Shown: positions 1 through 64,000 of the stretch, piece by piece
Position numbering within the stretch: the stretch's first letter is position 1
Layout: the number at the start of each line of letters is the position of its first letter
Assembly (NCBI GenBank): GCA_016178015.1
Contig: JACOUB010000058.1
Coordinates: 17,395 to 81,394, forward strand
Source: Methylocystis sp.
Lineage (GTDB): Bacteria > Pseudomonadota > Alphaproteobacteria > Rhizobiales > Beijerinckiaceae
Direction of reading: 5' to 3'
DNA: 64,000 nucleotides
Position numbers and translations under genes: made by a program
The notes under the pieces: generated by a model
Seen by the model: only the letters and a program-made list of their open reading frames with translations
What the model was told of the DNA's origin: nothing
Databases searched by the model: none

Positions 1-1001
1 TCGGTGGCGCCGAGTTCGTTTAAGACCTCGCGCGTGGTGCGCTGCATGATCTTGGCGCGCGGATCGTAATTTTTGTAGATGCGATGCCCAAAGCCCATGA
101 GCCGGAACGGATCGTTCTTGTCCTTGGCCTTGGCGATGTAACGGGGAATGCGCTCGGGCGTGCCGATTTCGGCCAGCATCTTCAGCACCGCCTCGTTGGC
201 GCCGCCGTGCGCCGGCCCCCACAGCGAGGCGATGCCGGCGGCCACGCAAGCGAAGGGATTGGCGCCGGACGAGCCGGCGAGCCGCACCGTCGAGGTGGAG
301 GCGTTCTGCTCGTGGTCGGCGTGCAGGATGAAGATGCGGTCGAGCGCGCGCGACAGCACGGGATTGACCTTGTAATCCTCGCACGGCACGGCAAAGCACA
401 TGCGCAGGAAATTCGACGTGTAGTCGAGATCGTTCTTCGGAAAGACGAACGGCTGGCCGATCGAATATTTGTAGGCCATGGCGGCGAGCGTCGGGATCTT
501 GGCGATCATGCGCGTCGAGGCGATCATCCGCTGCTTGGGATCGCTGATATTGGTCGAGTCGTGATAAAAGGCCGAGAGCGCGCCGACCGAGGCCACCATC
601 ACCGCCATCGGATGCGCGTCGCGGCGGAACCCTTGGAAGAAGCGCGCCATCTGCTCGTGCACCATGGTGTGGCGCGTAATGCGATAGTCGAAGTCGGCCT
701 TTTGCACCGCCGTCGGCAATTCGCCATAGAGCAGCAGATAACAGGTCTCGAGGAAATCGCCGTGCTCGGCCAGTTGCTCGATCGGATAGCCGCGATACAG
801 CAGCACGCCCGCGTCGCCGTCGATGTAGGTGATCTTGGATTCGCAGCTCGCCGTCGAGGTGAAGCCGGGATCATAGGTGAACATGCCCGTCTGGGCAAAG
901 AGCTTGCCGATATCGACGACATCGGGTCCGACCGTTCCGTGTTTGACGGGCAGATCGATCGACTTGTCGCCGATATGGAAGGAACCAGATGTCGCCGTCA
1001 T
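1..1001 (-). CDS. gltA: Type II citrate synthase; 3' end runs off the window; alternative start at 1034
   Basis: Not in ORF track (no stop in window). Manual translation gives [23 protein letters not shown] and [18 protein letters not shown]. Confidence 0.96.
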
Positions 1002-1169
1002 CGCCCCCACCTTCTCTCGTGATGGTCCAGACATGCGGCGCCCCTTTCTCGCGTTGGGCAGGAAATAGATTTGGGTCAGCTGGTCGTCATCGGCTGCTTG
1101 TGCGTCGCAAAAAAGGCTATAGCATGGCTCACGCCTGTTCAAGCGACGCTCGATGCGCGTCGGCGGCCG

Positions 1170-2591
1170 TCAGCCTGCTTGATCAGCAAGACGCGCCAGG
1201 CTCTCCTCGCGCCCGAGGATCGCCAGCACTTCGAATATGCCGGGCGAAGTGGCGCGGCCAGTCAACGCCGCGCGCAAAGGCTGCGCGATATCGCCGAGCT
1301 TGACGCCGCTTAAGGCGGAGATGTCACGCACGGCGTTCTCCGTCGTTTGCGCGTTCCACTCCTCGATCGCCGCCAGACGCGGCGCGAGTTCCGCCAGCCT
1401 GGCGCGCCCGCCCTGCGCCAGGATTTGCGCCGCCTTGGCGTCGAGCGCGAGCGGGCGTTCGGCGAACAAAAACGCTGCGCCGTCGAGCAGCTCGACAAGA
1501 GTCTTGGCGCGCGCCTTAAGGCCTGGCATGGCGGCGGCGAGCTGCGCTTTGCGAGAGGCGTCGAGCTTGCTGGCGATCTCCTTGCCGCCAGGCAGAAAAG
1601 GCAGAGTGGAAAGGAGCGCGTCCAACAGCTCGGCGTCGTCGCTGGCGCGCAGGTAATGGCCGTTCATATTCTCGAGCTTGGCGAAGTCGAAACGGGCCGG
1701 CGAGCGATGCACCTGGGCGAGATCGAAGGCCTCGATCATCTCCTGGGTCGAGAAGAATTCCTTATCGCCCTGGCTCCAGCCCAGACGCACCAGATAGTTG
1801 CGGAGCGCCGCGGGCAGATAGCCCATGGCGCGATAGGCGTCGACGCCGAGCGCCCCGTGCCGCTTGGAGAGTTTCGCGCCGTCGGGGCCGTGGATGAGCG
1901 GAATATGCGCCATGGCCGGCGCCCGCCAGCCGAGCGCATCGTAAATGTGCATTTGGCGCGCGGCGTTGGTGAGGTGATCGTCGCCGCGGATGATCTGCGT
2001 GACGCCCATGTCGTGATCGTCGACGACCACCGCCAGCATGAAGGTCGGCGTGCCGTCCGAGCGCAGCAGCACGAAATCGTCGAGGTCTTTGTTTGGAAAT
2101 ACGACGCGGCCCTGCACGCCGTCCTCGATCACCGTCTCGCCGTCTTTCGGCGCTTTCAACCGGATGACCGGCGCGGCGCCGGGCGGGGCGGTCTTTGGAT
2201 CACGATCGCGCCAACGACCGTCGTAGCGCGGCGGACGACCCTCCAGCCGCGCGTGTTCGCGCATGTCCTCGAGCTCCTGGGCGGTGGCGAAGCAGCGATA
2301 GGCCTTGCCCTGCGCCAGCAGTTCCTCCGCTACCTCGCGATGCCGATCGGCGCGCGCGAACTGATAGACGATATCGCCGTCCCATTGCAGTTCAAGCCAC
2401 GCGAGACCGTCGATGATGGCGTCGATCGCGGCGCGCGTCGAGCGTTCGCGGTCGGTGTCCTCGATGCGCAGCAGCATGCGGCCGCCGTGCTTCCTGGCGT
2501 AAAGCCAATTGAACAGAGCCGTGCGCGCGCCGCCGATATGGAGGAAGCCGGTGGGCGAGGGAGCGAAGCGGGTGACGACGTCTTGCGGCAT
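1170..2591 (-). CDS. gltX: Glutamate--tRNA ligase
   Basis: [14 protein letters not shown] (HIGH) and KLSKRH (KMSKS) motifs. Confidence 0.98.
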
Positions 2592-3130
2592 TTGATGAAC
2601 CGGTCAGGATGAATGGAGGATTTACACCAACAGCGAAGCAGGCTTACCCGTCATATGTGGACGCGCCCCGGTGAAAAGCGCGAGCAAGAAGAAAAGCGAA
2701 GCGGCTCATCCGTGAGTGCCGAAATGCCATTGACCGCGCCAATCCGGCATAACAGAAGCGCCGCGCGGCCCGCACGCCGCGACCTCGCGTAAGGCCTATG
2801 CCTGCTCCATGATTGTCGAGACGCTCCTAATTTTTGCTCAGGTCGCGGCGCATGGGCCGTCGAGATCGGCTTAACCCGCGCGTTATGACTCTTTTGGGGC
2901 GGCGCTTCTGATCGCGGTCGCGATTGCCGGTGTGATCGTGAGGTTTTCCTCGAAACCTTGGCCTTTTTGGCGCATCATGATTGCGTTCCTGGCGGTCTTC
3001 ATGATTTGCTTGGTCATTCAACTGGTCTTCACGCGTTTTTATTGAGCTCGCCGGACCCGAGCGATCATATGGCGTTCTGGCGATCACGAACGCTCGATGA
3101 CAATTAGGCAAGTGGAAAACAGTCCTGAAC

Positions 3131-3880
3131 ATGAAATCCAGTCCATCGAACTTCGCGAGCGACGGCGCACCGGCGCGAATGGCTTTCCGAGTGCCGATAG
3201 GCGCCCGTCTACTTACGCTCTTTGGGGTCTTGGCGCTCGGGGGCGTCAGCGCGTTCCTGACGTTTGTCGCCGTCTTCTTCCTCTTGGTCCTGAGACAGTG
3301 GGCGTTTGGCGCGCTCGTTGTGGCGCCGGTGGCTTGTTTCATCGCCGGCCTTGCCGGCTATGGCGTGCGGGATCTGCGGGGAAAATGGGGTCTGCGCGTG
3401 ACTTCGGAAGCCGACTCGCTCGTCCTTGATTTGCCAGCGGGACGGTCGCTCATACACCATCCCGCCGCGCAACACGCGAAAATTCCGTATGCTGAGGTAG
3501 AAGCGATCGAATCCCGGCTCGAGGCCTATGGCTCCCTCGGGATGGGAATGATGCAGCGAGCATACGTGTTGCGACGCAAGGACGGGGAATTGATTTTTCT
3601 GTTCGAGGACCGCGCAATCGGGACACCATTTGAGAGTTCGCTCTTTCCAAGGCTCGCGGCCGACATTGCGGCGCGGGCAAACGTCCCGCTTCGCGACCAT
3701 GGCATGGTCGAGGGAGGCGGTGGATTCTTGGGGGTCTGGGGAGCACAAGCCCCGGATTGGGCGGCGCCCCCACTGCCCCTATCCCGCCAATACAGAATTT
3801 GGCGAGAAGTGGTGATAACTGGCGTGCTTCCCATTCCTATCATTTTGATCGCGTTGCTAGTGAGGCTGCTCAGCGGTTAG
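3131..3880 (+). CDS. Hypothetical membrane protein
   Basis: 249-aa ORF with two N-terminal and one C-terminal hydrophobic segments; no family recognised. Confidence 0.7.
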   Translation: MKSSPSNFASDGAPARMAFRVPIGARLLTLFGVLALGGVSAFLTFVAVFFLLVLRQWAFGALVVAPVACFIAGLAGYGVRDLRGKWGLRVTSEADSLVLDLPAGRSLIHHPAAQHAKIPYAEVEAIESRLEAYGSLGMGMMQRAYVLRRKDGELIFLFEDRAIGTPFESSLFPRLAADIAARANVPLRDHGMVEGGGGFLGVWGAQAPDWAAPPLPLSRQYRIWREVVITGVLPIPIILIALLVRLLSG

Positions 3881-3999
3881 ATGTGAACCGAGCTTGAGGC
3901 GAGAGTCGCGATCCGACCGACGTCGCAAGCTTGGGCAAGTCCTCCAGGCTGCGGTCTGCGGTTCAGGCTCTTTCGGAGATCGACGGGAGCGCGCCCGTC

Positions 4000-4662
4000 T
4001 CACTTCACCAGCGGGGCGAGAATTTGGTTGAGGTCGGCGACGGTGATTTCGCCGGCGTACTTGTCGCCATTTATGAAAAAGGTGGGCGTCGAGCCGATGC
4101 CGAATTTTTCGGCGGCGCGATCGCGGACCTGGCTGACGTTCTCGTAAAGCTGACGGTCCTTCAAGGTGGTTTGGAAAACCTCCTGGCTCATGCCGGTCTG
4201 CTTGAGGACGTTGGCCAGCGCATCGAGAGGTTTCTCGACCGAGGCCCAGTTCTTCAGCTGAGCGAACAGCAGATCGACGACCGCGTCGCGCTTGTCGCCA
4301 GAGGCGCGCGCCAGCATGAATGCGGCCGTCGCCAGAGGATCGAGCGGGAATTCGCGCAAGATGAACTTCACCTTGCCGGCGTCGATGTAAGTCTTCTTCA
4401 GCGTGGGATAGACGTCTTTATGGAACGTCGCACAATGGCTGCAGGTCATCGAGGCGTATTCGACGATGGTGACAGGGGCGTCCGCCTTGCCCTCGACGAT
4501 GTCGGGGAGGGCGTTCGCCGCCATCAGTTCGTCTAAGGGGACTTTTCCGATCGCGGCCCTTTCCGCCAGGGCGGCGCCCGCGAATCCGACAATCGCCCAA
4601 CAACCAGCGGCCGCGATGATGGCGCGACGGGAGAGACGAGAACGAAGATTAGCCATGGTCAT
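4000..4662 (-). CDS. DsbA-family thioredoxin-fold protein
   Basis: EYASMTCSHCA (CxxC), FILREFPLD, GSTPTFFING; Arg-rich N-terminal signal. Confidence 0.92.
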   Translation of the reverse strand: MTMANLRSRLSRRAIIAAAGCWAIVGFAGAALAERAAIGKVPLDELMAANALPDIVEGKADAPVTIVEYASMTCSHCATFHKDVYPTLKKTYIDAGKVKFILREFPLDPLATAAFMLARASGDKRDAVVDLLFAQLKNWASVEKPLDALANVLKQTGMSQEVFQTTLKDRQLYENVSQVRDRAAEKFGIGSTPTFFINGDKYAGEITVADLNQILAPLVK

Positions 4663-4752
4663 TCCGTGAATCGAGGAACCAACCAGCATAGACTGCGCTA
4701 TGAATGTGGCAATCTGATTTGTGTCGGAACGGCCATCGCCGCTCGGCGGTCG

Positions 4753-5370
4753 TCAGCGCGAATAGTATTCGATGACGAGGTTCGGCTCCATCTGCACCGG
4801 ATAGGGCACTTCCGACCGTAGCGGCACGCGCGACAATTTGGCCGTCAGCTTGGAATGATCGACTTCATAGAATTCGGGGACGTCGCGTTCGGCGAGATTG
4901 ATGGCCTCGAGAACCGTGACGGCCTGTTTCGAGCTCTCCTTGACTTCGATCACATCGCCCGGCTTCACCAGGAAGGAGGCGATGTTGACGCGCTTGCCGT
5001 TCACCTTGATGTGGCCGTGGTTGACGAACTGGCGCGCCGCGAACACGGTCGGCACGAATTTGGCGCGGTAGACGACGGCGTCGAGACGGCGCTCCAGCAG
5101 GCCGATGAGATTGTCGCCGGAGTCGCCCTTCATGCGGATCGCTTCCGCGTAATATTTGCGGAACTGCTTCTCCGAGATGTTGCCGTAATAGCCTTTGAGC
5201 TTCTGCTTGGCCTTGAGCTGGGTGCCGAAGTCGGAGAGCTTGCCCTTGCGGCGCTGGCCATGTTGACCTGGGCTGTATTCGCGCCGGTTCACCGGGCTCT
5301 TGGGGCGGCCCCAGATATTCTGGCCCATGCGGCGATCAATCTTGTATTTGGCTTCGGCGCGCTTCGTCAC
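4753..5370 (-). CDS. rpsD: 30S ribosomal protein S4
   Basis: GTG start; [41 protein letters not shown]. Confidence 0.98.
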
Positions 5371-5690
5371 TCTTATCGTCCCTCTTTTTTGCTTCCGATC
5401 GGCGGCGCACGAAGCGACGGGACGCGCGCTCCCTCGAGGGAGGCGCCATCGAACCACGTTCTCGCGCGCCGGAAAATCCTGGGCGTCAGGAACGCGCCCT
5501 CCTCTGCCGGTTTGCAGTCCGGCCGACAGGCTGCTTGCTCAATCGTCTTACAAAAGAGCAGCGGCCACGGGTGCGCGTCGGCTCAAGCCATGCCCGAGCC
5601 GAACAGCAGGCGGCTTACCGGCGAGCGGGCAAAGAGTCAAGAAAAACGCGCCGCCCTTCGCCAATCGCCGCGCGATTCGCCGAGCGGTCC

Positions 5691-6029
5691 TCAGAACTGG
5701 AACTGCCCGTCGCTCCAAGGTTGATCGAGCCGGCGCGGCAGCGTCTCGCCCCCGAACCAGCTGCGCTGATTGGCCTGGATCGGGTCCTGATTGAAAAAGG
5801 TCTGCTCCACCACGTAGCGATTCCTGCTGCCGACGGGAACTTTGGTTCCCGGATCCAGGAAACTGCGGCGTTGGACCACCAGCGGCGGGCGCCCGTAATA
5901 ATAAGCCTCGCTGGCGTAGCCATAGGCATGGCCATGGCGCCGCGGCCTGGCGAGCGCGTCGCTCGTCCCCATTACAGCGCCGAGGCAGGCGAGGCCCAGC
6001 GATAGTTTCACCAAGTTGTGCATCATCAT
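5691..6029 (-). CDS. Small, probably secreted hypothetical protein
   Basis: Signal-peptide-like N-terminus (LSLGLACLGAVMGTSDALA-RP) followed by an aromatic-rich mature region. Confidence 0.7.
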   Translation of the reverse strand: MMMHNLVKLSLGLACLGAVMGTSDALARPRRHGHAYGYASEAYYYGRPPLVVQRRSFLDPGTKVPVGSRNRYVVEQTFFNQDPIQANQRSWFGGETLPRRLDQPWSDGQFQF

Positions 6030-6138
6030 CACCCAATCAATCGACGTTCCGCGGCCATGATAGCCGATTGTCCGGGAAAACGATACAGCTTCGATCGCGC
6101 TTTCGCGCCCCGCGCCCGGATCAAGCCGGATATAGGAC

Positions 6139-7038
6139 TCAGCGCGCGGAGGTCGAGCGCGAGCGCTTGGCGGCGGGCGGATGAGGATGGGCGTCGGGCG
6201 GGTTGGCCTTGGCCGCACCGGGCGCGCCGCCGCAGGCGAGGCGCCCCTGCGCGCGCTCCAGCTCCGCCTTCAGGAAGAACTGCTCCATCGCTTTGTTGTC
6301 GCCGCTCGACGCGAATTCGAGGCGATCGAGGATGCAGGTTAAAGCCGGTCGGTCGATCGGTTGCCCCGTCGCGCCGCATGCGAGGCCCGCGATCTCCAGC
6401 GACGGTTTCGAATCCACCAGCCGGACTGCGAGACAGTCGCGTTCGCTCAAAGAGGAGGCCGCGTCGGCGTGCGACAGGCGAATGTCGGCTGCTTCGAAGG
6501 AACCGAAGCGAGAGGCGAGAGGGCTGGGCTGGCCGATGCGCATGACGGCGAGGCCCGCCTGCGCAGCATGGCGCGTCATGTCGAGAAAGAAGTCGGAATT
6601 CATGAGTTTTTCGCCGCCGGCTTGGTGGATATGGAGACGCAGATAGGCGCCGCCGCCGTCGAACTCGCCAAGGACGAGCGCGTCCTCGCGGTCGCCGCCC
6701 TGCTCCAGCCGCAGCACGGAATAGGTATTTTTGGCATGGGCGAATTCGGGAGCGGAGAGAGCGAAAGCCGCGGGGCGCCCGGCTGCGCCGGCCGGCATGG
6801 CCACGCTCGGCGCGAACGCCGTCGCGATCGCCGCGGCCGTCGCGGCGGCGGTCACGGGCGGCGGCGGCGATTTCGCTTGTTTGACCGCAGACTCGCCGGC
6901 AAATGGGAGGGCGAGGGTCAAGACGACAATCGCCGCTATGCCGATCATCGAAGCGGCGAGGCTTCCTAAAGGGCGGGCGCGCAACGCGCGCGGCGCGGCA
7001 AAAGCGGAAAGTTCTTCGCTGGCAATGGTCCAACTCAT
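6139..7038 (-). CDS. Hypothetical membrane-anchored protein
   Basis: 299-aa ORF with one N-terminal TM segment and a Pro/Ala linker. Confidence 0.7.
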   Translation of the reverse strand: MSWTIASEELSAFAAPRALRARPLGSLAASMIGIAAIVVLTLALPFAGESAVKQAKSPPPPVTAAATAAAIATAFAPSVAMPAGAAGRPAAFALSAPEFAHAKNTYSVLRLEQGGDREDALVLGEFDGGGAYLRLHIHQAGGEKLMNSDFFLDMTRHAAQAGLAVMRIGQPSPLASRFGSFEAADIRLSHADAASSLSERDCLAVRLVDSKPSLEIAGLACGATGQPIDRPALTCILDRLEFASSGDNKAMEQFFLKAELERAQGRLACGGAPGAAKANPPDAHPHPPAAKRSRSTSAR

Positions 7039-7184
7039 GACACAACTCCAATCAGCCCGCCGTTGCCGACGCGCCGATTATGCCGAAAATTCTCGAGATC
7101 GGGGTTACCGCTCGTCAACGATCTCGCGCCGAGGTAAATAAATGGTTGATTTGTCCGGCGCCACATAATCAGACAAACTTATGT

Positions 7185-9083
<1,899 letters not shown>

Positions 9084-9118
9084 CTACTGACGCTTCGAGC
9101 TATCGAGCGACTGCCGCG

Positions 9119-9206
9119 TTGGCCTTCCCTTCGCCGGCATGACCCGGATCAGGTTCGATGGGTGCTTCTCAGCCGCTCTCGTTGAGCGGCGCCCCTCGCC
9201 ATTCAA
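9119..9206 (-). ncRNA. TPP (thi-box) riboswitch
   Basis: Minus strand reads GGCTGAGAAGCACCCATCGAACCTGATCCGGGTCATGCCGGCGAAGGGA, directly upstream of thiC. Confidence 0.95.
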
Positions 9207-9370
9207 ATGCGATGTTATCCATTGCCGCCGCCGGCGGCAAGGTGGAGCGGTGCAATGGAACAATTCGCGCGACGAGGGCCGCATCCTGTGAGGGGGGGAG
9301 CGCACGAGCGAAGGAATACGTCGTTGACAGGGGACGCCCCACTCGCACGCTCCCTCTTCGAAGCCGAAGC

Positions 9371-9703
9371 TCACAGCCCCAACACCTGCCGCACGCCCTT
9401 CTCGACGGCTTCGAGATCAGCGGGCGACAATCTGCCCATGGCGTTCTTCAGTCGGCGCTTGTCGATTGTGCGCACCTGCCCGCAGAGCGCCGTCGAAGTC
9501 GCCATGCCTGCCGACGGCGCCGAGACGACGAGAGGCGGCAGGGGGCGCGGCGACGACGACAGGGGCACGACAACCACCGTGCGCAACTTCTTGTTGAAGG
9601 CAGAAATCGACAGGATCACGCAAGGTCGCGCCGCGCCCTGTTGTTCGCTGCCGATCGTCGGTTCGAGATCGACGCGGTAAATGTCGCCACGTCCAATGCT
9701 CAT
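9371..9703 (-). CDS. PemK/MazF-family type II toxin
   Basis: RGDIYRVDLEPTIGSEQQGAARPCVILS, ALCGQVRTIDKRRL. Confidence 0.93.
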   Translation of the reverse strand: MSIGRGDIYRVDLEPTIGSEQQGAARPCVILSISAFNKKLRTVVVVPLSSSPRPLPPLVVSAPSAGMATSTALCGQVRTIDKRRLKNAMGRLSPADLEAVEKGVRQVLGL

Positions 9704-9945
9704 GGTTGCTCGTCGAGGCCGTCGGCGCTGGTTATGTCGAAGGCGTCAACATCGCCGCGGGCTTGGGCAAAATCGGGATGCGTCTCAAACTCGGCCGCAA
9801 GCGCCTCCAGTTGCCCCGTACGCTCGACGAGCGCACGCCGCATGAGCGCTTGCACGACCTTGCTGCGCTCGCCGGGAGGAACGAGTTCGTTGAACTTGAG
9901 CAGCACGTCTGGCTCGATCGTATAGGAGGCGCGCAGCGTCGGCAT
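9700..9945 (-). CDS. Cognate antitoxin, probably ribbon-helix-helix
   Basis: 81 aa, 4-nt overlap with the toxin, acidic C-terminus. Confidence 0.82.
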   Translation of the reverse strand: MPTLRASYTIEPDVLLKFNELVPPGERSKVVQALMRRALVERTGQLEALAAEFETHPDFAQARGDVDAFDITSADGLDEQP

Positions 9946-10366
9946 GTGAAGCAGCTCTTTGAGGGGTATGTAGTATTATTGCATACCATATAGCATGGCC
10001 GGAGAAGCGCGCAAGGGCGGAATATTTTAGACGTTCCACTACCCAACAGAGCATGTGTCGAGCAGAACAATGAAAAAGCTGGATGCTTGTTTTGGGTAAC
10101 GAGAAGACACGTCGGACGCCGGAAGCGCTGACTGCAAACTGGGCGGATAACGCGCTTTTGGAATGTCGCGTGAAGCGAGCGCATGCCGCTTTTCAAGCAG
10201 CGGCCGCGCGAAACTGTGGCAAATACGTGACATCGCCACAATAATTGCCGTTTCCGCCGCCGTACGCTGCCTGTTTGCGTGAGCTCTGCTAATTTGCACG
10301 CAAGCTTTAGCGTTACCCCGGTTGGCGGCTCCTCCCTGGTCGAGCGCCGGTTGTCAACAAGGCGAA

Positions 10367-11776
10367 ATGAACATGCACAAGTCGGTGCGGCTCTCTCTCT
10401 TAATCACCTTGTCAGCGCTCGCCTTCGCCGCCGCCGATCCGGCGTCGGCCGCCGACGGCTATTTCCTGATCGGCTATGGCGCACGGCAAAAGGCGCTGGC
10501 CGGCGCTGATGTCGCCGACTCGCAGGACGCCATGGCGCTTTCGGTTAATCCCGCCGGCATCGTCGGCCTCGAACGGCAGTTTCAGGTCGGCATGACGGCG
10601 CTGCTGCCCGAACGCGGCTATTCCACGCAAGGCATGCCGGTCGTCCTCGCGCGGGGCAACGTGCGCAGCGAGCGCCCGATCTTTCCCGTGCCCAACGACG
10701 CCTATGTCGAGCCGATCGACGCCGATTCGGCCTGGGGTTACGCGTCCTACGCCAATGGCGGCATCAACACGGCCTATTCGTTCTGGAACTTCAAACAACC
10801 GATCTTCGCTCCTACGATCGGGGGCGTCACGCCGCTCATCGCCCCCTCGTTCGGCGGTCCGTTCGGCGGCGGGTTTGCCGGAGTGGACCTCGAGCAGGGC
10901 TTCGTCAGCGTCGGCTACGCCAGAAGGTTCGGCTCGGTGAGCGTCGGCGTCGCGCCGACGGCCGCTGTCCAGATCTTGAAAGTGCAGGGGCTGAGAACGC
11001 TTGCCGTCTATTCGTCCAATAGGTTCGAATTTTCCGACAACGGCTATGACTGGTCGGTCGGCGGCGGCGTCCGCGCCGGCGTCGAATGGCGGGCGACCAA
11101 GGAACTGCGCTTCGCCTTCGCGGGGTCGACGCCGATGTTCATGTCGGCGTTCGGCAAATATTCCGGCCTGCTGACCAACGCCGGCAGTTTCGACATTCCG
11201 GCCAATCTCACGGCGGGCGCCGCCTATGACGTGCTGCCCAACCTGACGCTCATGGCCGATTGGAAGCATATTTTCTATTCGGCCATCCCGGCGCTCGGCA
11301 ATTCGAGCTTCCCAATCTTGCCGAGCTCACTCGGCTCGCCCGACGGACCCGGCTTCGACTGGCGCGACACCGACTCCGTCGCGGTCGGCGTGGAATGGCG
11401 CGCGACCAAGGATATCGCCTTGCGCGCCGGCTATCATCACAGCAGCAATCCGATTAGAGCGCGCGCCGCCACGCTTGCCGTGCTCGCGCCGGCCATCGGC
11501 GAACATTTTATCGCCGGCGGCTTCAGCTATCAGGCGACGCAAAACTCGTCGATCGACTTCGCCACTGTCTATCAGTTCAAGAACTCGATCACCGGTCTCG
11601 AGGACGTTCCGTTTGTGGCGTTCTCCTATGCGCCGCTTCCGATCGCCGTCGCGATCCCGGCCCATTACAATACCAACGCGACGGTCACGACCTGGCTGCG
11701 CGGCCTCGAATTCGCGCTCAGCTGGACCTACAAATTCGATCCCGGCACGACCAACTGGCTGCCGACTCATCTGTGA
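10367..11776 (+). CDS. FadL/OmpP1/TodX-family outer-membrane hydrophobic-compound channel
   Basis: Signal peptide, then DGYFLIGYGARQKALAGA and ALSVNPAG (hatch NPA motif); beta-barrel pattern. Confidence 0.9.
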   Translation: MNMHKSVRLSLLITLSALAFAAADPASAADGYFLIGYGARQKALAGADVADSQDAMALSVNPAGIVGLERQFQVGMTALLPERGYSTQGMPVVLARGNVRSERPIFPVPNDAYVEPIDADSAWGYASYANGGINTAYSFWNFKQPIFAPTIGGVTPLIAPSFGGPFGGGFAGVDLEQGFVSVGYARRFGSVSVGVAPTAAVQILKVQGLRTLAVYSSNRFEFSDNGYDWSVGGGVRAGVEWRATKELRFAFAGSTPMFMSAFGKYSGLLTNAGSFDIPANLTAGAAYDVLPNLTLMADWKHIFYSAIPALGNSSFPILPSSLGSPDGPGFDWRDTDSVAVGVEWRATKDIALRAGYHHSSNPIRARAATLAVLAPAIGEHFIAGGFSYQATQNSSIDFATVYQFKNSITGLEDVPFVAFSYAPLPIAVAIPAHYNTNATVTTWLRGLEFALSWTYKFDPGTTNWLPTHL

Positions 11777-11804
11777 GAAGACGCCAACCGCCTTGGATAT
11801 TGTC

Positions 11805-11942
11805 CGTCATGCCCACGCTTGTCGCGGGCATCCACGCCACGACATCGCGGGACGATGGAAGACTTAGTGCGACGTTACGCTCGACCTCGTATCGCTTCGC
11901 AATGTCCCGGCGTGGATGGCCGGGACGAGCCCGGCCATGACG
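11805..11942. repeat. CGTC-tagged REP/MITE-like inverted pair (family 1, reverse orientation)
   Basis: CGTCATGCCCACGCTTGTCGCGGGCATCCACGCC...GGCGTGGATGGCCGGGACGAGCCCGGCCATGACG; homologous copies at 14203 and 34738. Confidence 0.9.
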
Positions 11943-11960
11943 ATGCGATGAGTCAGCATA

Positions 11961-12001
11961 AATTCCCGATCGCTCGCTCCGCGAGCGTCGGGAATGACAC
12001 C
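11961..12001. repeat. Single arm of a GTCATTCCCG-type REP (family 3)
   Basis: ATTCCCGATCGCTCGCTCCGCGAGCGTCGGGAATGACA hairpin; same terminus as the element at 19468-19568. Confidence 0.7.
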
Positions 12002-12023
12002 AGGCAATCGACCGAACCCCGGC

Positions 12024-13133
12024 TCACCCTTTGACGATCGTCGGCGGGGCGCGGCGCGACTGCGTCTCCAGCAGGGTTTTCACCTTGGCCGCGAGGTTGA
12101 GATAGATCGCCGCATGCGGCCCCTGCGGAGCGGCGCCGACGACCGGCTGCCCGGCGTCCGACGTTTCGCGAATCGTCGCGTCCAACGGGACCTCTCCCAA
12201 AAAGGCGACTTGCAGCGCCTCGGCGTCGCGGCGGGCGCCGCCATGGGCGAAAATATCGGTGCGGCCGCCGCAATGCGGACAGACGAAATAACTCATGTTC
12301 TCGATTACGCCGAGCACCGGGACCTCGACGCGCCGGAACATGGCGACGGCGCGGCGCGCGTCGATGAGCGCAAGGTCCTGCGGCGTCGAGACGATCACCG
12401 CGCCACTGAGCGGAACCTGCTGCGCCATGGTGAGCTGCGCGTCGCCGGTGCCGGGCGGCATGTCGACGACGAGACAATCCAGCTCGCCCCAGGCGACCTC
12501 GCCGAGCATCTGCGTCAGCGCCGACGAAACCATCGGGCCACGCCACACCATCGGCACATTCTCATCGATCAGAAAGCCGATCGACATGACCTTTATGCCG
12601 AAGGCCTCGAGCGGGATCATCTTGCCGCCCTCGACTTGCGGGCGGGCGCGAAGACCAAAGAGGCGCGGCGCCGACGGCCCATAGACGTCGGCGTCCAGCA
12701 GACCGACGCGCCACCCTTGCGCGGCAAGACCGAGCGCGAGATTGGCGGCGGTGGTGGACTTGCCGACGCCGCCCTTGCCGGAGGCGACGGCGATGACGAA
12801 ACGAATTTTGTCGAGGGTTGCGATCGCCGCGCGGCGCGGCGCGGCATGGGAAGGAGAGGCGCCGGCGCCAGAACTCGTCTTGGCTTGCGGCGCGCGCTCG
12901 GCGGTCAGCGTCACCACCGCCTGCTCGATGCCCGGAACGTTGCGCACGGCGCGCTCGGCGTCCCGCCGCACCTCTTCCATCGCTGTCGCTTGCTCTGGAT
13001 CAGCGGCAATGGAAACGAAAGCCTTGGCGCCCAGCACATTGATCCCGCTCACCGCGCCCGACGCGGCGAGCGAGCCGCCGCCCAAAGCCGCGACGCTCTC
13101 CAAGGCTTTCATTACGTCTGCTTCGCTCGCCAC
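12024..13133 (-). CDS. mrp: Mrp/ApbC/NBP35 Fe-S cluster carrier ATPase
   Basis: VASGKGGVGKST, DMPPGTGD, ENMSYFVCPHC. Confidence 0.96.
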   Translation of the reverse strand: MASEADVMKALESVAALGGGSLAASGAVSGINVLGAKAFVSIAADPEQATAMEEVRRDAERAVRNVPGIEQAVVTLTAERAPQAKTSSGAGASPSHAAPRRAAIATLDKIRFVIAVASGKGGVGKSTTAANLALGLAAQGWRVGLLDADVYGPSAPRLFGLRARPQVEGGKMIPLEAFGIKVMSIGFLIDENVPMVWRGPMVSSALTQMLGEVAWGELDCLVVDMPPGTGDAQLTMAQQVPLSGAVIVSTPQDLALIDARRAVAMFRRVEVPVLGVIENMSYFVCPHCGGRTDIFAHGGARRDAEALQVAFLGEVPLDATIRETSDAGQPVVGAAPQGPHAAIYLNLAAKVKTLLETQSRRAPPTIVKG

Positions 13134-13144
13134 TTTTTCACCGT

Positions 13145-13200
13145 GGACCGCGAGCCTTCAGGCTCGCGAGTTCGCCAGCGAGCCTGAAGGCTCGCGGTCC
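13145..13200. repeat. GGACCGCGAGCCTTCAGGCTCGC inverted REP pair (family 4)
   Basis: Perfect 23-bp inverted arms, each with an internal hairpin; copies at 25019 and 48260. Confidence 0.92.
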
Positions 13201-13203
13201 GAC

Positions 13204-14163
13204 TCACCCCAGCATCGCCGCTGGATGCTCGATGAGGCGCTTGAATTCGGCGAGAAGCGTCGCGCCGAGCGCGCCGTCGACGGCGCGATGATCGACCGAC
13301 AGCGTCACGCTCATGATCGTGGCGATCGCCGGCGCGCCATTTTTTACGACGACGCGCGGCTCGCCGGCGCCGACCGCGAGGATGGTCGCATGCGGCGGAT
13401 TGATCACCGCGGAAAAATTCTTCACGCCGAACATGCCGAGATTGGTCACGGCGCTGGTTCCGCCCTCGTATTCGTTGGGCTTCAATCGCCGCTCCCTGGC
13501 GCGCTCGGCCAAACCTTTCAGCTCTACCGAAATGTCGCGGATCGATTTGCTCTCGGCGTTGCGCACGATCGGCGTGATGAGCCCGCCCGGGATCGACACG
13601 GCGACGCCGACATCGCTGGATTTGTGACGCAGAAGCGCCTCCTGCGTGAAGGTTACGTTGACGTCGGGAACGCGTTGCAGCGCCAGCGCCATCGCCTTGA
13701 CGACAAGATCGTTGACCGAGATTTTCCACTCCGGCGCGCCGTCGGCGCCCTGCGGCGCGGCGCTGTTGTAGTCCTCGCGCACATGCAGCAAAGCGTCGAT
13801 CTCGCAGTCGATCTCGAGATTGAAATGCGGGATCGTGCGAATCGCCTCGGTCATCCGGCGGGCGATCGCCTTGCGCATCGAGTCGTGCGGGATTTCCTCG
13901 TATGAGCCCGGCGCGAACAGTTTGCGCACGACGGCGTCCGACATGCCGGCCGGCGCCTCGACGCGAGCCGGCGCCGGCGCGGCCGAGACGCCGCTTTGTT
14001 GCGCTCTCCTCACATCGCGCTCGACGATGCGCCCCTGCGGGCCCGAGCCGGTGAGCGCCGCAAGATCGAGACCCGCCTCTTTCGCGAGACGGCGCGCCAG
14101 AGGCGAAGCGAAGACGCGCCCGTCGGCGCGAGAAGCATTTCCTTGGTCAGTTGCGAGCGACAT
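13204..14163 (-). CDS. pdhC: Dihydrolipoamide acetyltransferase (PDH E2) lacking an N-terminal lipoyl domain
   Basis: Starts at the subunit-binding domain (VFASPLARRLAKE...GSGPQGRIVERDV); catalytic DHRAVDG; no ETDKA motif. Confidence 0.92.
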   Translation of the reverse strand: MSLATDQGNASRADGRVFASPLARRLAKEAGLDLAALTGSGPQGRIVERDVRRAQQSGVSAAPAPARVEAPAGMSDAVVRKLFAPGSYEEIPHDSMRKAIARRMTEAIRTIPHFNLEIDCEIDALLHVREDYNSAAPQGADGAPEWKISVNDLVVKAMALALQRVPDVNVTFTQEALLRHKSSDVGVAVSIPGGLITPIVRNAESKSIRDISVELKGLAERARERRLKPNEYEGGTSAVTNLGMFGVKNFSAVINPPHATILAVGAGEPRVVVKNGAPAIATIMSVTLSVDHRAVDGALGATLLAEFKRLIEHPAAMLG

Positions 14164-14202
14164 GCTTCTACGCTCGCCACGCAAGATGTTGATCCGTCAG
14201 CG

Positions 14203-14343
14203 CGTCATGGCCGGGCTTGTCCCGGCCATCCACGCCAGGACGCGACAGGAAATCTTCATGCAGAAGCATGAACGCTCCTCCTCTCTTTCGGAACGCATTG
14301 CAGCTTGTCGGCGTGGATGCCCGCAACAAGCGCGGGCATGACG
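14203..14343. repeat. CGTC-tagged REP/MITE-like inverted pair (family 1)
   Basis: CGTCATGGCCGGGCTTGTCCCGGCCATCCACGCC...GGCGTGGATGCCCGCAACAAGCGCGGGCATGACG. Confidence 0.92.
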
Positions 14344-14367
14344 GGCAAATGTTTTTCGCCATGATCC

Positions 14368-15846
14368 TCACCTGTAGAGCACCGCCCGCGCCGCCGCGAC
14401 GACCTCGGCGATGGAAGGGAGCGCCAATTTTTCGAGATTGGCGGCGTAGGGCATCGGCACGTCCTTGCCGGTCACGCGCGCGACCGGCGCATCGAGATAA
14501 TCGAACGCCTCCGCCATCACCTTGGCGGCGATCTCGGCGCCGATCCCGCATTGCGGCCAGCCCTCTTCGACGGCGACGCAGCGGCCGGTCTTCTTCACCG
14601 AAGCGACGATCGCCGCGACATCCATCGGCCGCAGCGTGCGCAAATCGATCACCTCGGCCTCCACCCCCTCCTTGGCGAGTTCGTCAGCGGCGCCGAGGGC
14701 GTAACTCATGCCAATCGAAAACGAGACGAAGGTCACATCCTTGCCCTCGCGTGCGACGCGCGCCTTGCCAATGGGAATGAGGAAATCCTCGATGTTGGGC
14801 ACCTCGGACTGCCGGCCATAAAGAATTTCGTTCTCGAGGAAGATCACCGGATTGGGATCGCGAATGGCGCTCTTGAGCAGCCCCTTGGCGTCGGAAGCGT
14901 TCGACGGCGCGATGACCTTGAGGCCGGGAACCTGCGCGAACCAGGCGGCGTAGTCCTGACTGTGCTGGGCGGCGACGCGCGCCGCTGCGCCGTTGGGGCC
15001 GCGAAAGACGATCGGGCAATTGATCTGCCCGCCGGACATGTAAAGCGTCTTGGCGGCGGAATTGATAAGGTGGTCCATCGCCTGCATGGCGAAATTGAAG
15101 GTCATGAATTCGACGATCGGCCGCAGTCCAGCAAACGCCGCGCCGACGCTTAAGCCCGCGAAACCATGCTCGGTAATGGGCGTGTCGACGACGCGGCGCG
15201 CGCCGAATTCCTGCAACAGACCTTGCGTCACCTTATAGGCGCCCTGATATTCGGCGACCTCCTCGCCGATAATGAAGACGTTTGGATCGCGCCGCATCTC
15301 CTCGGCCATGGCGTCGCGCAGCGCTTCGCGCATGGTCATGGAGGCGAAGGTCGCGTCGGCCGGAATTTCCGGCGCAACGGGGCGAGCGGCAGGAGCAGGC
15401 GCGGGCCTCGCAGGCGGCCTCTGCTCTTCGCCTCTAGCGGGGGGCGCGCGCTCTTCCTCGCCTTTGGCAAACGGCGCCGCGGGGACCTCGGCTGAGCTTG
15501 CCTCCTCGCCTTTGGCGGGGGGGGCGCGCTCTTTCTCGCCTTTGCGCTCTTCCTCGCCTTTGACGGCGGGCGCCGCGGGGACCTCTGCTGAGCTTGCCTC
15601 CTCGCCCTCGCCGGCGATCACGGCGATCGGCGTATTGACGGCAATGTTCTCGGTCCCGGCTGGCGTCAAGATGCGCGCCAGCACGCCCTCGTCTGCCGCC
15701 TCCACCTCCATCGTCGCCTTGTCGGTCTCGATCTCGGCGATGACGTCGCCGGCCTTGACATGATCGCCCTCGCTTTTCAGCCACTTGGCGAGCTTGCCCT
15801 GCTCCATGGTGGGCGACAGCGCCGGCATCAATACGTTGACGGTCAT
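14368..15846 (-). CDS. pdhB: Pyruvate dehydrogenase E1 beta with N-terminal lipoyl domain
   Basis: [12 protein letters not shown]...[13 protein letters not shown] lipoyl domain; [14 protein letters not shown]; DTPITE. Confidence 0.97.
15448..15606. repeat. 63-bp direct duplication (96-bp period) in the pdhB linker
   Basis: 15448-15510 vs 15544-15606, encoding [13 protein letters not shown](A/F)(V/A)KGEEER twice. Confidence 0.9.
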
Positions 15847-15874
15847 GGGATCACCCGCGAGGATCGGACGCGCC

Positions 15875-16028
15875 CCCTCTCCCCGTTTACGGGGAGAGGG
15901 CCGGGGTGAGGGGCCGGGGGTATTTTCCGCGACATAGATAAAACCCACGAATTTTCTGACGTCATAGGCATTCTGGACAACACACCCAGCCCCTCACCCT
16001 GACCCTCTCCCCGCAAGCGGGGAGAGGG
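15875..16028. repeat. CCCTCTCCC...GGGAGAGGG palindromic element (family 2)
   Basis: Two terminal hairpins with inverted CCCTCACCC arms; fills the pdhA-pdhB gap. Confidence 0.9.
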
Positions 16029-16039
16029 AAAGACGCGAC

Positions 16040-17059
16040 TCACATCACCACGTCCGTCCACAATTCGCTCGGATCCGGCTCGCGATCCTCCGAGGCGAAA
16101 TCGGCCGCATCGGCCACGATTTTGCGCACGGCGGCGTCAATCTTCTTCAATTCGTCCTCGCTCGTCCGCCCATCGGCAATGAGGCGCGCGCGCACCTGTT
16201 CGATCGGATCATGCTCTTCGCGCATTTTCTGCACTTCTTCCCTGGATCGATACTTCGCCGGGTCGGACATCGAGTGGCCGCGATAGCGGTAGGTTTGCAT
16301 CTCCAGAAGATAGGGGCCATTGCCCTTGCGGCACCAATCGATGGCGGCGCCCGCCGCCGCCTTGACCGCACGCACGTCCATCCCATCGACGCGCAGTCCA
16401 GGAATATTGAAGGCCACCCCGCGCTTGGAGAATTCCGTTTGCGCAGAAGAGCGCTCCACCGAAGTTCCCATGGCGTAGCGATTGTTCTCGACGATGAAGA
16501 CGACCGGCAGCTTCCACAACTCCGCCATGTTGAAGGTCTCGTAGACTTGACCCTGATTGGCCGCGCCCTCGCCGAAAAAGGTGAGCGAAACGCTACCGTC
16601 GCCGCGATAGCGATTGGCGAAGGCGAGTCCCGCGCCGATGGGCGCCGGCGCGCCGACGACGCCATGGCCGCCGAAGAAATTCTTCTCCCGCGAGAACATG
16701 TGCATGGAGCCGCCCTTGCCCTTGGAATAACCGCTGCGCCGTCCGGTGAGTTCGGCCATCACGCGCTTGGGGTCCATCCCGCAAGTCAGCATATGAGCGT
16801 GATCGCGGTAGGCGGTGATGAACTGGTCGCTGTCGCGCGCCGCCATGCGCACGCCGACGACGACCGCTTCCTGACCGATATAGAGATGGCAAAAGCCGCC
16901 GATCAGGCCCATGCCGTACATCTGGCCGGCCTTTTCCTCAAAACGGCGAATGAGCAACATGGCGCGATAGGCGGCGAGCTCCTGCTCGGGGTCGAGCGCC
17001 GGCGCCGCCGCGCCTGCGGCTTCTCCGGCCTCCGTCTCGACTTTGCTCGCCGCCGCCAT
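16040..17059 (-). CDS. pdhA: Pyruvate dehydrogenase E1 alpha
   Basis: GFCHLYIGQEAV, GKGGSMHMF, GEGAANQGQ, YRYRGHSMSDP. Confidence 0.98.
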   Translation of the reverse strand: MAAASKVETEAGEAAGAAAPALDPEQELAAYRAMLLIRRFEEKAGQMYGMGLIGGFCHLYIGQEAVVVGVRMAARDSDQFITAYRDHAHMLTCGMDPKRVMAELTGRRSGYSKGKGGSMHMFSREKNFFGGHGVVGAPAPIGAGLAFANRYRGDGSVSLTFFGEGAANQGQVYETFNMAELWKLPVVFIVENNRYAMGTSVERSSAQTEFSKRGVAFNIPGLRVDGMDVRAVKAAAGAAIDWCRKGNGPYLLEMQTYRYRGHSMSDPAKYRSREEVQKMREEHDPIEQVRARLIADGRTSEDELKKIDAAVRKIVADAADFASEDREPDPSELWTDVVM

Positions 17060-17213
17060 GAATGCGCATCCTCTCCGATTCAACTAATACAGGATAGCCG
17101 AATACGAAGATGGAGACGAGGCTCTCGCGGAATAACGGCGTCACGTCAATCGGATTGCTCCCGCAACAGAAATGTAGTAATGTAGATACAATCTGATTTC
17201 GGGGACATGAATC

Positions 17214-17471
17214 ATGGGTGTCACCACCTTGTCGAGCCGTGAAGTCAATCAAGACATTGGCCGCGCAAAACGGGCGTCGAAAAAGGGGCCGGTGGTCATC
17301 ACTGATCGCGGGCGGCCAGCGCATGTTCTGCTCACCTACGAGGACTTCCGGCGTTTGACCGACGGCGAGCCCGGCATCCGGGCGTTGTTGGACCAGCCGG
17401 GACTCGAGGAGATCGAATTCGATCCGCCCCGCCTCGGGCAAGGGCTGTTCCTGCCGGCAGATCTCGCGTGA
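17214..17471 (+). CDS. Phd/YefM-family antitoxin
   Basis: TTLSSREVNQDIGRAKRAS.KGPVVITDRGRPAHVLL. Confidence 0.92.
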   Translation: MGVTTLSSREVNQDIGRAKRASKKGPVVITDRGRPAHVLLTYEDFRRLTDGEPGIRALLDQPGLEEIEFDPPRLGQGLFLPADLA

Positions 17472-17887
17472 CGTATTTGCTCGATACGAACGTGCTTTCG
17501 GAATTGCGCCGGCGCGACCGGACCGATGCGAACGTCGCCGCTTGGGCGGACAGCGTTCGAACGTCTTGTCTCTATCTTTCTGTCATTACCATCTTGGAGA
17601 TCGAAGCAGGCGCCCTGATGATCGAACGTAGGGACAGCGCCCAGGGAGCAATCTTGCGGGAATGGATCGACAAGAGGGTGCTTCCAGCGTTCGAGGGACG
17701 GGTGCTTGCGGTCGATGTGCCGGTGGCTCGGTGTTGCGCGCGTCTCCATGCGCCAAATCCCCGCGCGGAAAGAGACGCATTGATCGCCGCGACGGCGATC
17801 GTCCACCGCATGACCGTAGTCACGCGCAATGTGAGAGACTTCGCCCCGATGGGTGTGAAGACGTTCGATCCATGGACGGCGCGTTGA
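17468..17887 (+). CDS. VapC/PIN-domain toxin
   Basis: YLLDTNVLSELR, RDALIAATA, VVTRNVRDF. Confidence 0.94.
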   Translation: MTYLLDTNVLSELRRRDRTDANVAAWADSVRTSCLYLSVITILEIEAGALMIERRDSAQGAILREWIDKRVLPAFEGRVLAVDVPVARCCARLHAPNPRAERDALIAATAIVHRMTVVTRNVRDFAPMGVKTFDPWTAR

Positions 17888-17918
17888 GCGGGCGAGCATA
17901 GCTGTCCTGCCGGCGACT

Positions 17919-18272
17919 TCAGCGGCCGGCGGGACCGGACGACGGCGGCAGCAGAATGACGACTTCGTTGCGATGCACGCGGCCGAGCAGCGCGCGGGCC
18001 TGCTCATCGAGGATGTCGGAATCGACCATGTCGCCGCGAATGAGGCCGATCTTACGCTCCCACTGGCTACGCTCGGCCTGCAGCGTATCGAGCTCCTGAC
18101 GCAATTCGCCAATGCGCTGCTCATATTCCACGCCGGCCTTCAGACCGCTCTGACCATTGACGCCGTGCCAAACGAAATAGCCCGCGACCGGCCCGACCAC
18201 GCCGTAGAGACTCACGGGAAGCACGAGCGAACGCAGGAAGTTGCGAATGTCCATGCCGGCAGCTTGCGCCAA
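17919..18272 (-). CDS. ftsB: Septum formation initiator FtsB/DivIC family
   Basis: TM segment, GYFVWHGVNG, coiled coil, DILDEQARALLG; upstream of pdhA as usual in rhizobia. Confidence 0.85.
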   Translation of the reverse strand: MAQAAGMDIRNFLRSLVLPVSLYGVVGPVAGYFVWHGVNGQSGLKAGVEYEQRIGELRQELDTLQAERSQWERKIGLIRGDMVDSDILDEQARALLGRVHRNEVVILLPPSSGPAGR

Positions 18273-18359
18273 CTAAGGTATAGACGCCGTTAACGGCGGG
18301 ACGCCAGCGCGCCCAACCGGCTTCCGCTTCCCCGGGCCAGGCTCGAAAAGCCAACGAGA

Positions 18360-19136
18360 TCAGCGGCGCCCGCGCGCCACCCGCTCGATCTCGGCTCGCA
18401 CCAGCCGTTCGACCAGCACAGGAAGATTGTCGTCGAGCCATTGTTTGAGCAGCGGCCGCAGCATGTCTTGCGCGTAACGGGCGATGAGATCGGACTCGCT
18501 GAGCGCCATGCTGGCCGCCAGCGCTTCAAAATGCGACGCAACGGAAGCGGCGGCGTCCGCCGACACCAACGAGGCGCCGGTCTCGTGCGCAGCCGCGAGC
18601 GAAGCGGCCGCTTCTTCGCCACCGTCACGGCCGTCGATCTCGCTGGGCGCGGCCTCGCCAGGCTCCGCCGCATCGCGGCGATCCGCCGGGGCGTCGTCCG
18701 CATCGTCGGCCCATGAGCGCGGCGCCTCGACGCGCGCCTCGTCCTTGGCCGCGAATTGAGACGACGCTGGCTCGACACGACTGGCCGGCCGCAACCAAAA
18801 ATCCTGAGCCCCGAGCGCCGCAGCGGGCGGCCAGCCGACAACAGGCGTCTCCTGCTCCCGCGCCGCCGCGGCATAGGCCGGAAAAGCCGCATCCGGCTCA
18901 TCAAGCGGCGCGTCTTTGACATCCTCCGAATCATTGGACGCGCTGGACGGCGCTTCGGGCTCCAACCGCGCGTCCGCGGCGCGGTCCCTCTCCTGATCTC
19001 GACGCAATACGGGGAGAGTGCCGTCATCGGCGATGATGCGTCGGATCGAAGCGAGAATTTCCTCCATCGAGGGCTCGTGCGAGCGACGCTCGGCCTCAAG
19101 CGAGGATAACGGGATCGGGGCGTTTGCTGCGCTCAT
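18360..19136 (-). CDS. popZ: Polar organizing protein PopZ (DUF2497)
   Basis: EPSMEEILASIRRIIADD; C-terminal MLRPLLKQWLDDNLPVLVERLVRAEIERVARG. Confidence 0.95.
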   Translation of the reverse strand: MSAANAPIPLSSLEAERRSHEPSMEEILASIRRIIADDGTLPVLRRDQERDRAADARLEPEAPSSASNDSEDVKDAPLDEPDAAFPAYAAAAREQETPVVGWPPAAALGAQDFWLRPASRVEPASSQFAAKDEARVEAPRSWADDADDAPADRRDAAEPGEAAPSEIDGRDGGEEAAASLAAAHETGASLVSADAAASVASHFEALAASMALSESDLIARYAQDMLRPLLKQWLDDNLPVLVERLVRAEIERVARGRR

Positions 19137-19467
19137 GGCGTTTCGTGCTTCCTAAGTTTGCGCGGCCATCCGGCGTCCACGCGCCACAATCCCTCTCATC
19201 GGCTGGCGCACGCGTCGATGAAGCGAGATCGCTCGATCGATAAAAAACCCGCCAAGTCGCTCTCTCCCGCTCTTGTAACTGAGTCGGTCTTCCCTGCCAC
19301 ACGCTATGCTAGAACGAAATCGTTGCACAGTGAATCGTGATTTTGCTCCGGTTCTCGTTTTGTCGCTTTTTGTTCACGGGAATCGATTTCCGGTCCGCCG
19401 GATGCGCCGCCGCGGGTTGGCCGTGCATCGACGCCGGTGTTGTGATTCTAACGCTCGGTCTCACGAG

Positions 19468-19568
19468 TGTCATTCCCGGCGCCGCGAAGCGGCGACCTTA
19501 GAATCCAGCGAGATGCAAGCTGTTGCTCTGGATTCTAAGGTCAGGCCTCCGGCCTGCCGGGAATGACA
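19468..19568. repeat. GTCATTCCCG...CGGGAATGAC REP-like inverted pair (family 3)
   Basis: TGTCATTCCCGGC...CCTTAGAATCCAG / CTGGATTCTAAGG...GCCGGGAATGACA. Confidence 0.88.
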
Positions 19569-19704
19569 GAACTGAATCGAATGCTGGAAACAATACACCA
19601 GGGCGGGGTTCGACGCCTTTTGCCGGAGAATGTCGCGCGACCGCCGGCAAACGGCATGCCGAATCACTGCCAAACGCCGCCGCGCCTCCAACTGCGGACG
19701 CCGC

Positions 19705-21195
19705 TTATCTCCCGCCAGGCGTATCGACGCCGATCCAGTTGTCCCGGACCTGCTCGAAATGAACGGTCGGATCATAAGTGGCGACGTCGAGACCAAGTTC
19801 GGCGGCCGATAAGCGGCCGATCGAAGCAAGCGCCGCATAAGACGCGACGATGCGATCGCGCTGCGCGACGATGAGATTGACGCGCGCGTTGAGCAGCGCG
19901 TGCCGAGCGTTTAGCACGTCAAGCGTCGTACGCTGACCGACCTTGGCCTCCTCGCGCACGCCTTGCAGGGCGATCTCGGCCGCCCTCGCCGCCGCCTGGC
20001 CCGAAACGATCGACGCCTTGGCTGTCTCGAGCTGCGCGAAGCTGGAAACGACGCCGACCCGCGCCAGATCGCGTTGCAGATCGGCGTTGAGCCGCGCCTG
20101 TCCCGCCTGCTCCTTGGCCTGTCTGATCGACGCATATTCCGCCCCGCCCTGATAGATGGGAAAATTGGCCGTGCCGATCGCCTGCGCGGAAAATTGCCGT
20201 GTCCCAGGCGACCCCAGAAACGAATCGTATTGCTGACTGACTTGCCCCGACACAGCAACCGTGGGCAGCAGCGCGCCCTCGGCGACCTTCACCGCGAGTT
20301 CGGCGGCGTCCGCCTGATGCAGCGCGGCGACGACGCCGGGATGTTCGACCATCGCGATGTCGATCGCCTCGGCGAGCGACTTGGGCAGCAGCTTCTCGAT
20401 CGATTGCGCCGGCTCCAGACGCGTGGGCTCTATTCCGGTGATTTGCCTGAAATTCGCGACGCTGGTCTCGAGCAACGCTCGCGCAGCGTAAAACTCGGAG
20501 CGAGCTTGCGCCAGCGAGGCTTCCGACTGCGCCACATCGGTGCGCGTCACTTCGCCGACGTCGAAACGATCGCGCGTTTGACGCAACTGCTGCTCGAGAA
20601 CGGCTATATTGTTTTTGCGCAAAGCGAGGACGGCGGTGTCGCGCAGCACGTTCATATAGGCGGTTGCGCCGTTTTGCAGCGTCGTCTGTTCAGCAAGCCG
20701 CATCGTGGCGCGCGCCGCGAACACGCCGGATTCGGCCTGGCGCACCAAATTGCCGGTTCGCCCGCCATCATAGAGGGTCTGCGTGAGATTGAAGATGGCG
20801 CCGCGCGGCTCGCCGAGAAACTGATCGGTGGAAAAGCTCCGACGCCCGAGCGGGTCTCGTCCTGCCGGGAGCCTTATGCGCGAATTTTGTGGACCGCCGT
20901 TTAGCGAGGCGCTCGCTTTCGGCCGCATGCCGGCTGCCGCCTTCGGCGCGTCTTCGTCTCTCGCCCGCACATTGGCGCGCTGCTGATTGAGATCGGGATT
21001 GCCGTCATAGGCCCGCGCCAAGGCGCTGAACATTGTTTCGGCTCGCGCGCTCTGCGCCGTAAAGGACGAGGCGCATACGCATGCCGCTGCGCCCATCGCG
21101 ATGATCGCCCACGAAGCTCGTCGCGCGGACGCCCCATATCCCGACGCCGGAATGCGCGCACGCAAATCACGCATCGCCGCCCAACTCATAATCAA
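19705..21195 (-). CDS. tolC: TolC-family outer-membrane channel
   Basis: ETMFSALARAY..NP, GEVTRTDVAQ, GQRTTLDVLNA; pcm-tolC-popZ synteny. Confidence 0.93.
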   Translation of the reverse strand: MIMSWAAMRDLRARIPASGYGASARRASWAIIAMGAAACVCASSFTAQSARAETMFSALARAYDGNPDLNQQRANVRARDEDAPKAAAGMRPKASASLNGGPQNSRIRLPAGRDPLGRRSFSTDQFLGEPRGAIFNLTQTLYDGGRTGNLVRQAESGVFAARATMRLAEQTTLQNGATAYMNVLRDTAVLALRKNNIAVLEQQLRQTRDRFDVGEVTRTDVAQSEASLAQARSEFYAARALLETSVANFRQITGIEPTRLEPAQSIEKLLPKSLAEAIDIAMVEHPGVVAALHQADAAELAVKVAEGALLPTVAVSGQVSQQYDSFLGSPGTRQFSAQAIGTANFPIYQGGAEYASIRQAKEQAGQARLNADLQRDLARVGVVSSFAQLETAKASIVSGQAAARAAEIALQGVREEAKVGQRTTLDVLNARHALLNARVNLIVAQRDRIVASYAALASIGRLSAAELGLDVATYDPTVHFEQVRDNWIGVDTPGGR

Positions 21196-21327
21196 GCCTC
21201 GACGCCTTCCTCGGAACGCATGACCAGCATAGCCTCATCGCCAACCCCGGCGGACCATACTCTGCCCTCACTCACGACGAACACGCTAACGAAAAACACG
21301 ATCCGCGCAAGCTCGCGGCGCCAAGGC

Positions 21328-22056
21328 TCAGAACGAGAAGACGGACCTCTTGCGAAAACCCGGCAGAACCGGCGCGCTCGCATCAAACAGCGCGCGGGCG
21401 CCGGCCGGCTTGCCGCCGACGCGTTCGAACCGCACGACCTGTTGACCCGACCCTTCCTCAGGTTTGGCGATGGCGAGCAAGCGGCCGTCGGGGGACAGGG
21501 AGCCAAACAGAGCGTCGAGACCGTCCTCCACGGCGCCATGGACGAGAATGACGTCGAAAGGCCCCGCCCCGGGAACGCCGTTGTCGAGCGGAGCAACCTC
21601 GACTTGCACGTTGGCGAGGCCGGCGGCTTGCAAATTCGCCTTCGCTTTGGCGGCAAGATCGGGGTCGCTCTCCAGCGCAACGACTTGGCGGGCCAGTCCC
21701 GCCAGGATCGCCGCCGCATAGCCGGCGCCGCCGGCGACGTCGAGAACCTTGTCGGCAGCGCCGATTTCGGCGCCTTGAATGAATCGCGCCAGGATCAGCG
21801 GGGGGAGGAGATAACGGACTTTCCTCCCCTTTTGGTCCTTCAGGAACAGCGGCCGATCGGAATAGGCGAGCGGCGCCAGCTCGAGAGGCAGAAAAACCTC
21901 GCGCGGAACGTCCAGAAATCGCCGCAGGACAGGAATGTCGGTCACGCCGACCGGCTCCAATTGGCGTTCGACCATGGTGCGGCGCAAGACGGCGCTCGCC
22001 GCGCCTGTTTCCGCTGTTGCGTCCGCGCGGGCCAGAGCTGCTTGCGCCATCGTCAT
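21328..22056 (-). CDS. pcm: Protein-L-isoaspartate O-methyltransferase family
   Basis: RRTMVERQL, VPREVFLP, VLDVAGGAGYAAA (SAM motif). Confidence 0.9.
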   Translation of the reverse strand: MTMAQAALARADATAETGAASAVLRRTMVERQLEPVGVTDIPVLRRFLDVPREVFLPLELAPLAYSDRPLFLKDQKGRKVRYLLPPLILARFIQGAEIGAADKVLDVAGGAGYAAAILAGLARQVVALESDPDLAAKAKANLQAAGLANVQVEVAPLDNGVPGAGPFDVILVHGAVEDGLDALFGSLSPDGRLLAIAKPEEGSGQQVVRFERVGGKPAGARALFDASAPVLPGFRKRSVFSF

Positions 22057-22160
22057 TCCGGCGTCGCGCCGGCCTCCTTGAAAAACGCCGCGTGAGCAAC
22101 TGGCGGCTTGGCGCGCTTTATAGGTTCGCGCCTGCGCCATGTCCACGACGCCGGTCAATT

Positions 22161-22272
22161 CCCTCTCCCGCGGAACGCGGGGGAGGGCTAGGGAGGGGGG
22201 GCATCGCCGCGCAAAATTGCTGCAAGACGAACTGCCCCCTCTCCAACTCTCCCCCGCTCCGCGGGAGAGAGA
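22161..22272. repeat. CCCTCTCCC-type palindromic element (family 2)
   Basis: CCCTCTCCCGCGGAACGCGGGGGAGGG...CTCTCCCCCGCTCCGCGGGAGAGAG. Confidence 0.85.
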
Positions 22273-22346
22273 GCGGGCTCGCCCTTTGCCGAAGTTCACC
22301 CGATCGCCCTTCTGAACAGCCTGTGGAAAACAGCCGCTTGCCCGCG

Positions 22347-22796
22347 TCAGGCCTCGATGACGAGCTCAGCGTCTCCGGTCTCGGCGAGCGCGCGCATCTG
22401 CGCGAGCGTGCGCGTGTCGAGCACATTGGCGATGGCCTCGCGCGCCTCCAGCATGACCAGCCGCACGGCGCATTTCGTCTCGTCCCGACAATCGTCGCAG
22501 CGCCGATAGACCGTCTTGCTGGCGCATTGAATCGGCGCCAGCGGCCCGTCGAGCACGCGAATGATGTTGCCGACCGGGATTTGTTCGGCGGCGCGCGCCA
22601 GCGTGTAGCCGCCGCCCTTGCCCTTCTTGGAATGGACGAAACCGGCGTTGCGCAACTCCGCCAAGATGGCGTCGAGAAACTTCTTGGGGATTTGGTTGGC
22701 GCTCGCGATGTCGGTGACCAGCGCCGTACGACCCGGCTCGATGCCGGCGAGATGCACCATGGCCTTCAACCCGTATTTTGCTTTCCTGGTCAGCAT
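22347..22796 (-). CDS. Rrf2-family transcriptional regulator (CymR-like context)
   Basis: MLTRKAKYGLKAM, IPKKFLDAIL, SKKGKGGGY; divergent from tauE-cysK. Confidence 0.93.
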   Translation of the reverse strand: MLTRKAKYGLKAMVHLAGIEPGRTALVTDIASANQIPKKFLDAILAELRNAGFVHSKKGKGGGYTLARAAEQIPVGNIIRVLDGPLAPIQCASKTVYRRCDDCRDETKCAVRLVMLEAREAIANVLDTRTLAQMRALAETGDAELVIEA

Positions 22797-22825
22797 GGGA
22801 CGAAAGCCTTGCTCGATTTCTCGCG

Positions 22826-22900
22826 GAGGACAGAGGACGGAGGACAGAGGACGGAGGACAGAGGACAGATCCGTCGTCTGTCCTGCGTGGTCCGTCGTCC
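22826..22900. repeat. Heptamer (GAGGAC[A/G])x6 followed by a reverse-complement arm (family 5)
   Basis: Direct reading of the sequence; 30 bp upstream of the rrf2 start. Confidence 0.92.
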
Positions 22901-23085
22901 CCCATTTGCCGCGGCGAAACGTGTCCGGCAGGCGAGAATCTTCTATAAACCACAAAATCGCTCGACAAAACCAGGTCTGTCTTCGAACGACCGGCCTATA
23001 TGAGAAAATCATTATTAAACAGGAAGGTAAGCCGTGCGCGGGCAAAGGGGCGAAAAAACAATCGTCAAAACGATGAACGCATGGC

Positions 23086-23113
23086 TTGACATAGATAAGT
23101 GTTTTTATAGACT
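23086..23113 (+). promoter_or_regulatory. Sigma70-like promoter of tauE-cysK
   Basis: TTGACA-N16-TAGACT. Confidence 0.55.
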
Positions 23114-23145
23114 ATATGAAAGCTGGAATTTCAAAGGTTTTCCAA

Positions 23146-23940
23146 ATGATCGCGCTGCTGCATGCGATCAACCCGCTCTATTCGGTCTCGGGGTTCGTCG
23201 TGGGAGCGCTGGTGGGGTTCACCGGCGTCGGCGGCGGCTCGCTGATGACGCCGCTGCTGGTGCTCGCCTTCGGCGTCGCGCCGGCAACCGCCGTCGGCAC
23301 TGATCTTCTCTATGCCGCCATCACCAAGAGCAACGGCACGCTGGTCCACGCGCTCAACGGCACGGTCGATTGGCGCATTACCGGCCGCCTCGCCGCAGGC
23401 AGCTTGCCGGCGACCGCCGCGACGCTGCTTGTTCTGTCGCAGGTCGGCAAGTCCGGCGCCGGCGCGGCAAACGGGCTGATAACCTCGGCGCTCGGTTTCG
23501 CGTTGATCCTGACGGCGATCGTCATCTTGTTTCGCGGATGGTTTCTCAATCACATCGCCAAGCGCGTCGATCGCCTTTCCGATCGCGACACGCGCCTGCT
23601 CACCAATTTGCTCGGCGTCTTTCTCGGCGTGTTGGTGTCGATTTCCTCGGTGGGCGCCGGCGCCATCGGCCTCACCATCCTGCTCGCCCTTTACCCACGC
23701 CTGCCCACCGTGCGGCTAGTCGGCTCCGACATCGCCCACGCCGTGCCGTTGACCTTCGTCGCCGGCCTCGGCCACTGGCTGCTTGGCGCCATCGACTGGG
23801 CCATGCTGGCCTCCTTGTTGCTCGGCTCGCTGCCGGGGATCGCCATCGGCAGCCATCTCGCCGCCAGAATACCGGACAAGTTTCTACGGCCTATTCTCGC
23901 CAGCGCTCTGGCGGCAGTCGGCGTCAAGTTCTCGATTTGA
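23146..23940 (+). CDS. Sulfite exporter TauE/SafE family
   Basis: GFTGVGGGSLMTPLL, AVGTDLLYAAITK, LVGSDIAHAVPL. Confidence 0.93.
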   Translation: MIALLHAINPLYSVSGFVVGALVGFTGVGGGSLMTPLLVLAFGVAPATAVGTDLLYAAITKSNGTLVHALNGTVDWRITGRLAAGSLPATAATLLVLSQVGKSGAGAANGLITSALGFALILTAIVILFRGWFLNHIAKRVDRLSDRDTRLLTNLLGVFLGVLVSISSVGAGAIGLTILLALYPRLPTVRLVGSDIAHAVPLTFVAGLGHWLLGAIDWAMLASLLLGSLPGIAIGSHLAARIPDKFLRPILASALAAVGVKFSI

Positions 23941-23991
23941 GACAACGGGAAGTCCGCTCGCGGTAACGATAGCCATCGAGGAGTAGAACAA

Positions 23992-24978
23992 ATGTTGCAG
24001 GCCGCCGTCGCTGATTCCAATCCAACCCACCGGCCCGGACGCGGGCGCATCTATGATTCGATCACGCAGACGATCGGCGACACGCCCCTTGTCCGTCTGG
24101 ATCGGCTGGCGAGAGAGCAGGGCGTCGAGGCCAACCTCCTCGCCAAGCTGGAGTTCTTCAACCCGGTCGGCAGCGTGAAAGACCGCATCGGGGTCAGCAT
24201 GATCGACGCGCTCGAACGAAGCGCCAAGATCGCTCCCGGCAAGACGATTCTGATCGAACCGACGTCGGGCAACACCGGCATTGCGCTGGCTTTCGTGGCG
24301 GCGGCGCGCGGCTATCGGCTGATCCTGGTGATGCCCGAATCGATGTCCATCGAGCGGCGCAAGATGCTCGCGCTGCTCGGCGCCGAACTTGTGCTGACGC
24401 CGGCCGCGCAAGGCATGAAGGGGGCCGTGGCCAAGGCGAACGCGCTCGCCCTCGACAATCCCGGCTCGGTCATTCCGCAGCAGTTCGAAAATCCCGCCAA
24501 TCCGGAAATTCATCGCTTGACCACGGCGGAGGAAATCTGGAACGACGCCAATGGCGAGGTCGATTATTTCGTTTCCGGCGTCGGCACCGGCGGCACCATC
24601 ACCGGCGTCGGCCAGGCGCTCAAGCCGCGCCGGCCCTCCTTACGCATCGTCGCCGTCGAGCCGGAAGACAGCGCGGTGCTCTCCGGGCGCCCGCCCGGGC
24701 CCCACAAGATCCAGGGGATTGGCGCCGGTTTCGTGCCGCCTATTCTCGATCGAACCGTCATCGACGAGGTCATCACCATCGGCAATCAGACGGCGTTCGA
24801 CATGGCTCGCCACCTCGCCCGCATCGAGGGCATTCCGGTTGGCATTTCATCCGGGGCGGCCGTCGCCGCCGCGCTCGAAATCGCCGCCCGACCAGAAGCG
24901 GCGGGAAAAAATATCGTGGTGATTCTTCCCTCGTTCGCCGAGCGCTATCTATCGACGGCGCTGTTTGAGGGGCTGTGA
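23992..24978 (+). CDS. cysK: Cysteine synthase A
   Basis: [16 protein letters not shown] (PLP lysine), [20 protein letters not shown]. Confidence 0.97.
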
Positions 24979-25018
24979 GGGGGGAGGCCGATCACCGGCG
25001 GCGACCGCGGGCTAATTT

Positions 25019-25073
25019 GGACCGCGAGCCTTCAGGCTCGCTTGGTTCTTGCGAGCCTGAAGGCTCGCGGTCC
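25019..25073. repeat. GGACCGCGAGCCTTCAGGCTCGC inverted REP pair (family 4)
   Basis: Arms identical to 13145-13200; downstream of cysK. Confidence 0.92.
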
Positions 25074-25131
25074 GCAAACGCCACCCGAAATCTTCACCTC
25101 ACCCCGAACCGTTCGACCCTCCCGTCCGCCC

Positions 25132-25464
25132 TTACTCGGGAGTAGGCGGCGATTTTCTTTTGGCCAGCCCGCTGCGAATATAGCGTCCCGCGAGATAACC
25201 GACGGCCGCGATCGCCAAATAGACGAAAATCATGAACGCCGCCCTGTCGGTGGCGCTCGACGCCTTGCCGGAAAGTCCCGCCACGTCGGTGAGCCGATCG
25301 GCGCCGAAGCCGAAGGCCACGGCGAGCACGGGGACGCACCAAGACGGAACGCGAAAATAGCCGGCGACAAGCGCTATGAGCGCCGCCACGAAGCCCACGC
25401 CGTGGAAAAGCTGCAAGAAGACCGCCTCGACGGTCAGACCGAACAGCTTGGCCAGCAGCGACAT
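25132..25464 (-). CDS. Small hypothetical membrane protein
   Basis: 110 aa, three hydrophobic segments, directly downstream of pyrB. Confidence 0.7.
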   Translation of the reverse strand: MSLLAKLFGLTVEAVFLQLFHGVGFVAALIALVAGYFRVPSWCVPVLAVAFGFGADRLTDVAGLSGKASSATDRAAFMIFVYLAIAAVGYLAGRYIRSGLAKRKSPPTPE

Positions 25465-25505
25465 GCGCGCGCCTCGTTAGATTGTCGGAAGATTATCGCC
25501 AACGC

Positions 25506-26456
25506 TTATGCGTTCGGCAAGTGATGGGCGAGCGCCTCCAACACCGCCATGCGCACGGCGACGCCCATTTCGACCTGCTCGCGAATGAGCGAGCGGACGC
25601 CGTCGGCGACGCTGGAGTCGATCTCGACGCCGCGGTTCATCGGCCCCGGATGCATGACCAACGCATCGGGCGCGGCAAAGCCGAGCTTCTCCTCGTCGAG
25701 GCCGAAGAAATGGAAATATTCGCGCGCGCTCGGCACGAAAGCGCCGTCCATCCGCTCGCGCTGCAAGCGCAGCATCATGACGATGTCGGCGCCCTCGAGC
25801 CCCTGGCGCATGTCGTGAAAGACGTCGACGCCGAGCCGCCGCAGGCCGTCCGGCGCCAAGGTCGAGGGACCGATGACGCGCACGCGCGCCCCCAGCGCGC
25901 CGAGCAGCAAAATATTGGAGCGCGCGACGCGTGAATGCAGGATGTCGCCGCAGATGGCGACGATCAGCCCCTCGATGCGCCCTTTGTTGCGGCGGATGGT
26001 CAGCGCGTCGAGCAGAGCTTGGGTGGGATGTTCGTGCGCCCCGTCGCCGGCGTTGACCACCGAGCAATCGACCTTGCGCGCCAAGAGATTGACCGCGCCG
26101 GCCTGGGCGTGGCGAACGACAATGATGTCGGGCCGCATGGCGTTGAGCGTCACCGCCGTGTCGAGCAGCGTCTCGCCCTTCTTCTCCGAAGAATTGGCGA
26201 CCGACATGTTCATCACGTCGGCGCCGAGCCGCTTGCCGGCGATCTCGAACGACATCTGGGTTCTGGTCGACGCCTCGTAAAAGAGGTTCACCTGCGTGCG
26301 CCCGCGCAAGGTCGAGCGCTTCTTCTCGATCTGCCGCGAAATCTCGATGGCGTCCTCGGCCATGTCGAGCAGGGTGAGGATGTCGGGCCGCGACAATCCC
26401 TCGATGCCGAGCAGATGGCGATGCGGAAAAACGGGGCGCGTCATTTGGTGCGGCAA
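25506..26456 (-). CDS. pyrB: Aspartate carbamoyltransferase catalytic subunit
   Basis: [36 protein letters not shown]. Confidence 0.97.
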
Positions 26457-26532
26457 GATTAAGATTCCAGCTGAAAACCGTGTGGGCCGTCTATAGCAGG
26501 TTCAAGCGCATTCGACATGGCGAACCCGCTGG

Positions 26533-26561
26533 TTGACATATACTCGGGTCGAGCATATATC
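26533..26561 (+). promoter_or_regulatory. nadA promoter with a degenerate NadQ-type operator (26538-26558) in the spacer
   Basis: TTGACA-N17-TATATC overlapping ATATACTCG-GGT-CGAGCATAT. Confidence 0.6.
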
Positions 26562-26643
26562 TCGCTGCGAACAAATGTTGTCGAAAGCTGCGTCGTAAGA
26601 ACTCCGGCCGGGTCGCACTTGCCGGAGATTTTGAATGACTTTG

Positions 26644-26664
26644 TTATGCTCATATTGAGCATAA
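26644..26664. promoter_or_regulatory. NadQ-type operator (perfect palindrome)
   Basis: TTATGCTCA-TAT-TGAGCATAA immediately before the nadA RBS; matches my recollection of the NadQ consensus ttATRCTCAnnnTGAGYATaa. Confidence 0.8.
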
Positions 26665-26676
26665 TGGGGAGCGGTC

Positions 26677-27771
26677 GTGATGAGAGTTTCGTCGGAAGTC
26701 TGCAAGGACGAACGATCGTTCCCGGCAGAATTGCTGGGCGGCGTCGCCGCCGCCACGCGCTTTCCGATCCTGCCAATGCCGAGCCTCGCCTTTACGCCGG
26801 AGGTCGAAGCGGCGACGGCGCATCTTTACGAGCGCGTCGCCAAGGTCATGCCGGCGATCGAATGGCCGTTCCATGCGCCCTATGTCAAGGCGATCAACGA
26901 CGCCAAGCGCGAGCGCAACGCCGTCATTCTCGCCCACAACTACCAGACTCCGGAGATTTACCATTGCGTCGCCGATTGCGTCGGCGACAGCCTGCAGCTG
27001 GCCAAGCTCGCGGCCGCCTCCGACGCGGACATCATCGTGCAGGGCGGCGTGCATTTCATGGCGGAGACCTCGAAGCTGCTCAACCCCGAAAAGATCGTGC
27101 TCACGCCGGATGTGGAGGCCGGCTGTTCGCTGGCCGAGTCCATTGCCGGCGCCGACGTGCGGGCGCTGCGCGCCGAATATCCGGGCGTTCCGATCATAGC
27201 TTATGTCAACACTTCCGCGGAGGTGAAAGCCGAGGCGGACATTTGCTGCACCTCCTCGAACGCCCTGCGCGTCGTCGAGAGTTTTGGGGCCGGCAAGGTC
27301 ATCATGTTGCCCGACCGCTACCTCGCCGCCAACGTCGCCGCGCAGACCAAGGTGACGATCATCGCCTGGCGCGGCGCCTGCGAGGTGCATGAGCGTTTCA
27401 CCGCCCAGGAAATCCTCGACTATCGCGCCGACCATCCCGGCCTGAAGGTGATCGCGCATCCGGAATGCCCGCGCGAAGTGGTCGATGTTTCGGACTTCTC
27501 GGGTTCGACCGCCGCGATGATCGACTATGTGCGCACGAAGAAGCCGGCGCGCGTGCTGCTCGTCACCGAATGCTCGATGGCGGACAATGTGGCGGCCGAA
27601 ACGACGGGCACGCAATTCGTGCGGCCGTGCAATTTCTGTCCGCACATGAAGCGCATCACCCTGCCGAAGATCCTCGACAGCCTCATCCATGTTCGTGAAG
27701 AAGTGACGGTCGATCCCATTCTTGCTGCGCGAGCCCGCGCGAGCGTGCAGAGAATGATCGATCTGGGATAG
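26677..27771 (+). CDS. nadA: Quinolinate synthase
   Basis: [33 protein letters not shown]. Confidence 0.97.
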
Positions 27772-27915
27772 GTTGACGGCGGAACGAATGGAATGAATCG
27801 TTACGTCGATTGATGACGCTTATACCCTCACCCAGTGGGCTATGCGGAGACGGAGCCAGTGATGCTCTCTGAAGCGGTTTATCCGCATGTTTCCCAACCA
27901 AGACGCGGCGCGCAT

Positions 27916-28103
27916 CCCTTCTCCCGTGCAACGGGAGAAGGCAGCCCTCGCGTCAGCGAGGGTCGGATGAGGGCGCTGGCGATTTGCCTCGCCATGGGCG
28001 GTGCGCCCGGTTCGGGCCGCTTGTTCTGATTTCGGAGAGCGCCGCTGGCCCTCATCCGACCCGGCTTCGCCGGGCCACCTTCTCCCGCGGCGCGGGAGAA
28101 GGG
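27916..28103. repeat. CCCTTCTCCC-type palindromic element (family 2)
   Basis: CCCTTCTCCCGTGCAACGGGAGAAGG...GGATGAGGGC / GCCCTCATCCGACC...CCTTCTCCCGCGGCGCGGGAGAAGGG. Confidence 0.88.
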
Positions 28104-28123
28104 TGAACACGGAAAGGCTCAGT

Positions 28124-28768
28124 ATGTCGGCGCCGACAGGAAATCTCGAAGCCGTGTTCGCGGCCCTCGACGCCGCCAACGCCGACGATCCTCGCAAGGT
28201 CGTCGTCGATGGCGCAGCGCGCTCCTTTGAAACGCTTTACGCGGAGCGCATGACGGCGCGTCTTGCCGCCCTCTATCCAGACGCGTCAAACCTCCTGAAG
28301 ATCGCCGCGCGCGCCCAACACCTCCGGCGCTGGGAGATTGCACGCGATCGCTTTCCGCCGGGGCGTCACGGCTACAATGATTGGCGCAAAGAATGCCGCG
28401 CCCATCACGCGCTGCTCGCCGGCGCGATCATGCGCGAACATGGCTTCGATGACGACGCAATTCGACATGTCGCGATGATCATACGCAAGGAACGGATGAA
28501 GAAAGACCGCGAAGCCCAAGCGCTCGAGAATGTCGCCGCGATCGTCTTCATCGAGCATTATTTCGATGACTTCCACGCCAAATACCCTGACTACGACGAC
28601 GACAAGATGATCGACATTCTCGGCAAGACCTTGTGCAAGATGTCGCCCAAGGGACACGCCGGCGCCCTCGCCTTGCCCTTGCCCGCAACGACGCGCCGAC
28701 TCGTCGCCGCGGCTATCGAGCGCCAATCGAAGGCGCTGGAGAGGCTCGCGGCAGTCGCGGTCGACTGA
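28124..28768 (+). CDS. DUF4202-family protein
   Basis: [38 protein letters not shown]. Confidence 0.85.
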
Positions 28769-28793
28769 GGGCGCCCGAAAGCGACAGGACGCC

Positions 28794-30359
28794 ATGGCCA
28801 CGCCTCGCATTCTCATTATCGGCGGCGGACTCGCCGGAGCGTTCTGCGCGCTGAAGCTCGCGCCGCTGCGCGTCGCCATCCTCGCGCCGACGCCGATCGG
28901 CGCCAGCGGCTCCTCGTTCTGGGCGCAGGGCGGCATAGCGGCGGCGGTGGAGGAAGGCGATACGCCAGAAATGCACGCCGCCGACACGGTTGCGGCCGGC
29001 GCCGGGATCGTCGATCAATCTGTCGCACTCGGCATGGCGCACGAAGCGCGCGCGCGCGTAAATGACCTCGCCGCGTTCGGGGTTCCTTTCGACCGCGCCG
29101 CGCTCGGGCAATTAGCGCTTTCGCGCGAGGCGGCGCATTCGCGCCGCCGCGTCGTCCGCGTCAAGGGCGACACTGCCGGCCGCGCGATCATGGAGACGCT
29201 GGCGAGGCAGATGGCGAAGACGCCGTCAATCGACGTCATCGAAGGTTTCGCCGCCGAGGAGATCATCACCCACGACGGCCGCGTCATCGGCGTGCGCGCC
29301 CGCTCGGCGGCGGGCGCATGGCGCGACATTCCTTGCGCCGCCCTGGTTCTGGCCACCGGCGGCGTCGGCCGCCTCTACCGCGTCACCACCAACCCGAAGG
29401 AAGCGCGCGGCGCCGGCCTCGCCATGGCGGCGCACGCCGGAGCAGTCATCGCCGACGCGGAGTTCGTGCAATTTCATCCCACCGCCATCGACATCGGCGC
29501 CGATCCCGCTCCGCTCGCCACCGAATCCTTACGCGGGGAAGGCGCGATCCTCGTCGACCGCCATGGGCGCCGCTTCATGCCAGACATCGATCCGGCGGCC
29601 GAGCTCGCGCCGCGCGACGTGGTCGCGCGCGCCGTGTTCGCGCAAATCGCCGCCGGCAGGGGCGCCTTTCTCGACGCGCGCCAAGCGGTCGGGGCGGAAT
29701 TTCCGACGCGCTTTCCGACCGTCTACGCCAGTTGCATGGCGGCCGGCATCGATCCCGTCACGACCCCCATCCCGATCGCGCCGGCCGCCCATTACCACAT
29801 GGGCGGCGTGTGGACCGACGCCAACGGCAGGACCTCGCTCGTAGGATTATGGGCGGCGGGCGAGGTCGCCTCGACCGGCGTGCACGGCGCCAATCGGCTG
29901 GCCTCCAATTCTCTCCTGGAGGCGATCGTGTTCGGCGCGCGCATCGCCAACGATATCCGGAGAACAGAGGATGGAGGACAGAGGACAGACGACGGAAAGC
30001 TCTGTCCTCCGTCGTCTGTCCTCTGTCGTCCGTCGCCTGACGCCGCCTCGACAGAAGACGCGGCGATGCTCGAAGAATTGCGCGACGCCATGTCGTCGAA
30101 GGTCGGCGTCATTCGCGACGGCGCCGGATTGACGAGCGCGTTGCGCACGATCGCCAGAATCGAAGCGGAGGCGAAAGACATCGAGCTTCGCAACATGGCG
30201 ACCGCCGCGCTGCTCATCGCGACCGCGGCGCTGGCTCGGCGCGAGAGCCGTGGCGCGCACTTCCGCTCCGACTATCCCGCCGCCCTTCCGGAGTTCGCGC
30301 ATCGCTCGCACATGACGCTCGAAGACGCCCGCGCCATCGCGAGAGAGGCGGGGTCATAG
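28794..30359 (+). CDS. nadB: L-aspartate oxidase
   Basis: [52 protein letters not shown]. Confidence 0.97.
29960..30039. repeat. Heptamer palindrome (family 5) in frame inside nadB
   Basis: GAGAACA GAGGATG GAGGACA GAGGACA GACGACG ... TCTGTCC TCCGTCG TCTGTCC TCTGTCG TCCGTCG; encodes [26 protein letters not shown]. Confidence 0.9.
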
Positions 30360-30382
30360 AGTGGCTACTTCGGTTCGCGCGT

Positions 30383-30500
30383 CCCTCTCCCGCTTGCGGG
30401 AGAGGGTGGCCCGGCGAAGCCGGGTCGGGTGAGGGCCAGCCGGCGAGCCCTCATCCGTCGCGCATTCGCGCGACACCTTCTCCCGCAAGCGGGAGAAGGG
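30383..30500. repeat. CCCTCTCCC-type palindromic element (family 2)
   Basis: CCCTCTCCCGCTTGCGGGAGAGGG...CCTTCTCCCGCAAGCGGGAGAAGGG. Confidence 0.9.
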
Positions 30501-30540
30501 TTCTCGCGTCCATCCGAATAGGCGATTCCGGAATCCGCGG

Positions 30541-31260
30541 CTACATGAACACCTTTCGCCGCTTGAACGCTCTCACATCCTCTGCGCTCAATTCAAACCA
30601 TTCGCCATTCTTCCGCTTCGTCTCGAATCGCTTGTGCCAATAGGCTTCAATCCCAACAGGATCGTCCGTCTTGATGACGTGAACGGTGTCGGATTTGTCA
30701 GGCAGTTGGATCGAAAGCTCGCGCTCCCGCCGCCCAAAGGCGTTGCTGCGGCCGAGCTTATAGAAGCGCCCAGATTTCAATAGATACACGTCGCCGATTT
30801 CGTATTCGTCTTTCGGCTCTGGTTCTGATTTCAAAGCCTCCTTGGTTGGGGTCGCCTCGCATATCTTCACTATATCCTCAAAGCCATCGCGGGCGCGGCA
30901 GTATTCGAGAACGCGAGCGATCCTTTGATTGCGGCTTCCCAGCTTGCCGAAGGTTTGCGGGCTCGGAAAATTTGGCGTGCTATGAGACTTCACCCGATGT
31001 TGCGGGTCAGTTGGAAAACATCCCACTTCACGAATAAATTCAACTAGGGTTTCAATAAGGGACATCTCGTCCATAGGCTGGGTAAATTGGTTTGGCGAAA
31101 AACCTGCTTCCCGAAGAGCGTCGCTCCATCTCGGCCAATATTTTTGCCAGTGGTACTGTTTTATTTTGGTTTCAGTGGCAAAACGAGCCGCTCCTGGAGG
31201 AGCGCCGCCATTTGATTTAGCCGACGCTTTGATGTGATCCAAAATCAATTGCTTGTTCAT
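30541..31260 (-). CDS. GIY-YIG-superfamily (T5orf172/MUG113-like) nuclease with an N-terminal helical domain; alternative start at 31311
   Basis: C-terminal GDVYLLKSGRFYKLGRS..FGRRERELSIQLP, IEAYWHKRF...KNGEWFEL; visibly lower GC than its flanks. Confidence 0.85.
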   Translation of the reverse strand: MNKQLILDHIKASAKSNGGAPPGAARFATETKIKQYHWQKYWPRWSDALREAGFSPNQFTQPMDEMSLIETLVEFIREVGCFPTDPQHRVKSHSTPNFPSPQTFGKLGSRNQRIARVLEYCRARDGFEDIVKICEATPTKEALKSEPEPKDEYEIGDVYLLKSGRFYKLGRSNAFGRRERELSIQLPDKSDTVHVIKTDDPVGIEAYWHKRFETKRKNGEWFELSAEDVRAFKRRKVFM

Positions 31261-31297
31261 TCGCCGTCTCTTTTTTACATCACGATGCGGCGGACTT

Positions 31298-31603
31298 TCA
31301 TCGGATTGCATATTGCACTTCGGCGGTCCGCACGACCTCGTCGCGGAAATGGCGGCTCAAATCCTCGGGCGTGCGCAAGTCCACCGGCTTGCCTCCGAGG
31401 AGGGCCGACAATTCGGCCTCGATGCCCGCTAGCCGCAAAAGGCCGGGTTCATGGCCGGGCTCGAACTTCACCAGCAAGTCAACGTCGCTATCGGGCCTCG
31501 TCGCGCCCTTCAGGGTCGAGCCGAACAAAGCCAGCCGCTCGATGTGATAGCGGGCGCAAACGGAGGCCAGGGCCGCGGCGTCTGGAAACAGACGATCAGG
31601 CAT
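31298..31603 (-). CDS. Minimal nucleotidyltransferase (MntA-like); no HEPN partner
   Basis: [20 protein letters not shown] (GS..D.D), [21 protein letters not shown]. Confidence 0.93.
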
Positions 31604-31735
31604 GTTCCCCTCCTCCTCGCGGCGGCAGGCCGCCCCTGGCGACCGCGCGCGCGCTTTCACGACTCTGGTCAGCTTCGCGCCGAACCATTATACCGCATCT
31701 TAGTCCCGCCCCGCTCTTGTTATACCATCGGTCAC

Positions 31736-31820
31736 CGTCATTGCGAGCCAAAGGCGAAGCAATCCAGGGGTTGTGGGGCGGCCCCTGGATTGCTTCGTCG
31801 CTTCGCTCCTCGCAATGACG
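31736..31820. repeat. CGTCATTGCGAG...CTCGCAATGACG REP inverted pair
   Basis: CGTCATTGCGAGCCAAAGGCGAAGCAATCCAGGGG / CCCCTGGATTGCTTCGTCGCTTCGCTCCTCGCAATGACG. Confidence 0.92.
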
Positions 31821-31842
31821 GCCCCCGCAATCGGGCTTCATA

Positions 31843-32697
31843 ATGACCCGTCCCACCCTTTCGCCGCTGCTCGTCGAGCGCGCCGTCCGCGCGGCGCTCG
31901 AGGAAGATATCGGCCGCGCCGGCGACATCACGACGCAAGCCATCGTTCCAGAAACCGCGTTCGCCAAGGCGGTCGTCGCCGCGCGCGAGGCGGGCGTCGT
32001 TGCAGGCCTGCCGCTGGCGCGGGCGGCGTTCAGCATCATTGATCCCGCGGTCCACTTCGAGGCGCTCGTCCACGACGGCGCGCGCGTCACGACAGGCCAA
32101 GTCGTCGCGCGCATCGAAGGTCCGGCGCGGGCGATCCTGTCGGCCGAGCGCGTGGCGCTGAATTTTCTCGGGCGGCTCAGCGGCGCGGCCTCTCTTACCG
32201 CGCGTTACGCCGAGAAAATCGCCCACACGAAGGCCAAGGTCTGCGATACGCGCAAGACGACGCCGCTGTTGCGCGCTTTCGAGAAATACGCGGTGCGGTG
32301 CGGCGGCGGCGCCAACCATCGCTTCGGATTGGACGACGCCATCCTCGTCAAGGACAATCACATCGCCGTGGCGGGCGGGGTGACGGCGGCGCTGCGCGCC
32401 GCCAAGGCTTTTGCCGGCCATCTGGTGAAAATCGAGATCGAGGTCGACACATTGACGCAATTGCGCGAGGTCTTGGAAGAAGGCGCCGACGCCGTGCTGC
32501 TCGACAATATGACGGTGGCGCAATTACGCGAGGCGGTGGCGCTGATCGACGGAAAGCTCGTTAGCGAAGCCTCCGGCGGCGTGACGATGGAGACGATCGC
32601 GGATATCGCCGCAACCGGCGTCGATATGATCTCGGTCGGCGCGCTCACCCATTCGGCCCCGGCGCTCGATCTTGGGCTGGATGTGGAGATCGGCTGA
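31843..32697 (+). CDS. nadC: Nicotinate-nucleotide pyrophosphorylase (carboxylating)
   Basis: [40 protein letters not shown]. Confidence 0.97.
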
Positions 32698-32723
32698 GCG
32701 CGACCTTGTGTCCGTCCTACCCC

Positions 32724-33575
32724 TCAACCTGCCCGCGACAAGCGGGCGAGTTTCAGTTTGTGGCGCGCCAATAATTCCTCGAACTCGGGCGAAAGCAGAA
32801 AAGCGAGCTCCTGTTCGCGCGCCACGGTGACAGGATCTTGCGCGCGCAAGTCTGCATCGACGTATCCGGGATGGCACATGATCAGATGCCGCCGGCCGCG
32901 CGCGTAAAGATACGTTTCAAAGCGCGCGCCGTAGTCTCCGCTTGGATCAAAATCGGCAAAACCCGCGAACCCGTCGTTCGTCGCAAATCCCCGTCGCTTG
33001 GCGGCGCGGCGAAATCCGTGGCTGAGCGATCTGACGGCGAGCGCCTTTTTCGCCTCGCCGCCCCGAATGAGGATGCGATGCAGCCGGTCGCCAGGATCGC
33101 GCAGCCACACCTTGCCCACGAGATGGCGCGCCTCCAGCGCCTCGAACAGAGCGGTGCGGATGAAGGGCAGCGCATGCACATGTTGATGGCCGTCGACGTG
33201 ATCTGGCGCACGCTCCATCACCGCCTCGAAACGATCGAGCTGGCGATCGATCTCGACGCGGATTTCATCCATCGGCAGCTTACCGCGCAGCGCAGCGCGA
33301 ACAACCTCCGCAACGGATGGAAACACGCCTTGCGGAGCGAATTTGCGCATCCGCGCCAGAGGCCGGCCGAGCGTCAGATTGAAATGGAGGCCGACATCGG
33401 CGTCGATGACGCGGCGCGTCAGCTCGCGGCCCGTGGCCGGCCAGCGGGAACTGGTGGCGATGGCCGAAACCGCAGACAGCCGAGCGGCGGCGAGCGCCTC
33501 CAGGATGCCGGCGCTGACGCCCATGGAGAGGCCGAAATCGTCGGCGCACAGGGCGACTGTCGTGTCCTTGGCCAT
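32724..33575 (-). CDS. ChbG/HpnK (YdjC)-family deacetylase
   Basis: LCADDFG, GLHFNLT, DHVDGHQHVH, MCHPG. Confidence 0.9.
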   Translation of the reverse strand: MAKDTTVALCADDFGLSMGVSAGILEALAAARLSAVSAIATSSRWPATGRELTRRVIDADVGLHFNLTLGRPLARMRKFAPQGVFPSVAEVVRAALRGKLPMDEIRVEIDRQLDRFEAVMERAPDHVDGHQHVHALPFIRTALFEALEARHLVGKVWLRDPGDRLHRILIRGGEAKKALAVRSLSHGFRRAAKRRGFATNDGFAGFADFDPSGDYGARFETYLYARGRRHLIMCHPGYVDADLRAQDPVTVAREQELAFLLSPEFEELLARHKLKLARLSRAG

Positions 33576-33658
33576 TGCTTGCTCCTCGGAGCTTCTTGTT
33601 GCGCATTTTCGCGCCCGCGCCTAGGTCTTGCCATGGTTTTAAGGATCGAAGGCTACCC

Positions 33659-34666
33659 ATGAACGACTTTCAGCGAAACAGTGTCCCCGAAATCTCGGTC
33701 GCCATTCCGGTCTTCAACGAGGCCGAAAATCTTCGCCCGCTTGTTGGACGCTTGACGCCGGCGCTGGAGCGCTGCTGCGCCTCGTTCGAGGTCATCTTTA
33801 TCGACGACGGCTCGTCAGACGCCACGCTCGAGATCTTGCGCGAACTCCATGCGAGCGACCAACGATTGACCGCACTCTCCTTCAGCCGCAATTTCGGCAA
33901 GGAGATCGCCATCGCCGCCGGACTGGATTTTGCCCGCGGACGGGCGGCCATTGTCATGGACGCCGATCTCCAGCATCCGCCGGAATTGATCCCGGCGTTC
34001 GTCTCCAAATGGCGAGAGGGTTACAAGAACATTTACGGCCAGCGCACAGATCGCGCCGCCGACCCGAAGCTGCGCGGCGTCCTGACACAAATCTATTACG
34101 ATCTGCTCGATCAGTTCGGCGAAACGTCGCTGCCGCGCGAGGCCGGTGATTTTCGCCTCCTCGACCGCCAGGCGATCGACGCGCTGGCCAAAATGCGCGA
34201 GCGCGCGCGTTTCTCCAAGGGGCTTTACGCCTGGATCGGTTTCAAATCGATCGGCGTTCCTTTCGAGGTCGAGCGGCGCGCCGCCGGCGCATCGAAATTC
34301 AACTGGGCCAAGCTCGCCCGTTTTGCTCTCGACGGGTTCATGTCGTTTTCATACGTCCCACTGAAAATATGGACTTTTATCGGCATGGCGATTTCCGGTT
34401 TCGCCCTCGCCATGGCGGCCTATTTCTTTATTCGCACGCTATTGTTCGGCGCCGACGTTCCCGGTTACCCCTCGCTCATCGTGTCGATCGCGTTCTTCGC
34501 CGGCGTGCAGCTGATCTCGCTTGGCGTGCTCGGGGAATATATCGCGCGTATTTTCGCGGAGGTGAAAGGCCGTCCGCTCTATCTCGTTGCGGAACGGCTG
34601 GGGATCGAGGACGAAGAAGAAAAGCCGGAGCATGGTCCGGCGGGGCGGAACGTGACTCGGCGATGA
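33659..34666 (+). CDS. GT2 polyprenol-phosphate glycosyltransferase (GtrB-like)
   Basis: IPVFNEAEN, IDDGSSD, RNFGKEIAIAAG, MDADLQHPP; two C-terminal TM segments. Confidence 0.93.
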   Translation: MNDFQRNSVPEISVAIPVFNEAENLRPLVGRLTPALERCCASFEVIFIDDGSSDATLEILRELHASDQRLTALSFSRNFGKEIAIAAGLDFARGRAAIVMDADLQHPPELIPAFVSKWREGYKNIYGQRTDRAADPKLRGVLTQIYYDLLDQFGETSLPREAGDFRLLDRQAIDALAKMRERARFSKGLYAWIGFKSIGVPFEVERRAAGASKFNWAKLARFALDGFMSFSYVPLKIWTFIGMAISGFALAMAAYFFIRTLLFGADVPGYPSLIVSIAFFAGVQLISLGVLGEYIARIFAEVKGRPLYLVAERLGIEDEEEKPEHGPAGRNVTRR

Positions 34667-34737
34667 TTTATACAAATCGGAACCCGACCCACGAGGACAA
34701 TGTCATATCAGCGGCGCAAAATTTTGACCTATCAGCG

Positions 34738-34878
34738 CGTCATGGCCGGGCTTGTCCCGGCCATCCACGCCGGGACGTGACAGAAAATCCTCAAAGGGCA
34801 GCGGGCACGTCCCGCCTCTCTTTCGGAAGTCGTAACGGCTTGTGGGCGTGGATGCCCGCGACGAGCGCGGGCATGACG
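34738..34878. repeat. CGTC-tagged REP/MITE-like inverted pair (family 1)
   Basis: Same arms as 14203-14343, with similar spacer blocks and flanks. Confidence 0.92.
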
Positions 34879-35046
34879 GGTAAATATTTGTCGCCTTTCG
34901 TCCGGTGGCGGTCGCGCCAAATCTCGATTTCTACAGATAATTCTTAAGGCAACGCCGGCCCTTACCTTTTGCTCCCGCCGCGCCTATTTCGTGTTAAGCG
35001 CGTTCTCGTCGCCACGCCGGCCTTGACCCGGACGCGGAGGAAATCG

Positions 35047-35604
35047 ATGTTCATTCAGACCGAAGCCACGCCCAATCCGGCTACGCTGAAGTTCCTGCCC
35101 GGCTGCGCCGTGCTCGAACATGGCGCGCTGGAGTTCCGCTCCTTCGAGACGGCGGCGAACTCGCCGCTGGCGCGAGCGCTCCTTTGCATCGACGGCGTCG
35201 AGGCCATCATGTTCGGCCCCGATTTCATCTCCGTGACCAAGTCGGACGCCGAGTGGGCGCATCTGAAGCCGGCGGTTCTCGGCACGATCATGGAGCATTT
35301 CACCTCCGGCGCGCCGCTGCTGCTTAGCGAGGGCGAAACGGTCCCCGCGGCAGCCGAGTTCTTTGACGAAGGCGACGCCGAGATCGTCCAAACGATCAAG
35401 GATTTGCTGGAAACGCGCGTGCGTCCGGCGGTGGCCGGCGATGGCGGCGACATCGTCTTCCGCGGCTTTCGCGACGGCGTCGTCTATCTCGCCATGAAAG
35501 GCGCCTGCTCGGGCTGCCCCTCCTCAACCGCGACGCTGCGCAACGGCATCGAAAATCTGTTGCGTCATTTCCTGCCGCAAGTGCGATCCGTCGAACAGGC
35601 GTGA
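35047..35604 (+). CDS. nfuA: NifU/NfuA-family Fe-S scaffold
   Basis: MFIQTEATPNPATLKF, VRPAVAGDGGDI, GACSGCPSS. Confidence 0.93.
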   Translation: MFIQTEATPNPATLKFLPGCAVLEHGALEFRSFETAANSPLARALLCIDGVEAIMFGPDFISVTKSDAEWAHLKPAVLGTIMEHFTSGAPLLLSEGETVPAAAEFFDEGDAEIVQTIKDLLETRVRPAVAGDGGDIVFRGFRDGVVYLAMKGACSGCPSSTATLRNGIENLLRHFLPQVRSVEQA

Positions 35605-35661
35605 ACGGCGAAAATCCGTACCACATTGATCGGCGCGGCGAATCGGTCATAATCCTTAGCA

Positions 35662-36354
35662 ATGCGAATCCTCGCCATAGACGCCGCCCTGCCCGCAGTC
35701 GCCGCTTGCGTGCTCGATCTCGACGCGGTGGAGCCCGCGTCGAGCGAGACCATGGCGATGGAGCGCGGCCATGCGGAAGCTCTGCTGCCGCTGATCGAAC
35801 GCGTCATGGCCAAGGTCGACGGCGGGTTTGCATCGCTGCAACGCGTCGCCGTGACGGTCGGACCTGGCTCCTTCACCGGCATTAGAATCACAGTCGCAGC
35901 CGGTCAGGCGATCGCGCTCGCCTGCCATGCGCCGATCGTCGGCGTGTCGACGCTGGCGGCGCTGGCGGCGCCCTTCATCGTCGCCCCATTCGACGGCGTC
36001 GTGGCGGCGGCGATCGACGCGCGCCATGGCCAGGTCTATGTCACGGCCTATGGGCCCGATGGACGCACCCTGCTTTCGCCGCGACGCGCCAGGGCGCATG
36101 AAGCATTGCGCGCGCTGGGCCACGGCCCGCTGCGGCTCGTGGGCTCAGGCGCGTATCTTTTGGCGGCGGAGGCGCGCGCCAGCGGCCTCTCGGCGCAAAT
36201 CGCCAGCGACGCCAGCGCCCCCGACATCGCTTATGTCGCCAGACTGGGCCTCGCCGCGGACCCGGCGACCGCGCCGGCGCAGCCGCTCTATCTGAAACCG
36301 CCGGACGCCAAGCCGTTCGAGCGTCCGCCCCTCGAAGCTCCCGCCGTGGTCTGA
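35662..36354 (+). CDS. tsaB: t6A biosynthesis protein TsaB
   Basis: ILAID, GHAEALLP, GPGSFTGIRI, IDAR.GQVY. Confidence 0.93.
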   Translation: MRILAIDAALPAVAACVLDLDAVEPASSETMAMERGHAEALLPLIERVMAKVDGGFASLQRVAVTVGPGSFTGIRITVAAGQAIALACHAPIVGVSTLAALAAPFIVAPFDGVVAAAIDARHGQVYVTAYGPDGRTLLSPRRARAHEALRALGHGPLRLVGSGAYLLAAEARASGLSAQIASDASAPDIAYVARLGLAADPATAPAQPLYLKPPDAKPFERPPLEAPAVV

Positions 36355-36365
36355 GCGCTAAAGGC

Positions 36366-36857
36366 ATGAGCCTGATTTCGAGCTTCTTCGCCAAGCCCCG
36401 CTTCGTCATCCAGCCGATTGGCGCGGAAAGTTCAGAAGATTGCGAACGGCTGCACGCGCTGTCCTTCGCTTTTCCCTGGACGAAGATCGATTTCGAGAAC
36501 CTGTTGACCGACGCCAATGTCATCGCCGACGGCGCCGTCGGCGAACGCCGGCGCAAGGCGGAGCTCGCCGGGTTTATCCTGTCGCGGCTGACGCCGCCGG
36601 ACGCCGAAATTCTCACCTTCGCCGTCGATCCGCTGCGGCGCGGCGCCGGCATCGGCAAGAAGCTGCTGGACGTCCACGTCACCAATCTGGAGCGCGGCGG
36701 CGCGCGGCTGGTCTTTCTGGAGTGCGGCGAGGACAACGCCGCCGCGCTGGCGCTATACAACCGCCTTGGCTTTGTCATCATCGGCCGGCGCGAGAACTAT
36801 TACCTGAGCGCCTCCGGCGAACGGCAGGCGGCGCTCACCATGCGACTGGAGCTTTGA
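36366..36857 (+). CDS. rimI: RimI-like GNAT acetyltransferase
   Basis: AEILTFAVDP.RRGAGIG, N.AALALY.RLGF, R.NYY. Confidence 0.88.
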   Translation: MSLISSFFAKPRFVIQPIGAESSEDCERLHALSFAFPWTKIDFENLLTDANVIADGAVGERRRKAELAGFILSRLTPPDAEILTFAVDPLRRGAGIGKKLLDVHVTNLERGGARLVFLECGEDNAAALALYNRLGFVIIGRRENYYLSASGERQAALTMRLEL

Positions 36858-36891
36858 GGCGCGTCCTTGTCAAACGCCCGCACGCGAACTA

Positions 36892-36909
36892 GACTAACAA
36901 GACTTAGTC
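36892..36909. promoter_or_regulatory. Putative TA operator
   Basis: GACTAA-N6-TTAGTC inverted repeat just upstream of the antitoxin. Confidence 0.5.
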
Positions 36910-36921
36910 CATAGGCAGAGC

Positions 36922-37167
36922 ATGCGCACGGTAAATATCCACGAAGCGAAAACCCAGCTTTCACGTCTGGTCGATCAAGCCGCCAAGGGCGAGCCGTTCA
37001 TTATCGCCAAGGCCGGCAAGCCGCTCGTGAAGGTCACGCCGCTGGATGCGCCGACGGGAGCGCAAGTCCGGCGTCTTGGATTCATGGCTGGGCAGATCGC
37101 GACGCCGGACGACTTCGACCAGATGGGCAGGGCGGAGATCGAACGGTTGTTCGGCGGCGAAGGGTGA
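36922..37167 (+). CDS. Phd/YefM-family antitoxin
   Basis: VNIHEAKTQLSRLVD, IIAKAGKPLVKV. Confidence 0.93.
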   Translation: MRTVNIHEAKTQLSRLVDQAAKGEPFIIAKAGKPLVKVTPLDAPTGAQVRRLGFMAGQIATPDDFDQMGRAEIERLFGGEG

Positions 37168-37550
37168 AGCTGCTGCTGGATACGCACGTGCTGCTGTGGG
37201 CGGCGGGGCAACCGGAGCGATTGCCGGCCGGCGGCCGCGCATTGCTCGAAGAACCACGCAACGAGTTGATCTTCAGTGCGGCCAGTTTGTGGGAAATCGC
37301 CATCAAGCATGGGCTCAACCGCGCCGATTTTCAGGTGGACGCGCGAGCGTTGCGGCGCGGCCTACTGGACAACGGTTACCAAGAGTTGGCCATTAGCAGC
37401 GAGCATGCCGTCGCCATCGACGCCCTGCCCCCGATTCATAAAGACCCTTTCGACCGCCTCCTCGTCGCTCAGGCGATCGTCGAAAGCGTCACTTTGCTGA
37501 CTGTCGACCCTGTCGTGGCGCAGTATCCTGGCCCAGTGCGAAAGATTTGA
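37164..37550 (+). CDS. VapC/PIN-domain toxin
   Basis: LLLDTHVLLW, SAASLWEIAIK, HKDPFDRLLVAQA. Confidence 0.94.
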   Translation: MKLLLDTHVLLWAAGQPERLPAGGRALLEEPRNELIFSAASLWEIAIKHGLNRADFQVDARALRRGLLDNGYQELAISSEHAVAIDALPPIHKDPFDRLLVAQAIVESVTLLTVDPVVAQYPGPVRKI

Positions 37551-37707
37551 CGGCGCAAGCCGCCCAATCGCATCGCCGTGGAGTTTGATGAAGCGCGGCG
37601 GCGCGAGATGTCTTATATTACACATCAACGGGCCATTGCGGGGAGCGCGCCGGCGGCTATGATCGGAACGCAGCCCAATCCACAATAGACCCACGGGAGC
37701 GCCCGAC

Positions 37708-39162
37708 ATTTCAGACTCTGTCTCGCATCTGATTTCCAGCCCCCTGGACGAAACCGGCCAGGAGGCGAACCGAGCGTCGCCGGCGAGCGCGCCCGCCCAG
37801 GCAAAAGTCTTCGTCAAGTCTTACGGCTGCCAGATGAACGTCTATGACTCGGCCCGCATGGCCGATCTGCTCGCCTCCCAAGGCTATGCGGAGACCCGGC
37901 GCCAAGAGGATGCGGACCTCGTCATCTTGAACACCTGCCACATCCGCGAAAAAGCGGCGGACAAAGTCTATTCGGAGCTCGGCAAGCTCGCCGCGATGAA
38001 ACATGCACGCAGCGCGGCGGGGCGTGACATGCAGATCGTCGTCGCCGGCTGCGTCGCCCAAGCCGAAGGCGTCGAGGCGCTGCGCCGGCAGAGGGCGGTC
38101 GATTTGGTCGTCGGGCCGCAGAGTTACCACCGCCTGCCCGAACTTCTGGCGCGGACCGCGCGCGGCGAACGCCTCACCGACACGGAATTTGCGGTCGAAG
38201 ATAAATTCCAGTTTCTGCCGCAACCGACGCCGCAACAGATACGCGCGCGGGGCGTGAGCGCCTTCGTGACCGTGCAGGAGGGGTGCGACAAATTCTGCTC
38301 GTTCTGCGTCGTTCCTTACACGCGCGGCGCCGAAGTCTCGCGCCAGGTCGCACAGGTGGTCGCGGAGACGGAAGGCCTCGCGGCGGCCGGCGTGCGCGAG
38401 ATCACCGTGATCGGACAAAACGTCAACGCCTATCGCGGCGAAGCGCCCGATGGGCGCAAATGGCCGCTGGAGCGCCTGCTCGAACGCCTCTCGCACATCG
38501 GCGGCGTCGAGCGGCTGCGCTACACGACGAGCCACCCGATCGATATGTCGCAAGGACTCATCGACGCCCATGGCGCTCTGCCACAGCTGATGCCCTTCGT
38601 GCATCTGCCGGCGCAATCCGGCTCGGATCGCGTGTTGAAGGCCATGAACCGTCGCCACGGGGCGAGCGCGTATCTCGATCGCGTCGCGCGCTTGCGCAAG
38701 GCGCGGCCGGACATCGCGCTCTCGTCCGATTTCATCGTCGGTTTTCCCGGCGAGACGGACGCAGACTTCGAGGCGACGCTCAGCCTTATTCGCGAGGTCG
38801 GCTTCGCCGCCGCTTTCTCCTTCAAATATTCGCCGCGCCCGGGAACGCCGGGCGCCGAGCGTTCCGATCAGATCGATGAACAGGCAAAACGCGAGCGGCT
38901 CAGAGCCTTGCAAGAACTCATTGAGGCGCAGCGGCAGGCCTTCAACGCGGCGGCGATTGGGCGCGCCTTCGACGTCTTGTTCGAAAAAGCTGGGCGCCAT
39001 CCCGGCCAGATCGCCGGCAAAAGCCCCTATATGCAAGCGGTACATGTCACCGGCGACGTCGAATTGATCGGCGCCGTGGCAAAGGTGACGATCGTCGCCG
39101 CCGGCGCCAACTCGTTGGCGGGAAGATTGGCCGGCGGCGCGGCTAAGGAGAGGCGCCATTGA
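37708..39162 (+). CDS. miaB: tRNA-2-methylthio-N6-dimethylallyladenosine synthase; probable ATT start
   Basis: [42 protein letters not shown]; the conserved start lies upstream of the first ATG (37834). Confidence 0.95.
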
Positions 39163-40205
39163 CGACGATCGACGAGACGCGGCTCGCGGATGACGGGCGC
39201 GAATCGCAAGCCAACGACATGGAGGGCGCCGAGATCACTCTGGCTTTCGAGGACAATCGTTACGCTTCGCTGGTCTTCGGCCTCTATGACCAAAATCTCG
39301 CCAAGATCGAGCGCCGCCTGCAGGTCATCTGCTTCGCCAATGGCAATCACGTGACCTTAAAAGGCCCGGCGGACGCTTGCGAGCATGCGCGCCGCGTGCT
39401 GGAAATCCTTTATGGGCGCGTGCAGCTCGGCCAGACCGTCGGGCTTGGCGACGTCGACGGCGCCATTGAAGAATGTGCGCGGCAGCGCAGTCTCTTTCCG
39501 GAGGCGGAGACCGGGCGCGCCGTGTTCGAACACATCGGCACGCGCAAGCGCGGCCCGGTGCGCGCCCGCAATCTCGCGCAAGACCTCTATCTGCGCGCCC
39601 TCAAGCGCTATGAACTGGTGTTCGCGGAGGGTCCCGCCGGCACCGGCAAGACATGGCTCGCCGTGGGTCACGCCGTCTCGCTGCTCGAGCAAGGCGCCGT
39701 GGAGCGCCTCATTCTGTCGCGTCCGGCGGTGGAGGCCGGCGAACGCTTAGGCTTCCTGCCCGGCGATATGCGCGAAAAGGTCGATCCTTATCTGCGTCCG
39801 ATCTATGATGGCCTCCATGATTTCATGGACGCGCGCATGGTCGAACGCGGCATCCAGACCGGCATGATCGAAGTCGCGCCGCTCGCCTTCATGCGCGGCC
39901 GCACGCTCACCAAGTCATGCATTCTGCTCGACGAGGCGCAGAACGCCACCTCCATGCAGATGAAAATGTTTCTCACGCGCCTGGGCGAAGGCTCGCGCAT
40001 GATCGTCAACGGCGATCCGTCGCAACCCGATCTTCCGCCCGGCCAGAAATCGGGGTTGAGCGAAGCCATTGCTTTGCTGGCGGGGGTAGAGGGAATCGGG
40101 CGCGTCAGGTTTTCCGAGGGCGACGTGGTGCGTCACGATCTCGTGCGCCAGATCGTCGGCGCCTATGAGAGAGCCGGGCGCGAGAAATCCAAATCGGGCG
40201 CTTAA
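39159..40205 (+). CDS. phoH: PhoH-family ATPase
   Basis: [38 protein letters not shown]. Confidence 0.95.
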
Positions 40206-40206
40206 G

Positions 40207-40737
40207 ATGACCGTCGCAACGGACATTTCGGTCGCCGCTCCCGCCTGGGAGCAGCTCGCTGGGCTCGACGCGCTGACACAGCGCGCCGTGGAGCAATGCC
40301 TTGCAACGACGGGCGCAACGCTCGCGCCGGAATGCGAGCTCAGCGTGGTTTTCTGCGACGATGCGCTGATCCGCGCGCTCAACGCGCAATGGCGCGGCGT
40401 TGACCGGCCGACCAACGCGCTCGCTTTTCCGACGCCGGGCGACCTCGCCGCAAAGCCGGCGCTCGGCGACATCGTCATCGCCTATGAAACGCTGGAGCGC
40501 GAGGCGCGCCAACAGGACAAGACCATCACGGCGCATCTCACCCATTTGCTCATCCATGCATTTCTGCATCTAATCGGCTACGATCACGAAACCGCGCCAA
40601 GGGCCGAGGCGATGGAGGCGATCGAGCGGCGCGTTATGGCGGCGCTCGGTCGGCCGGACCCCTATGAGGGGACACAACCGATCGGCGACGACGCTGACCC
40701 AAACGGACGTATTGACGCCAATGCCCATGAAGCATGA
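40207..40737 (+). CDS. ybeY: rRNA maturation endoribonuclease YbeY
   Basis: LNAQWRG.D.PTN.L.F, LGDIVIA, HAFLHLIGYDH. Confidence 0.94.
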   Translation: MTVATDISVAAPAWEQLAGLDALTQRAVEQCLATTGATLAPECELSVVFCDDALIRALNAQWRGVDRPTNALAFPTPGDLAAKPALGDIVIAYETLEREARQQDKTITAHLTHLLIHAFLHLIGYDHETAPRAEAMEAIERRVMAALGRPDPYEGTQPIGDDADPNGRIDANAHEA

Positions 40738-41746
40738 GAACGACGCGGCGCCGGCCGGCGTCGAAAGTTTGAGCGAGCCGCAACGGCCTGGGCTCATCGA
40801 GCGTTTGCGCGCGCTCATCGGCCTCGAACCCGCTTCGGTGCGCGAGGATATCGAAGAGGCGCTGGAGGAGGCGACGGGCGACGTCACCCCTCAAGAGCGG
40901 ACGCTGCTGAAAAACGTCCTCGCCCTGCACGACCTGCGCGTCGCCGACGCCATGGTGCCGCGCGCGGCGATCGTCGCGGTCCGCCAGGACGCGACGCTCG
41001 GCGAAGTTCTGGCGGTGTTCCGCAACGCCGAACATTCGCGCCTGCCCGTCTACGGCGACACGCTCGACGATGCGCGCGGCATGGTCCATATTCGCGATTT
41101 CGTCGATTATCTCGCCTCGCGCGCCGAATGCGCCCAGGCGCCGGCCGCCACTGAGCAGAAGGCGCAACAAGGCGACGCCGCAACGGCAAGCGCAACAGAG
41201 CGCGCGCACGCCATTTCGCTGGCGGCGATCGATTTCCGGGCGCCGCTGGCCTCGACCGGCGTGCTCAGGCCCGTGCTGTTCGTGCCGCCGTCGATGCCAG
41301 CGCTCGATCTTCTCGTGAAGATGCAAGCGGCGCGCACGCATATGGCGCTGGTTATCGACGAATACGGCGGCACGCACGGCCTCGTCTCGATCGAGGACAT
41401 CGTCGAAATGATCGTCGGCGACATTGAGGACGAGCACGACGTGGGCGACGAACCGAGGATAGAGGCTGGCGACGACGGCTCGTTCCTTATCGACGCCAAG
41501 GCCAATCTCGAGGACGTGCACAAAGCGCTGGGCGCCGATTTTACGCTAAATGAAACCATTGCCGACGTGACGACGCTCGGCGGGCTGGTGGCCTCGCTGG
41601 CCGGACATGTTCCCGTGCGCGGCGAGATCGTGCAGGCGCCTATCGCGGGCTGGGAGTTCGAGATTCTCGAAGCGGATCCGCGTCGCGTCTCCCGCCTGCG
41701 CGTCCACGCGCCAGGAAAGGATGAGCCTGGCGACGCCCGCCCCTGA
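40721..41746 (+). CDS. corC: CorC/HlyC-family CBS-domain protein
   Basis: HSRLPVY, HMALVIDEYGGT.GLVSIED, GDIEDEHD. Confidence 0.92.
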   Translation: MPMKHENDAAPAGVESLSEPQRPGLIERLRALIGLEPASVREDIEEALEEATGDVTPQERTLLKNVLALHDLRVADAMVPRAAIVAVRQDATLGEVLAVFRNAEHSRLPVYGDTLDDARGMVHIRDFVDYLASRAECAQAPAATEQKAQQGDAATASATERAHAISLAAIDFRAPLASTGVLRPVLFVPPSMPALDLLVKMQAARTHMALVIDEYGGTHGLVSIEDIVEMIVGDIEDEHDVGDEPRIEAGDDGSFLIDAKANLEDVHKALGADFTLNETIADVTTLGGLVASLAGHVPVRGEIVQAPIAGWEFEILEADPRRVSRLRVHAPGKDEPGDARP

Positions 41747-41801
41747 AAAAGCGTGATCCTCTCGCGAAAGCGCACGACCTGCCGGGCGCTTTTTCAGCCC
41801 A

Positions 41802-43436
41802 TCAATATTTAACTGTCGTGCGCAACCCAAAAACCGCGGCGTCGCGGATGCGCCTTACGGCGAGGCTTGCGGGATCGATGGCGCCGCCGCCGGGATGGAA
41901 AATATATTGAAAATCCGGCTGAACGATCCACCCGGGAATAACCTGCGCCTGATAAGCGAGCTCGAGCGCAACTTCATCGTCGCGGATCGGAGAAGCGGTT
42001 TGGGCAAAAAAAGCGTTATCGCGATCGAGCCCTCGCAGCGACGACGAAATCTCCGAATAGGCCGCCGCCAAGCCAAATGCGTCGTCTGGCCTCGCGTCCA
42101 AAAGGCCCATGAAGTTGACGCCCCCCTCGGCATAAAAATCAATCATATTGCGGTCCGACGGACTTGCCGACAGCCGCGCGAAAACCCCGGCGCCCTTCTT
42201 GGGGGCGTCTGCGGACGCACGCCAGATCATCTGATCAATCACGCCATAAACGCCCCAATCGCCGCGATGCGGCAAAGGAACGCCATTGCTCGACGGATCG
42301 GCGAGCGAAAGAGCGTCTGTGCCGAAACGCTGATCGTCGAACCTGCTGAAATGGCGCCATACGCCGAGCTTGATGGTCCCGGCAAGGCCTGACGAGCTGT
42401 TGTCCTGATTGTGCTTGACTTGTGCTTCCCCGATCACGAATGGCGGATCCTTGAGTCGGAAATTAATTCCCGCCGGGTCCTTGAACTCCTGCAATCCCGT
42501 GAAGCGCGCCCCCGAAGGATCGCCGTTGAACGCGGCGGCGAGAAGGGTGATTTGATCATTCGGGCTCACTTTGAGACGCACGCCGGGCGTCGCCAGCGGG
42601 TAGGCCGGGCCGCCGCTCGGCAAATCTGCCGAGGTTATGTTGGGCCAGCCGAACGTCCCGTTGACATACAAGGCGCCGAGTTCGCTGATGAAGAATTCGG
42701 CATCGGCGGCCAACTGACCAACACGGATCGACGCTGCGTCGCCAAAAAGTTTCTGTTCAAGCCAGGCGTCGAACAGCCGCGTCGTCGCCCGCGCCTCGAT
42801 GCTGCTGATCGTCGAGAAGTTGAAAATGCAACAGGTGGAGAGACCCCGGCCGTGGATTTGATAGGCGTCGATGTGAAACGAGGCGCCGGTCAAACCGGCG
42901 ATCTTGTCGAGATCGCCGTCGACCGCCATTTCGAGCAGACCCTCGTAAATCGCGCCCCGCTTGACGCCGCCGCTGGGGTTGCCGAAGACCTCGCCGGTAT
43001 AATTGACTTGCAAATTGAAGCCGCGATCGAGCAGCGCCTTCTTGAAGTCCCCCAGCGCGGGAACGCTGGAGGAGATCGAGGGCTGCTCGCTTGCCGGCGC
43101 CGCTATGGATTCGCTTACATGCGCTGGCGAGGTCAACACGACCCGTTCTTCGCCGGTGAAGGTCCTGGTGCTCGACGACGTCACGGGCGCCGGCGCCAGC
43201 GCCGGAGCGGGTCGAGCGGCGCGAACCGGGGTTGGGCGTTGCGGCTTTGCAGTCCCGACCGTTCGTTTCGCTTTTGCAGCCCCGACCTCGATTTTCGGCA
43301 ACGGCGCCTGCGCGAGCGCCGCGGATGAAACGAGCGTCGCGACCAACGCGAACGCTCTCGCGCTCCGCAGGAGATTGAAACTCGGCACACGGGAACGCGG
43401 GCCGCTACTTACGGCTCTCGAGATCGGGGACTGCAT
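41802..43436 (-). CDS. OprB-family (carbohydrate-selective type) porin with an unusual N-terminal extension
   Basis: YTGEVFGNPSGG, SIRVGQLAADAEF, GWP...SADLPSGGPAYP..TPG, VQPDFQYIFHPGG, terminal GLRTTVKY. Confidence 0.92.
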   Translation of the reverse strand: MQSPISRAVSSGPRSRVPSFNLLRSARAFALVATLVSSAALAQAPLPKIEVGAAKAKRTVGTAKPQRPTPVRAARPAPALAPAPVTSSSTRTFTGEERVVLTSPAHVSESIAAPASEQPSISSSVPALGDFKKALLDRGFNLQVNYTGEVFGNPSGGVKRGAIYEGLLEMAVDGDLDKIAGLTGASFHIDAYQIHGRGLSTCCIFNFSTISSIEARATTRLFDAWLEQKLFGDAASIRVGQLAADAEFFISELGALYVNGTFGWPNITSADLPSGGPAYPLATPGVRLKVSPNDQITLLAAAFNGDPSGARFTGLQEFKDPAGINFRLKDPPFVIGEAQVKHNQDNSSSGLAGTIKLGVWRHFSRFDDQRFGTDALSLADPSSNGVPLPHRGDWGVYGVIDQMIWRASADAPKKGAGVFARLSASPSDRNMIDFYAEGGVNFMGLLDARPDDAFGLAAAYSEISSSLRGLDRDNAFFAQTASPIRDDEVALELAYQAQVIPGWIVQPDFQYIFHPGGGAIDPASLAVRRIRDAAVFGLRTTVKY

Positions 43437-43564
43437 GCAAGGACTCGCAGCAAACGTGGGCCGTCACTGCGAAGGGTCTCTGCCCACCCGGCGGCGATGA
43501 CGCCCGGCATGGGTTTCGGCCGCCTCGGTGCACCCCGCCCGACGCTTTCGCGCGTGACCACGAA

Positions 43565-43745
43565 CGATGGCAGGTCTCCTGGCTCGCGGGTCGTCGCCTC
43601 GGACCGCCTTCCCAGGAACGCGCTCGTCCCAGTGGCCTATCGGTCATCGGCTGGCCGCTCACAGTTGCGGGGGCAGCTGCGGCATCGCGCGCATCGAAGC
43701 GCTCACCGCATTCCCATTTGATCCCTTAAAGGGAACCATCGTTTC
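43565..43745 (-). ncRNA. Cobalamin (AdoCbl-type) riboswitch
   Basis: Minus strand: GGTTCC...GGGAATGCGGTG...GCCGCAGCTGCCCCCGCAACTGTGAGCGG...GCCACTGGGA...CTGGGAAGGC...GCGAGCCAGGAGACCTGCCATC. Confidence 0.95.
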
Positions 43746-43868
43746 CATTTGACACGCTGATCGCCTAATGGTCAAGGCGCCGGCGCACGATTGGCCAAGC
43801 GTCAAACGGCCACTAGGGCATAGCGCGCAAACTGGCTAAAGTCGAAGCCGCTGATTCGACGGTGGTCC

Positions 43869-45527
43869 ATGGCGCAAACAACCACGACTTTCGAGCGCGC
43901 CGGCCGCTGGCCGGGTTTATCGCTGGCCCAGCGCGTCATCCTCAGCGAGGGCTGGACGCGCCGCGCCATCGCCTGTTGTGCCGGCGCAATCGGCGCGCTG
44001 GCGCTGGCGCCGGTGGATTTCGCGCCGGCGATGCTCGCGCCGATGTGCGCAGCGGTGTGGCTCATTGACGGCTCGGCGACGGCGACGCATGGCGGCGGCT
44101 CGGGTTTTATGCGCGCCTCGGCGGCGTCCGCCGCCGCGGCCGGTTGGTGGCTCGGCTTCGGCTATTTTCTCGCCGGGCTGTGGTGGCTTGGCGCGGCGCT
44201 GCTGGTCGAGGCGGATCAATTCGCATGGGCGCTGCCGCTCGCCGTGCTCGGCGTCCCCGCGGGGCTGGCGGTTTTCACCAGCCTCGGCTTCGCCTTGGCG
44301 CGGCTCTTATGGTCGTCCGGTTCGCTGCGCGTCTTTGCGCTCGCCGCGGGCCTCGGCGCATCCGAATGGCTGCGCGGCCATCTCCTCACCGGCTTTCCCT
44401 GGAACGACTTCGGCATGGCCCTGGCGGGGCCTCTCGTCTTCGCCCAAGCGGGGGCGCTCATCGGTCTTTATGGACTGGATGTCTTGGCGATCATCGTCTT
44501 CGCGGCGCCCGCGACGCTCGTCAACGCCGCCGCGCCGCGCCGGTTCGTCACGCCGGCGCTGGCGGCGGCGCTGGCGGTTCTGGTTGCTTTGACGCTCTTC
44601 GGGGCGTTGCGGCTCAGCCGTGGCGAGACCGAATTCGTCGACGGGGTGCGGCTGCGCCTGATGCAACCGAACTTGCCGCCGGACGCCAAATTCAAAGCGG
44701 CGAACGGCCCCGACATCGTGCGCCATTATCTCGCCCTCTCGGATCGGGCGACGACGCCGGAACGCGCCGGCGTGGCGGACGCAACGCATCTCGTTTGGCC
44801 CGAGTCGGCCTTCCCCTTCGTGCTGTCGCGCGAGCCGCAGGCGCTTGCCCAGATCGCCCGAGTTCTGCAAGGAAAAACGCTCATCACCGGGGCGGCGCGC
44901 GTCGAAGAAGCCCGCTTCGCCGGCGCCGGCGCAACGCAACGCACGAAAATCTACAACTCGATCGAAGTTGTGCAGGGCGGCAAGATCGTCGCCGCCTATG
45001 ACAAGATTCATCTGGTTCCGTTCGGCGAATATCTGCCGCTCGCCTCGTTGTTGGGCCCGCTCGGCGTCAACCATCTTGTTCCCGGCGTCTGGGACGAAGG
45101 CAGAGGGGCGCGGCGGCTGATCGCGCCCGGCCTGCCGCCGATGGCGCCGCTCGTCTGCTACGAAGCGATCTTTCCCGGCGAGGCGGCCCCGCCGGATGCG
45201 GACAACGCTCGCCCGCAACTGCTGCTCAACGTCACCAACGACGGCTGGTTCGGCAGGACGAGCGGTCCATACCAGCATCTGGCGCAGGCAAGGCTACGGG
45301 CGATCGAAGAGGGTCTGCCGCTGGTGCGCGCCGCCAACACCGGAATCTCGGCGCTCGTCGACCCTTATGGCCGAATTCTGGAGCAATTGCCGCTGGGCGT
45401 CGAAGGCGTCCTGGATGGCCGGCTCGCCAAGGCGCTGCCGGCGACGCCCTTCTCGACGCATCCAAATTTGTGGCCATTAGCTCTTTGGTTCGCCGCCGCC
45501 ATGCTCGCGGCTGCGGGTCGCCGTTAG
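43869..45527 (+). CDS. lnt: Apolipoprotein N-acyltransferase
   Basis: GFPWN, VWPESA, YDK.HLVPFGEYLP, CYEAIFP, NVTNDGWFG, RAANTGIS. Confidence 0.97.
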   Translation: MAQTTTTFERAGRWPGLSLAQRVILSEGWTRRAIACCAGAIGALALAPVDFAPAMLAPMCAAVWLIDGSATATHGGGSGFMRASAASAAAAGWWLGFGYFLAGLWWLGAALLVEADQFAWALPLAVLGVPAGLAVFTSLGFALARLLWSSGSLRVFALAAGLGASEWLRGHLLTGFPWNDFGMALAGPLVFAQAGALIGLYGLDVLAIIVFAAPATLVNAAAPRRFVTPALAAALAVLVALTLFGALRLSRGETEFVDGVRLRLMQPNLPPDAKFKAANGPDIVRHYLALSDRATTPERAGVADATHLVWPESAFPFVLSREPQALAQIARVLQGKTLITGAARVEEARFAGAGATQRTKIYNSIEVVQGGKIVAAYDKIHLVPFGEYLPLASLLGPLGVNHLVPGVWDEGRGARRLIAPGLPPMAPLVCYEAIFPGEAAPPDADNARPQLLLNVTNDGWFGRTSGPYQHLAQARLRAIEEGLPLVRAANTGISALVDPYGRILEQLPLGVEGVLDGRLAKALPATPFSTHPNLWPLALWFAAAMLAAAGRR

Positions 45528-45902
45528 GGCGCAGCGCCTGAACTGACGAGCGCCTTTCATCTCGGCGTTCTCAATTTCTTTAACTGGGACGTGGGCTCGG
45601 GCGGCCCGATCACCCTGACGATCACGACCTTGGGCGCCGACCGGTCTCGAGGAGGCGCCTATGTGAGTATCTGGCGCGTCCTTGACAGAATCGAATCCGT
45701 CTCGCGCCGGCGCTCGCCGCCATCTGGGATCATCCGGACGTTGGCCCGAACATATCCAACATCAAGCCGTCTTCGCTTAACGACGACAAAAACGCTGTTT
45801 CATTTGACCGTGGACTACCCTTCCCGCAGTCAAATGAAACAGCAAAATCTCGAAATACCGCTTCGCAGTTATATTGAAACCGAAATCGACAGCCGCCAAT
45901 GG

Positions 45903-46724
45903 TCAAAAGCCGTGGATTTCAAAGGATCGACCGATCGAAAGACCCGCCGTGAACTGATTTCGCGACCCGATGAGATTGGGAATGGGGCTGGCGCCGACGC
46001 TGTCCATCAGCCGTTGCAGAGCGCCGAAAACGGTCGCATTGGTGTTTTCCGAGAAATCGTAGCGCATGGCGGCGATGCCGCCGACCGAGGTGAAGCCGCC
46101 GGTCGCCTCATAGGGCGTCAGGCGTCCGTTCAACAGGGCCTCGATCGGCGAAACCGAGAAATAGGCTTCGGCGTATCGGTTGTCGCTAAAATTGAGCCGC
46201 GGACCGACCGATAGAGTGGCCGGCCCCTTCGAACCGTATAGATCGGCCCCAATGGCCGCGACAAATCCGCGATGGCCGTCGACTCCCTGCCGCAATTCGG
46301 CGCGCGCCCGAAAATGCTCGACGGGCGTGAATTCGACGAAGCCGCCGATTTCATGGGTGAGGCTCACTTCGCGCAGTCCGAACAGGCCGTCGCGCTGCCC
46401 GCGCTTGAAGACGAAATTGGCCACGGGCCCGACGCGCGCCACGCCAAAGTCCAGGACCGTCAGACCGAAGCTGTCATCGGGTGTCGAAAAGCCCTCGGGC
46501 GCGCCGACGCGGCGGAACCCGATCGAGGGGAAGGGATAGGGCCGCAGCAGCGCGGAACCCGGGAAACTCGGCGAAACCGCGCCCGTGATGTGAAGGGAGA
46601 CGATCCAGCCGTCGTCGGCCACGGGCGCGGGCTCGACGGCCGGCTCCGCCGCCATCGCCTGTCCCGCAAGAATCAGCGCGGCGGCGAAACCATGCGCCGC
46701 GAACCGATGGACCTTCGATCGCAA
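45903..46724 (-). CDS. MipA/OmpV-family outer-membrane protein (TTG start)
   Basis: Signal peptide after a GGAAGGAAGG RBS; FSTPDDSFG, RARAELRQG, SPI; C-terminal Phe. Confidence 0.85.
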   Translation of the reverse strand: MRSKVHRFAAHGFAAALILAGQAMAAEPAVEPAPVADDGWIVSLHITGAVSPSFPGSALLRPYPFPSIGFRRVGAPEGFSTPDDSFGLTVLDFGVARVGPVANFVFKRGQRDGLFGLREVSLTHEIGGFVEFTPVEHFRARAELRQGVDGHRGFVAAIGADLYGSKGPATLSVGPRLNFSDNRYAEAYFSVSPIEALLNGRLTPYEATGGFTSVGGIAAMRYDFSENTNATVFGALQRLMDSVGASPIPNLIGSRNQFTAGLSIGRSFEIHGF

Positions 46725-47192
46725 CGCCGAATCCTTCCTTCCCAAAACACAATCGGATATCTGTAGCAGACCGCCGCCGGCCTGGCCACCGCTTCGAAGC
46801 GCCCCGCCATTTTTTCCGCCGCTCCTGCCATGGTTGCGAAAATGCAACGATGCTGGAATCGTCGAGGAGATGAATCGGAGACCAAGAATTGGAAAAAGAC
46901 CGGCCTGCGCCGACCCTGCGCCGTCGCCGTCGCGATCATCGTCGCCATCATCGTCGCCATCATGGCGCTGGAGCTCGAGCCGGCTCACGGCGTCGAGCTA
47001 TGTGCGCGGCTTCATCCATTTGGCGATCTGCACGAAATTCCCCCCGCCCCGACTCTCGCAACGCCGCGTTCTCGATGTTATGTATTTTTCAATATGATGT
47101 AGATTCAATGGGTAGCTGGGTGATTAGAAAATGACAAACCTCGCGCCGACCTTTATTAACGACAATACTTGAGCGTCAGGATCGCAGCTTAA

Positions 47193-48209
47193 ATGATGGC
47201 GGGGTCGCAAACGTGTCGGCAGGATATGATCCTCATCACCGGGGCGAGTGGATTTATCGGATCGGCGATTGCGGGCGCCTTTCGGCGAGAGGGCTATCGT
47301 GTTCGCGTCCTGATCCGGCCGTCCAGCCCGCGAACCAACGTGGATGCCCGCGATGATGTTTTCATCGGCGATATTCTGAACCGGAAGTCAGTTGCTGCAG
47401 CCCTCGACGGCGTGCGTTATCTTGTACACGCCGCCGCCGACTATCGGCTTTGGGCGCCCTCCTCCGACGACATCATCCGAACCAATTTCGAGGGCACGCG
47501 GATTGTCATGGAGGAAGCCTTGCGAGCCGGGGTGGAGCGGGTCGTCTATACGAGCTCCGTCGCAACTTTCGACTTGCGCGCTGGCGGGCTGGCCGACGAG
47601 AGCCGTTCGCTGTTGGTGGGCGAAGCGGTTGGCGCCTACAAGCGCAGCAAGGTCATGGCGGAACGTCTCGTCGAGGACATGGTGAAGACCGCCCGGCTTC
47701 CGGCGGTGATCGTCAACCCATCGACGCCGATTGGCCCGCGCGATGTGCGGCCGACCCCCACCGGCCGCATTGTGGTCGAAGCCGCCTCCGGGCGCATGCC
47801 CGCATTCGTCGACACCGGCCTCAATTTGGTCCACGTCGACGACGTGGCCGCCGGACATGTGGCGGCGTTGCAAAGCGGCAGGATCGGCGAGCGTTACATC
47901 CTCGGCGGAGAAAACGTCACGTTGCGCCAGATGCTTTCGGACATCGCCTCGATCATGGGCCGTCGCCCACCGCGGCTGCGATTGCCACGCGCCGCAATTT
48001 ACCCGCTCGCGGCCGGCGCCGAGCTTTTTGCGCGGGTGACCGGCCGTCCTCCCTTTGTGACGCTCGACGGTCTACGCATGTCGCGTTACCGGATGTTTTT
48101 CGACGACAGCAAAGCACGACGTGAGCTCGGATACACGTCACGTCCCTATCGCGAGGGGCTCATGGACGCGATCGACTGGTTCAGGCAGGCCGGCCAGCTG
48201 CGCGGCTAG
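47193..48209 (+). CDS. hpnA: Hopanoid-associated sugar epimerase (extended SDR)
   Basis: TGASGFIG, HAAADYRLW, YKRSK, NPSTPIGPRDVRPTPTG; next to hpnIJK. Confidence 0.88.
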   Translation: MMAGSQTCRQDMILITGASGFIGSAIAGAFRREGYRVRVLIRPSSPRTNVDARDDVFIGDILNRKSVAAALDGVRYLVHAAADYRLWAPSSDDIIRTNFEGTRIVMEEALRAGVERVVYTSSVATFDLRAGGLADESRSLLVGEAVGAYKRSKVMAERLVEDMVKTARLPAVIVNPSTPIGPRDVRPTPTGRIVVEAASGRMPAFVDTGLNLVHVDDVAAGHVAALQSGRIGERYILGGENVTLRQMLSDIASIMGRRPPRLRLPRAAIYPLAAGAELFARVTGRPPFVTLDGLRMSRYRMFFDDSKARRELGYTSRPYREGLMDAIDWFRQAGQLRG

Positions 48210-48259
48210 TGGCCCGCGTCACATAAAATGAAGGGTGCGCTGGAGGGTGGGTTCGATTT

Positions 48260-48317
48260 GCGAGCCTGAAGGCTCGCGGTCCAGGGCCGCTCTTGGAGCG
48301 CGAGCCTTCAGGCTCGC
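48260..48317. repeat. Family 4 REP pair in outward-facing orientation, between convergent hpnA and hpnK
   Basis: GCGAGCCTGAAGGCTCGCGGTCC...GGAGCGCGAGCCTTCAGGCTCGC. Confidence 0.88.
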
Positions 48318-48391
48318 ACAAATAAACCAATCAATTTGGCTGACGCAGGCCTCTAGAGCTTTTTCATGTTTCGTGGAAACAAGAAAAAGCT

Positions 48392-49231
48392 CTAGCAAAA
48401 ATCCGAATATCCGCCGAGCTTAATGTCGGAGCGCCGGGCGGCGGCGATCACGGCCGCCGACGTCAACGCGGCAAGCTCGTCGGCATAGCGGTAGCCCGGG
48501 GCGTGCCCTTCGAAATCGTCCCGCGTCGCGGGATGCGTGTAAATTTCTGTCCAGCCCTCGGGAAGGCGATCGAGCAGACCCGCGAACCGCGGCGCGGTCA
48601 TAGCGCCGGACCAGGCGAGGCCGAAGACGGCGTCAGGACTCCGCAACCCAGCGCGACGCGCGCGGCGAGCGAGCAGACTGGCCCATGGCGCGGTCAGCCA
48701 GTCCGAACCTGGCGGCGTTTGCGGGTCCGCGTCGACGAGCGTCGAGCGAGTTTCGATTGGCGCACGCAATCCGCGCAGCCCATGGCGGCGGCCGACCGCG
48801 ATGATGGCGCCGGCGACCGTCGGATGAAGATGAAAATGCTTGTGAGCGTTGACGTGATCGAGCGGGAGATTGGTTGCGCGGAACGCCTCGAATTGCGCCT
48901 CGATCTCGGCCGCGAGCTGCCGCCGCGCCGACGGGTGCGCGAAGATATCAAACCCAAGCCCCGCCATATCGCTCCGAAATCGGCCGCTGGCGTCGACAAG
49001 GCGGGGCAGCCGCTCCGGCGGCAACACCGGGCAACCCTCAACCAGCACCACATGCAATCCGACGCGCAAGTGCGGCAAGCGCCGCGCCCGTTCGACCGCG
49101 TCCCTAGCTGCGCCGCCCGAGACCATCAGGCTCGCCGCCGCAAGGATGCCGTCCTTGTGTGCAATCTCGACGGCCTGGTTGACCTCCGGCGCCAGCCCGA
49201 AATCATCGGCCGTGACGACGAGACGCTTCAG
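48392..49231 (-). CDS. hpnK: Hopanoid biosynthesis-associated deacetylase; probable CTG start
   Basis: KRLVVTADDFGL, GLHVVL, DHVNAHKHFHLHP, EIYTHP. Confidence 0.9.
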   Translation of the reverse strand: MKRLVVTADDFGLAPEVNQAVEIAHKDGILAAASLMVSGGAARDAVERARRLPHLRVGLHVVLVEGCPVLPPERLPRLVDASGRFRSDMAGLGFDIFAHPSARRQLAAEIEAQFEAFRATNLPLDHVNAHKHFHLHPTVAGAIIAVGRRHGLRGLRAPIETRSTLVDADPQTPPGSDWLTAPWASLLARRARRAGLRSPDAVFGLAWSGAMTAPRFAGLLDRLPEGWTEIYTHPATRDDFEGHAPGYRYADELAALTSAAVIAAARRSDIKLGGYSDFC

Positions 49232-50658
49232 AGCGCAGTCTCCCTCCGCTCGCGCAAGAATTGGAAGAACTCCAAGCCCTCGCGCAAACGACGCTTCATC
49301 ATTTCGGGAGATCGCGCCATTTCGCTGACGAAGGCCGCGATCTTGGGCGCGCGAAAATAGAACCGCCGGTAGAATTGCTCGACCGATTGGAAAATTTCGG
49401 TATGGCTGAGGTGCGGATAGCTGATCGGCGCGATCTGGCTGCCATCCGCATTGACCAACTCGGCATTGCTGAGATCGAGCCAGCCGTTCTCCAACGCCTG
49501 ACGATGCAGATGCGTCCCGGGATAGGGCGCGGCGAGCGAAATCTGTATGGTATGCGGATTGATCTCGGTGGCGAAACGGATGGTTTCTTCAATCGTCTCC
49601 GTTGTCTCGCCCGGCAGGCCGAGAATGAACGTGCCGTGGATCGTAATCCCAAGCTCGTGGCAATCCTTGGTGAAGCGCTTTGCCACCTCGACGCGCATGC
49701 CCTTCTTGATGTTGTGCAGGATCTGCTGGTTGCCGGATTCGTAGCCGACGACGAACAGCCGCAGCCCATTGTCCCGCATCACCTTCAAGGTCGAGAGGGG
49801 CACGTTGCCCTTGGCGTTGCATGACCACATGACGCCGAGCTTTCCGATCGCGCGTGCGAGCTGTTCGACGCGCGGCAAATCGTCAGTCAGCGTGTCGTCG
49901 TCGAAGAAGAACTCCCGGACCTGCGGAAACGCCTTCTTCGCCCAACCCAGCTCCTCGATCACGTGACCAACGCTGCGCGTGCGGTACTGATGACCGCCGA
50001 CCGTCTGCGGCCACAGGCAGAAGGTGCAGTGTGATTTGCAGCCGCGTCCAGTGTAGAACGACAGGTAGGGGTGCCGGAGATAGCCGCTGAAATAATTCTC
50101 GATGACGAGGTCGCGCTTATACACCGGCGACACGAACGGCAGCTCATCCATGTTGTGCAGGATTTCGCGATCATCGTTGTGTGCGATACGACCATCCGGC
50201 GCACGGTAGGACAAGCCTGCGACGCGACCGAGTTCGCGGCCTTCCGCCACCTCCTTGATGGCGAAGTCGAACTCGTTCCGCGCCACGAAATCTATATCTT
50301 CGCAAGCCTGAAGGCTGCCGGTCGGATCGACGGCGACCTTGGCGCCGATCAGACCGATCATGAGATTGGGATTGAGTTCTTTCAGGGCGCGGACGGTCCT
50401 GACGTCGGACGAAAACGAGGGGGTGGAGGTGTGCAGAACGATGAGATCGCGGTTGCGCGCCTCCGACGCGATATCAGCAAACTTCAGATTGTGCGGCGGC
50501 GCGTCGATCAGTTTGGAGCCTTCGACCAGCGCCGCCGGCTGCGCCAGCCAGGTCGGGTACCAGAATGAGCGAATCTCGCGGCGATTCTGATAGCGCGCGC
50601 CGGCGCCGCCGTCGAAGCCTTCGAATGAAGGCGCTTGCAAGAACAATGTCCTCATCAT
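49228..50658 (-). CDS. hpnJ: Hopanoid biosynthesis-associated radical SAM protein
   Basis: RTLFLQAPSF.GFDGGAG.RYQ, GRGCKSHCTFCLWPQT. Confidence 0.94.
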   Translation of the reverse strand: MMRTLFLQAPSFEGFDGGAGARYQNRREIRSFWYPTWLAQPAALVEGSKLIDAPPHNLKFADIASEARNRDLIVLHTSTPSFSSDVRTVRALKELNPNLMIGLIGAKVAVDPTGSLQACEDIDFVARNEFDFAIKEVAEGRELGRVAGLSYRAPDGRIAHNDDREILHNMDELPFVSPVYKRDLVIENYFSGYLRHPYLSFYTGRGCKSHCTFCLWPQTVGGHQYRTRSVGHVIEELGWAKKAFPQVREFFFDDDTLTDDLPRVEQLARAIGKLGVMWSCNAKGNVPLSTLKVMRDNGLRLFVVGYESGNQQILHNIKKGMRVEVAKRFTKDCHELGITIHGTFILGLPGETTETIEETIRFATEINPHTIQISLAAPYPGTHLHRQALENGWLDLSNAELVNADGSQIAPISYPHLSHTEIFQSVEQFYRRFYFRAPKIAAFVSEMARSPEMMKRRLREGLEFFQFLRERRETAL

Positions 50659-51806
50659 GGCTGGGACGACCTCCGTTGCGACATTAGCGCGCCTTCGGAC
50701 GCCAGGCGATAACGGCGTCCTTTCCAATCCACGTCTCGGGCGAAAAATCCCGCAATGAAGACCGCGACCGACAATAGATCACGGAATGGAATGAGCCAAT
50801 AGGGATGCGCTGGCAAGCGCCAGCTGCGCTCGACGGCGATGAGCAGCGCGACGCGGCAGGCCAAGGCGGCAAGCGTCAGAGCCAGCGCGGGCAAGCCGCC
50901 GCCGAACAGCAGGGCGGCCAAGGCCAGCGGGAACGCGTGGGTGAGCGCCGAGCCGGCGTAGCCCAGGGGATCGATCATCCGGATGGTCATGGCCCACCGC
51001 AGTTCGTGGCGCCACAATTCACGGCAGGAAGTTTCGTTGCAACTGTGCCCGACGGCAAACGGCAACACCGCAATTGGTTCGCCGCGCTTGCGCAAAGCCT
51101 CGCACAGCGCGTAGTCGTCCGCGAGGCAATCGGCCACCGCCTCGAAACCGCCGATGGCGGCGAGCGACGTGCTGCGCAGCGCGATAGTCGAGCCGAAACA
51201 CGGCTGCGCGAGCTTGCAGCGCACGCCGACGATGACGTTCGGCAGAAAATGATTGTCGATCGCAAGCCGCGCGAGCTGCGACCACACATTTCCTGTGGGA
51301 ATCCCGAAATAGGGGCAGGTCACGGCGCCGGCGCCGGATTGTTCGAGCGCGCTCACGACGCGCGCAAGATAATCGGGCTCGACTCGGATATCGGCGTCGG
51401 CGAGCACGATGATTTCGTGCCGCACGCGCGAACTCATGTTGATCAGGTTAGCGACCTTTGGATTTGAGCCTGCGATATGCGCGTTAACGACGAGTTCGAG
51501 CCGGCGGCCGGGAAATGCGGACCGCAGCCGCTCGACCACGCGGACCGCGGGATCATGCGGGTTGGTCACGCCGAAGATAATTTGGACCTCTCCCGGGTAA
51601 TCCTGATTGCAGAACGAGGCGAGGTTGTCGAACAGGCTCGGCTCGTCGCCGTGCAGCGGCTTGAGGATGCTCACCGCCGACCTGGCAATGCGAGCCGGTC
51701 GCTCGCGCCGGGCGAACGAGGGCATGAAGACTATCGCAACCATCATGAAGAGACAGCCGAACGCGCCGGCTGCGAAAAACACAAGCGATAGAGTCACCCA
51801 GATCAT
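50655..51806 (-). CDS. hpnI: Bacteriohopanetetrol glucosamine biosynthesis glycosyltransferase
   Basis: SILKPLHG, NPKVANL, DADI, LADDY, HELRWA.TIR; upstream of hpnJ. Confidence 0.92.
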   Translation of the reverse strand: MIWVTLSLVFFAAGAFGCLFMMVAIVFMPSFARRERPARIARSAVSILKPLHGDEPSLFDNLASFCNQDYPGEVQIIFGVTNPHDPAVRVVERLRSAFPGRRLELVVNAHIAGSNPKVANLINMSSRVRHEIIVLADADIRVEPDYLARVVSALEQSGAGAVTCPYFGIPTGNVWSQLARLAIDNHFLPNVIVGVRCKLAQPCFGSTIALRSTSLAAIGGFEAVADCLADDYALCEALRKRGEPIAVLPFAVGHSCNETSCRELWRHELRWAMTIRMIDPLGYAGSALTHAFPLALAALLFGGGLPALALTLAALACRVALLIAVERSWRLPAHPYWLIPFRDLLSVAVFIAGFFARDVDWKGRRYRLASEGALMSQRRSSQP

Positions 51807-51812
51807 CGCCTG

Positions 51813-52820
51813 TCACGCCCGCTCGTTTTCGTTGCCGCTCGCGCTGGGCGCGCTGAAGAAACGCCGGCCCTCCATCGCCTGCCAAGCGATGAGGCCCGGC
51901 GCCCCGAGCACGAGATCGGGAATGCGCTTGACTAGCGAAAGCGCAAGCGCCGCCTCCGGCGGCGCGCCGTAGAGAGCGCACAAGACAATCAGCCCGCCTT
52001 CCTGCACGCCGAGCGCGCCAGGAACGGCGAAAGCAGCGCCGCGCGCCGCGTGCATCAGGCTCTCGATGACCACCGCCTGTTCGTAGCTGACCGGGTAACC
52101 CATGAAGGAGAGCGCGATCCAAACTTCGGCGGCGCCGACGAACCAAACGGCAAGGTGCACGCTCCAACCCGGCAACAGGCCGTCGTGGTAAGAATAAAAT
52201 ACCTTGAACCGGGCGAACAGATCGTCGATCTCGCCGACGGCGAGCCATTTGCGATCGCTGGCGAAGAACGAGAGCAGCTTCTTCAGGATCCGCTGTCCGC
52301 CCGCGCCCTGCGCGATGAAGAAGCCGCCCAATGCCGGGACAGCGACGGCAATGCCGGTCGCGATCGGCCATGCCGCCAATTCATTGCCGCCGCTGGCAAC
52401 CAGCAGGAGGACGCCGACGACGGCGAACACAAGCTGGGTCGTGGCCTGCGCCAGGACATCGACGATGACGCTGGCCGCCGCGACAGTTCCCTTGGCGCCG
52501 CACAAAGCGAGGCAGCGCGCGCCGATGAAATCGCCTCCGATCTGCGCCAGCGGCAGGAGCGCGTTCGTCGCCTCACGAATGAACCGAATCAGCACGCAAT
52601 TCCAGCCAGCGGGCCGCAGTGCGCGCGGGAACAGCAGCCACCAGCCGACCCCCGCACCGAATACCGCGACGGCGCGGGCGAGTACGACGAGAAAAGTTCC
52701 CCAGCCGACACTGACGACCGCTTGGCCGACAAGGCCAGCGCCGGCCCAAACCGTCAACCCGACGAAAGCGGCGATCCCGATGAACCACAGAATAAGAGTG
52801 AATCGCTTACCGATGGCCAT
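51813..52820 (-). CDS. hpnL: HpnL-like / lysylphosphatidylglycerol-synthase-TM-domain membrane protein
   Basis: IREATNALLPLAQIGG, AFAVPGALGVQEGG, ALALSLVKR; first gene of the hpnIJK operon. Confidence 0.75.
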   Translation of the reverse strand: MAIGKRFTLILWFIGIAAFVGLTVWAGAGLVGQAVVSVGWGTFLVVLARAVAVFGAGVGWWLLFPRALRPAGWNCVLIRFIREATNALLPLAQIGGDFIGARCLALCGAKGTVAAASVIVDVLAQATTQLVFAVVGVLLLVASGGNELAAWPIATGIAVAVPALGGFFIAQGAGGQRILKKLLSFFASDRKWLAVGEIDDLFARFKVFYSYHDGLLPGWSVHLAVWFVGAAEVWIALSFMGYPVSYEQAVVIESLMHAARGAAFAVPGALGVQEGGLIVLCALYGAPPEAALALSLVKRIPDLVLGAPGLIAWQAMEGRRFFSAPSASGNENERA

Positions 52821-53607
52821 TTTTTGAACACCAAGCAGCAGTCGAGAAAAAACGACGGACAAGTGAGCGGAGGCGGGATCGGCGCCGACGCTCGTCGAAG
52901 CCGCACAACGGGCGAAGGGCCAAGGAGGGGGACTTCGTAAAGCCTGAGGATTTTCGTTGCCTTCGATCAAGTCCTCGGGTCGCTGTGCAAGGGAGTGTGA
53001 GAGTTTTTTTCGTTTCGAATCCAAACGAGACGTCAACTTATGGTCTTCGGCCATCGAAGGCGCCTGCGCGAAAGCGCCTGCGTCGAACAGCCGTGGGGAC
53101 GGCTGCGCCGCGGCTCTCGCGTCCGCGCATGGAAAGCGGCTATCGAGTTTGCCATTGCAGTCATGACTGGCGCGCAATTCCTGAAAAGGCCCCGACCGAT
53201 TTTAGGTAATTGCACGCTTTTTCCCTCCGATCAACCTATCGGTTGTCACGTTGCTCTTAACGGCGCGAAAGTAGCGGCGCTATTTTTCAGACAGTTGGCA
53301 CAAAGGGCGATTGCTCATGACCTGAGAAATTGCTCTTAACGTGCAAATTCCTGGCTGGGAAAGTTGCACGGAATTTTTTCTTGGAAACGACAGACGACGA
53401 AAATTGGAATGAAGCTCGCCGGCGAGCGGCGGTCATCGACCTCACTTTGCCCAACACGGCTGAGTCACGCCGATTGACCGTTAAAGGGTCACTGCACGAT
53501 TTGGGCAAAATCGTGGACGCCCGGCGACGATGGTCGCCGCAGCATAGAGCGCGCTCATTGCTGCGCCGAGCGCATGTTGGACGATGGCGCCTCTTGGTGA
53601 AGTAAAC

Positions 53608-53646
53608 TTGACACAGGCGCGGAGTCAAACTAGTTATCTGACTAGT
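53608..53646 (+). promoter_or_regulatory. TA promoter with tandem ACTAGT operators
   Basis: TTGACA-N17-TAGTTA; ACTAGT-N6-ACTAGT over the -10 region. Confidence 0.6.
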
Positions 53647-53670
53647 CCGAGACGATGCACGGAGCCTGCG

Positions 53671-53928
53671 ATGAAAAGTTGGTCGGTCCAGGACGCCAAG
53701 GCCCGTTTTAGCGAGTTCCTTGAGACCTGTTTGAACGAGGGTCCACAGATCGTGACGAAGCGCGGCGCCGACGCGGCGGTGCTTGTGCCGTTGCAGGAGT
53801 GGCGGCGCCTACAACGGTCTTCGCGCCCGACCTTGAAGGAACTCCTGTTGTCCGCAGCGCCGCGAGCGGATCTCGCAGTTCCGGAACGCGGCCGGCTCCG
53901 CCGCCGCCAACCGGATGAGCTTGTCTGA
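53671..53928 (+). CDS. Phd/YefM-family antitoxin
   Basis: WSVQDAKARFSEFL...EGPQIVTKRG. Confidence 0.92.
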   Translation: MKSWSVQDAKARFSEFLETCLNEGPQIVTKRGADAAVLVPLQEWRRLQRSSRPTLKELLLSAAPRADLAVPERGRLRRRQPDELV

Positions 53929-53933
53929 CGGCG

Positions 53934-54344
53934 ATGTACTTGCTCGACACGAACGTTATTTCCGAACTTCGCCGCGCAAAGCCGCACGGCGCTGTTCTGG
54001 CATGGCTGGAGAGCGTCGCGGACGCCGATCTGCGCCTCGCCGCGGTAACGATCGGCAAAATTCAGTCGGGGATCGAAATCACGCGCGAGCAGGACGCCGC
54101 CAAGGCCGGCGAGATCGAGGCCTGGCTGGAGCAAGTGGCCGAGACCTATAATGTTTTGCCGATGGACGCTCGCGCCTTCCGTTGCTGGGCTCGTCTCATG
54201 CATCGACGCTCTGATCGCCTGATAGAAGACGCGATGATCGCGGCGATAGCCGTTGTCCACAATCTGATCGTCGTGACCAGGAACGACCGAGACTTCGAGC
54301 AACTTGGAGTGCGAACGCTCGATCCGTTCGAAACTTCGCGCTGA
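53934..54344 (+). CDS. VapC/PIN-domain toxin
   Basis: YLLDTNVISELRR, DAMIAAIA, VVTRNDRDF. Confidence 0.93.
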   Translation: MYLLDTNVISELRRAKPHGAVLAWLESVADADLRLAAVTIGKIQSGIEITREQDAAKAGEIEAWLEQVAETYNVLPMDARAFRCWARLMHRRSDRLIEDAMIAAIAVVHNLIVVTRNDRDFEQLGVRTLDPFETSR

Positions 54345-54391
54345 GCGCTGCGGCTTCTTGAAAAATAATCCCGAAAGTAGGATATTGAGCC

Positions 54392-54775
54392 ATGGCTCGC
54401 ACCCAGGCGAAAGGCGAGAAGCCGCTCGACTGGGTGGGCTCGTCCAAGAAAGACTTTCTCGGATTTCCCGAAAAGGTGAAGGACGAGATGGGCAATGCGC
54501 TGGGGCTGGCGCAATTCGGGGGCAAGCACCCTTCCGCCAAGCCCTGGAAAGGTCTGGGCCCCGGCGTCTTCGAGCTGGTCGAGGCCCATGACGGGGACGC
54601 TTATCGGGCGGTCTACACCGTGCATTTCAAGGAAGTCGTGTATGTGCTGCACGCCTTCCAGAAGAAATCGCCGAGCGGGATCAGGACGGCTCGGGTCGAT
54701 GTGGAGCTGGTCGAGAGGCGGCTGAGAGCCGCGCAACAGGATTATGAGGCCCGCTATGGCAAGCCGACACGCTGA
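54392..54775 (+). CDS. RelE/HigB-like toxin (Gp49/DUF891 type)
   Basis: W.GSSKKD...FP, AKPWKGLGPGV.EL, YR.VY.V.F, YVLHAFQKKS. Confidence 0.9.
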   Translation: MARTQAKGEKPLDWVGSSKKDFLGFPEKVKDEMGNALGLAQFGGKHPSAKPWKGLGPGVFELVEAHDGDAYRAVYTVHFKEVVYVLHAFQKKSPSGIRTARVDVELVERRLRAAQQDYEARYGKPTR

Positions 54776-55112
54776 GACGACGAAAGACCCGAACGAGGCG
54801 ATCACCCGCGGCACGGGCAACGTGTTCGCCGACCTCGGTTACGCCGACGCCGACGAGCGGCAGACGAAGCTGCGTCTCGCGCACGCCATCAACGGCGTGA
54901 TCGCGCGCCGCCGCCTGACTCAGGCCGTCGCGGCGGAGAAGCTCGGCGTCGGCCAGCCGAAGGTGTCGGCGCTGGCGAACTACAAGCTCGACGGCTTTTC
55001 GGTCGAGCGGTTGATGACGTTCCTTACCGCCCTCGACCAGGACGTGGAGATCGTCATCAAGAAGAAGCCGAGGTCGCGGGCGGCGGCGCGCATTTCGGTG
55101 GTGGCGGCGTGA
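54756..55112 (+). CDS. XRE-HTH antitoxin (HigA-like)
   Basis: GTGNVFADLG, LTQ..AAEKLGVGQPKVS, FSVERLM. Confidence 0.9.
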   Translation: MASRHAETTKDPNEAITRGTGNVFADLGYADADERQTKLRLAHAINGVIARRRLTQAVAAEKLGVGQPKVSALANYKLDGFSVERLMTFLTALDQDVEIVIKKKPRSRAAARISVVAA

Positions 55113-55120
55113 TGGCCCCT

Positions 55121-55240
55121 CTCCCACTCGATTGTTTCCTAGATCGATAAGCTATTGAATTCGGCTATAATTTATATGCTTCAAAGTGACTTTACCGTCA
55201 GCTTTACCGTCATAAAAACCGGCTTTTGATTTCATTGACT
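55121..55240. mobile_element. Island attachment end: guaA-type core plus arm-type repeats
   Basis: Minus strand ACAATCGAGTGGGAG (TIEWE, as at the guaA 3' end) at 55121-55135; TACCGTCA-N4-TACCGTCA at 55193-55212; IHF-like ATTCAATAGCTTA between them. Confidence 0.75.
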
Positions 55241-55526
55241 TTATTCCGCGATTTTAGCGGCATGCATTCTGGCATCTACGTCGTCACCAAAGGCGAAATG
55301 TTAGCGCAGACGGGGCCGAGCCGATACTGGATTTTGGTCATGACCGCCTCGATTTTGTCGTGCCGAACCGCGGTCAGCGCGTTCCCACCGCGCTACCGCA
55401 CGCCGTAATGAATCCTCGGCTTATGCCACTTATAGCAAAGCCATCGTCACAACGACTTTGCTGATGTCGCCGCCAGTCATTAGCTCGCGTTCCGAGCCGC
55501 CAGGCGCTTGTCACGGTCCACGATCA

Positions 55527-55617
55527 CGGCACCTCAAGACGACTAAATAGCTTATCTCGGCACCTCAAGATGACATCGATTGAATCTTCGCCCAAAACAG
55601 GGCATGGTGCCTCAAGA
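55527..55617 (+). promoter_or_regulatory. Direct repeats upstream of HTH-hipA (putative operators)
   Basis: CGGCACCTCAAGA at 55527 and 55558; TGGTGCCTCAAGA at 55605. Confidence 0.6.
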
Positions 55618-55652
55618 TTCCGCTATCTCGACTTTTGGAGCCTTGACGCGCC

Positions 55653-55994
55653 ATGGCTGCCCGCAACCCACTCCTCGCCGCACCGCCGTATCAGGTTGAG
55701 CAGGCATTAAAGACGCTCGGCGCCAACCTGCGCACGGCGCGGTTACGTCGAAACCTGTCAATCGAGGACATCGCCGCGAAGATCGGCGTCGGCCGTCACG
55801 TGGTGGCGGATGCCGAGAAGGGAAAACCATCGACGGGCATCGCCATCTATGCCGGGCTGCTTTGGGCTTTCGGTCTGACCGAGCAACTGGCGCGCATCGC
55901 CGACCCCGATGCGGATGAGGAAGGTCGCCTGCTGGCGAAACGAAGCGAGCGGGTTCATGCGCGTAGCGCAAAGGCGCTCGACAATGACTTCTAA
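55653..55994 (+). CDS. XRE-HTH protein (HipB-like antitoxin)
   Basis: LGANLRTARLRRNLS.ED.A.K.GV, overlaps the hipA start. Confidence 0.88.
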   Translation: MAARNPLLAAPPYQVEQALKTLGANLRTARLRRNLSIEDIAAKIGVGRHVVADAEKGKPSTGIAIYAGLLWAFGLTEQLARIADPDADEEGRLLAKRSERVHARSAKALDNDF

Positions 55995-57261
55995 GACGCG
56001 CGGCGCCACCGAGTGCTTCGTCTACATGACGCTGCCGGGAGAGACTGAGGCGGTCACGGCCGGCAGGTTCGAACTCGCCACCAGCCGGCAAGGCGTGGTG
56101 ACGGGACGGTTCGTCTATGGGCGGAGCTATCTCGCCCGCCCGAATGCCGCGGAGATCGACCCCGTCGAACTAAAGCTCGGCTCGCGCACTTATGAGACGG
56201 TCTTGATGAAAGGCGTGTTCGGGGCCCTGCGCGACGCCGGTCCCGACTATTGGGGGCGGCGCGTCATTGAGAAGCACGCCGGGCTCCCCGAGTTTGGGGA
56301 ACTCGATTACCTGCTCCACTCGCCCGACGATCGCGCCGGTGCGCTGAGCTTCGGCCTCAACCAAACGCCGCCGGCGTCGATGCGCCGGTTCAATCAGACG
56401 ATCGATCTTGAGAAGCTCCAGGTGCTCGCGGACGCGCTCGTCCGCGATGAGCCTCCCGCGCCGGGCGTGGGTGCGGCAGACCTTGCGCAGGCGGAAGACC
56501 TGCTCCTCGTCGGCACCTCCATGGGTGGCGCTCGTCCGAAAGTCGTCGTCGAGGATGCCGAGGGTCTTTGGCTCGCCAAATTCAACCGACCCGACGACAA
56601 GTGGAACGTGGCGCGCGTCGAGCACACGATGCTAACGCTCGGCCAGGCCTGTGGCCTCACCACGGCCGAAAGTCGTGTCGCCGCCATCGGCGATCGTGAG
56701 GTCCTGCTCGTTAAGCGATTTGACCGAGAGAAGGCGCCGGGCGGCTATTTAAGGGCCCGCATGGTGAGCGCGCTCACCATGCTGCGCGCCGATGACAGTC
56801 TGCAATCCCGCGAGCGCTGGTCCTACATCCGGCTAGCCGAAGAATTGCGCCGCATCAGCGCCGACCCGAAGCGTGACGCCGCCGAGCTCTTCCGCCGCAT
56901 GTGCTTCAACGCCTTGATCTCGAACATCGACGACCATCCCCGCAACCACGCGGTTATCGCGCCGGATCGGGATTGGCGCCTGTCGCCTGCTTATGACCTG
57001 ACACCTTCTTCGCCGGTCAGCATCGAGCGACGCGATCTCGCCATGGCTTGCGGAGACCTGGGCCGATATGCGAACGCCGGCAACCTCATGAGCCAGGCCG
57101 CGCGCTTCCTTCTATCAACGGATCAAGCGGCTTGCATCGTCGATGACTTGGAAGCACGGGTTCGCTCGACGTGGTACGAAGTCGCGCGCGAATGTGGCGT
57201 GAGCGACGCCGATTGCGCTCAGATCGCAGGAGCCTTCACTTATCCTGGGTTCAGAGCTTGA
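55984..57261 (+). CDS. HipA-family Ser/Thr kinase toxin
   Basis: GTSMGGARPK, WLAKF, LLVKRFDR, NIDDHPRNH, RLSPAYDL. Confidence 0.93.
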   Translation: MTSKTRGATECFVYMTLPGETEAVTAGRFELATSRQGVVTGRFVYGRSYLARPNAAEIDPVELKLGSRTYETVLMKGVFGALRDAGPDYWGRRVIEKHAGLPEFGELDYLLHSPDDRAGALSFGLNQTPPASMRRFNQTIDLEKLQVLADALVRDEPPAPGVGAADLAQAEDLLLVGTSMGGARPKVVVEDAEGLWLAKFNRPDDKWNVARVEHTMLTLGQACGLTTAESRVAAIGDREVLLVKRFDREKAPGGYLRARMVSALTMLRADDSLQSRERWSYIRLAEELRRISADPKRDAAELFRRMCFNALISNIDDHPRNHAVIAPDRDWRLSPAYDLTPSSPVSIERRDLAMACGDLGRYANAGNLMSQAARFLLSTDQAACIVDDLEARVRSTWYEVARECGVSDADCAQIAGAFTYPGFRA

Positions 57262-57288
57262 AAGAACGACAAAGCCGGAGGATCTGTA

Positions 57289-59943
57289 ATGGGGGCGGTC
57301 GATGAAATCCTGGATTGGTCCGCGACCAAGCTGACACCTTGGCGTCAAGACGCACTTCGCCGACTGGCAGGCTCATCTGCGGTCACTGCACAAGACGAAA
57401 GCGAACTGCTTGATCTGATCAAAGAGAAAGCGGGCTTTCCTCTGGCCGCAAAGCCACCGGCGCCGACGCCGTTGACCAAAGCTCACCTCTCAGCCGTCAC
57501 GAGCGGATCACCTCTCCAGATCAAAGGCATTCGTAACGTCAAGAACGTCAACCGACTCGTGCCGGCGGCCGCACTGGTGTTCGCGCCCGCCGGGCTGACC
57601 GTCGCCTACGGACGGAACGGCAGCGGCAAAAGCGGCTTCGTCCGCATTTTTCGCACCGCCTGTCGCACCCGCACTGACAATCCAGCCAAGCTCAAGGTGT
57701 TGGCTGATGTCTACGGCTCGGGCGGGGGGCCTCAGGAAGCGGAGATCGTCGTCGACCTGGGCAGCGGCGATGTCGTCGTGCCTTGGACCGCCGGCGCGCC
57801 CGCCTCGGAGACCCTTTTGCAGGTCGCCGTCTTCGACAGCAGCGCAGCCCAATTCTATGTCGACGGCGGCAATCAGATTCAGTTTCTTCCGTTCGGCCTC
57901 GCCCTGCCTCACAAGCTCAACGAGCTTTGCCTCGCCCTCAGGGATAAGCTGGACGTTGAGCGCAGGCCCATCACTGATCAGATCGCCCTCGTCACCGTGG
58001 CCTTCGAGACGCCCAGATCGACGAAGGCCCAGACCTTCTACTCCGGCCTCAGCGGCAAGACGACAGATGCGCAGATCGGCGCAGTGGCCACGTTTTCACC
58101 GGATGACGAGAAACGCATTGACGAGTTGACGCGTCTGCTTGCCGCTAACACCGCCTCGGCAGCAGACGTGACCGCGCTTTCCACATGGGTCCAAAACCTA
58201 GCGTTCGAGTGTGCCAGCCTTGATCAGGCATTCAGCGACACGCAGCTCGACGGATATCGCACCCTCAAGCAACAGGCCATCGACGCGCGGACAGCCGCAG
58301 GCACAAAGGCGGCTGATCTCTTCTCAAGCGAGCCTCTCCCTGGTGTCGGTGGTGAGACCTGGCGGCGGCTGTGGCTTGCTGCCCGCGACTATTCAATCGC
58401 GGACGCCTATGCCGGCCGCGAGTTTCCCGTCCTCAGCACGCCGGACACGACCGAGACCTGCGTTCTTTGCCAGCAACCGCTCGGCGCTGAAGCGTCGGAC
58501 CGCATGGGCCGCTTTCAGGCGTTTGTCAGTGGATCTCTCGCTGAAACTGCTGACCAGGCTGAAACGGTGGTCACCCAGGCGATCACGTCCCTGCCCCGGA
58601 TCGAGATCTTCGCGTCGAAGGAGTGGGCGACCCGGCTCGAACAGATCCGTAAGCGCAATGCGGAACTAGCGAATACGCTCACGTCCTTCAGGAAAGACAT
58701 GGAAGCCAGACGCGCTATCGCCCTGGCCTCGCTCCAGACTGTTGAGGCAACACCGCCTCCCTTAGCCGCCGGCGCTCTGGTCTCCCCGCATAGCACCTTG
58801 CAGGACTTGTCAGCGCTTCTGTCCGCCGAAGCCGAGGCCTTGGCGAAGGCCGATCATAGTGGACAGCGCGCGAAGCTGGAGGCCGAGCGGTCTGAGCTCG
58901 CCGATCGCAAGATCCTCACGGCAGGCCGCGATCGCGTGATGAAACGCCGGGACCTTCTCAAGGAGGATGCGCTTTACACCGCAGCGCTTGCTGAGGTTCA
59001 GACGAAGGGCATTACCCAAAAGGCAAATGAACTCGTCGATACGCATCTGACGAAGATCGTGACAAACCATTTCGAGGTGGAACGCAAAACTTTAGAAATT
59101 ACGCACCTCAAGGTCGGTTTGGCGCGAAAGAGCGGACAGACCAAGGCCGCATTCCAAACCAATCCGGGCACCACGCTAACAAAATTGACCTCCGATATCC
59201 TCAGCGAAGGCGAGCAGCGCGCGCTCGCACTTGCGGCATTTCTAACGGAAATCGCTGTGACGGAAGGAGCCGGCCCGATCGTGATCGACGATCCTGTTTC
59301 ATCCTTGGACCGTGATCGCGGATTGAAGGTCGCAGCCCGCATCGCGGCCGAGGCGCAGAAGCGCCAGGTAATCGTCTTTACGCACGACCTGATCTTCTTC
59401 AACGACCTATGCCGAGAAGCCGATGATCTCGGCGTTGCGACCGAAACGATCGCCCTCTTCGCCGACGGCGCCAATGCGGGCAAGGTCGATCCCGCCGGGG
59501 TGTCGTGGAAAGGGCTGAGCGTGAGCAAGCGCCTTGCACGGATCCGGAACGACTTCACGCCGCTGAAGAAGCTCCACACGTCGAGTCCGTCGGACTACGA
59601 ATTCAAAGTGAAGCACCTCTATGGGCGCCTGCGAGACAGTTACGAGCGCCTCGTGGAGGAACACATCTTTTGCGACGTGGTCCGGCGCGGCGTCGACAGG
59701 ATCGAGACGCAAAAGCTGCGCATGGTGCATCTATCCGACGCGCTCGCGATTCGATTCCACGACGGCATGACGAAGGCGAATACCCACAGCCATGACAATC
59801 CGGCGTCAGACACCGTCTCGGTCCCGGATCCGGCCGAATTCGAAGCCGACTTGGCCTTCATCGAGCAGCTCATCACAGACCTCAAAGTGGAAAGCGCCTC
59901 GGCGGAAGGCAACCGTCCCAGCATGAAGCCGAAAAAGGATTAG
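57289..59943 (+). CDS. Rad50/RloC-like ABC ATPase with coiled coil, zinc hook and C-terminal helical domain
   Basis: GRNGSGKS, CVLCQQ (CxxC), LSEGEQR, IDDPVSSLD, FTHD, C-terminal KANTHSHD. Confidence 0.85.
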   Translation: MGAVDEILDWSATKLTPWRQDALRRLAGSSAVTAQDESELLDLIKEKAGFPLAAKPPAPTPLTKAHLSAVTSGSPLQIKGIRNVKNVNRLVPAAALVFAPAGLTVAYGRNGSGKSGFVRIFRTACRTRTDNPAKLKVLADVYGSGGGPQEAEIVVDLGSGDVVVPWTAGAPASETLLQVAVFDSSAAQFYVDGGNQIQFLPFGLALPHKLNELCLALRDKLDVERRPITDQIALVTVAFETPRSTKAQTFYSGLSGKTTDAQIGAVATFSPDDEKRIDELTRLLAANTASAADVTALSTWVQNLAFECASLDQAFSDTQLDGYRTLKQQAIDARTAAGTKAADLFSSEPLPGVGGETWRRLWLAARDYSIADAYAGREFPVLSTPDTTETCVLCQQPLGAEASDRMGRFQAFVSGSLAETADQAETVVTQAITSLPRIEIFASKEWATRLEQIRKRNAELANTLTSFRKDMEARRAIALASLQTVEATPPPLAAGALVSPHSTLQDLSALLSAEAEALAKADHSGQRAKLEAERSELADRKILTAGRDRVMKRRDLLKEDALYTAALAEVQTKGITQKANELVDTHLTKIVTNHFEVERKTLEITHLKVGLARKSGQTKAAFQTNPGTTLTKLTSDILSEGEQRALALAAFLTEIAVTEGAGPIVIDDPVSSLDRDRGLKVAARIAAEAQKRQVIVFTHDLIFFNDLCREADDLGVATETIALFADGANAGKVDPAGVSWKGLSVSKRLARIRNDFTPLKKLHTSSPSDYEFKVKHLYGRLRDSYERLVEEHIFCDVVRRGVDRIETQKLRMVHLSDALAIRFHDGMTKANTHSHDNPASDTVSVPDPAEFEADLAFIEQLITDLKVESASAEGNRPSMKPKKD

Positions 59944-60160
59944 CTCGTTCAGGCGTGCGTCACTCGTGGTATGATACTGGTCGCCACATGCCGCCTCCAG
60001 GCGATGGCGGCGCTTCTATTGTCCTGCGGGTGTTGTCGCGTCATTGCACGGCGCTAGCGCCGGTAGCGGACCACGTCGATTCCAGCCCATCGGAAATCCG
60101 GATCTCCGAGCGTCCTGCGCCGCGCTTCTCGACGCGCACTTGTATGGCAATTCTGTCAAT

Positions 60161-60447
60161 CGCCGCTTCCCGATGCACGTCCTGCCGAATGGCTTCCATC
60201 GCATTCGCCACTACGGGCTCCTGGCCAACGGTAGCCGCGCGGACAACCTCGCCAAAGCGCGCGCGTTGCTGAACGTTCCGAAGCCGGACACGATCCCGGA
60301 CGATCCCAAATCTTCTGACGCAGCCGAGCTTCCGACACTCTCGCGTCCATGCTCATGCTGCGGCGGCCGCATGCTCATCATCGAGACATTCGCGCGAGGA
60401 TGCGAGCCGAAGTACCGGCCGGCCGCCGCGCGTCTCGTGATCAGGAT
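60161..60447 (+). pseudogene. IS91-family transposase C-terminal remnant
   Basis: RRF.MHVLPNGFHRIRHYGLLAN, PCSCCGGRM.IIETFARG; ends at ...IRI where it joins an att-like sequence. Confidence 0.85.
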
Positions 60448-60462
60448 CCTTCGATTGTCTCC

Positions 60463-61700
60463 TAGTGGCCCGAGTCATTCAAACCGAGCGTATAGCCTTT
60501 TTAGCTTAACGCGGGCGTTTGCGGTTGTGAATTGCCAGTCGGCCTTGGCGTGATGTTTGTTGCGGTTGTCCTGCCAGGCCGCGACCTCCTCGATCAGTTT
60601 CGACTTGTCGGGAATGCGGCGATCCAGACATTGGGCTGCGAGAACGCCGAGTTCGGACTCCGCCATGTCGAGCCAACTGCCGTGCTTTGGCGTGTAATGC
60701 CATTCGAACCGCTCGCTCAGCCGGCGCGCTTCGGCGGCGGGGAAGGCCGCGTAAAGCGACGCCGCCGTGTGCGTCGAGAGATTGTCCTGCACCAGCACGA
60801 TCTTCGCGGCGCCAGGAAAATGCGTGTCGGACAAATCCTTGAGCGCATGAGCGTAATCGACCGCGGCGTGGCGATCGGTGACCTTGACGCGACGCCAGCC
60901 TTCCAGTGGCGCGAACATCATGAACAGATTGGCCACGCCATTGCGTTCGTATTCGTAATCATGGCGCGCCTTGCGCCCCGGCGCGGCGGGAATAGGAGCG
61001 CGCGTCTCGATGATCATTTGCTTCGAGGTCTCGTCGAGACACACGACGGGCCACTGCGGATCGCGTGGTCGTTGATAGACTTCCAGCACGTCTTCCATAT
61101 TGGCGACGAAGCCCGCGCTAGCTTGCGGCGCGATCACCCATTGCGGCTCGAGATGCGGCTCGAGAATGTTTTTTTGAGCGTCCGCCCGATCGTGTTGTCG
61201 CTGGCTTTCTCGACGATGTTCAGTTCGACGACTTTCTCTTCGAGCAGGCTCAGAGTCCATCTGGCGTAGCCCGCCGGAGCAGGCCCACATGTCAGCGCGA
61301 TCAGTTCTGCTTCCGCCGCGCCGTCGAAAATCCGCGGCCGGGCGGAGTTCGGATTGTATTTGCGGGTCAGGACCGCCTCGAACCCCTCCTCGACCAATTG
61401 CCGTCTCGTCCGCTCGATATTGGCGACGCTGGTGTCCAGAGCCTCGGCGATCCGGCTGTCGCTCCAGCCTTCGCCCGCCTCCGACACATCCGCCTTCAAG
61501 GATGCGCGCCTTCTTCAGCAACTGCGCCGAACGCCTGCCCGCGCGGATCAAAGCCGCAAGTTGCGCGCGCTCGTCCGCGCTCAGACGCACCACGTACTTC
61601 TTGACGGCAATCTCTTTCCCGGCCACGAATCACCTCCATCGCTGCTTCGCAGCGACAGTGATTCAGAAGTTCCCGTCAGGATCAATGACGTGAGCTACTA
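60463..61700 (-). mobile_element. IS630-family insertion sequence
   Basis: TA at both ends (CTAG target); imperfect TIRs TAGTGGCCCGAGTCATT / TAGTAGCTCACGTCATT. Confidence 0.92.
60475..61626 (-). pseudogene. IS630 transposase, probably frameshift-damaged
   Basis: DDE region intact (VCLDETSKQ, VQDNLSTH, SWLDMAESE). HTH region lies in another frame from about 61499. A7 slippery run at 61169-61175. Confidence 0.8.
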
Positions 61701-61800
61701 GCCTCATACGCGATTGGTTTTGCGTAGCTTTTTTCTGCGTCAGCATTCCGATACCGTCAAACATACCGTCAGAAAACTATGCTGCTGAAAAGATTGACTT
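61701..61800. mobile_element. Second att-like end (right part; left part at 60451-60465)
   Basis: TACCGTCA-N4-TACCGTCA at 61752-61771, at the same spacing from CTAG as at the first end. Confidence 0.75.
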
Positions 61801-61924
61801 ATTTTTCCAACCTCGCCGCAAGCATCTTTCCTAGTCTATCGCTTTCCAGATTTCGCGAAATACGCGGGCGACGACATAGCGATCAGCGGACGATCACGCG
61901 GCGAGCGTCGTTCAATTGTGAGGT

Positions 61925-64000
61925 TCATGCAACCAGCGACTCACGTCTCAATTCGTGAATTTGTGCGTCGGGAACAATGTGTCGGGCCGCTTCGATCACG
62001 TAGTCGTGGTGCGTGAACAGGATTACTTGGGTATGACGCGCGAGCTCCGCTAGATACCGAATGCCCGCCTCAGTGCGCACTGCATCCGACGAAGCGAACA
62101 AGTCATCGGCAAGAAAGGGCATCGGCTCGGAGTCGCGAGCACGCAGCTCTAGTGCGGCGATCCGGAGTGCTAGCCAGAGCTGGTCGCGCGTACCCTCGCT
62201 CATCGCCTCCACACGACACGCGACGCCGTTGGCGCGCAGTGCGATCAGACGCGGATCGTTCGGCTTTTGATAGTCAACATCGAGCTTATTGAAGTCGTCC
62301 GGCGGCTGACTGCCAGCGATCGAAATAAAGATTTCGTTGGCACGCGTGACAAGCGGGCCCTCGTTGGCCTGGCGATAGCTCTCAACTGCCTTGTCGAGCA
62401 GGGCCGCCGCAGTTGTGAGTCGCATCCAACGCTGCGTAAGCATACTGACCTGCGCCGCCTCGTTGCGCGCTGTATGGGTTGCAGTCAGGTAGCCCTCCCG
62501 GCCTTTTAGCTGCTCTAGCGCTCGCAGCGCCTGCTCCCGCACGCGGACGGCCTCCTCCAAGTCTGTGTCGAGCCGGATACGGTCGGTCGCATTGAGATTA
62601 ATCGCTTCGCGAAGCTGGTCGCGATCGGCAGCGGCCAATTCGCTGCGCAAGCCTTCCTCGGCGATGCCCTCGCCGGCCTCAACGAGCTTCCTGAGCTCTG
62701 TCTCAATTCCGTCGGCAAGCAGGCGCTTACGGTCACTGCTGGCGATCGTCACGATCACATCCTCATCAGCCGTAAGGTGAACCTCGTTCCTGAGCCGCAC
62801 GCAGGCAGCATCAGCGAGGCTTTGGTCCTCGTCGGCTGTTTTCGCGGTCTCCCGGGCGTCGATCAGATTTTTTTCGGCTGTTTTAATTTCTTGGGCGAGG
62901 CCCTTCGCGACCTGCAGGGCCCTGTACAGCGCAGCTGGCCATGCATGCCATTCGCCACCTGGATTGAGATTCGCGACTACCTCAGCGCCGAGCGTCTCCA
63001 GCACTGCATCGACAGCATCCCGATGGCTTTTGATATCTTCTCGGATGCCCTTCAGCAGGCGCTGTGCCTCCGCGCGTCGACCGACTTCCTTAGCGAACAG
63101 ATCCCATATCCCGAGGATGGCAGTCGCTTCCTCTGGCGTAGACCCGGGCGCCAAATTGATGGTTGGCATCTCCGTGACCCAGCGCGCGCGCCACTCAGCC
63201 AAGCGCTGCTCCGCGGTGATGACGGCATCGTCAGCACGCTGATATTCTTTGGTTCGGCGTAAGATCGCGCCGCGTAGCTGACCGGCCTTCGTCCAACGTT
63301 CAGTCGATCGCGTAACAGCCAGATTCACCCGTTGCTCCGCGACCTCCGAATCATCGCCCGCCGCCACCGGTGCACCAACCAGCACCGCAGCCCGCTGAAG
63401 ATGCGCCCACGCCGTTTCGAAAATCGCCCTCGCTTGATCTCGCTCCGCTTCGGCCGCTCGGCGGGCATCGATCCCCTCAAGGATTTTATCCTTCCGCCCG
63501 AGCCAAGTGAGCATGAGTTCGGGTGCGTCGATTTCACCGGCGAACCCCGTTCCAGCCCACAGCTCTCGCCAAGCCTTCTCGTCAGCCCCTTGGCGAGCAA
63601 CGGCATCATCTTGCGCTTTTCGGGCCAAGCCGAGCGCCTGATCGAGACGCGAGCGCTCGATTTCGATACGTTTCTGTTGCGCCAGCAGTTCGGCGCCTTC
63701 GACCCGGTGATCAACGAGATCATCCGCGGCGCGCAAGAGCCCCTCGTAGCCGTCAAGCGTGTTGAACGGGCTTAGCCTCCCTGCCGCCGTATCGTGGCGA
63801 ATGGCTATCCAGCTCTCGTCTCGCTCGCCCCTTGCCAAACGCACCGCATTGGACGTCGGAACGGCAGCTCCCAAGCTAAGATCCTCAAGGTCATTCTTGT
63901 GGCGTTCGATTTGGGCTTCCAGATCTGCGATGCGCTTGTCAGCAGCGTCCACGGCTCCGACGCTCCTATCAAGTTTGACCTTCGCCGCCCGAACCGCGTC
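61925..64000 (-). CDS. YhaN-like AAA/SMC-type ATPase, C-terminal part; start lies outside the window
   Basis: Long coiled coil; MSEGTRDQLWLALRIA, PFLADDLF, TQVILFTHH; frame open to position 64000. Confidence 0.88.
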   Translation of the reverse strand, partial: DAVRAAKVKLDRSVGAVDAADKRIADLEAQIERHKNDLEDLSLGAAVPTSNAVRLARGERDESWIAIRHDTAAGRLSPFNTLDGYEGLLRAADDLVDHRVEGAELLAQQKRIEIERSRLDQALGLARKAQDDAVARQGADEKAWRELWAGTGFAGEIDAPELMLTWLGRKDKILEGIDARRAAEAERDQARAIFETAWAHLQRAAVLVGAPVAAGDDSEVAEQRVNLAVTRSTERWTKAGQLRGAILRRTKEYQRADDAVITAEQRLAEWRARWVTEMPTINLAPGSTPEEATAILGIWDLFAKEVGRRAEAQRLLKGIREDIKSHRDAVDAVLETLGAEVVANLNPGGEWHAWPAALYRALQVAKGLAQEIKTAEKNLIDARETAKTADEDQSLADAACVRLRNEVHLTADEDVIVTIASSDRKRLLADGIETELRKLVEAGEGIAEEGLRSELAAADRDQLREAINLNATDRIRLDTDLEEAVRVREQALRALEQLKGREGYLTATHTARNEAAQVSMLTQRWMRLTTAAALLDKAVESYRQANEGPLVTRANEIFISIAGSQPPDDFNKLDVDYQKPNDPRLIALRANGVACRVEAMSEGTRDQLWLALRIAALELRARDSEPMPFLADDLFASSDAVRTEAGIRYLAELARHTQVILFTHHDYVIEAARHIVPDAQIHELRRESLVA

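Follow-up and report, generated by a model that had tools for sequence, protein, structure and literature searches.

A pyruvate dehydrogenase E2 without a lipoyl domain in Methylocystis and Methylosinus, and the lipoyl arm of E1-beta as its probable partner

Introduction

In the textbook 2-oxoacid dehydrogenase, lipoyl arms carried on the E2 core channel intermediates between the surrounding active sites. The window analysed here, a 64-kb stretch of DNA (64,000 nucleotides) assigned to Methylocystis, contains a pyruvate dehydrogenase (PDH) locus in which the E2 protein has no lipoyl domain and the neighbouring E1-beta protein, PdhB, has one. The question raised by this locus is which lipoyl arm, if any, serves the E2 active site. 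A sequence-only reading of the window had proposed two answers, namely a complex in which the arm of E1-beta is the only swinging arm, or a truncated E2 whose complete paralogue lies elsewhere in the genome. The question has a physiological side, as type II methanotrophs were long held to owe their restricted metabolism to a lack of PDH activity, and yet the genes are present and expressed and 13C data demand pyruvate-derived acetyl-CoA. The source of the window is a groundwater metagenome-assembled genome that is sister to Methylosinus, and the runs matching the window sequence are groundwater metagenome DNA runs only.

The E2 Protein and the Spacer Upstream of It

The E2 gene (13204..14163, minus strand) encodes a lipoyl-less E2p of 319 amino acids, which consists of a 16-residue N-terminal tail, a peripheral subunit-binding domain (PSBD), a linker, and a catalytic domain. 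The PSBD (residues 17–52, FASPLARRLAKEAGLDL...GSGPQGRIVERDV; 14008..14115, minus strand) matches PF02817 with 62.7 bits over profile positions 1–36 of 36, and the acetyltransferase catalytic domain (13210..13908, minus strand), which includes the DHRAVDG motif, matches PF00198 with 258.5 bits over positions 2–231 of 232. In the Pfam scan of the 319-residue reading frame, these were the only two families found, with no match to the lipoyl family PF00364. The profile TIGR01349 (PDHac_trf_mito) likewise covers the protein at positions 134–436 of 437 only, positions 1–133 being missing, and the score of 389.5 bits lies below the equivalog cutoff of 445, which accounts for the generic NCBI name "2-oxo acid dehydrogenase subunit E2". 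The protein agrees with the TIGR01349 type in its PSBD, catalytic domain, and synteny, and departs from it in the lipoyl domain and the whole-protein score. An in-frame TGA (14197..14199, minus strand), located 33 nt 5' of the start and confirmed by a reading-frame check and a continuous contig, makes an upstream extension of the frame impossible. The profile matches and this stop codon together bear out the description first given from the letters alone, that of a 319-residue E2 with a PSBD and an intact catalytic domain but no lipoyl domain. The closest solved relatives are the mitochondrial E2p cores 8piu, 6ct0, and 7uom, with which residues 13–318 align (E ~1e-75); the core alignment is end to end, and with 8piu it runs through the DHRxxDG motif.

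The spacer between pdhB and the E2 gene is 204 bp long, and most of it is filled by a MITE-like dispersed repeat of 147 bp with 37-nt inverted arms (14200..14346, no strand assigned). Parts of this repeat recur at ~34727–34894, where the copy is fullest, and at 11801–11941 of the window, and the metagenome depth over it is ~1700–1950 vs ~13 in its flanks. On the other side of the E2 gene, a perfect palindromic element with a 23-bp stem (13145..13200, no strand assigned) separates E2 from the next gene; it is also a repeat in the metagenome, with a depth of up to ~134, and many contigs break there. A tblastn search with E2-type lipoyl domains and linkers found no lipoyl remnant in the spacer of the window or in those of 17 other lipoyl-less loci, and this search and the repeat mapping agree with the earlier statement that the spacer holds no lipoyl sequence in any frame and is mostly a repeat element. 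A pseudogenised lipoyl domain was considered as a candidate in the 18 pdhB–E2 spacers and was rejected, as the sensitive tblastn gave low-complexity linker noise only.

These repeats raise the concern that a misassembly, a frameshift, or a wrong start hides a real lipoyl domain, since the window belongs to a metagenome bin and short-read contigs break at the high-copy spacer repeat. An assembly error of this kind had also been named in advance as a way in which the reading could fail. The in-frame stop, however, lies within sequence that is continuous from E2 to the repeat arm, as a Logan contig from an independent metagenome run (X1 record 4) spans 13544–14217 unbroken. The same architecture is found in closed isolate chromosomes, among them that of a Methylosinus locus (L081) in which a gap of just 4 nt separates the called pdhB and E2 genes; over 100 independent protein clusters are alike, and a lipoyl remnant is absent in all frames. 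An artefact is effectively refuted by these observations.

The Lipoyl Domain of E1-Beta

The pdhB gene (14368..15846, minus strand) encodes an E1-beta subunit of 492 amino acids with an N-terminal lipoyl domain, recognised by NF008854, PF00364, PF02779, and PF02780. The match to NF008854 (PRK11892) extends over positions 1–464 of 464, lipoyl domain included, and scores 808.4 bits (cutoff 454). The lipoyl domain (residues 1–85; 15592..15846, minus strand; located by tblastn) matches PF00364 with 68 bits and carries the lipoyl-lysine motif ETDKA intact, so that the full lipoyl domain originally ascribed to PdhB stands. An alignment of 16 PdhB sequences shows no variation at Lys43 or at the residues flanking it. 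This domain, the sole lipoyl domain that tblastn found in the 64-kb window, is 67–69% identical to the E2p lipoyl domains of sister lineages.

The segment 3' of the lipoyl domain (15352..15591, minus strand) overlaps a tandem repeat detected by TRF (period 48, 3.2 copies, 15455–15606). Counted from residue 80 of the lipoyl domain, the linker of the window PdhB is 85 residues long, the longest among 12 lipoyl-less loci (43–85 residues). No systematic lengthening of the PdhB linker after the loss of the E2 lipoyl domain was found (median 63 vs 57 residues), nor was an adaptive shift of the PdhB lipoyl domain towards E2-type residues found when it was looked for. An AlphaFold2 model of PdhB, built from a 16-sequence alignment, is poor (mean pLDDT 45) and says nothing about disorder of the linker.

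Neighbouring Genes and the Missing lpdA

The E1-alpha gene pdhA (16040..17083, minus strand) encodes 347 amino acids and matches PF00676 with 356 bits and TIGR03182 with 499 bits (cutoff 394). The window has the order pdhA–pdhB–E2, as do 14 of the 15 clade loci, L019 being the exception. Directly after the E2 gene, in the place that lpdA holds in sister lineages, lies an mrp/apbC-type Fe–S cluster carrier ATPase gene (12024..13133, minus strand; PF10609, 337 bits, and PF01883), and no Lpd-like sequence was found anywhere in the 64-kb window, so the observation that lpdA does not follow E2 holds. An Lpd gene follows E2 at nearly all lipoyl-bearing loci and at none of those in the Methylocystaceae clade. 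A scan of the pdh operon for promoters and terminators gave chance-level matches only.

Spread of the Lipoyl-Less E2 and Origin of the Loss

Among the best 120 E2 homologues, 116 are proteins of 302–331 amino acids with PF02817 and PF00198 only, two (345 and 362 amino acids) share this domain content but extend further at the N-terminus, and two (429 and 443 amino acids) carry a lipoyl domain. The E2 of the window is thus not a truncation peculiar to this genome. The lipoyl-less architecture is represented by more than 100 protein clusters of 302–345 amino acids, which come from Methylocystis or Methylosinus wherever the source names the organism, and the sources include complete chromosomes of both genera (3.6–4.5 Mb).

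Of the 81 loci mapped, 18 are lipoyl-less. PdhB has a lipoyl domain at every lipoyl-less locus whose contig reaches the 5' end of pdhB, and the flanks of the lipoyl-less loci, searched to ±10 kb, contained no other lipoyl domain. Sister Beijerinckiaceae loci have lipoyl domains on both E1-beta and E2, with lpdA downstream. An unrooted tree of 64 loci sets the Methylocystis/Methylosinus clade, which is lipoyl-less in 13 of 13 cases (SH-aLRT 100), on a separate branch next to the lipoyl-bearing E2p of the other Hyphomicrobiales included. The lipoyl state requires three changes on this tree, at least two of which are forced by the starred branches.

Methylocella-like genomes contain further in-frame E2 deletions, whose junctions differ; at least two were counted, and the tree forces at least two changes overall. 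The junctions read MPADIL|KGDTRIFASPLARR vs MPIEI|PGPRIFASPLARR, and the full-length E2 of a sister locus (L045) reads ...GPRVFASPLARR. Because the junctions are unlike when set against this full-length protein, the deletions are clean, in frame, and independent. Taken together, the tree and the junctions show that the E2 lipoyl loss is a derived deletion, fixed across the Methylocystis/Methylosinus-clade loci examined and recurring independently in Methylocella-like genomes. It always occurs on the background of an E1-beta with its own lipoyl domain.

Selection and Divergence

In lipoyl-less lineages, dN/dS is 0.12–0.16 for the E2 catalytic domain, 0.21–0.30 for the PSBD, 0.07–0.10 for the E1-beta core, 0.08–0.095 for the PdhB lipoyl domain, and 0.09–0.15 for E1-alpha. 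Judged by these ratios, purifying selection acts on pdhA, on pdhB together with its lipoyl domain, and on the E2 gene. At E2 positions that are at least 90% conserved in lipoyl-bearing relatives, there is a single clade-specific change, and it is conservative. The identity to outgroups is lower in Methylocystaceae than in lipoyl-bearing sisters, both for the E2 catalytic domain (68% vs 79%) and for the E1-beta core (78% vs 83%), and the greater divergence of the E2 catalytic domain hints at some relaxation.

Expression and Physiology in Methylosinus trichosporium OB3b

The gene order at the Methylosinus locus L081 (pdhA, an unknown gene, pdhB, E2, and a TonB receptor) corresponds to the METTOv1_3400xx numbering of M. 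trichosporium OB3b, for which the RPKM values of pdhA, pdhB, and pdhC are ~180, ~160, and ~100, respectively (PMC3615186). The OB3b E2 gene is annotated as a "fragment", and yet it is expressed. The genes listed for OB3b include two unlinked lpd genes, both expressed, and a single further E2 of the acetyltransferase type, METTOv1_190018, a "putative dihydrolipoamide acetyltransferase"; sucB is also present. METTOv1_190018 adjoins its own BKD-type E1-beta gene ("2-oxoisovalerate dehydrogenase beta subunit"), and both have RPKM values of 6–12.

These genes bear on whether lipoyl arms are supplied in trans, that is, by a second full-length E2p, by the E2 of another 2-oxoacid dehydrogenase, or by a free-standing lipoyl protein, the PdhB domain then being accessory. 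METTOv1_190018 and sucB are conceivable donors in OB3b, and such borrowing has a precedent in OdhA and AceF, as outlined in PMC8146983. However, METTOv1_190018 and its partner are nearly silent (RPKM 6–12 vs 100–180 for pdhABC), and the term "lipoyl attachment" has no entry in the OB3b gene list. The surroundings of the lipoyl-less loci, within ±10 kb and across the 64-kb window, offer no further lipoyl domain either. E1 enzymes act specifically on the cognate lipoyl domain, and a domain of the cognate type is already present on PdhB, as its identity to the sister E2p lipoyl domains indicates; it is constrained at least as much as the E1-beta core. We regard supply in trans as quite improbable.

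It may also be asked whether the complex works at all. Type II methanotroph extracts showed low or no PDH activity in classical work (Trotsenko 1976 and others), as far as this is relayed in PMC3615186, and the expression of the pdh genes is only moderate or weak. The operon lpdA has been lost clade-wide, the E2 catalytic domain has diverged more quickly than its counterpart in sister lineages, and malyl-CoA lyase offers serine-cycle methanotrophs another route to acetyl-CoA (PMC7144005). All of this would suit a crippled or repurposed complex, no longer an efficient NAD+-linked PDH but retained for some partial or altered function, for instance a low-flux supply of acetyl-CoA, a reaction of E1 alone, or a structural one, while pyruvate-derived acetyl-CoA would be made mainly by another route. 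On the other hand, purifying selection acts on all parts across two genera and deeper, among them the His/Asp motif of the catalytic domain, the PSBD, and the motif around the lipoyl-lysine, and a structural role alone would not preserve DHRxxDG. In addition, 13C data imply a flux from pyruvate to acetyl-CoA in OB3b, most likely via PDH, and a model constraint places at least one third of acetyl-CoA on the pyruvate route (PMC7144005). A crippled or repurposed complex is unlikely on balance, although it deserves more weight than supply in trans.

A Sole Swinging Arm on E1-Beta

On the most likely reading, which we hold to be reasonably probable, the PDH works with the arm on E1-beta as its only swinging arm and takes its E3 from an unlinked lpd gene. 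The first of the two answers proposed at the outset is therefore favoured, because the loss is fixed in the clade and has recurred independently beside a lipoyl-bearing PdhB, because all the parts are under purifying selection, and because the OB3b orthologue is expressed; from these we infer the biochemistry. The lipoyl domain of an E1-beta is not known from the biochemistry of any organism to be lipoylated or to support catalysis, and a search for literature on lipoyl-less E2p or on the function of this E1-beta domain brought up no relevant work.

In the proposed mechanism, the lipoyl-less E2 would still build the catalytic core, probably a 60-mer as in its closest solved relatives, and its PSBD would bind E1 (alpha2beta2) and E3. 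A lipoyl domain on a flexible linker of 45–85 residues would extend from the N-terminus of each bound E1-beta, so that the arm would be anchored on the periphery of the complex and not on the core. The domain would be reductively acetylated at the E1 active site, swing to the E2 active site, where the acetyl group would be passed to CoA, and then be reoxidised by E3. As this operon lacks the linked lpdA that sister lineages have, E3 would have to derive from an unlinked lpd gene. Because the arm would be held to the core only by the non-covalent contact between E1 and the PSBD, a lower and strongly dilution-dependent activity is to be expected, and this would fit the low or absent PDH activity in type II extracts despite the expression and 13C flux evidence.

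A broader statement, to which we give an even chance, is that in the PDH of Methylocystis and Methylosinus the only arm is on the peripheral E1-beta, E2 is a bare scaffold and catalyst, and E3 is borrowed from an unlinked gene; that clean deletions of the lipoyl domain from E2 have repeatedly produced this arrangement; and that activity is set by the non-covalent occupancy of the core by E1, which would be the molecular reason for the 50-year-old "missing" PDH activity in extracts. If the sole-arm reading is true, a whole family of methane oxidisers of environmental importance has no arm on E2, an E2-borne arm is dispensable where E1-beta carries one, and the long-unexplained lipoyl domain of alphaproteobacterial E1-beta gains a demonstrable function. 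The lipoyl-less clade includes the cultured and genetically tractable M. trichosporium OB3b and several Methylocystis strains, with transcriptome and flux data, and the reading has a bearing on the engineering of acetyl-CoA and poly-hydroxybutyrate (PHB) flux from methane. It also concerns annotation, as lipoyl-less E2 genes are now labelled "fragment" or generic E2.

Comparison with Known Systems

The nearest known arrangement is the PDH of the Zymomonas mobilis type, which reportedly comprises pdhA, a pdhB with an N-terminal lipoyl domain, a pdhC with one lipoyl domain, and lpd. The locus in the window shares with it the order pdhA–pdhB–E2 and an E1-beta of the NF008854 type, and its E2 is orthologous over the PSBD and the catalytic domain. 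[quoted passage not shown]

The mitochondrial complexes with E2p/E3BP 60-mer cores (8piu, 6ct0, and 7uom) resemble the window proteins in having a PSBD and a catalytic domain with the same motif, and an E1 of the alpha2beta2 type. In the mitochondrial complex, however, E2 carries one or two lipoyl domains and E3BP one, whereas E1-beta carries none.

An acyltransferase domain served by another polypeptide is found in OdhA (Kgd) of Corynebacterium glutamicum and mycobacteria, in which AceF provides the lipoyl domains that the E2o catalytic domain depends on (Hoffelder et al. 2010, as described in PMC8146983). OdhA and the window E2 are alike in that the acyltransferase domain has no lipoyl domain of its own and is, presumably also in the window, served by another polypeptide. 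In OdhA, E1o and the catalytic domain form one fused polypeptide, and the arms are borrowed from the E2 of another complex; the window E2, in contrast, is a free-standing protein of 319 amino acids with a PSBD, and its presumed donor is the E1-beta of the same complex.

Domain Architecture of the pdh Cluster

Four consecutive genes lie on the minus strand of the window: pdhA (16040–17083), pdhB (14368–15846), the E2 gene (13204–14163), and an mrp/apbC-type gene (12024–13133). Pfam assigns to the 319-residue E2 product only the peripheral subunit-binding domain (E3_binding/PSBD) and the 2-oxoacid_dh catalytic domain, the latter matched almost end to end, and finds no Biotin_lipoyl domain. Against TIGR01349, the NCBIfam equivalog for the mitochondrial/alphaproteobacterial E2p (cutoff 445 bits), the protein scores 389.5 bits, below the cutoff, over profile positions 134–436 of 437; as the match begins at position 134, it is an E2p orthologue that lacks the first ~133 positions, the part of the profile for the lipoyl domain and the inner linker. 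Both profiles agree with the sequence-only reading of an E2 that has lost its lipoyl domain and kept an intact catalytic motif (DHRAVDG). Among solved structures, 60-mer mitochondrial E2p cores are closest, with an alignment spanning residues 13–318. PdhB matches NF008854, a curated family of E1-beta proteins with an N-terminal lipoyl domain, over its full length (808 bits) and contains the lipoylation motif, as expected from the claim that it carries a complete lipoyl domain. It is the sole lipoyl domain in the 64-kb window, so the PdhB arm is indeed the only one at the locus, and it also holds that lpdA does not follow E2, as the next gene is of the mrp/apbC type.

Within pdhB, the Ala/Pro/Glu/Lys linker that joins the lipoyl domain to the E1-beta core is extended by a tandem duplication at 15455–15606 (3.2 copies of a 48-nt period, 65% matches); at 85 residues, this linker is the longest among 12 lipoyl-less loci measured.

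No Lpd-like sequence was found anywhere in the window. The lpdA gene lies directly 3′ of E2 in nearly every locus that keeps the lipoyl domain, and likewise in the lipoyl-less loci of Methylocella-like genomes. In the Methylocystaceae clade, no locus carries an Lpd gene in the surrounding 10 kb, so that E3 must come from elsewhere. Two Beijerinckia-like loci (L037 and L041) retain the E2 lipoyl domain and lack lpdA in the 10 kb that follow; lpdA therefore also becomes unlinked where the lipoyl domain is kept.

Integrity of the E2 Reading Frame

An in-frame TGA at 14197–14199, 33 nt upstream of the ATG, bounds the E2 reading frame. The 204-bp pdhB–E2 spacer had been described as mostly repeat and devoid of lipoyl sequence, and both points stand: it holds a 147-bp dispersed element (14200–14346) with 37-nt inverted arms, parts of which match at about 34727–34894 and about 11801–11941, and tblastn with E2-type lipoyl domains and linkers found no lipoyl remnant in any of 18 spacers, this one included. 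The window derives from a groundwater metagenome. Among contigs from independent runs of the same study, one is unbroken over 13544–14217, a span that includes part of E2, its start codon, the upstream stop, and part of the repeat arm, and others join the repeat to the 3′ end of pdhB (14207–14537 and 14315–15324); assembly breaks in these runs are confined to the inside of the high-copy repeat. An assembly artefact that hides the domain is virtually inconceivable, given a stop codon that lies inside a continuous independent contig.

The element is MITE-like, and its contig depth of ~1700–1950, versus ~13 in the flanks, marks it as a very high-copy repeat in the population; in translation it yields a peptide of the type "...VDGRDKPGHD...". 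Another sequence that is repetitive in the metagenome, at a depth of ~134, is a perfect palindrome with a 23-bp stem (13145–13200) that lies in the E2–mrp intergenic region and forms the end or junction of many contigs.

Two type II toxin–antitoxin pairs flank the region: a PemK/MazF toxin preceded by a small ORF (9371–9945, minus strand), and a Phd/YefM–PIN (VapC) pair (17214–17887, plus strand) that sits between pdhA and a DivIC/FtsB-like gene (17919–18272), the usual gene preceding pdhA. A TPP riboswitch (9108–9206, minus strand, 65 bits) upstream of thiC (7185–9017, minus strand; ThiC_Rad_SAM, 607 bits) is an ordinary arrangement, and a cobalamin riboswitch lies at 43552–43755 (minus strand, 133 bits).

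Distribution and History of the Loss

The length of orthologues in relatives, which the sequence-only reading had proposed to compare, was surveyed in 5.8 billion proteins. Among the best 120 matches, 116 have 302–331 residues with PF02817 and PF00198 only, two (345 and 362 residues) combine the same domains with a longer N-terminus, and only two are full-length and lipoyl-bearing, at 67–70% identity. Many lipoyl-less matches carry the name Methylosinus or Methylocystis and are encoded on chromosomes of 3.6–4.5 Mb. The lipoyl, PSBD, catalytic, E1-beta, and E1-alpha segments were mapped on 80 related loci and the window. Lipoyl-less E2 proteins, which start 10–25 residues ahead of the PSBD, are of the Methylocystis/Methylosinus type (window, L001–L008, L010, L012, L019–L021, and L033) or Methylocella-like (L061, L063, and L080), and PdhB has its lipoyl domain at every lipoyl-less locus whose contig reaches far enough.

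In L019 (9935–10897), a Methylocystis MAG with a 1.6-Mb contig, the lipoyl-less E2 lies apart from pdhAB, after an acyl-CoA dehydrogenase gene and with no E1 genes within 10 kb, reflecting either a rearrangement or a misjoin. Two Methylosinus genomes have a ~0.5-kb insertion between pdhB and E2 (L005, 9441–10001, where it appears to bear a small opposite-strand ORF, and L006, 2853–3386), so E2 there needs its own promoter or read-through transcription. Two records are probably mislabelled or contaminated: L004, labelled "Methylocapsa aurea isolate mcapsa msin_1", falls within Methylosinus, and L055, a MAG labelled "Janthinobacterium lividum", falls within Lichenihabitans/Lichenibacterium.

In a maximum-likelihood tree of the E1-beta core and E2 catalytic domain from 64 loci, all 13 members of the Methylocystaceae clade (support 100) are lipoyl-less, the window is the sister branch to Methylosinus, and the trait requires three changes, of which well-supported branches make at least two unavoidable. 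In the Methylocystaceae the loss is long-standing and fixed. In the Methylocella-like genomes, clean in-frame deletions have left the opening residues of the former lipoyl domain in place, with differing junctions: M[PS][AV]DIL|[KE]GDTR[IV]FASPLARR in L061, L063, and P0122, and MPIEI|PGPRIFASPLARR in L080 and P0205; the full-length sister L045 has ...GPRVFASPLARR. These losses are recent, as L061 shares 90% identity with its closest lipoyl-bearing relative.

Selective Constraint

Within lipoyl-less lineages, pairwise dN/dS (Nei–Gojobori) is 0.12–0.16 for the E2 catalytic domain, 0.21–0.30 for the PSBD, 0.07–0.10 for the E1-beta core, 0.08–0.095 for the PdhB lipoyl domain, and 0.09–0.15 for E1-alpha, similar to the values in lipoyl-bearing Methylocella. 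At positions at least 90% conserved in 46 lipoyl-bearing relatives, Methylocystaceae E2 shows one consistent difference, a conservative Leu-to-Ile change. A complex that is crippled or repurposed is rather unlikely with such constraint on every part, although the E2 catalytic domain has diverged further from outgroups (68% identity in Methylocystaceae versus 79% in lipoyl-bearing sisters) than the E1-beta core (78% versus 83%), an excess that suggests some relaxation or adaptation. The PdhB lipoyl domain retains its own "B-type" signature residues in lipoyl-less loci, and no systematic linker lengthening was found after the loss (median 63 residues, versus 57 in lipoyl-bearing loci); the domain thus seems, from sequence, to have been competent already while E2 still had its own copy.

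Expression and Proposed Mechanism

On a 4.5-Mb Methylosinus chromosome (L081, CP119869.1), pdhA and pdhB (463 residues, lipoyl-bearing) are followed by a 319-residue E2 that starts 4 nt past pdhB, and then by a TonB-dependent receptor, in agreement with M. trichosporium OB3b (METTOv1_340039 pdhA, 340041 pdhB, 340042 pdhC, and 340043 TonB receptor). In the OB3b transcriptome supplement, 340042, labelled "dihydrolipoamide acetyltransferase (fragment)", has an RPKM of 101–106, alongside ~180 for pdhA and ~160 for pdhB, and two unlinked dihydrolipoamide dehydrogenase genes have 101 and 55 (PMC3615186). Supply of lipoyl groups in trans is unlikely: the OB3b gene list does hold one more E2-like gene, METTOv1_190018, known here by annotation, but it belongs to a separate, nearly silent cluster (RPKM 9–12, and 6 for the adjoining "2-oxoisovalerate dehydrogenase beta subunit", METTOv1_190018–190019; PMC3615186).

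The best-supported reading, which draws on the observed domain layout, its fixed and recurrent occurrence, the constraint on all parts, and the expression in OB3b, is a working PDH whose only swinging arm would be the lipoyl domain carried by E1-beta. E2 would serve as the core, the E1/E3 docking site, and the acetyltransferase, E3 would be supplied by an unlinked lpd, and we infer lipoylation of the PdhB domain and its movement among E1, E2, and E3. Only the non-covalent E1–PSBD contact would tie this arm to the core, which predicts a lower and strongly dilution-sensitive activity. According to classical enzymology, as cited in PMC3615186, PDH activity is low or absent in type II methanotrophs. 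13C data point to acetyl-CoA formed from pyruvate, most likely by PDH, and a later genome-scale model assigned at least one third of acetyl-CoA to the pyruvate route (PMC7144005); dilution sensitivity could explain why early assays were negative in spite of this flux.

Comparison with Known Systems

A literature search found no paper on a lipoyl-less E2p in methanotrophs and no functional work on the E1-beta lipoyl domain. What the present case adds is the presence of the lipoyl-less E2 at every Methylocystis/Methylosinus locus examined, and its connection with a long-standing question of physiology in model strains that are tractable. A lipoyl domain on E1-beta has reportedly been known in the Zymomonas mobilis complex since its description by Neveling et al. 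in 1998; this is the point of likeness, whereas the Z. mobilis E2, unlike that of the window, keeps its own lipoyl domain. The corynebacterial OdhA/AceF system, which differs in architecture from a lipoyl-less E2 with PdhB, shows that lipoyl groups borne by a separate polypeptide can serve an E2 catalytic domain (PMC8146983).

Follow-up and report, generated by a model that had tools for sequence, protein, structure and literature searches.

The 64-kb stretch of Methylocystis DNA analyzed here (the window) carries nadB, the gene for L-aspartate oxidase, as an intact ORF encoding 521 aa (28794-30359, +). Its product is 100% identical to the NCBI entry "L-aspartate oxidase [Methylocystis sp.]", a MAG protein, and its closest solved structure is that of E. 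coli NadB (1CHU, E 2e-93). Membership in the NadB family is indicated by this match, by the Pfam domains FAD_binding_2 (residues 6-374, E 7e-80) and Succ_DH_flav_C, by retention of every column that is invariant in 84 homologues, and by the flanking genes nadA (26677-27771) and nadC (31843-32697). From conservation alone, we infer that the enzyme is active and that nadB is expressed. A DUF4202 gene (28001-28768, +; E 4e-63) separates nadA from nadB and shares their strand. Between nadB and nadC, two antisense ORFs break the cluster (30541-31660, −), one encoding a nuclease (MUG113/T5orf172, GIY-YIG-like) and the other a nucleotidyltransferase of the MNT type.

The hairpin element in nadB and its intergenic copy

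Within nadB, a repeat-encoded segment of 81 nt (29958-30038, +) supplies 27 codons, in frame, for residues R389-P415; positions 29958-30039 read CGG AGA ACA GAG GAT GGA GGA CAG AGG ACA GAC GAC GGA AAG CTC TGT CCT CCG TCG TCT GTC CTC TGT CGT CCG TCG CCT G. About five GAGGACR units precede a loop region of 11 nt, and about five complementary units follow it. The element's left, purine-rich arm (29960-29996, +; GAGAACA GAGGATG GAGGACA GAGGACA GACGACG GA) encodes 12 residues, and its right, pyrimidine-rich arm (30008-30039, +) complements the left and, together with the apical loop region (AAGCTCTGTCC; 29997-30007, +, in the best-pairing register), encodes a K plus 13 residues. TRF finds tandem, head-to-tail 7-nt units on both arms, with 4.9 copies of the consensus GAGGACA on the left (29960-29993, period 7) and 4.0 to 4.6 copies on the complementary arm (30000-30035, period 7). 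Read in all three frames, GAGGACA yields an EDRGQRT cycle and its complement a CPLSSVL cycle, with no stops in either.

The best inverted repeat pairs 32-nt arms at 29965-29996 and 30008-30039, which are 88% complementary and have 11 nt between them; an alternative register leaves a 4-nt loop (AAGC) and is 76% complementary. The facing arrays are capable of forming a stem-loop: the computed RNA fold of 29950-30050 reaches −61.8 kcal/mol versus −35.3 ± 3.7 kcal/mol for shuffled sequences (z = −7.1; 0 of 200 shuffles as good), its stem comprises 26 bp (29970-29996 paired with 30008-30034, one mismatch), and the stability of the hairpin across fold computations is −58 to −62 kcal/mol. The original prediction had described five GAGGACA-like units, a loop, and complementary units translated within NadB, which the sequence, TRF, the inverted repeat, and the ORF all confirm; its expectation that the mRNA could form a long hairpin is supported by the computed fold. 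No Rfam family matched the hairpin at the gathering threshold, and at E ≤ 1 the matches were generic miRNA-precursor models far below threshold. We placed the edges of the element where homology with a relative from a metagenome (run X3, below) ends, at about 29957, and restarts, at 30039 (GACGCCGC...). What follows is leftover native linker, DAASTEDA (30039-30062, +), which corresponds by homology to DAASVEDS in the X3 relative and, in orthologues, to the xGDDxA / RDRDFA region. Neither end of the element shows a target-site duplication, and we saw no other signature of transposition.

The 13-mer GAGGACAGAGGAC, allowing up to 2 mismatches, has 14 matches in the window, compared with 0.9 expected and never more than 4 in 100 shuffles; with the exception of a single 2-mismatch site at 42081, they fall at 22826-22885 or 29960-30030. 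A scan for coding copies, which covered the window, gave the same two DNA loci, with nadB as the sole coding copy. The other locus, where the repeat had also been noted (at 22826), is an intergenic hairpin (22824-22900, +) about 7 kb from the nadB copy, in the divergent spacer between rrf2 (−, start 22808) and tauE (23116, +). It consists of six GAGGAC(A/G) units followed by a shorter, imperfect complementary arm, and its fold is computed at −43.6 kcal/mol (z = −3.2). TRF reports 22824-22866 as period 14 with 3.1 copies (6.3 heptamer copies) and 100% matches, versus 77 to 80% for the degenerate units of the nadB copy. The degeneracy of the coding units is consistent with selection against perfect repeats in a gene, where they are prone to frameshifts, or with greater age; it would lower the rate of frameshifting by 7-nt slippage, though age could equally explain it.

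The NadB linker in homologues and in metagenomes

In 18- and 84-sequence alignments, the only hypervariable stretch of NadB lies between ...ARIAxDI and ...EELRD. Measured from NSLLE to VGVIR across 170 homologues, the modal length is 51 aa (73 of the 170) and the range is 38 to 60 aa, with the window protein, at 60 aa, the longest. Using the 148 pentapeptides that GAGGACR/GACGACR arrays can encode on either strand, we found 17 overlapping array-type pentapeptides in the window NadB (residues 389-414), and in the other 169 homologues, isolated chance matches, all outside the linker. The repeat-encoded residues are absent from all 169 other NadB homologues compared, which excludes one way in which the original prediction could have failed, namely, that distant orthologues carry the same residues. 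A protein search scored on residues 345-465 returned no closer relative of the linker (best non-self match, 57 to 62% identity), and in a search scored on residues 386-426, self alone matched among 8 candidates.

An AlphaFold2 model based on the 84-sequence alignment has a mean pLDDT of 88.7 and a pTM of 0.91. Residues 391-420 are coil by DSSP with a pLDDT of 56 to 68 (block means of 61, 56, and 68), and this low-confidence coil is flanked by a helix at 370-393 (block 381-390, pLDDT 97) and a helix at 420-437 (block 421-430, pLDDT 95). Judged from sequence and model, the enzyme most likely still works, since the site of the element is a linker already free in length and sequence.

Related sequence came from six groundwater metagenome DNA runs; no RNA sequencing run with the element sequence was found. 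In run X1, a 767-nt Logan contig covers 29625-30357 without gaps, and because this independent assembly spans the element, an artefact of MAG assembly is ruled out. Run X3, from another study, yielded a 1,042-nt contig whose flanks are about 94% identical to the window (9 differences in 154 nt and 1 in 58 nt) and which has 97 other nucleotides in place of window positions 29954-30062 (109 nt); this replacement was read at its two 30-nt ends, the middle 37 nt being unread. After 29953 it continues C ATT TCC GCG CGT CAA CTG GCG CCG GTG GA, encoding D-I-S-A-R-Q-L-A-P-V, an ordinary Methylocystis-type linker, and its last 30 nt, CGC GCC GAC GCC GCG TCC GTG GAG GAC TCT, encode R-A-D-A-A-S-V-E-D-S, the 3' end being homologous to window GAC GCC GCC TCG ACA GAA GAC GCG from 30039. 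The X3 relative has 69 nt (23 codons) opposite the 81 nt (27 repeat-encoded codons) of the window, with the frame kept. In run X4, from a second study, a 145-nt contig aligns to 29924-30050 without gaps and differs at 15 of 127 nt (88% identity), so the X4 relative has a hairpin at the same position in nadB. The same run contains about 24 further Logan contigs with look-alike hairpins, and the summed depth over the left arm is about 1,400 to 1,600 versus 23 to 55 over the flanks; together, the look-alike contigs and the excess depth indicate that the hairpin family is dispersed and multicopy.

We conclude that the nadB element is real and recent, that it is polymorphic among near relatives (present in the window MAG and X4, replaced in X3), and that it overwrote linker instead of merely adding to it. 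Aligning orthologues to size the insertion, as had been proposed, gives a net length change, in frame, of +4 aa relative to the X3 relative and +9 aa relative to the family mode. The prediction that the linker had been replaced or extended while the frame was preserved is upheld by the orthologues that lack the residues, by the X3 allele, and by the AlphaFold2 coil, with the correction that the change is a replacement with little net gain and not an insertion of 26 aa.

GAGGACR arrays in other genomes and known repeat families

Scanning one genome for each GTDB species, we found at least 120 loci with the 21-mer GGAGGACAGAGGACRGASGAC, where about 1 match is expected under a uniform random model, an assumption that tandem repeats violate; the excess across phyla is uncalibrated against other heptamers. 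The listed matches include Verrucomicrobiota, Planctomycetota, Kiritimatiellia, Desulfobacterota, Alpha- and Gammaproteobacteria, Chloroflexota, Gemmatimonadota, Nitrospirota, and others. Hairpins made of a purine array, a spacer, and a pyrimidine array were recognized by eye at about one-third of the listed loci, and a strict pattern recovered 21 of 125. Across 0.8 Mb of the listed loci, 239 of approximately 465 tandem arrays have a period of 7, with 76 different units, in agreement with the published overrepresentation of heptameric simple-sequence repeats (SSRs) (PMC4692102, PMC4679880).

At least eight arrays among the listed loci run in frame within proteins. Arrays lie between Pfam domains in UvrA (L011), in a histidine kinase (L086), in a radical-SAM protein, where the array is read on the complementary strand (L055), and in a DinG-like helicase (L030:2267-4666, −) with three separate array segments, DDGRQTPDDGRQTADR, GGQRTEDGGQTAEGGQRT, and GGRMTEDGRQTAEGG; in an E2 acyltransferase (L047), the array is located between the lipoyl and E3-binding domains. 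A single Pfam domain is interrupted in a squalene-hopene cyclase (L028) and in a GATase_5 protein (L075). Among the listed loci, nadB finds its closest analogue in a Rhodospirillales MAG (L084), where a full hairpin (−58.5 kcal/mol) in DNA polymerase I encodes 27 residues between the 5'-3' and 3'-5' exonuclease domains. A further array occupies the N-terminal linker of a TonB (L044) and is bordered by a Pfam domain on just one of its sides.

In an uncultured proteobacterium (L004:700-960), a hairpin built from the GAGGACR unit begins about 10 nt past the 3' end of the 16S rRNA (…GGATCACCTCCTTTCT), within the 16S-23S spacer, and its complementary arm follows about 90 nt further on. At two loci (L083:5920-6440 and L024:797-1294), GAGGACR arrays are directly upstream of 23S_rRNA_IVP / bAvd-like four-helix-bundle genes, the L083 protein belonging to PF05635 (E 6e-25). 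An iterated HMM search of the ORFs of 120 listed loci and the window found 4 four-helix-bundle genes at 3 loci, two of them directly downstream of an array, and none of the 23S-IVS type within the window; 4 genes are too few to call a link between the arrays and these genes.

The original prediction compared the element to Rickettsia palindromic elements (RPEs), which Ogata and colleagues are said to have described in 2000 as palindromic repeats found both between genes and in frame within functional genes. RPEs form defined consensus families of roughly 100 to 150 bp and are not known outside Rickettsia. The parallel holds in behavior: the nadB element is also palindromic, occurs both intergenically and in frame, and contributes a surface or linker peptide to a protein that apparently still functions, here at a structurally tolerant site of a conserved ORF. 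Kinship is unlikely: the Methylocystis element is 81 nt long, lacks any consensus beyond its 7-nt unit, differs between copies in the number and order of units, and is of a heptameric SSR type found in many phyla. REP, BIME, and REPIN sequences are likewise dispersed, imperfect, hairpin-forming palindromes of tens of nucleotides, usually extragenic, and are mobilized by RAYT transposases; however, REPs have a conserved family sequence, contain no tandem subrepeats, and are rarely translated, whereas GAGGACR copies share the 7-nt unit only.

The nadB element belongs with heptameric SSRs, as paired convergent arrays. Such repeats reportedly include the STRR heptamers of cyanobacteria, described by Mazel and colleagues in 1990. 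Others are the (GGGAATC)n repeats of Xanthomonas, which include convergent pairs, and the Nostoc unit GGGGA(C/T)T (PMC4692102), as well as the TAACTGA unit of Beggiatoaceae and cyanobacteria, for which stop codons within the unit are argued to determine whether it can lie in an ORF (PMC4679880). The likeness extends to tandem 7-nt units, copy numbers that vary even among close relatives, and some inverted pairs able to form stem-loops; the known cases are mostly intergenic, whereas here the unit is GAGGACR and both arms lie in frame inside a housekeeping enzyme. A full-text literature search for the GAGGACR unit in bacteria found no description, the matches being primers, eukaryotic sequences, and papers on Coxiella MLVA.

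Origin of the nadB element

We consider it probable that the nadB segment is a passenger, a copy from a family of heptamer-array hairpins, which overwrote part of the linker and has been tolerated there. The family would have the form (GAGGACR)n, short spacer, (YGTCCTC)n and would normally lie between genes. In this Methylocystis lineage, one such hairpin would have taken the place of about 69 nt in the linker, a hypervariable and disordered stretch that joins the last helix of the FAD-binding domain to the C-terminal helical domain, and the 81 nt now there are in frame. Another copy may have been the source, through template switching or gene conversion, or an insertion may have been combined with a deletion. 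The passenger would persist because the unit and its complement are stop free in any frame, because the length differs by a whole number of codons, and because the linker already varies freely in length and sequence. Counted against this explanation are the differing unit order of the intergenic and nadB copies, which have just the unit in common, the absence of a visible transposition signature, and the fact that no mobilizing enzyme has come to light. An mRNA hairpin of about −60 kcal/mol may also influence translation or mRNA decay. We considered and dropped translational bypass or excision of the hairpin, as the segment is stop free and in frame and nothing requires a bypass.

The copy need not have been imported if a heptamer array grew from the linker's own sequence through replication slippage and the inverted arm then formed by local snap-back or template switching, a course of events that we regard as unlikely. 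It would suit the dominance of heptamers among the tandem repeats of genomes with the unit (239 of about 465 arrays, listed loci), the overrepresentation and variable length of bacterial heptameric SSRs (PMC4692102 and PMC4679880, both citing Mrazek et al. 2007), and the differing unit order among copies, and possible seeds are at hand in GGAGGAC of the X3 linker (GTG GAG GAC) and in GACAGAAGAC just 3' of the window element. However, the passage from 69 nt to 81 nt leaves no alignable similarity of ≥80% where X3 was read and does not consist of 7-nt steps onto retained sequence, and the two-arm layout recurs at other loci of related organisms (X4) and 7 kb away in the window.

A more speculative proposal, to which we give little credence, is that an active, sequence-directed process common to many phyla writes and renews heptamer hairpins at module boundaries, possibly tied to the 23S-IVS proteins. 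The boundaries would be those between cistrons, in rRNA spacers, and at junctions of protein domains, and if the proposal were true, the NadB linker would be hit recurrently, and its hairpin would be no one-off accident.

It is slightly less credible still that the hairpin is a selected cis-acting element of nadB or the nad operon, serving as an RNase III site, an interdomain pause, a determinant of mRNA stability, or a contingency switch based on frameshifting. The stem is very stable (26 bp, −58 to −62 kcal/mol), it lies exactly at a domain boundary, as do the arrays of other proteins, and the X4 relative keeps the hairpin at the same length with 88% identity. Against this, the element is missing from X3, the closest relative seen, and from the 169 other homologues; purifying selection alone would leave arrays at domain boundaries; units degenerate to 77 to 80% in the coding copy, versus 100% in the intergenic one, make slippage-based switching unlikely; and the Rfam models matched are just the subthreshold generic hairpins. 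A selected RNA or DNA function is not needed to account for the data. Least plausible is that we are looking at an assembly artefact or a decaying nadB pseudogene that tolerates anything: the sequence comes from a MAG, de Bruijn graphs break at palindromes, and contigs from a further run (X2) stop inside the loop, but the X1 contig spans the element, X4 carries this element at an identical position, and nadB retains an intact ORF, all of the family-invariant residues, and a model that is confident outside the linker.

If the passenger reading holds, the window and X3 would form a clean pair of filled and unfilled alleles in which repeat DNA rewrote part of an essential-pathway enzyme, apparently without breaking it, and the linker between the FAD domain and the C-terminal domain of NadB would be marked as freely replaceable. 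The rules of survival are legible in the sequence: the unit is stop free on both strands, the length change is divisible by three, and the site is a disordered linker. Together with the arrays in UvrA, PolA, E2, and further proteins of other phyla, the nadB case points to heptamer arrays as a general and underdescribed source of linker peptides, and of annotation surprises, in environmental bacteria. It also raises the question of what causes one 7-nt unit to recur across phyla.

The window contains further structured elements. A separate family of REP-like palindromes, composed of GGACCGCGAGCCTTCAGGCTCGC and its complement in perfect 23-nt arms about 10 nt apart, is present in three copies (13145-13200, 25019-25073, and 48248-48329). 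On the minus strand, two riboswitches exceed the Rfam gathering threshold, a TPP riboswitch (9108-9206, 65 bits) and a cobalamin riboswitch (43552-43755, 133 bits), both of which are unrelated to the hairpin.

What the first reader, a model, noticed from the sequence alone, without database searches (positions are those of the whole stretch)
41802..43745. Cobalamin riboswitch controlling an OprB-family porin, inserted antisense between corC and lnt
Seen: a complete cobalamin riboswitch about 130 bp upstream of a single gene encoding an OprB-type barrel, with no btuB, btuFCD, cbi/cob or NiCoT gene in the unit. It interrupts the usually contiguous ybeY-corC-lnt run. Known: these riboswitches repress B12 or cobalt uptake and synthesis genes, and B12 itself normally needs TonB-dependent BtuB; OprB porins are described for sugars and, in cyanobacteria, iron. 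Inference: a candidate B12-repressed outer-membrane channel for cobalt or a small corrinoid precursor.
Basis: partly seen in the sequence, partly recalled or inferred. Interest (0 to 1): 0.8.

Follow-up and report, generated by a model that had tools for sequence, protein, structure and literature searches.

The report
B12 riboswitch controlling an outer-membrane porin
A vitamin-B12-sensing RNA switch sits directly in front of a lone outer-membrane pore gene, and the same pairing recurs in several related soil and groundwater bacteria, once beside a B12-controlled cobalt importer, so this pore is a good candidate for the unknown route by which cobalt crosses the outer membrane.

Summary
A full-length cobalamin riboswitch (RF00174, 133 bits, 43552-43755, minus strand) lies 115 nt upstream of a single-gene unit. 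That gene encodes a 544-aa OprB-family 16-strand barrel (41802-43436). The unit is inserted antisense between corC and lnt, which abut in 62 of 66 related genomes.

The pairing is not a one-strain relic. A roughly 94%-identical strain from another study keeps it. Rfam-confirmed riboswitch-OprB pairs also occur in Beijerinckia sp. L45, a Rhodoplanes MAG, another alphaproteobacterial MAG and several metagenome contigs.

The riboswitch-linked porins fall in three separate OprB clades, and each clade has closer relatives without a riboswitch. The window and Beijerinckia share a homologous promoter, aptamer and leader that ends at the same ATG, although their proteins are only about 50% identical. 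The switch therefore behaves like a portable regulatory cassette.

In one genome the riboswitch-OprB unit sits next to a second riboswitch that controls a DUF4198-CbiM cobalt importer.

Best reading: a B12-repressed outer-membrane channel, most probably for Co2+, analogous to the Mn2+ channel MnoP. B12 regulation is likely. The substrate is only inferred. I found no published report of this pairing.

The parts
43747..43775 (-). Candidate sigma-70-type promoter: TTGACC (43775-43770), 17-nt spacer, TCAAAT (43752-43747), just upstream of the first aptamer helix (P1).
   Evidence: Read from the sequence. The -35 TTGAC is conserved in the aligned Beijerinckia L45 and L202 loci. The consensus scan did not call it because the -10 lacks A at position 2. 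Inferred.
43552..43755 (-). Cobalamin riboswitch aptamer (RF00174), full length, including the long peripheral extension of helix P6.
   Evidence: cmscan 133.4 bits, E 2.2e-33, model 1-189 of 189.
43437..43551 (-). Leader and expression platform (115 nt) between the aptamer and the start codon. It has no intrinsic terminator.
   Evidence: No terminator-like site in the leader. It is homologous to the leaders of L174 and L202 up to the shared ATG. The single-sequence fold is no better than shuffles, z -0.43.
43523..43544 (-). Leader hairpin 1: CGUCGG / CCGAGG arms around a loop containing GGGCGGGGUG.
   Evidence: The motif GGGCGGGGUG follows the aptamer in the window, L174, L202, L155, L160a, L194, L198, L196 and L136. 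It also follows the aptamer in L019, an unrelated riboswitch in front of a BLUF gene. It is therefore a general feature of these alphaproteobacterial riboswitches. The pairing was read by eye.
43446..43471 (-). Leader hairpin 2 (CGCAGUGA ... UUGCUGCG, loop CGGCCCACGU). It ends 9 nt before the AUG and is the candidate structure that sequesters the translation start.
   Evidence: RNAalifold predicts this helix in all three orthologous leaders, with every pair kept. In one register A-U becomes G-C in L174 and L202. Its function is inferred.
41802..43436 (-). OprB-family porin gene, 544 aa. Signal peptide about residues 1-42 (ALA|QA, judged by eye), disordered Pro/Ala-rich linker to about residue 112, short helix, then a 16-strand barrel at residues 140-543.
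   Evidence: Pfam PF04966 at 310 bits. AF2 model pLDDT 73 overall with most barrel blocks at about 80 or above, 16 strands. Foldseek best hit 4GEY, E 1.4e-30, TMt 0.82. The ATG position is conserved with L174 and L202. GC3 is 0.72 against about 0.8 in neighbours.
40664..41746 (+). corC-like gene (CBS + CorC_HlyC), the left boundary of the insert, convergent with the porin gene.
   Evidence: Pfam and NCBIfam.
43869..45527 (+). lnt (apolipoprotein N-acyltransferase), the right boundary of the insert, divergent from the riboswitch promoter.
   Evidence: TIGR00546 at 310 bits.

Best explanation
The locus is a self-contained unit made of a promoter, an adenosylcobalamin-type riboswitch, a leader and a single OprB-family outer-membrane channel gene.

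How it most likely works: when the cell has enough B12, the coenzyme binds the aptamer. The leader then folds so that the start region just downstream of hairpin 2 is unavailable, possibly with Rho-dependent termination as a consequence, and the porin is not made. When B12 is scarce, the porin is made.

The porin's most likely job is to raise the outer membrane's permeability to Co2+, so that inner-membrane cobalt importers and the B12 pathway are supplied. This would be the cobalt counterpart of the Mn2+ channel MnoP.

What is shown: the riboswitch, the porin fold, the single-gene architecture, the recurrence of the pairing and the conservation of the leader. What is inferred: that B12 represses the gene (my estimate about 0.85), that control is translational (about 0.6), and that cobalt is the substrate (about 0.45).
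For: 1. The aptamer is full length and high scoring, on the same strand as the gene and 115 nt upstream.

2. The pairing recurs. RF00174 lies directly upstream of OprB genes in L174 (Beijerinckia sp. L45), L155 (Rhodoplanes MAG), L160, L194 and L198. Profile nhmmer finds it in L199, L201 and L202 as well. Three of the 80 OprB loci drawn from species-representative genomes carry it. About 0.16 would be expected if roughly 0.2% of genes are riboswitch-controlled, giving binomial P of about 6e-4. That calculation is rough and the loci are not fully independent.

3. In the L155 clade the pair is kept down to 62% protein identity and sits at different genomic sites.

4. The window, L174 and L202 share a homologous promoter -35, aptamer and leader ending at the same ATG: 72.8% identity over 312 nt. 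Their proteins are only about 50% identical.

5. The riboswitch-linked porins sit in three separate clades of the OprB tree. This points to repeated recruitment rather than a single accident.

6. In L160 the unit is followed immediately by a second riboswitch controlling DUF4198, CbiM and then CbiL/CbiQ-like reading frames.

7. In L196 the same leader cassette drives a different small outer-membrane barrel, of the Phenol_MetA_deg type. This favours a small solute or an ion as substrate.

8. Literature: MnoP, the Mn2+ channel of Bradyrhizobium, is reported to carry an OprB-type domain (PMC4827864). A Fur-box OprB porin precedes feoAB in Geobacter (PMC545781). No cobalt-specific outer-membrane protein has been confirmed (PMC7689651).

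9. A strain about 94% identical from another groundwater study keeps the OprB-leader-riboswitch-lnt order.

10. Metatranscriptome contigs contain the L174-type riboswitch and leader.
Against: - There are no expression or transport data at all.
- The window's own closest OprB relatives (74%, 69% and 70% identity) have no riboswitch, nor do the syntenic orthologues of L174 (L188, L203-L206) or a 99.5%-identical paralogue of L160. The link is therefore gained and lost easily.
- Only one of the loci has a cobalt transporter next to it.
- The riboswitch-linked porins share no signature residues. The Cys-Cys pair in the window's protein is specific to its clade.
- The Shine-Dalgarno sequence before the ATG is weak, and the single-sequence fold of the leader is no better than shuffled sequence.
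- The rest of the source genome was not available, so it is unknown whether this organism makes B12, has BtuB or has a cobalt importer.
- According to its abstract as I recall it, MnoP did not conduct Co2+, so OprB-type channels are not generic metal pores.
Confidence: 0.45

Rival explanations
1. The channel is B12-repressed but imports a small organic molecule of the B12 economy rather than the metal. Candidates are a lower-ligand base such as dimethylbenzimidazole, alpha-ribazole, aminopropanol, or a corrinoid such as cobinamide or B12 itself, which would bypass or replace BtuB.
For: Cobalamin riboswitches commonly control corrinoid and precursor transporters (PMC3766115). OprB of Pseudomonas is a channel for small organic solutes. 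All the recurrence evidence fits this reading as well as it fits cobalt.
Against: The barrel has 16 strands and is most like the glucose channel 4GEY. From general knowledge, a 1.3-kDa corrinoid needs a 22-strand TonB-dependent receptor. The only informative neighbour is a cobalt importer, not btuFCD. In L196 the same cassette drives a smaller barrel.
Confidence: 0.2
2. The riboswitch is functional but the link has no B12-specific transport meaning. A portable promoter-riboswitch-leader cassette has recombined in front of various outer-membrane barrel genes, and the result is neutral or only loosely adaptive, for example a general change in envelope permeability when B12 is low.
For: The distribution is patchy. 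Close orthologues and a 99.5%-identical paralogue lack the switch. In one relative an IS1595 element sits in its place. The same cassette is found on two barrel families. A metatranscriptome contig follows the L174-type leader to 11 nt before the ATG and then diverges.
Against: In every case seen the cassette landed on an outer-membrane channel, not on random genes. The pair is kept across 62-98% protein identity and across different genomic sites. The leader is conserved up to the ATG between genera.
Confidence: 0.15
3. The porin imports a nutrient that spares B12-dependent metabolism when B12 is missing, such as methionine. This is the same logic as riboswitch control of metE or of B12-independent ribonucleotide reductase.
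For: Isozymes and bypass functions are an established class of cobalamin-riboswitch targets (PMC3766115).
Against: No methionine or related transporter lies next to any of the pairs. The one informative neighbour is a cobalt importer. General porins already pass amino acids.
Confidence: 0.1
4. The gene is an ordinary carbohydrate porin, as annotated, and the riboswitch is an inactive relic left by a rearrangement.
For: Public sources name all homologues 'carbohydrate porin'. The gene has lower GC3 than its neighbours and sits at a junction that accepts inserts in other genomes.
Against: The aptamer scores 133 bits with every core element intact. A relative about 94% identical keeps it. The orthologous leaders are conserved to the ATG. 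A truly decaying copy looks different: the L136 riboswitch scores 70 bits and has a mutated core.
Confidence: 0.05

Closest known systems
btuB leader riboswitch controlling the TonB-dependent B12 receptor BtuB (E. coli, Salmonella)
   Same: A cobalamin riboswitch in the 5' leader of a single outer-membrane transport gene. Repression by B12 is expected, probably at translation initiation.
   Different: The regulated protein here is a 16-strand passive OprB-type channel with no plug domain and no TonB box. It is very unlikely to carry B12 itself.
MnoP, the Mn2+-selective outer-membrane channel of Bradyrhizobium japonicum (Hohle et al. 2011; classified in PMC4827864)
   Same: It is from the same order of alphaproteobacteria. 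It has an OprB-type barrel domain and is made only when its metal is scarce. It is the outer-membrane partner of an inner-membrane metal importer.
   Different: MnoP is a 675-aa fusion with an N-terminal BRP-family barrel, and it is controlled by a metal-sensing protein. Here the N-terminus is a disordered linker and the sensor is an RNA that reads the end product, B12, not the metal. MnoP reportedly did not pass Co2+ (from memory of the abstract).
Predicted cobalt TonB-dependent receptor with NiCoT and CobW behind a B12 riboswitch in Novosphingobium (reviewed in PMC7689651)
   Same: An outer-membrane protein placed under a B12 riboswitch and proposed to bring in cobalt. It too is unconfirmed.
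   Different: That is an energised 22-strand receptor within an operon with its inner-membrane partner. Here it is a passive porin on its own transcription unit.
OprB of Pseudomonas putida and P. aeruginosa (PDB 4GEY), the carbohydrate-selective porin
   Same: The same Pfam family and the same fold (E 1e-34 by sequence profile; TMt 0.82).
   Different: Only about 23% identity. Pseudomonas oprB is part of a glucose-uptake regulon, whereas no sugar genes are nearby here. This protein also has a long Pro/Ala-rich N-terminal linker.
Metal-linked OprB porins: the Fur-box OprB upstream of feoAB in Geobacter (PMC545781) and cyanobacterial SLH-OprB porins implicated in iron and ion uptake
   Same: OprB-family barrels tied by regulation or by phenotype to uptake of inorganic cations.
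   Different: Those involve iron rather than cobalt, protein regulators rather than a riboswitch, and in cyanobacteria an SLH anchoring domain that is absent here.

Membership tests
Cobalamin riboswitch (Rfam RF00174) | Covariance-model score above the curated gathering threshold, over the full model | tested here: met
   133.4 bits against 31.5, E 2.2e-33, model positions 1-189 of 189, no truncation.
Cobalamin riboswitch (Rfam RF00174) | Lies in the 5' leader, on the same strand as and just upstream of the regulated gene | tested here: met
   The aptamer ends 115 nt before the ATG of the porin gene on the minus strand. A candidate promoter lies just upstream.
Cobalamin riboswitch (Rfam RF00174) | An expression platform that links ligand binding to termination or to occlusion of the ribosome-binding site | tested here: inconclusive
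   No intrinsic terminator. A conserved hairpin ends 9 nt before the AUG and is kept in three orthologous leaders. The Shine-Dalgarno is weak and the single-sequence fold is not significant.
Cobalamin riboswitch (Rfam RF00174) | Binds a cobalamin and changes gene expression | not testable with these tools
   This needs in-line probing or ITC and reporter assays. No RNA run holds the window sequence.
OprB porin family (Pfam PF04966, TC 1.B.19) | Profile HMM match above the gathering score across the whole domain | tested here: met
   310 bits against 22.9, profile positions 1-371 of 372. PDB profile search hits 4GEY at E 1e-34.
OprB porin family (Pfam PF04966, TC 1.B.19) | 16-stranded beta-barrel fold | tested here: met
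   The AF2 model has 16 strands between residues 140 and 543. The best Foldseek hit is 4GEY, E 1.4e-30, TMt 0.82.
OprB porin family (Pfam PF04966, TC 1.B.19) | Secreted to the outer membrane (N-terminal signal peptide) | tested here: inconclusive
   The sequence LLRSARAFALVATLVSSAALA|QA looks like a Sec signal when read by eye. No signal-peptide predictor was available.
OprB porin family (Pfam PF04966, TC 1.B.19) | Carbohydrate selectivity | not testable with these tools
   No sugar-uptake genes nearby. The annotation 'carbohydrate porin' is carried over from homology only.
MnoP-type metal-limitation-induced outer-membrane channel | OprB-type barrel domain | tested here: met
   for this protein. 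PMC4827864 for MnoP.
MnoP-type metal-limitation-induced outer-membrane channel | Two-barrel fusion architecture (N-terminal BRP domain plus C-terminal OprB domain, 675 aa) | tested here: not met
   Residues 1-112 have no Pfam match and are predicted disordered. The protein is 544 aa.
MnoP-type metal-limitation-induced outer-membrane channel | Co-regulated with the cognate inner-membrane metal importer | tested here: inconclusive
   In L160 the riboswitch-OprB unit lies beside a riboswitch-DUF4198-CbiM unit, under the same class of sensor. No importer is visible in the window or in the other loci.
MnoP-type metal-limitation-induced outer-membrane channel | Conducts the specific metal ion | not testable with these tools
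   This needs proteoliposome or bilayer assays and uptake assays in a mutant.
BtuB / TonB-dependent B12 receptor | 22-strand barrel with plug domain and TonB box | tested here: not met
   Only the OprB domain is found. The model has 16 strands and no plug.

The most novel reading that the evidence does not exclude
Hyphomicrobiales carry portable B12-riboswitch cassettes, each made of a promoter, an aptamer and a leader that ends at the ATG. These cassettes have been grafted repeatedly onto different outer-membrane beta-barrels: three OprB clades and a Phenol_MetA_deg-type barrel. The barrels they control would be the first dedicated outer-membrane cobalt channels, the missing first step of cobalt acquisition for B12 synthesis, switched by the pathway's end product rather than by the metal.
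Probability: 0.35. Interest if true: 0.8.

Novelty: new variant of a known kind. Interest (0 to 1): 0.65.

Why it matters
How cobalt crosses the Gram-negative outer membrane is an acknowledged gap. A recent review states that no cobalt-specific outer-membrane protein has been confirmed (PMC7689651).

A porin whose synthesis is tied by a riboswitch to B12 status gives a concrete and testable candidate, and Beijerinckia sp. L45 is a cultured carrier of the pair.

If confirmed, it would extend two ideas. First, the MnoP idea that the outer membrane is a selective barrier for trace metals would apply to a second metal. Second, a new target class, passive porins, would join the cobalamin-riboswitch regulon. 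The regulon survey of 255 genomes mentions no outer-membrane or porin targets in its text or held supplements (PMC3766115).

The apparent mobility of the whole regulatory cassette between unrelated barrel genes is also an instructive case of how riboswitch regulons grow.

It also bears on annotation. 'Carbohydrate porin' is probably the wrong name for many alphaproteobacterial OprB homologues.

Tried and rejected
1. Nearest relatives. None of the 11 genome loci, 3 closest-homologue contigs or 13 metagenome loci had a riboswitch. This at first pointed to a strain-specific relic. I rejected that after the alignment-based scan of 80 loci and the follow-up of the two riboswitch-linked clades.

2. 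Exact 27-mer from the riboswitch core. It retrieved only unrelated riboswitches, in front of cbtA-cobW, cobU plus a periplasmic binding protein, and a BLUF gene. This says nothing about the origin of the window's switch.

3. Signs of transposition. No flanking direct or inverted repeats of note and no IS element around the insert.

4. Intrinsic terminators. None in the leader. The candidate hairpin between the convergent stop codons is no better than shuffles, z +0.86.

5. Single-sequence fold of the leader. Not significant, z -0.43.

6. A shared residue signature. The Cys-Cys pair in the window's protein is confined to its own clade, 7 of 99 sequences, so I rejected it as a marker of riboswitch-linked porins.

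7. Chimeric gene hypothesis. I considered a foreign N-terminus fused to the barrel. I rejected it because the N-terminal signal and linker align with those of P0002 and P0003 at protein level.

8. Expression data. No RNA run holds the window sequence. Metatranscriptome contigs exist only for the L174-type leader and cannot show regulation.

9. Literature. Full-text searches combining cobalamin or B12 riboswitch with OprB or porin returned nothing relevant. The MnoP paper and the 2003 B12-element paper were not held.

10. Source genome. It is not in the genome collection, and the protein as called in the database could not be located. The organism's B12 and cobalt gene content could not be checked.
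Full report
**1. What is there**

Rfam cmscan of the whole window gives two hits. One is a full-length cobalamin riboswitch at 43552-43755 on the minus strand (RF00174, 133.4 bits, E 2.2e-33, model positions 1-189 of 189). The other is an ordinary TPP riboswitch before thiC.

The cobalamin aptamer ends 115 nt upstream of the ATG at 43436, which starts a 544-aa ORF (41802-43436, minus strand). That protein matches Pfam OprB at 310 bits over residues 159-543. A profile of 60 homologues hits the P. putida OprB structure 4GEY at E 1e-34. An AlphaFold model has a disordered N-terminus (residues 1-112), a short helix and 16 strands between residues 140 and 543. Its best structural match is 4GEY (E 1.4e-30, target TM-score 0.82). 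By eye the N-terminus carries a Sec signal peptide (…AFALVATLVSSAALA|QA), followed by a Pro/Ala-rich linker.

The gene stands alone. corC (40664-41746, plus strand) converges on its 3' end, and lnt (43869-45527, plus strand) diverges from the riboswitch. Upstream of the aptamer lies a plausible promoter: TTGACC, 17 nt, TCAAAT, at 43775-43747.

The rest of the window is housekeeping chromosome: gltX, rpsD, thiC, the pyruvate dehydrogenase complex, nadABC, miaB-phoH-ybeY-corC, lnt and hopanoid genes. No cob, cbi, btu or NiCoT gene was found among about 40 proteins scanned. The spacing is 115 nt rather than about 130, and the aptamer extends 10 nt beyond the stated end.

**2. Is it an insertion, and is it real?**

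Of 80 lnt loci from other Hyphomicrobiales genomes, 66 have corC upstream. In 62 of these corC lies within 400 nt of lnt. Three carry unrelated inserts: a transglutaminase-like gene, an MFS transporter with HxlR, and a BLH phosphatase. None carries OprB or a riboswitch at this position. The junction therefore accepts foreign genes, and the riboswitch-porin unit is one such insert.

The porin gene has lower GC (0.59-0.62 against 0.65-0.70) and lower GC3 (0.72 against about 0.8) than its neighbours. No repeats or IS remnants flank it.

The sequence comes from groundwater metagenomes. One 8.4-kb contig spans the whole region with 2 mismatches. A second study holds contigs 92-95% identical that join OprB to the leader and riboswitch, and the riboswitch to lnt. 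The arrangement is therefore real and is kept in a related strain. By Lnt identity (70% at best), the organism is a Methylocystis/Methylosinus-like member of the Beijerinckiaceae-Methylocystaceae group without a close genome in the collection.

**3. Is the pairing a one-off?**

At first it looked so. The closest homologues of the porin (74%, 69% and 70% identity) have no riboswitch. Two of them sit among recombinase, methylase and AAA_25 genes. Eleven genome loci and 13 metagenome loci were also negative.

A wider alignment-based scan returned 80 OprB loci from species-representative genomes. A local nhmmer search found riboswitches directly upstream of the porin in three of them, and Rfam confirmed these at 109-111 bits, full length. 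They are L174 (Beijerinckia sp. L45), L155 (a Rhodoplanes MAG) and L160 (an uncultured alphaproteobacterium).

Following the two clades outward gave more cases:
- L194: porin 98% identical to L155, at a different genomic site.
- L198, L199 and L201: porin 62% identical to L155, with a divergent ZnuA gene upstream and a 127-nt insertion inside the aptamer.
- L202: porin 84% identical to L174, in the same synteny.

It also gave negatives:
- L195: porin 89% identical to L155, with an IS1595 transposase where the switch would be.
- L188 and L203-L206: syntenic orthologues of L174 with short intergenic regions and no switch.
- L159: a 99.5%-identical paralogue of the L160 porin in the same MAG, whose similarity begins about 36 nt inside the coding region.

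In a neighbour-joining tree of 99 OprB sequences, the riboswitch-linked porins fall in three separate places. They are 48-54% identical to each other, and each has closer relatives without a switch.

Three of 80 loci is far more than expected. If about 0.2% of genes are under a cobalamin riboswitch, about 0.16 would be expected (binomial P about 6e-4). This estimate is rough and the loci are not fully independent.

**4. The regulatory cassette**

The window and L174 align from the promoter -35 (TTGAC) through the aptamer and the whole leader to the same ATG, at 72.8% identity over 312 nt. L202 aligns over the same span. Similarity stops at the ATG, and the window and L174 proteins are about 50% identical.

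Two leader elements are conserved. The first is a hairpin whose loop holds GGGCGGGGUG (43544-43523). This motif also follows an unrelated alphaproteobacterial cobalamin riboswitch (L019), so it is a general feature and not specific to porins. The second is a hairpin, CGCAGUGA…UUGCUGCG, with the loop CGGCCCACGU (43471-43446), which ends 9 nt before the AUG. RNAalifold predicts this second helix in all three sequences with every pair kept. In one register A-U becomes G-C.

The leader has no intrinsic terminator. I therefore favour control at translation initiation, possibly followed by Rho-dependent termination. This is inference. The Shine-Dalgarno is weak, and the single-sequence fold is not better than shuffled sequence.

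The L155-type riboswitches have a longer leader of about 215 nt, with the same two hairpins. They also have a conserved upstream AUG and a GAAGGA Shine-Dalgarno before the porin's ATG. The same leader, down to …TTCAGCGAAGGAcCGC..CCATGAC, precedes a different outer-membrane barrel in L196, a 317-aa protein with a weak Phenol_MetA_deg match.

A wood-decay metatranscriptome contig follows the L174-type leader to 11 nt before the ATG and then diverges. Together these cases suggest that the promoter, riboswitch and leader behave as a module that has been recombined in front of different outer-membrane channel genes. In every case seen the target was an outer-membrane beta-barrel.

**5. What does the channel carry?**

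The switch logic says the porin is made when B12 is low. Three lines favour cobalt.

First, in L160 the riboswitch-porin unit is followed at once by a second riboswitch (125 bits). That switch controls a DUF4198 periplasmic protein, CbiM, and then reading frames resembling CbiL/NikL and CbiQ. This is an ECF-type cobalt importer.

Second, the barrels are small (16 strands, glucose-channel fold) and in one case smaller still. That suits ions or small solutes and does not suit a 1.3-kDa corrinoid.

Third, there are precedents in the literature:
- MnoP, the Mn2+ channel of Bradyrhizobium that is made under Mn limitation, is reported to have an OprB-type domain (PMC4827864).
- A Fur-box OprB porin precedes feoAB in Geobacter (PMC545781).
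- A review of cobalt supply for B12 states that cobalt is assumed to cross through porins or TonB-dependent receptors, and that no cobalt-specific outer-membrane protein has been confirmed (PMC7689651).

Several points count against this reading. Only one locus has a cobalt neighbour. The link is gained and lost easily. The linked porins share no signature residues. The window protein's Cys202-Cys203 pair is a feature of its clade only. The rest of this genome could not be examined. Rivals are a small organic B12 precursor, a B12-sparing nutrient, a loosely adaptive mobile cassette, or a dead relic. The last is unlikely, because a genuinely decaying copy looks quite different (L136: 70 bits, mutated core, wrong orientation).

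**6. Comparison with what is known**

The riboswitch is a member of RF00174 by every feature testable here. The protein is a member of the OprB family by sequence and by fold.

Functionally the unit works like the btuB leader, in that a B12 switch sits on a lone outer-membrane transporter gene. The protein is not a TonB-dependent receptor. It also works like MnoP, a channel induced by limitation that feeds an inner-membrane metal importer. It lacks MnoP's two-barrel architecture, and it is sensed through the pathway's end product by an RNA.

I found no paper linking a cobalamin riboswitch to OprB or to any porin. The regulon survey of 255 genomes mentions no porin or outer-membrane target in its text or in its held supplements.

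**7. Verdict**

B12-dependent control of an OprB-type channel is well supported by comparative evidence. Cobalt as the substrate is the best guess (about 0.45) but is unproven.

This is a new variant of a known kind: a known switch and a known protein family in a new and recurring regulatory pairing. It has a clear experimental path, because a cultured carrier exists. Interest 0.65.

Noticed in passing
L160:4595-7248: Immediately downstream of the riboswitch-OprB unit lies a second cobalamin riboswitch (125 bits). It precedes DUF4198, CbiM, and then frames resembling CbiL/NikL and CbiQ, which together make an ECF-type cobalt importer. The OprB gene in this nanopore-derived MAG shows two apparent frameshifts relative to L155, one of them in a T6 run. 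These may be sequencing errors.
   Followed up: partly
L196:2393-3846: The same riboswitch-plus-leader cassette as in the L155 clade drives a 317-aa protein with a weak Phenol_MetA_deg (outer-membrane barrel) match instead of OprB. An OprB gene lies 1 kb upstream at the contig edge, so its own leader is not visible.
   Followed up: partly
L136:4467-4673 (minus strand): A lower-scoring cobalamin riboswitch (70 bits) with a mutated core and an insertion lies on the opposite strand. It points into the 3' end of a Methylocella OprB gene, with only about 180 nt between them. It is either a decaying relic or a B12-controlled antisense transcript.
   Followed up: no
L155:1157-1298, L198:1400-1640: The long leader of the L155-type riboswitches holds a conserved AUG right after the second hairpin. 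In L198 this upstream reading frame ends in an ATGA overlap with the porin start, which suggests translational coupling. In L155 it is in frame with the porin.
   Followed up: no
L198:1240-1370: A roughly 127-nt insertion with internal inverted repeats sits inside the peripheral P6 extension of the aptamer. The rest of the riboswitch and leader stay conserved, and Rfam still scores it at 84 bits.
   Followed up: no
L195:1261-2472: In the 89%-identical relative of the L155 porin, an IS1595-family transposase occupies the place of the riboswitch. More transposases lie downstream.
   Followed up: no
L019:276-1667: A cobalamin riboswitch lies directly upstream of a 375-aa protein with an N-terminal BLUF (blue-light FAD sensor) domain. 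This is an unusual target for this riboswitch.
   Followed up: partly
window 42828-42833 (protein residues C202-C203): A vicinal cysteine pair (GLSTCCIFN) sits between the third and fourth barrel strands (residues 185-196 and 218-230). It is conserved only in the window's OprB clade, 7 of 99 sequences. Other clades have YN, YY or NN at these positions.
   Followed up: partly
L174:2655-2846 (run X10), L174:2568-2790 (run X8): Leaf-litter and wood-decay metatranscriptome contigs contain the L174-type riboswitch and leader. One follows the leader to 11 nt before the ATG and then continues into a different sequence (…AAACAAAAAATGAAAAGAGA). This suggests the same leader is attached to yet another gene.
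   Followed up: no
window 9108-9206 (minus strand) and 7185-9017 (minus strand): A TPP riboswitch (65 bits) lies in front of thiC. This is an ordinary arrangement.
   Followed up: yes
window 48392-53177 (minus strand): A YdjC-like gene, a radical-SAM gene and a family-21 glycosyltransferase gene lie in a row, resembling the hopanoid side-chain genes hpnK, hpnJ and hpnI. A gene with an LPG_synthase_TM domain follows.
   Followed up: partly
window 55909-59943 (plus strand): A HipA-like kinase gene is followed by a gene for an 884-aa AAA_13/SMC-like ATPase. This may be a toxin or defence islet.
   Followed up: no
L053:4300-7000, L064:4990-7000, L096:1960-4000: Three other genomes carry unrelated inserts at the same corC-lnt junction: a transglutaminase-like gene, an MFS transporter with an HxlR regulator, and a BLH phosphatase. 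The junction therefore tolerates insertions.
   Followed up: partly
L174, L202, L203-L206 (upstream of the porin): The L174-type porin always sits after an AI-2E family transporter gene and a divergent siroheme synthase (CysG-like) gene. Only L174 and L202 have the roughly 415-nt intergenic region that holds the riboswitch. The others have 93-132 nt.
   Followed up: partly

Follow-up and report, generated by a model that had tools for sequence, protein, structure and literature searches.

Can an outer-membrane porin carry the TonB box of a TonB-dependent receptor (TBDT)? Coupling to TonB is commonly ascribed to transporters with a plug and 22 strands and to bacteriocins on their way in, with porins as the textbook passive alternative. 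The question is raised by one gene in the window, the stretch of 64,000 nucleotides analysed here. An open reading frame of 544 residues on its minus strand (41802-43436) joins a porin to an N-terminus (residues 1-99, encoded by 43140-43436) that a sequence-only reading of the locus had likened to the front end of a TBDT. Every string quoted in that reading was found at its place in the translation, and the N-terminus reads MQSPISRAVSSGPRSRVPSFNLLRSARAFALVATLVSSAALA / QAPLPKIEVGAA KAKRTVGTAKPQRPTPVRAARPAPALAPAP VTSSSTRTFTGEE RVVLTSPAHVSESIAAPASEQ PSISSSVPALGDFKKAL, with the slash at the predicted cleavage site. The public protein of this gene (P0001) has 460 residues, its called start being the GTG of Val85. 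On sequence comparison this gene call is mis-started: a start at GTG leaves no signal peptide, and the ATG at 43436 is the start common to all related leaders. The sequence of the window comes from a groundwater metagenome and was seen in DNA runs of that kind only, with no RNA-seq runs. The parts of the gene and its leader are collected in Table 1.

Table 1. Parts of the porin gene and its upstream leader, from the riboswitch to the end of the barrel (positions in the window)
Feature	Positions	Strand	Basis
Cobalamin riboswitch aptamer	43552..43755	(-)	RF00174, 133.4 bits, E 2.2e-33, full model 1-189
Expression platform, with conserved block CCTTCGCAGTGACGGCCCACGTTTGCTGCGAG at 43444-43475	43437..43551	(-)	Leader comparison
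Signal peptide, residues 1-42	43311..43436	(-)	Direct reading; predicted cleavage between ALA and QA (…VSSAALA-Q)
TonB-box-type motif QAPLPKIEVGAA, residues 43-54, mature N-terminus	43275..43310	(-)	Conservation, TBDT matches
Disordered Pro/Ala/basic linker, residues 55-97, including VTSSSTRTFTGEE (85-97)	43146..43274	(-)	pLDDT < 50
Porin-type mature N-terminus, residues 98-139, VVLTSPAHVSES...PSISSSVPALGDFKKALLDRG	43020..43145	(-)	Paralogue alignment
16-strand OprB-type beta-barrel, residues 140-544, and stop codon	41802..43019	(-)	Pfam, AlphaFold2, Foldseek

Profile match and predicted fold both place the protein in the OprB family. The Pfam profile OprB (PF04966) matches residues 159-543 (E 3.6e-92; 310.1 bits against a cut-off of 22.9), and an AlphaFold2 model built with 120 homologues (mean pLDDT 78.6) places a 16-strand barrel from residue 140 behind a helix at residues 126-137. 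The top Foldseek match of the model is the OprB of P. putida (4GEY, E 1.1e-33, TM(target) 0.84). The pLDDT stays below 50 over residues 44-112, so that the motif region appears as disorder only. The Plug domain PF07715 gave no Pfam match in the porin even at E<=1, and neither TonB_dep_Rec (PF00593) nor a 22-strand barrel is present, since Pfam returned OprB only and the model has 16 strands. The porin is not a TBDT, since neither a Plug domain nor a barrel of 22 strands turned up when looked for. No other Pfam domain and no peptidoglycan-binding signature was found in it. The peptidoglycan-linked N-termini of alphaproteobacterial outer-membrane proteins, which have an Ala-Asp start, were considered as a counterpart of the motif and rejected, as the motif does not match. 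The profile match and the predicted barrel constitute the likeness of this protein to the OprB family, while the difference lies in a TBDT-derived N-terminal extension of about 55 residues and in a cobalamin riboswitch.

The late beginning of the OprB-like sequence, already remarked upon in the sequence-only reading, was confirmed: similarity to the remaining OprB relatives sets in around residues 98-119. The mature N-terminus VQTTPATSGESAEAPTSGQPSISSS of the motif-less paralogue P0004 aligns with VVLTSPAHVSESIAAPASEQPSISSS of the window protein, which from residue 99 reads VVLTSPAHVSES…PSISSSVPALGDFKK. Since homology to the motif-less paralogues starts at about residue 98, the alignment indicates that a longer front end of foreign origin has taken the place of the porin's native signal peptide, the junction lying at about residues 97/98. 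The linker on the foreign side of the junction varies in length and is not alignable among the relatives.

Among the best 120 homologues, the motif was found directly after the signal peptide in six full-length proteins, namely P0002, P0003, P0005, P0006, P0051 and the window protein. In P0030 it lies on a piece cut off by an in-frame stop (contig L007), and P0287 is the intact version of this lineage with 566 residues. Across these seven lineages it is kept as Q-[EA]-x-L-P-x-[IVM]-x-[IV]-[GR]-[AG] with synonymous codon variation, and an eighth lineage, P0028, has it as LPTVEIGAAHPV across a frameshifted assembly. In a neighbor-joining tree of the barrel, all eight form one clade, diverged to 57-74% identity and placed in different genomic contexts; these eight are the only ones known, all are metagenomic, and several of the assemblies are error-prone. 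The homologues overall are Beijerinckiaceae-type ‘carbohydrate porins’, the closest sequences carrying this label in Methylocella, Methylocapsa and Methylocystis, and the nearest named relatives of the clade are Beijerinckiaceae. Ordinary OprB relatives do not share the extension: the motif is absent from about 270 of them, and it was seen in 0 of 150 diverse representatives of a library clustered at 50% identity. The best 15 of 231 plasmid records align only from residue 102 on, without the motif, and a search with a profile of the N-terminus and barrel start (A9) returned 12 matches with no new motif-bearing member.

It had been proposed that a deletion fused the 5' end of a B12-regulated receptor gene to a downstream porin. 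In its strictest form this would be a recent event in this genome, joining a btuB 5' end to a neighboring porin by accident, with a product that may not function. Rearrangement of the locus is evident, in that the gene and its riboswitch are inverted between corC and lnt within the phoH-ybeY-corC-lnt cluster, and the GC content of the porin gene is somewhat lower. However, the same architecture is shared by eight diverged lineages in different contexts, no TBDT remnant was seen adjoining the porin gene, its reading frame is intact and its barrel is conserved, which makes a recent deletion scarcely credible. Furthermore, neither the order riboswitch-TBDT-oprB suggested for relatives nor any TBDT-oprB tandem from which a deletion could have made the fusion was seen at the B12-regulated TBDT L131, which has no oprB downstream.

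The B12 regulation implied by the first reading was borne out by the riboswitch listed in Table 1. The aptamer is complete, lies on the same strand, ends 115 nt before the ATG and scores 133.4 bits, to be compared with a gathering score of 31.5. In blastn, the leader of 334 nt found the leader of a TBDT, L081, as its nearest match (85.9% over 304 nt), and the TBDT leaders L128, L131 and L130 at 81-82%; the porin leaders L002 (79.8%) and L006 (76.8%) stand below these TBDT leaders. Over the expression platform, identity is 78% for the window versus L081, 83% for L002 versus L081 and 72% for the window versus L002, and the conserved block of the platform is common to three porin and five TBDT leaders. 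When the block preceding the ATG (CCTTCG..CAGTGACGGYCMACG.TYGCTGCGAG) was searched for in JGI metagenomes, four matches were obtained, each followed by a BtuB-like TBDT. Plug and TonB_dep_Rec were confirmed by Pfam behind two of them (L129 and L131). L130 is nearly the same as L131, while the contig ends within L128, leaving a fragment of 88 residues with a TBDT-type N-terminus. Two TBDTs that bear the motif, L081 and L058, likewise have a cobalamin riboswitch.

No intrinsic terminator was found in the leader. In the platform, a pairing of GGGGTGCA with the AUG and codons 2-4 is predicted. A consensus fold of eight leaders joins GGGG(U)GCA, located just past the aptamer, to this same AUG and to codons 2-4, and forms a hairpin over CUGCGAG; columns 45-52 pair with columns 154-162, the AUG lying in the latter. 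The pairs of this fold are mostly invariant, with compensatory change in two only. We infer that pairing with the start codon would account, on the level of RNA, for the conserved M-[PQ]-S start. With the start codon and those just after it engaged by the predicted platform, capture of this riboswitch would take coding sequence along.

The homology extends into the coding region, where the porin P0005 begins with MPSQPLKSARRSSS and the TBDT L081 with MPSQSLKVANGNSSS. A hidden Markov model of five TBDT N-termini ranked seven porin N-termini as the top seven of 492 sequences (10.8-29.7 bits), the best controls reaching 8.3 among 275 other OprB N-termini and 7.8 among 210 shuffles. The signal peptide of the window protein aligns with those of BtuB-like TBDTs in this profile test. 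The relationship to TBDTs thus shows with this targeted profile but not with a generic search such as the sequence-only reading had proposed: the profile of the N-terminal extension (A5), run against 5.8 billion proteins, returned no TBDT at E<=10 and two weak matches, being too short and low in complexity, and even family members were not returned. The string TSSSTRTFTGEE (SSSTRTFTGEE), taken earlier for the start of a plug, failed, as it is absent from the relatives and 246 of 500 shuffles scored at least as high as the window linker against a model of TBDT box and plug start. For the best porin linker, that of P0005, 19 of 500 shuffles scored as high. The pattern [TA]P.R recurs after the motif and is a possible TPDR vestige, too short to count. 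An equation of VL[RS]SPxH with the plug motif DVLRGVPG, offered by MAFFT, was rejected, since the segment aligns with the mature N-termini of motif-less paralogues.

These results bear on the possibility that an ordinary, variable OprB extension came to look like a TonB box by chance. TonB boxes are short, and a resemblance of this kind would agree with the failure of the generic profile and with the chance-level ‘plug start’. Yet it appears most improbable, as the leader matches TBDT leaders at 80-86% of its DNA positions, the platform motif occurs with no genes other than TBDTs and these porins among those found, and the model of TBDT N-termini parts the seven porin N-termini from 485 controls. 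The chimeric origin surmised from the first reading therefore stands, with riboswitch, leader, first codons, signal peptide and motif all homologous to the 5' ends of BtuB-like TBDT genes. Sequence comparison thus establishes the homology of the module to TBDT genes, its restriction to one clade and a junction at about residues 97/98.

The suggestion that LPxIxVG resembles a segment of Methylocystis-type receptors proved sound, the string being a mature N-terminus motif of TBDTs, four of which come from Methylocystis or Methylosinus. Written as a degenerate DNA pattern, A-Q-[EDA]-x-L-P-x-[IVM]-x-[IVM]-x-A has a single match in the window (43279-43310, minus strand), where shuffles expect 0.00. 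Scanned against one genome per species, it gave at least 120 matches, a figure that is no count of motif-bearing porins in genomes. Among the matches listed, 22 lie in N-terminal context, at the start of a long open reading frame behind a signal-peptide-like segment (21 by a distance filter, and L034); 19 of the 22 are TBDTs, one is TolB (L098) and two are due to chance. Pfam Plug and TonB_dep_Rec confirmed 14 of these 19 TBDTs, and the remaining ones are four near-identical Janthinobacterium copies and L034, which groups with the Cupriavidus TBDT L106. Four of the listed TBDTs have Gly at the variable position, two of them from Methylocystis, as in AQEALPPIEIGAAQRARSSEPHP of Methylocystis sp. 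JAN1. No OprB was found among the matches listed. About a quarter of these matches represent an unrelated internal motif of CzcA/CusA type, AQERLPSILMTA.

Does the motif dock TonB in the receptors themselves? In five FhuA/FhuE-like TBDTs (L016, L028, L038, L118 and L121) it is the sole TonB-box candidate, and its site is that of the E. coli TonB box, as in FhuA. In BtuB-like TBDTs of the donor type, a second box, ETVVTPDRVEEP, follows 1-17 residues past the motif and is lost in the porins; it resembles the E. coli BtuB box DTLVVTANRFEQP. Because the BtuB-like TBDTs carry this second, more canonical box, the retained motif may not be the TonB-binding strand in that class. The motif kept beside a canonical box hints at a separate role, and it could be functional with another partner, such as a paralogue akin to TolA or TonB, a chaperone or protease of the periplasm, or a tether in the envelope. 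The N-terminus of TolB is a TolA-binding strand, and TolB L098 has the motif at its mature N-terminus. The sole-candidate position in the FhuA/FhuE-like TBDTs argues for TonB instead. OprB barrels elsewhere do bear periplasmic N-terminal modules, for example the SLH domains of cyanobacteria (PMC8707739), but no such domain or peptidoglycan-binding signature was detected in this porin, and another partner is regarded as improbable.

The distribution of the riboswitch within the clade separates the motif from its regulation. A riboswitch was found upstream of the window gene, P0051 (L002/L003), P0005 (L006) and P0028 (L134). It is absent from P0003 (L001), with 1.2 kb upstream searched, from the P0287/P0030 lineage (L133) and from P0002 (L004), where the 194 nt available hold no partial match; the contig of P0006 contains no upstream DNA. 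Riboswitch-positive genes occur in every main branch of the tree, which makes the riboswitch an ancestral feature that has disappeared at least twice. With three lineages lacking it, the porin need not be tied to B12. The motif, on the other hand, is kept in 8 of 8 lineages, including these three, while signal peptide and linker have changed too far to be aligned and the codons of the motif differ synonymously, which argues for selection on the peptide itself. Taken together, the sequences point to purifying selection on the motif on its own account, independent of the riboswitch. Conservation of the motif where the riboswitch has been lost is consistent with a real TonB-box-bearing porin, the second of the possibilities raised at the outset.

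The same data are to be weighed against mere regulatory capture, in which the 5' module would have brought B12 control and a signal peptide to the porin, the motif being a passenger without TonB function. Such capture would make sense of a predicted platform that includes the start codon and first codons, of a canonical BtuB-like box and plug that are gone or degenerate, and of an extension that is disordered and has no plug to actuate. A passenger 130 nt downstream of the platform, however, should have decayed as the linker did, and its persistence in all eight lineages, with or without riboswitch, renders capture alone unlikely, though it deserves to be kept in mind.

Based on these findings, the explanation considered best, and judged somewhat better than even, is an ancient TBDT-porin chimera, B12-switched, whose motif most likely docks TonB. 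The 5' module of a cobalamin-riboswitch BtuB-like TBDT gene would have taken the place of the OprB signal peptide in an ancestor from which the small clade descends. That module would have extended from the aptamer and a start-codon-sequestering platform over the first few codons and the signal peptide to the first N-terminal strand of TonB-box type. When adenosylcobalamin is scarce, the riboswitch would free the start codon and the porin would be made. After cleavage, the mature porin would display Q-x-x-LPxIxVGA in the periplasm, on a disordered tether about 45 residues long that hangs below an otherwise ordinary 16-strand channel. The exposed motif would most likely dock TonB's C-terminal domain, and docking would connect the Ton system with a channel that B12 represses. 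Against docking, the porin is without a plug domain for TonB to pull on; the action of TonB on a plug-less barrel could be gating, positioning or simple recruitment. The B12 regulon covers cobalt and corrinoid uptake. By analogy with this regulon and with the OprB-domain porins of Synechocystis implicated in iron uptake, cobalt or a small precursor of corrinoids is the probable cargo of such a 16-strand pore, B12 itself being less likely. The full proposal, that of a plug-less, TonB-docked and possibly TonB-gated porin induced under B12 limitation for uptake of cobalt or corrinoid precursors, is a tentative one and somewhat doubtful.

Several known systems resemble parts of this architecture. 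With BtuB-like TBDTs (L081 and L128-L131; archetype E. coli BtuB) the porin has in common the aptamer and the platform motif ahead of the ATG and, in the coding sequence, its opening codons, the signal peptide and, as first motif of the N-terminus, Q-E-x-LPxIxIG, whereas the Plug domain, the 22-strand barrel and the second box (ETVVTPDR) of those receptors are all missing from it. TonB-dependent colicins and bacteriocins, as well as the TolA box of TolB, likewise employ a short N-terminal strand on a disordered segment that docks an energised periplasmic protein; the former are imported toxins and TolB is periplasmic, whereas the window porin is a resident outer-membrane channel. The SLH-OprB porins of cyanobacteria (Synechocystis Slr1908 and Slr1841) also combine an OprB barrel with a periplasmic N-terminal module, which there is a folded, cell-wall-binding SLH domain and here a short TBDT-derived strand on a disordered tether. 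These SLH-OprB porins have been implicated in the uptake of inorganic ions and iron in Synechocystis (PMC8707739), a precedent for a micronutrient role. Among other outer-membrane channels, the porin Tsx and TolC are without a TonB box (PMC11658791). In the literature, no paper was found that links the OprB family to TonB boxes or to B12 riboswitches, and no characterised OprB with either.

Genes of this kind are labelled ‘carbohydrate porin’ by automatic annotation, and the cut N-terminus of the window gene hides both its B12 regulation and its chimeric front end. The case shows a riboswitch passing to a new gene, with capture inside the coding region dragging N-terminal sequence along. The porin offers a natural test of a TonB box without a plug, and of docking as a module movable between barrels. 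In conclusion, the protein is an OprB porin of chimeric make-up, its regulatory and N-terminal module being derived from a TBDT, and it would be a good deal more than that if TonB coupling is real: the first barrel other than a TBDT shown to use TonB.

The public call of the window porin (P0001, 460 aa) begins at an internal GTG, Val85, and by that start the signal peptide, the TonB-box-type motif and the link to the B12 riboswitch are all lost. Because these are cut off, the start of P0001 is a start-site mis-annotation. Within the phoH-ybeY-corC-lnt cluster, the riboswitch-porin unit is inverted relative to corC and lnt, and the GC content of the porin barrel region is 58-62%, against 64-70% in its neighbours. 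The inverted placement and the lower barrel GC suggest that the unit was inserted into this cluster through horizontal transfer. Elsewhere in the window, an ORF of 610 aa follows a TPP riboswitch and is presumably thiC or another gene for making thiamine. Two further large ORFs encode ATPases of AAA_13/SMC_N type, which could be part of a defence or DNA-repair system.

Features of the window and of the related loci
Feature	Location	Strand	Remark
Riboswitch-porin unit with phoH-ybeY-corC-lnt cluster	window 39159-45527		unit opposite in orientation to flanking corC, lnt
corC	window 40664-41746		one flank of the unit
lnt	window 43869-45527		other flank of the unit
GTG (Val85), start of P0001	window 43182-43184		
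TPP riboswitch	window 9108-9206	-	RF00059, 65.4 bits
610-aa ORF	window 7185-9017	-	downstream of TPP riboswitch
ATPase ORF	window 57289-59943	+	AAA_13/SMC_N type
ATPase ORF	window 61925-63952	-	AAA_13/SMC_N type
BtuB-like TBDTs with two motifs	L081 7094->; L129; L130; L131 5222-7303 (-)		
DUF7676 gene	L131 4598-5203	-	directly after B12-regulated TBDT
TolB	L098 555-1883	+	Pfam TolB_N + PD40
P0030-type gene / P0287	L007 266-1966; L132; L133 1367-3067		
Porin / radical SAM (DUF4070) site	L002 3814-5379; L134 6751-8211	-	P0051/P0028 branch
tRNA gene	L134 4130-4202		just upstream of porin riboswitch
Genes around P0003	L001 1-13653		Recombinase, MT-A70 methylase, HTH_17
Genes around P0002	L004 2364-3362		AAA_25

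B12-riboswitch BtuB-like TonB-dependent transporters (TBDTs) carry tandem N-terminal strand motifs, Q-E-x-LPGIxIG and then [ED]xVVTP[DT]R, separated by 1-17 residues at the four loci, and the two resemble a possible double TonB box. At one locus, the DUF7676 protein is a candidate accessory protein of the uptake system. A TolB from a Binataceae MAG has AQESLPPMLITAAP as its mature N-terminus, a motif of the class to which the TBDT boxes belong. In P0272, an unrelated small secreted protein (182 aa, metagenome), AQAQETLPTVDVGG follows the signal peptide (E 0.49, not significant); this start places the motif beyond TBDTs and porins, on at least one protein that is neither.

Among the motif-bearing porins, the P0030-type gene is broken in two contigs of one sample by an in-frame stop right behind the motif (…KHAVN*RLPH), which could stem from faulty assembly or from a nonsense mutation at strain level; the gene's unbroken form from another sample, P0287, reads …KHAVNQRLPH. 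Directly downstream of the B12-riboswitch porin, the P0051/P0028 branch has a convergent gene for a B12-binding radical SAM protein, and a tRNA gene precedes the riboswitch of P0028. Two porins lacking the riboswitch, P0003 and P0002, are both surrounded by mobile-element-like genes. Mobile elements may carry the porin between sites.

Follow-up and report, generated by a model that had tools for sequence, protein, structure and literature searches.

We analysed a window of 64,000 nucleotides (the whole stretch of DNA presented here, to which all positions refer) from a groundwater metagenome-assembled genome (MAG) of Methylocystis sp. It contains two attachment-type ends in the same (direct) orientation, which we call end 1 and end 2. 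On its left, end 1 is flanked by chromosomal genes (hpnLIJK) and by two toxin-antitoxin pairs, one Phd/PIN and one HigB/HigA-like, with the stop codon of higA 8 nt from end 1. The two pairs, at 53.6-55.1 kb, may themselves be remains of older islands. The outer unit enclosed by the ends (55128-60465) holds only HTH, HipA and AAA_13 ATPase genes and a fragment of an IS91-family gene, with no recombination genes. No tRNA gene, integrase or guaA is present in the window. The features discussed here are as follows.

55121-55135, minus strand: guaA-tail remnant reading TIEWE, without a stop codon, with the core TCCCACTC at 55122-55129
55128-55245, plus strand: P-arm module of end 1 (P arm 1), comprising the 15-mer TCGATTGTTTCCTAG (55128-55142), an IHF-like site TAAGCTATTGAAT (55148-55160), the arms TACCGTCA-N4-TACCGTCA (55193-55212, reading TACCGTCAGCTTTACCGTCA) and TTGA-N5-TTGACTT (55226-55241, with TTGACTT at 55235-55241)
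55653-57261, plus strand: HTH antitoxin-like and HipA kinase genes (Pfam HTH_31/HTH_3 and HipA_C), the first cargo past the P arm
57289-59943, plus strand: gene for an 884-aa AAA_13/SMC-like ATPase (Pfam), the final gene of the outer 5.3-kb unit
60013-60023, plus strand: CTTCTATTGTC, the left copy of an 11-bp direct repeat with CTTCGATTGTC at 60449-60459 (10/11 identical); the match to a relative described below ends at 60015
60016-60448, plus strand: segment missing from that relative, whose right part (60161-60448, perhaps from about 60105) is a 3' fragment of an IS91-family Y2 transposase gene
60451-60465, plus strand: half site of end 2, reading TCGATTGTCTCCTAG, in which TC (the final two bases of the core) is followed by the arm-side GATTGTCTCCTAG, with CTAG (the IS630 target) at the right edge
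60465-61698, minus strand: IS630-family element of 1234 bp with a 383-aa DDE_3 transposase ORF (60475-61626), flanked by a duplicated TA
61701-61801, plus strand: remainder of the P-arm module of end 2 (P arm 2), with an IHF-like site TACGCGATTGGTT (61707-61719), the arms (61752-61771, reading TACCGTCAAACATACCGTCA), GAAAACTATGCTGCTGAA and TTGACTT (61794-61800)
61925-64000, minus strand: 3' part of a yhaN-type ATPase gene (1173 aa in full), the first gene of the inner element

A 19.3-kb contig from the same sample extends the locus about 16 kb rightward of the window. On it, yhaN, sbcD, bilDCBA, UvrD/PDDEXK and sigma/HTH genes follow one another on the minus strand, and ardC, a ParB-like gene and two further genes come after them. 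The part equivalent to window positions 64.9-80.5 kb (L134:1-15552) encodes SbcD/YhaN, a Bil ubiquitin-like system, a 1126-aa UvrD/PDDEXK protein, ArdC and a 697-aa ParB-like protein. The inner element is thus large and defence-rich, and probably transferable, ArdC and ParB-like genes being typical of transferable elements. Neither an integrase nor guaA was found in the approximately 16 kb recovered to the right (L133/L134), and guaA was not seen beside hpnL in distant relatives. We also considered YhaN as a marker of att ends and rejected it; its relatives sit by IS5, JetD, SIR2 or another ATPase, with no arms.

The initial annotation had proposed that an IS630 element hides a second att end homologous to the first, and this was borne out by both the motifs and their coordinates. 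In end 1 the 15-mer is followed by 50 nt, the arm pair and TTGACTT. In end 2 the IS630 element follows directly after the 15-mer, and past it come 50 nt, the arm pair and TTGACTT. Excision of IS630 in silico gives TCGATTGTCTCCTAG-50 nt-TACCGTCA-N4-TACCGTCA, in register with 55128-55245, so that the gap, the arm repeat and the TTGACTT motif agree as first described, TTGACTT starting 22 nt beyond the arms in both. Aligned without gaps, end 1 and the rebuilt end 2 are identical at 76 of 118 positions (z = 9.5), against 31.8 matching positions on average, and 54 at most, in 20,000 shuffles; the runner-up place within the 64-kb window scored 47. The paired-arm pattern occurs at two sites only in the 64 kb, namely the two ends, and none of 100 shuffles contained any match. 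All four copies of the TACCGTCA octamer in the window lie within the two arm pairs.

We then compared these ends with public sequences. An arm-pair scan of one genome per species returned at least 120 loci, and 14 among those listed carried a stop codon and YTCCCACTCNAT 60-61 nt upstream. Read on the opposite strand, the stop and YTCCCACTCNAT give the guaA end (...IEWE-stop). A narrower pattern (TTGTYTCC, 50-56 nt, arms) was found on 82 genome contigs and 117 metagenome contigs, where less than one match would be expected by chance according to our own rough calculation. The strict pattern of 15-mer, gap and arms had no match in the genome-contig collection, which apparently excludes the window's own genome. 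Approximately 190 public ends from genomes and metagenomes share the guaA tail, 60-61 nt and then the same arm repeat. This signature places the ends in a large and widespread family of guaA-targeting islands, among whose cultured members are Undibacterium sp. GrIS 1.8, Ampullimonas aquatilis LMG 28208 and Sulfuriferula sp. GW1. The tripartite elements of Mesorhizobium (IntG at guaA) were considered as a further possible parallel.

Both window ends conform to the family. In each, 60 nt separate ..GAT from TACCGTCA-N4-TACCGTCA, which is the family spacing, and 16 alphaproteobacterial ends match both in register at the IHF-like YAA-N4-TTGRWT, the arms, GAAAnCTnnGCTGnTGA and ATTGACTT, as the initial annotation would predict of related guaA islands. 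A Caulobacteraceae locus (L255) resembles end 1, with TTGATTTCATTGACTTTAT in common, and L315 resembles end 2, with GAAAACTACGCTGCTGAA in common. A stop codon with the full tail (YTCCCACTC) is present in 163 of 201 family ends, and nearly all others carry variants such as CCCATTC; end 1 has the guaA tail and core, though without the stop codon.

In two further loci from the arm-pair scan (L028 and L125), a stretch holding the same octamers separates the start of a P4-type integrase gene from the stop of an intact guaA. The family integrases carry Arm-DNA-bind_3, Phage_int_M and Phage_integrase domains and are P4-type wherever visible. Lambda and P4-type attP sites combine a core with an IHF site and with arm-type sites bound by the N-terminal domain of the integrase, and it is from lambda and P4 integrases that binding at arm-type sites is extrapolated here. 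The window ends resemble these attP sites in having paired direct 8-bp repeats at a distance of 60 nt from the core and, in the interval, an IHF-like site, and Arm-DNA-bind_3 integrases lie beside the same octamers in the family, the integrase and IHF sites of the window being predicted from sequence. Because the octamers adjoin a P4-type integrase and guaA in other loci, the TACCGTCA repeats are plausible candidates for arm-type integrase sites on both arms.

Not all family members carry an integrase. Among 76 ends with enough flanking sequence, 10 lie no more than 3.5 kb from guaA and lack one, these being HipBA, AbiE-like or PIN cassettes, and 7 of the 76 have HipA no more than 2.5 kb from the arms. 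Eight mini-islands of 1.5-3.8 kb at the guaA 3' end (L146, L269, L313, L156, L231, L093, L176, L271) carry only a toxin-antitoxin pair (HTH-HipA, AbiE-like or PIN), with a complete distal guaA tail and a P arm and without an integrase. Two loci hold integrase-less units in tandem. In L145:4092-7955, a unit of HipA and AAA_14/DUF4143 is enclosed by two like ends, both complete and directly oriented, at a distance of 3.8 kb. In L324 (Undibacterium sp. GrIS 1.8; minus strand, 508-6616), two such complete, direct ends 6 kb apart enclose HipA and a TOTE-type primase-helicase (AEP-helicase). The inner guaA tails of both arrays are complete. In layout, L145 and L324 correspond, with their ends intact, to what is seen in the window, whose recombination-gene-free unit is likewise enclosed by direct att-type ends.

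The 15-mer had been taken for the recombination core, which our mapping did not uphold. In 12 small islands that show both junctions, only TCAYTCCCACTCNAT is common to the distal and the proximal junction, and polymorphisms on either side (12 distal/proximal pairs) place the exchange point within TCCCACTC. For example, L146 reads TCAT...AAT at the distal junction and TCAC...GAT at the proximal one. Read on the other strand, TCCCACTC is GAGTGGGA, which has been defined as the GIsul2 core (PMC9376610). By this mapping, the 15-mer is the arm side of the true core and opens with the core's final two bases.

End 1 retains the complete core, with CCT in place of the family stop codon; it reads CCCCTCTCCCAC where other family ends read CCCCTCACTCCCAC, a difference that looks like a 2-nt loss in a remnant released from selection. 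At end 2 the core is reduced to TC, two of its eight bases, and GGATCCT of the IS91 fragment replaces the remainder. None of 201 family ends shows a truncation of this type. The break falls within the 8-bp crossover region and is therefore most likely the product of an integrase-mediated exchange between the junction and a secondary site. Use of secondary sites is documented for the GIsul2 integrase, and the secondary-site event that had been suggested at the outset gains support from the position of the IS91 fusion (PMC9376610). The description of the 5.3-kb block as bracketed by like ends holds for their homology but not for two competent sites, since the inner one lacks six of the eight crossover bases and is split by IS630. 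These bases were already missing before, or apart from, the arrival of IS630, which had been credited with disabling the inner site.

The IS91 fragment was recognized as Y2_Tnp (Pfam) and matched residues 307-401 of the 404 of a Microvirga IS91 transposase (tblastn). Homology runs through residue 401 and stops at 60448, two bases short of end 2, in agreement with the abrupt cut noted initially. The final three codons and the ori end are absent and the gene is interrupted on both sides; what remains of the element is a remnant (residues ~307-401/404) with no full Y2 gene and neither an ori nor a ter end. The closest full IS91 relative, on a Microvirga plasmid (L012:25-1842), has a tyrosine-recombinase gene immediately upstream of its Y2 transposase gene.

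The IS630 element has a DDE_3 transposase and imperfect inverted ends (GTGGCCCGAGTCATT / GTAGCTCACGTCATT), and its TA duplication (60463-60464 and 61699-61700) lies inside CTAG, the preferred target of IS630; on these features it is a member of that family. Both of its junctions were found on Logan contigs of runs X1, X2 and X6. At window position 61497, IS630-like contigs of X3, X6 and X7 carry two extra bases (AA or AC), relative to which this copy has a 2-nt gap in the stretch of the transposase gene that encodes the N-terminal part. The flank of another copy hinted that the IS630 end might extend into GTCTCC, which we rejected as the right end has no matching inverted sequence.

We searched 12 sequencing runs for other forms of the locus. 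The window's form is present in three runs of its own study, and the join between P arm 2 and yhaN also occurs in an unrelated soil run, X8 (61723-61873 contiguous). In three runs of another groundwater study (X3-X5), contigs join 60015 straight to 61802. This relative is without 60016-61801, that is, the IS91 piece, the half site, IS630 and P arm 2, and its HipA/ATPase and yhaN blocks are contiguous. On its 10.2-kb contig (L011), identity to the window left of the joint is 95-98% over the last ~300 nt of the ATPase gene and the 72 nt after it, and right of the joint 98.5% over 807 nt; over 58582-59700, within the ATPase gene, it is 75-91% in 100-nt windows. The search for strains without IS630 that the initial annotation had recommended thus yielded a relative missing the whole of 60016-61801 but no IS630-free allele in the 12 runs, which also contained no excised circle or empty form. 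Either the relic was deleted in the relative or it was inserted in the window's lineage.

The right joint of the relative is at most 2 nt from the edge of the conserved P-arm module. On the left, the CTTCTATTGTC/CTTCGATTGTC repeat brackets the IS91 fragment, its right copy lying at the half site. With edges of this kind, the extra segment looks like a discrete unit more than a random deletion. The relative differs elsewhere too. In L011, L002 and L333, sbcD and bilD are separated by a 1.7-kb HTH-HipA pair, which is absent from the window's strain (L134:1861-1862), and L011 has a 715-bp deletion inside yhaN (window 62609-63323). A guaA-tail-like 10-mer near the extra HTH-HipA pair was attributed to chance; about two such matches are expected in the DNA searched, and no arms accompany it.

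On balance, we read the second end as a dead internal junction left by the tandem accretion of two family elements, with slightly better than even confidence. We favor this reading because the geometry and motifs of the two ends are identical far beyond chance; because approximately 190 public ends share the guaA tail, the 60-61 nt and the arm pair; because the crossover in 12 islands is the GIsul2 core, of which only TC is kept at end 2; and because tandem like ends around integrase-less units occur in L145 and L324. The suggestion of two related islands in tandem is supported accordingly, with both ends of the family type and tandem integrase-less units recurring in those two loci.

Under the tandem reading, end 2 would be the arm-side half of an attR-type junction of the guaA-3'-end island family, with TACCGTCA repeats recognized by the arm-binding domain of a P4-type tyrosine integrase. 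The outer element would be the integrase-less 5.3-kb unit, made up of P arm 1, HTH-HipA and the AAA_13 ATPase, and the inner element would comprise P arm 2, YhaN/SbcD, Bil, UvrD-PDDEXK, ArdC, the ParB-like protein and further genes. Where the two meet, the 3' end of the IS91 transposase gene would have taken the place of the guaA-tail half of the core, through an integrase and a secondary site, either with deletion of the outer element's integrase end or with the inner element nested in IS91. IS630 would later have inserted in CTAG 12 bp rightward, shifting the IHF-like site and the arms 1.2 kb from the core remnant. The inner site would then be dead, excision being left only to the composite island via end 1, and a sister lineage would have lost the relic altogether, with fusion of the two cargo blocks. 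Several observations count against the tandem reading. Integrase, P' arm and guaA are absent from the window and the ~16 kb beyond; a 97-98% identical relative has no second end, and its joint falls at the module edge and a core-like 11-mer; the yhaN relatives of other lineages adjoin other defence genes and no P arm; end 1 lacks the stop codon found in most family ends; and the sequence comes from a MAG whose short-read contigs break within IS630.

Some of these observations would be accommodated if the island had originally been continuous as in the relative, and a 550-bp junction fragment of another family island had been inserted later between the ATPase gene and yhaN, followed by IS630. 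This piece would begin with ~90-145 nt of unassigned sequence and continue through the IS91 fragment and the half core to P arm 2. The clean join of 60015 to 61802 in X3-X5, with 97-98% identity on both sides, is what such an insertion predicts, as are the coincidence of the right edge of the piece with that of the conserved P-arm module, the 10/11 copy of the half-site 11-mer at its left edge and the finding that other yhaN modules are not beside a P arm. A known mechanism is lacking, however, for a piece that has no IS91 ends (the gene is cut on both sides) and half a core only, and the target duplication typical of transposons is absent. Moreover, the direction of the P arm fits everything rightward being its island, and the P arm 2-yhaN join recurs in the unrelated soil sample X8. 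We consider later insertion unlikely, at perhaps one chance in a handful.

A precedent for a working internal site is GIsul2, which has three att sites (attL, attLR and attR) and an IS91-like CR2-sul2 unit (Zhang et al. 2022, PMC9376610; Harmer et al. 2017 cited therein). Its internal attLR lies beside the IS91-like gene, and the distal CR2-sul2 unit, between attLR and attR, is excised and integrated separately by the GIsul2 integrase (PMC9376610). The two loci are alike in their target, the guaA 3' end, and in the core, GAGTGGGA being TCCCACTC on this strand; in both, an internal att-type site adjoins an IS91-family gene and delimits a distal integrase-less unit. They differ in that the window is a Methylocystis MAG sequence with toxin-antitoxin and defence genes, whereas GIsul2 carries sul2 and ars; the internal site of the window lies at the IS91 3' end, that of GIsul2 at the ter end upstream of the gene; the former lacks six of eight core bases and is split by IS630; and excision has been shown for GIsul2, while the window is known from its sequence alone. 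In addition, tblastn with a family integrase (L028) gave ~35% partial matches on unannotated stretches of enterobacterial plasmids.

By analogy, the inner site of the window might have worked as an attLR-like site until IS630 arrived, so that an integrase could move the 5.3-kb HipBA/ATPase unit alone. Integrase-less units with their own P arm do recur at guaA, and the HipBA unit of one mini-island is 81% identical between hosts, compared with ~66% for guaA there. Yet the attLR of GIsul2 retains the full GAGTGGGA, against two of eight bases here, the inner tails of the L145 and L324 arrays are complete, and no read or contig of the 12 runs showed an excised or empty form. A functional inner site of this kind therefore seems quite improbable to us. 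That the resemblance of the ends is due to chance in AT-rich spacer DNA, or to a contig chimeric across IS630, is hardly credible: short-read contigs do stop inside IS630 and the sample contains several IS630 copies, but the alignment score and the arm pair went unmatched in shuffled sequence, the TA duplication is in place, and the joined halves regain the exact 60-nt family spacing with motifs in register, which is not expected of a chimera and argues that the join is correct, so that both accounts are excluded as far as the available data reach.

Tandem accretion has a further parallel in Streptococcus thermophilus, where ICESt1/ICESt3 and the related CIMEs reportedly accrete in tandem, site-specifically, at fda; cis mobilization is said to have been demonstrated experimentally for this family. 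The window resembles the CIMEs in having an att-flanked unit without recombination genes beside a complete element and in that decayed internal sites fix the cargo. Phylum, integrase family and target gene (fda) are different, and cis mobilization in the window is conjectural. Accretion and cis-mobilizable elements (GIsul2 attLR, CIMEs) are already known, and the window shows how islands grow and fuse, not a new type of system.

If the tandem reading holds, the locus would be a sequence-dated example of defence-island building, in which related elements are added serially at one attachment site and the inner junctions are then eroded (IS91 fusion, IS630, loss in the sister strain) until the mobile units form one fixed block. 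The att signature (guaA tail, 60 nt, TACCGTCA-N4-TACCGTCA) is possibly worth more than the locus itself. It picks out about 200 public island ends, including many small toxin-antitoxin cassettes that lack an integrase, delimits islands and allows tests of mobilization in trans. It is conceivable, though we rate it as rather doubtful, that the short integrase-less P-arm units (HipBA, AbiE and VapC cassettes and the 5.3-kb unit) are satellites captured and moved in trans by the integrases of resident guaA islands. Were this so, the guaA 3' end would serve throughout Proteobacteria as a place where toxin-antitoxin and defence genes are stacked as cassettes, and the window would represent one stack caught between capture and fusion.

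A lone arm pair was also seen in L103 (6206-6491), ~190 nt left of a full guaA tail and P arm and next to GST and MFS genes of the chromosome; it has the appearance of a scar left by an older island end.
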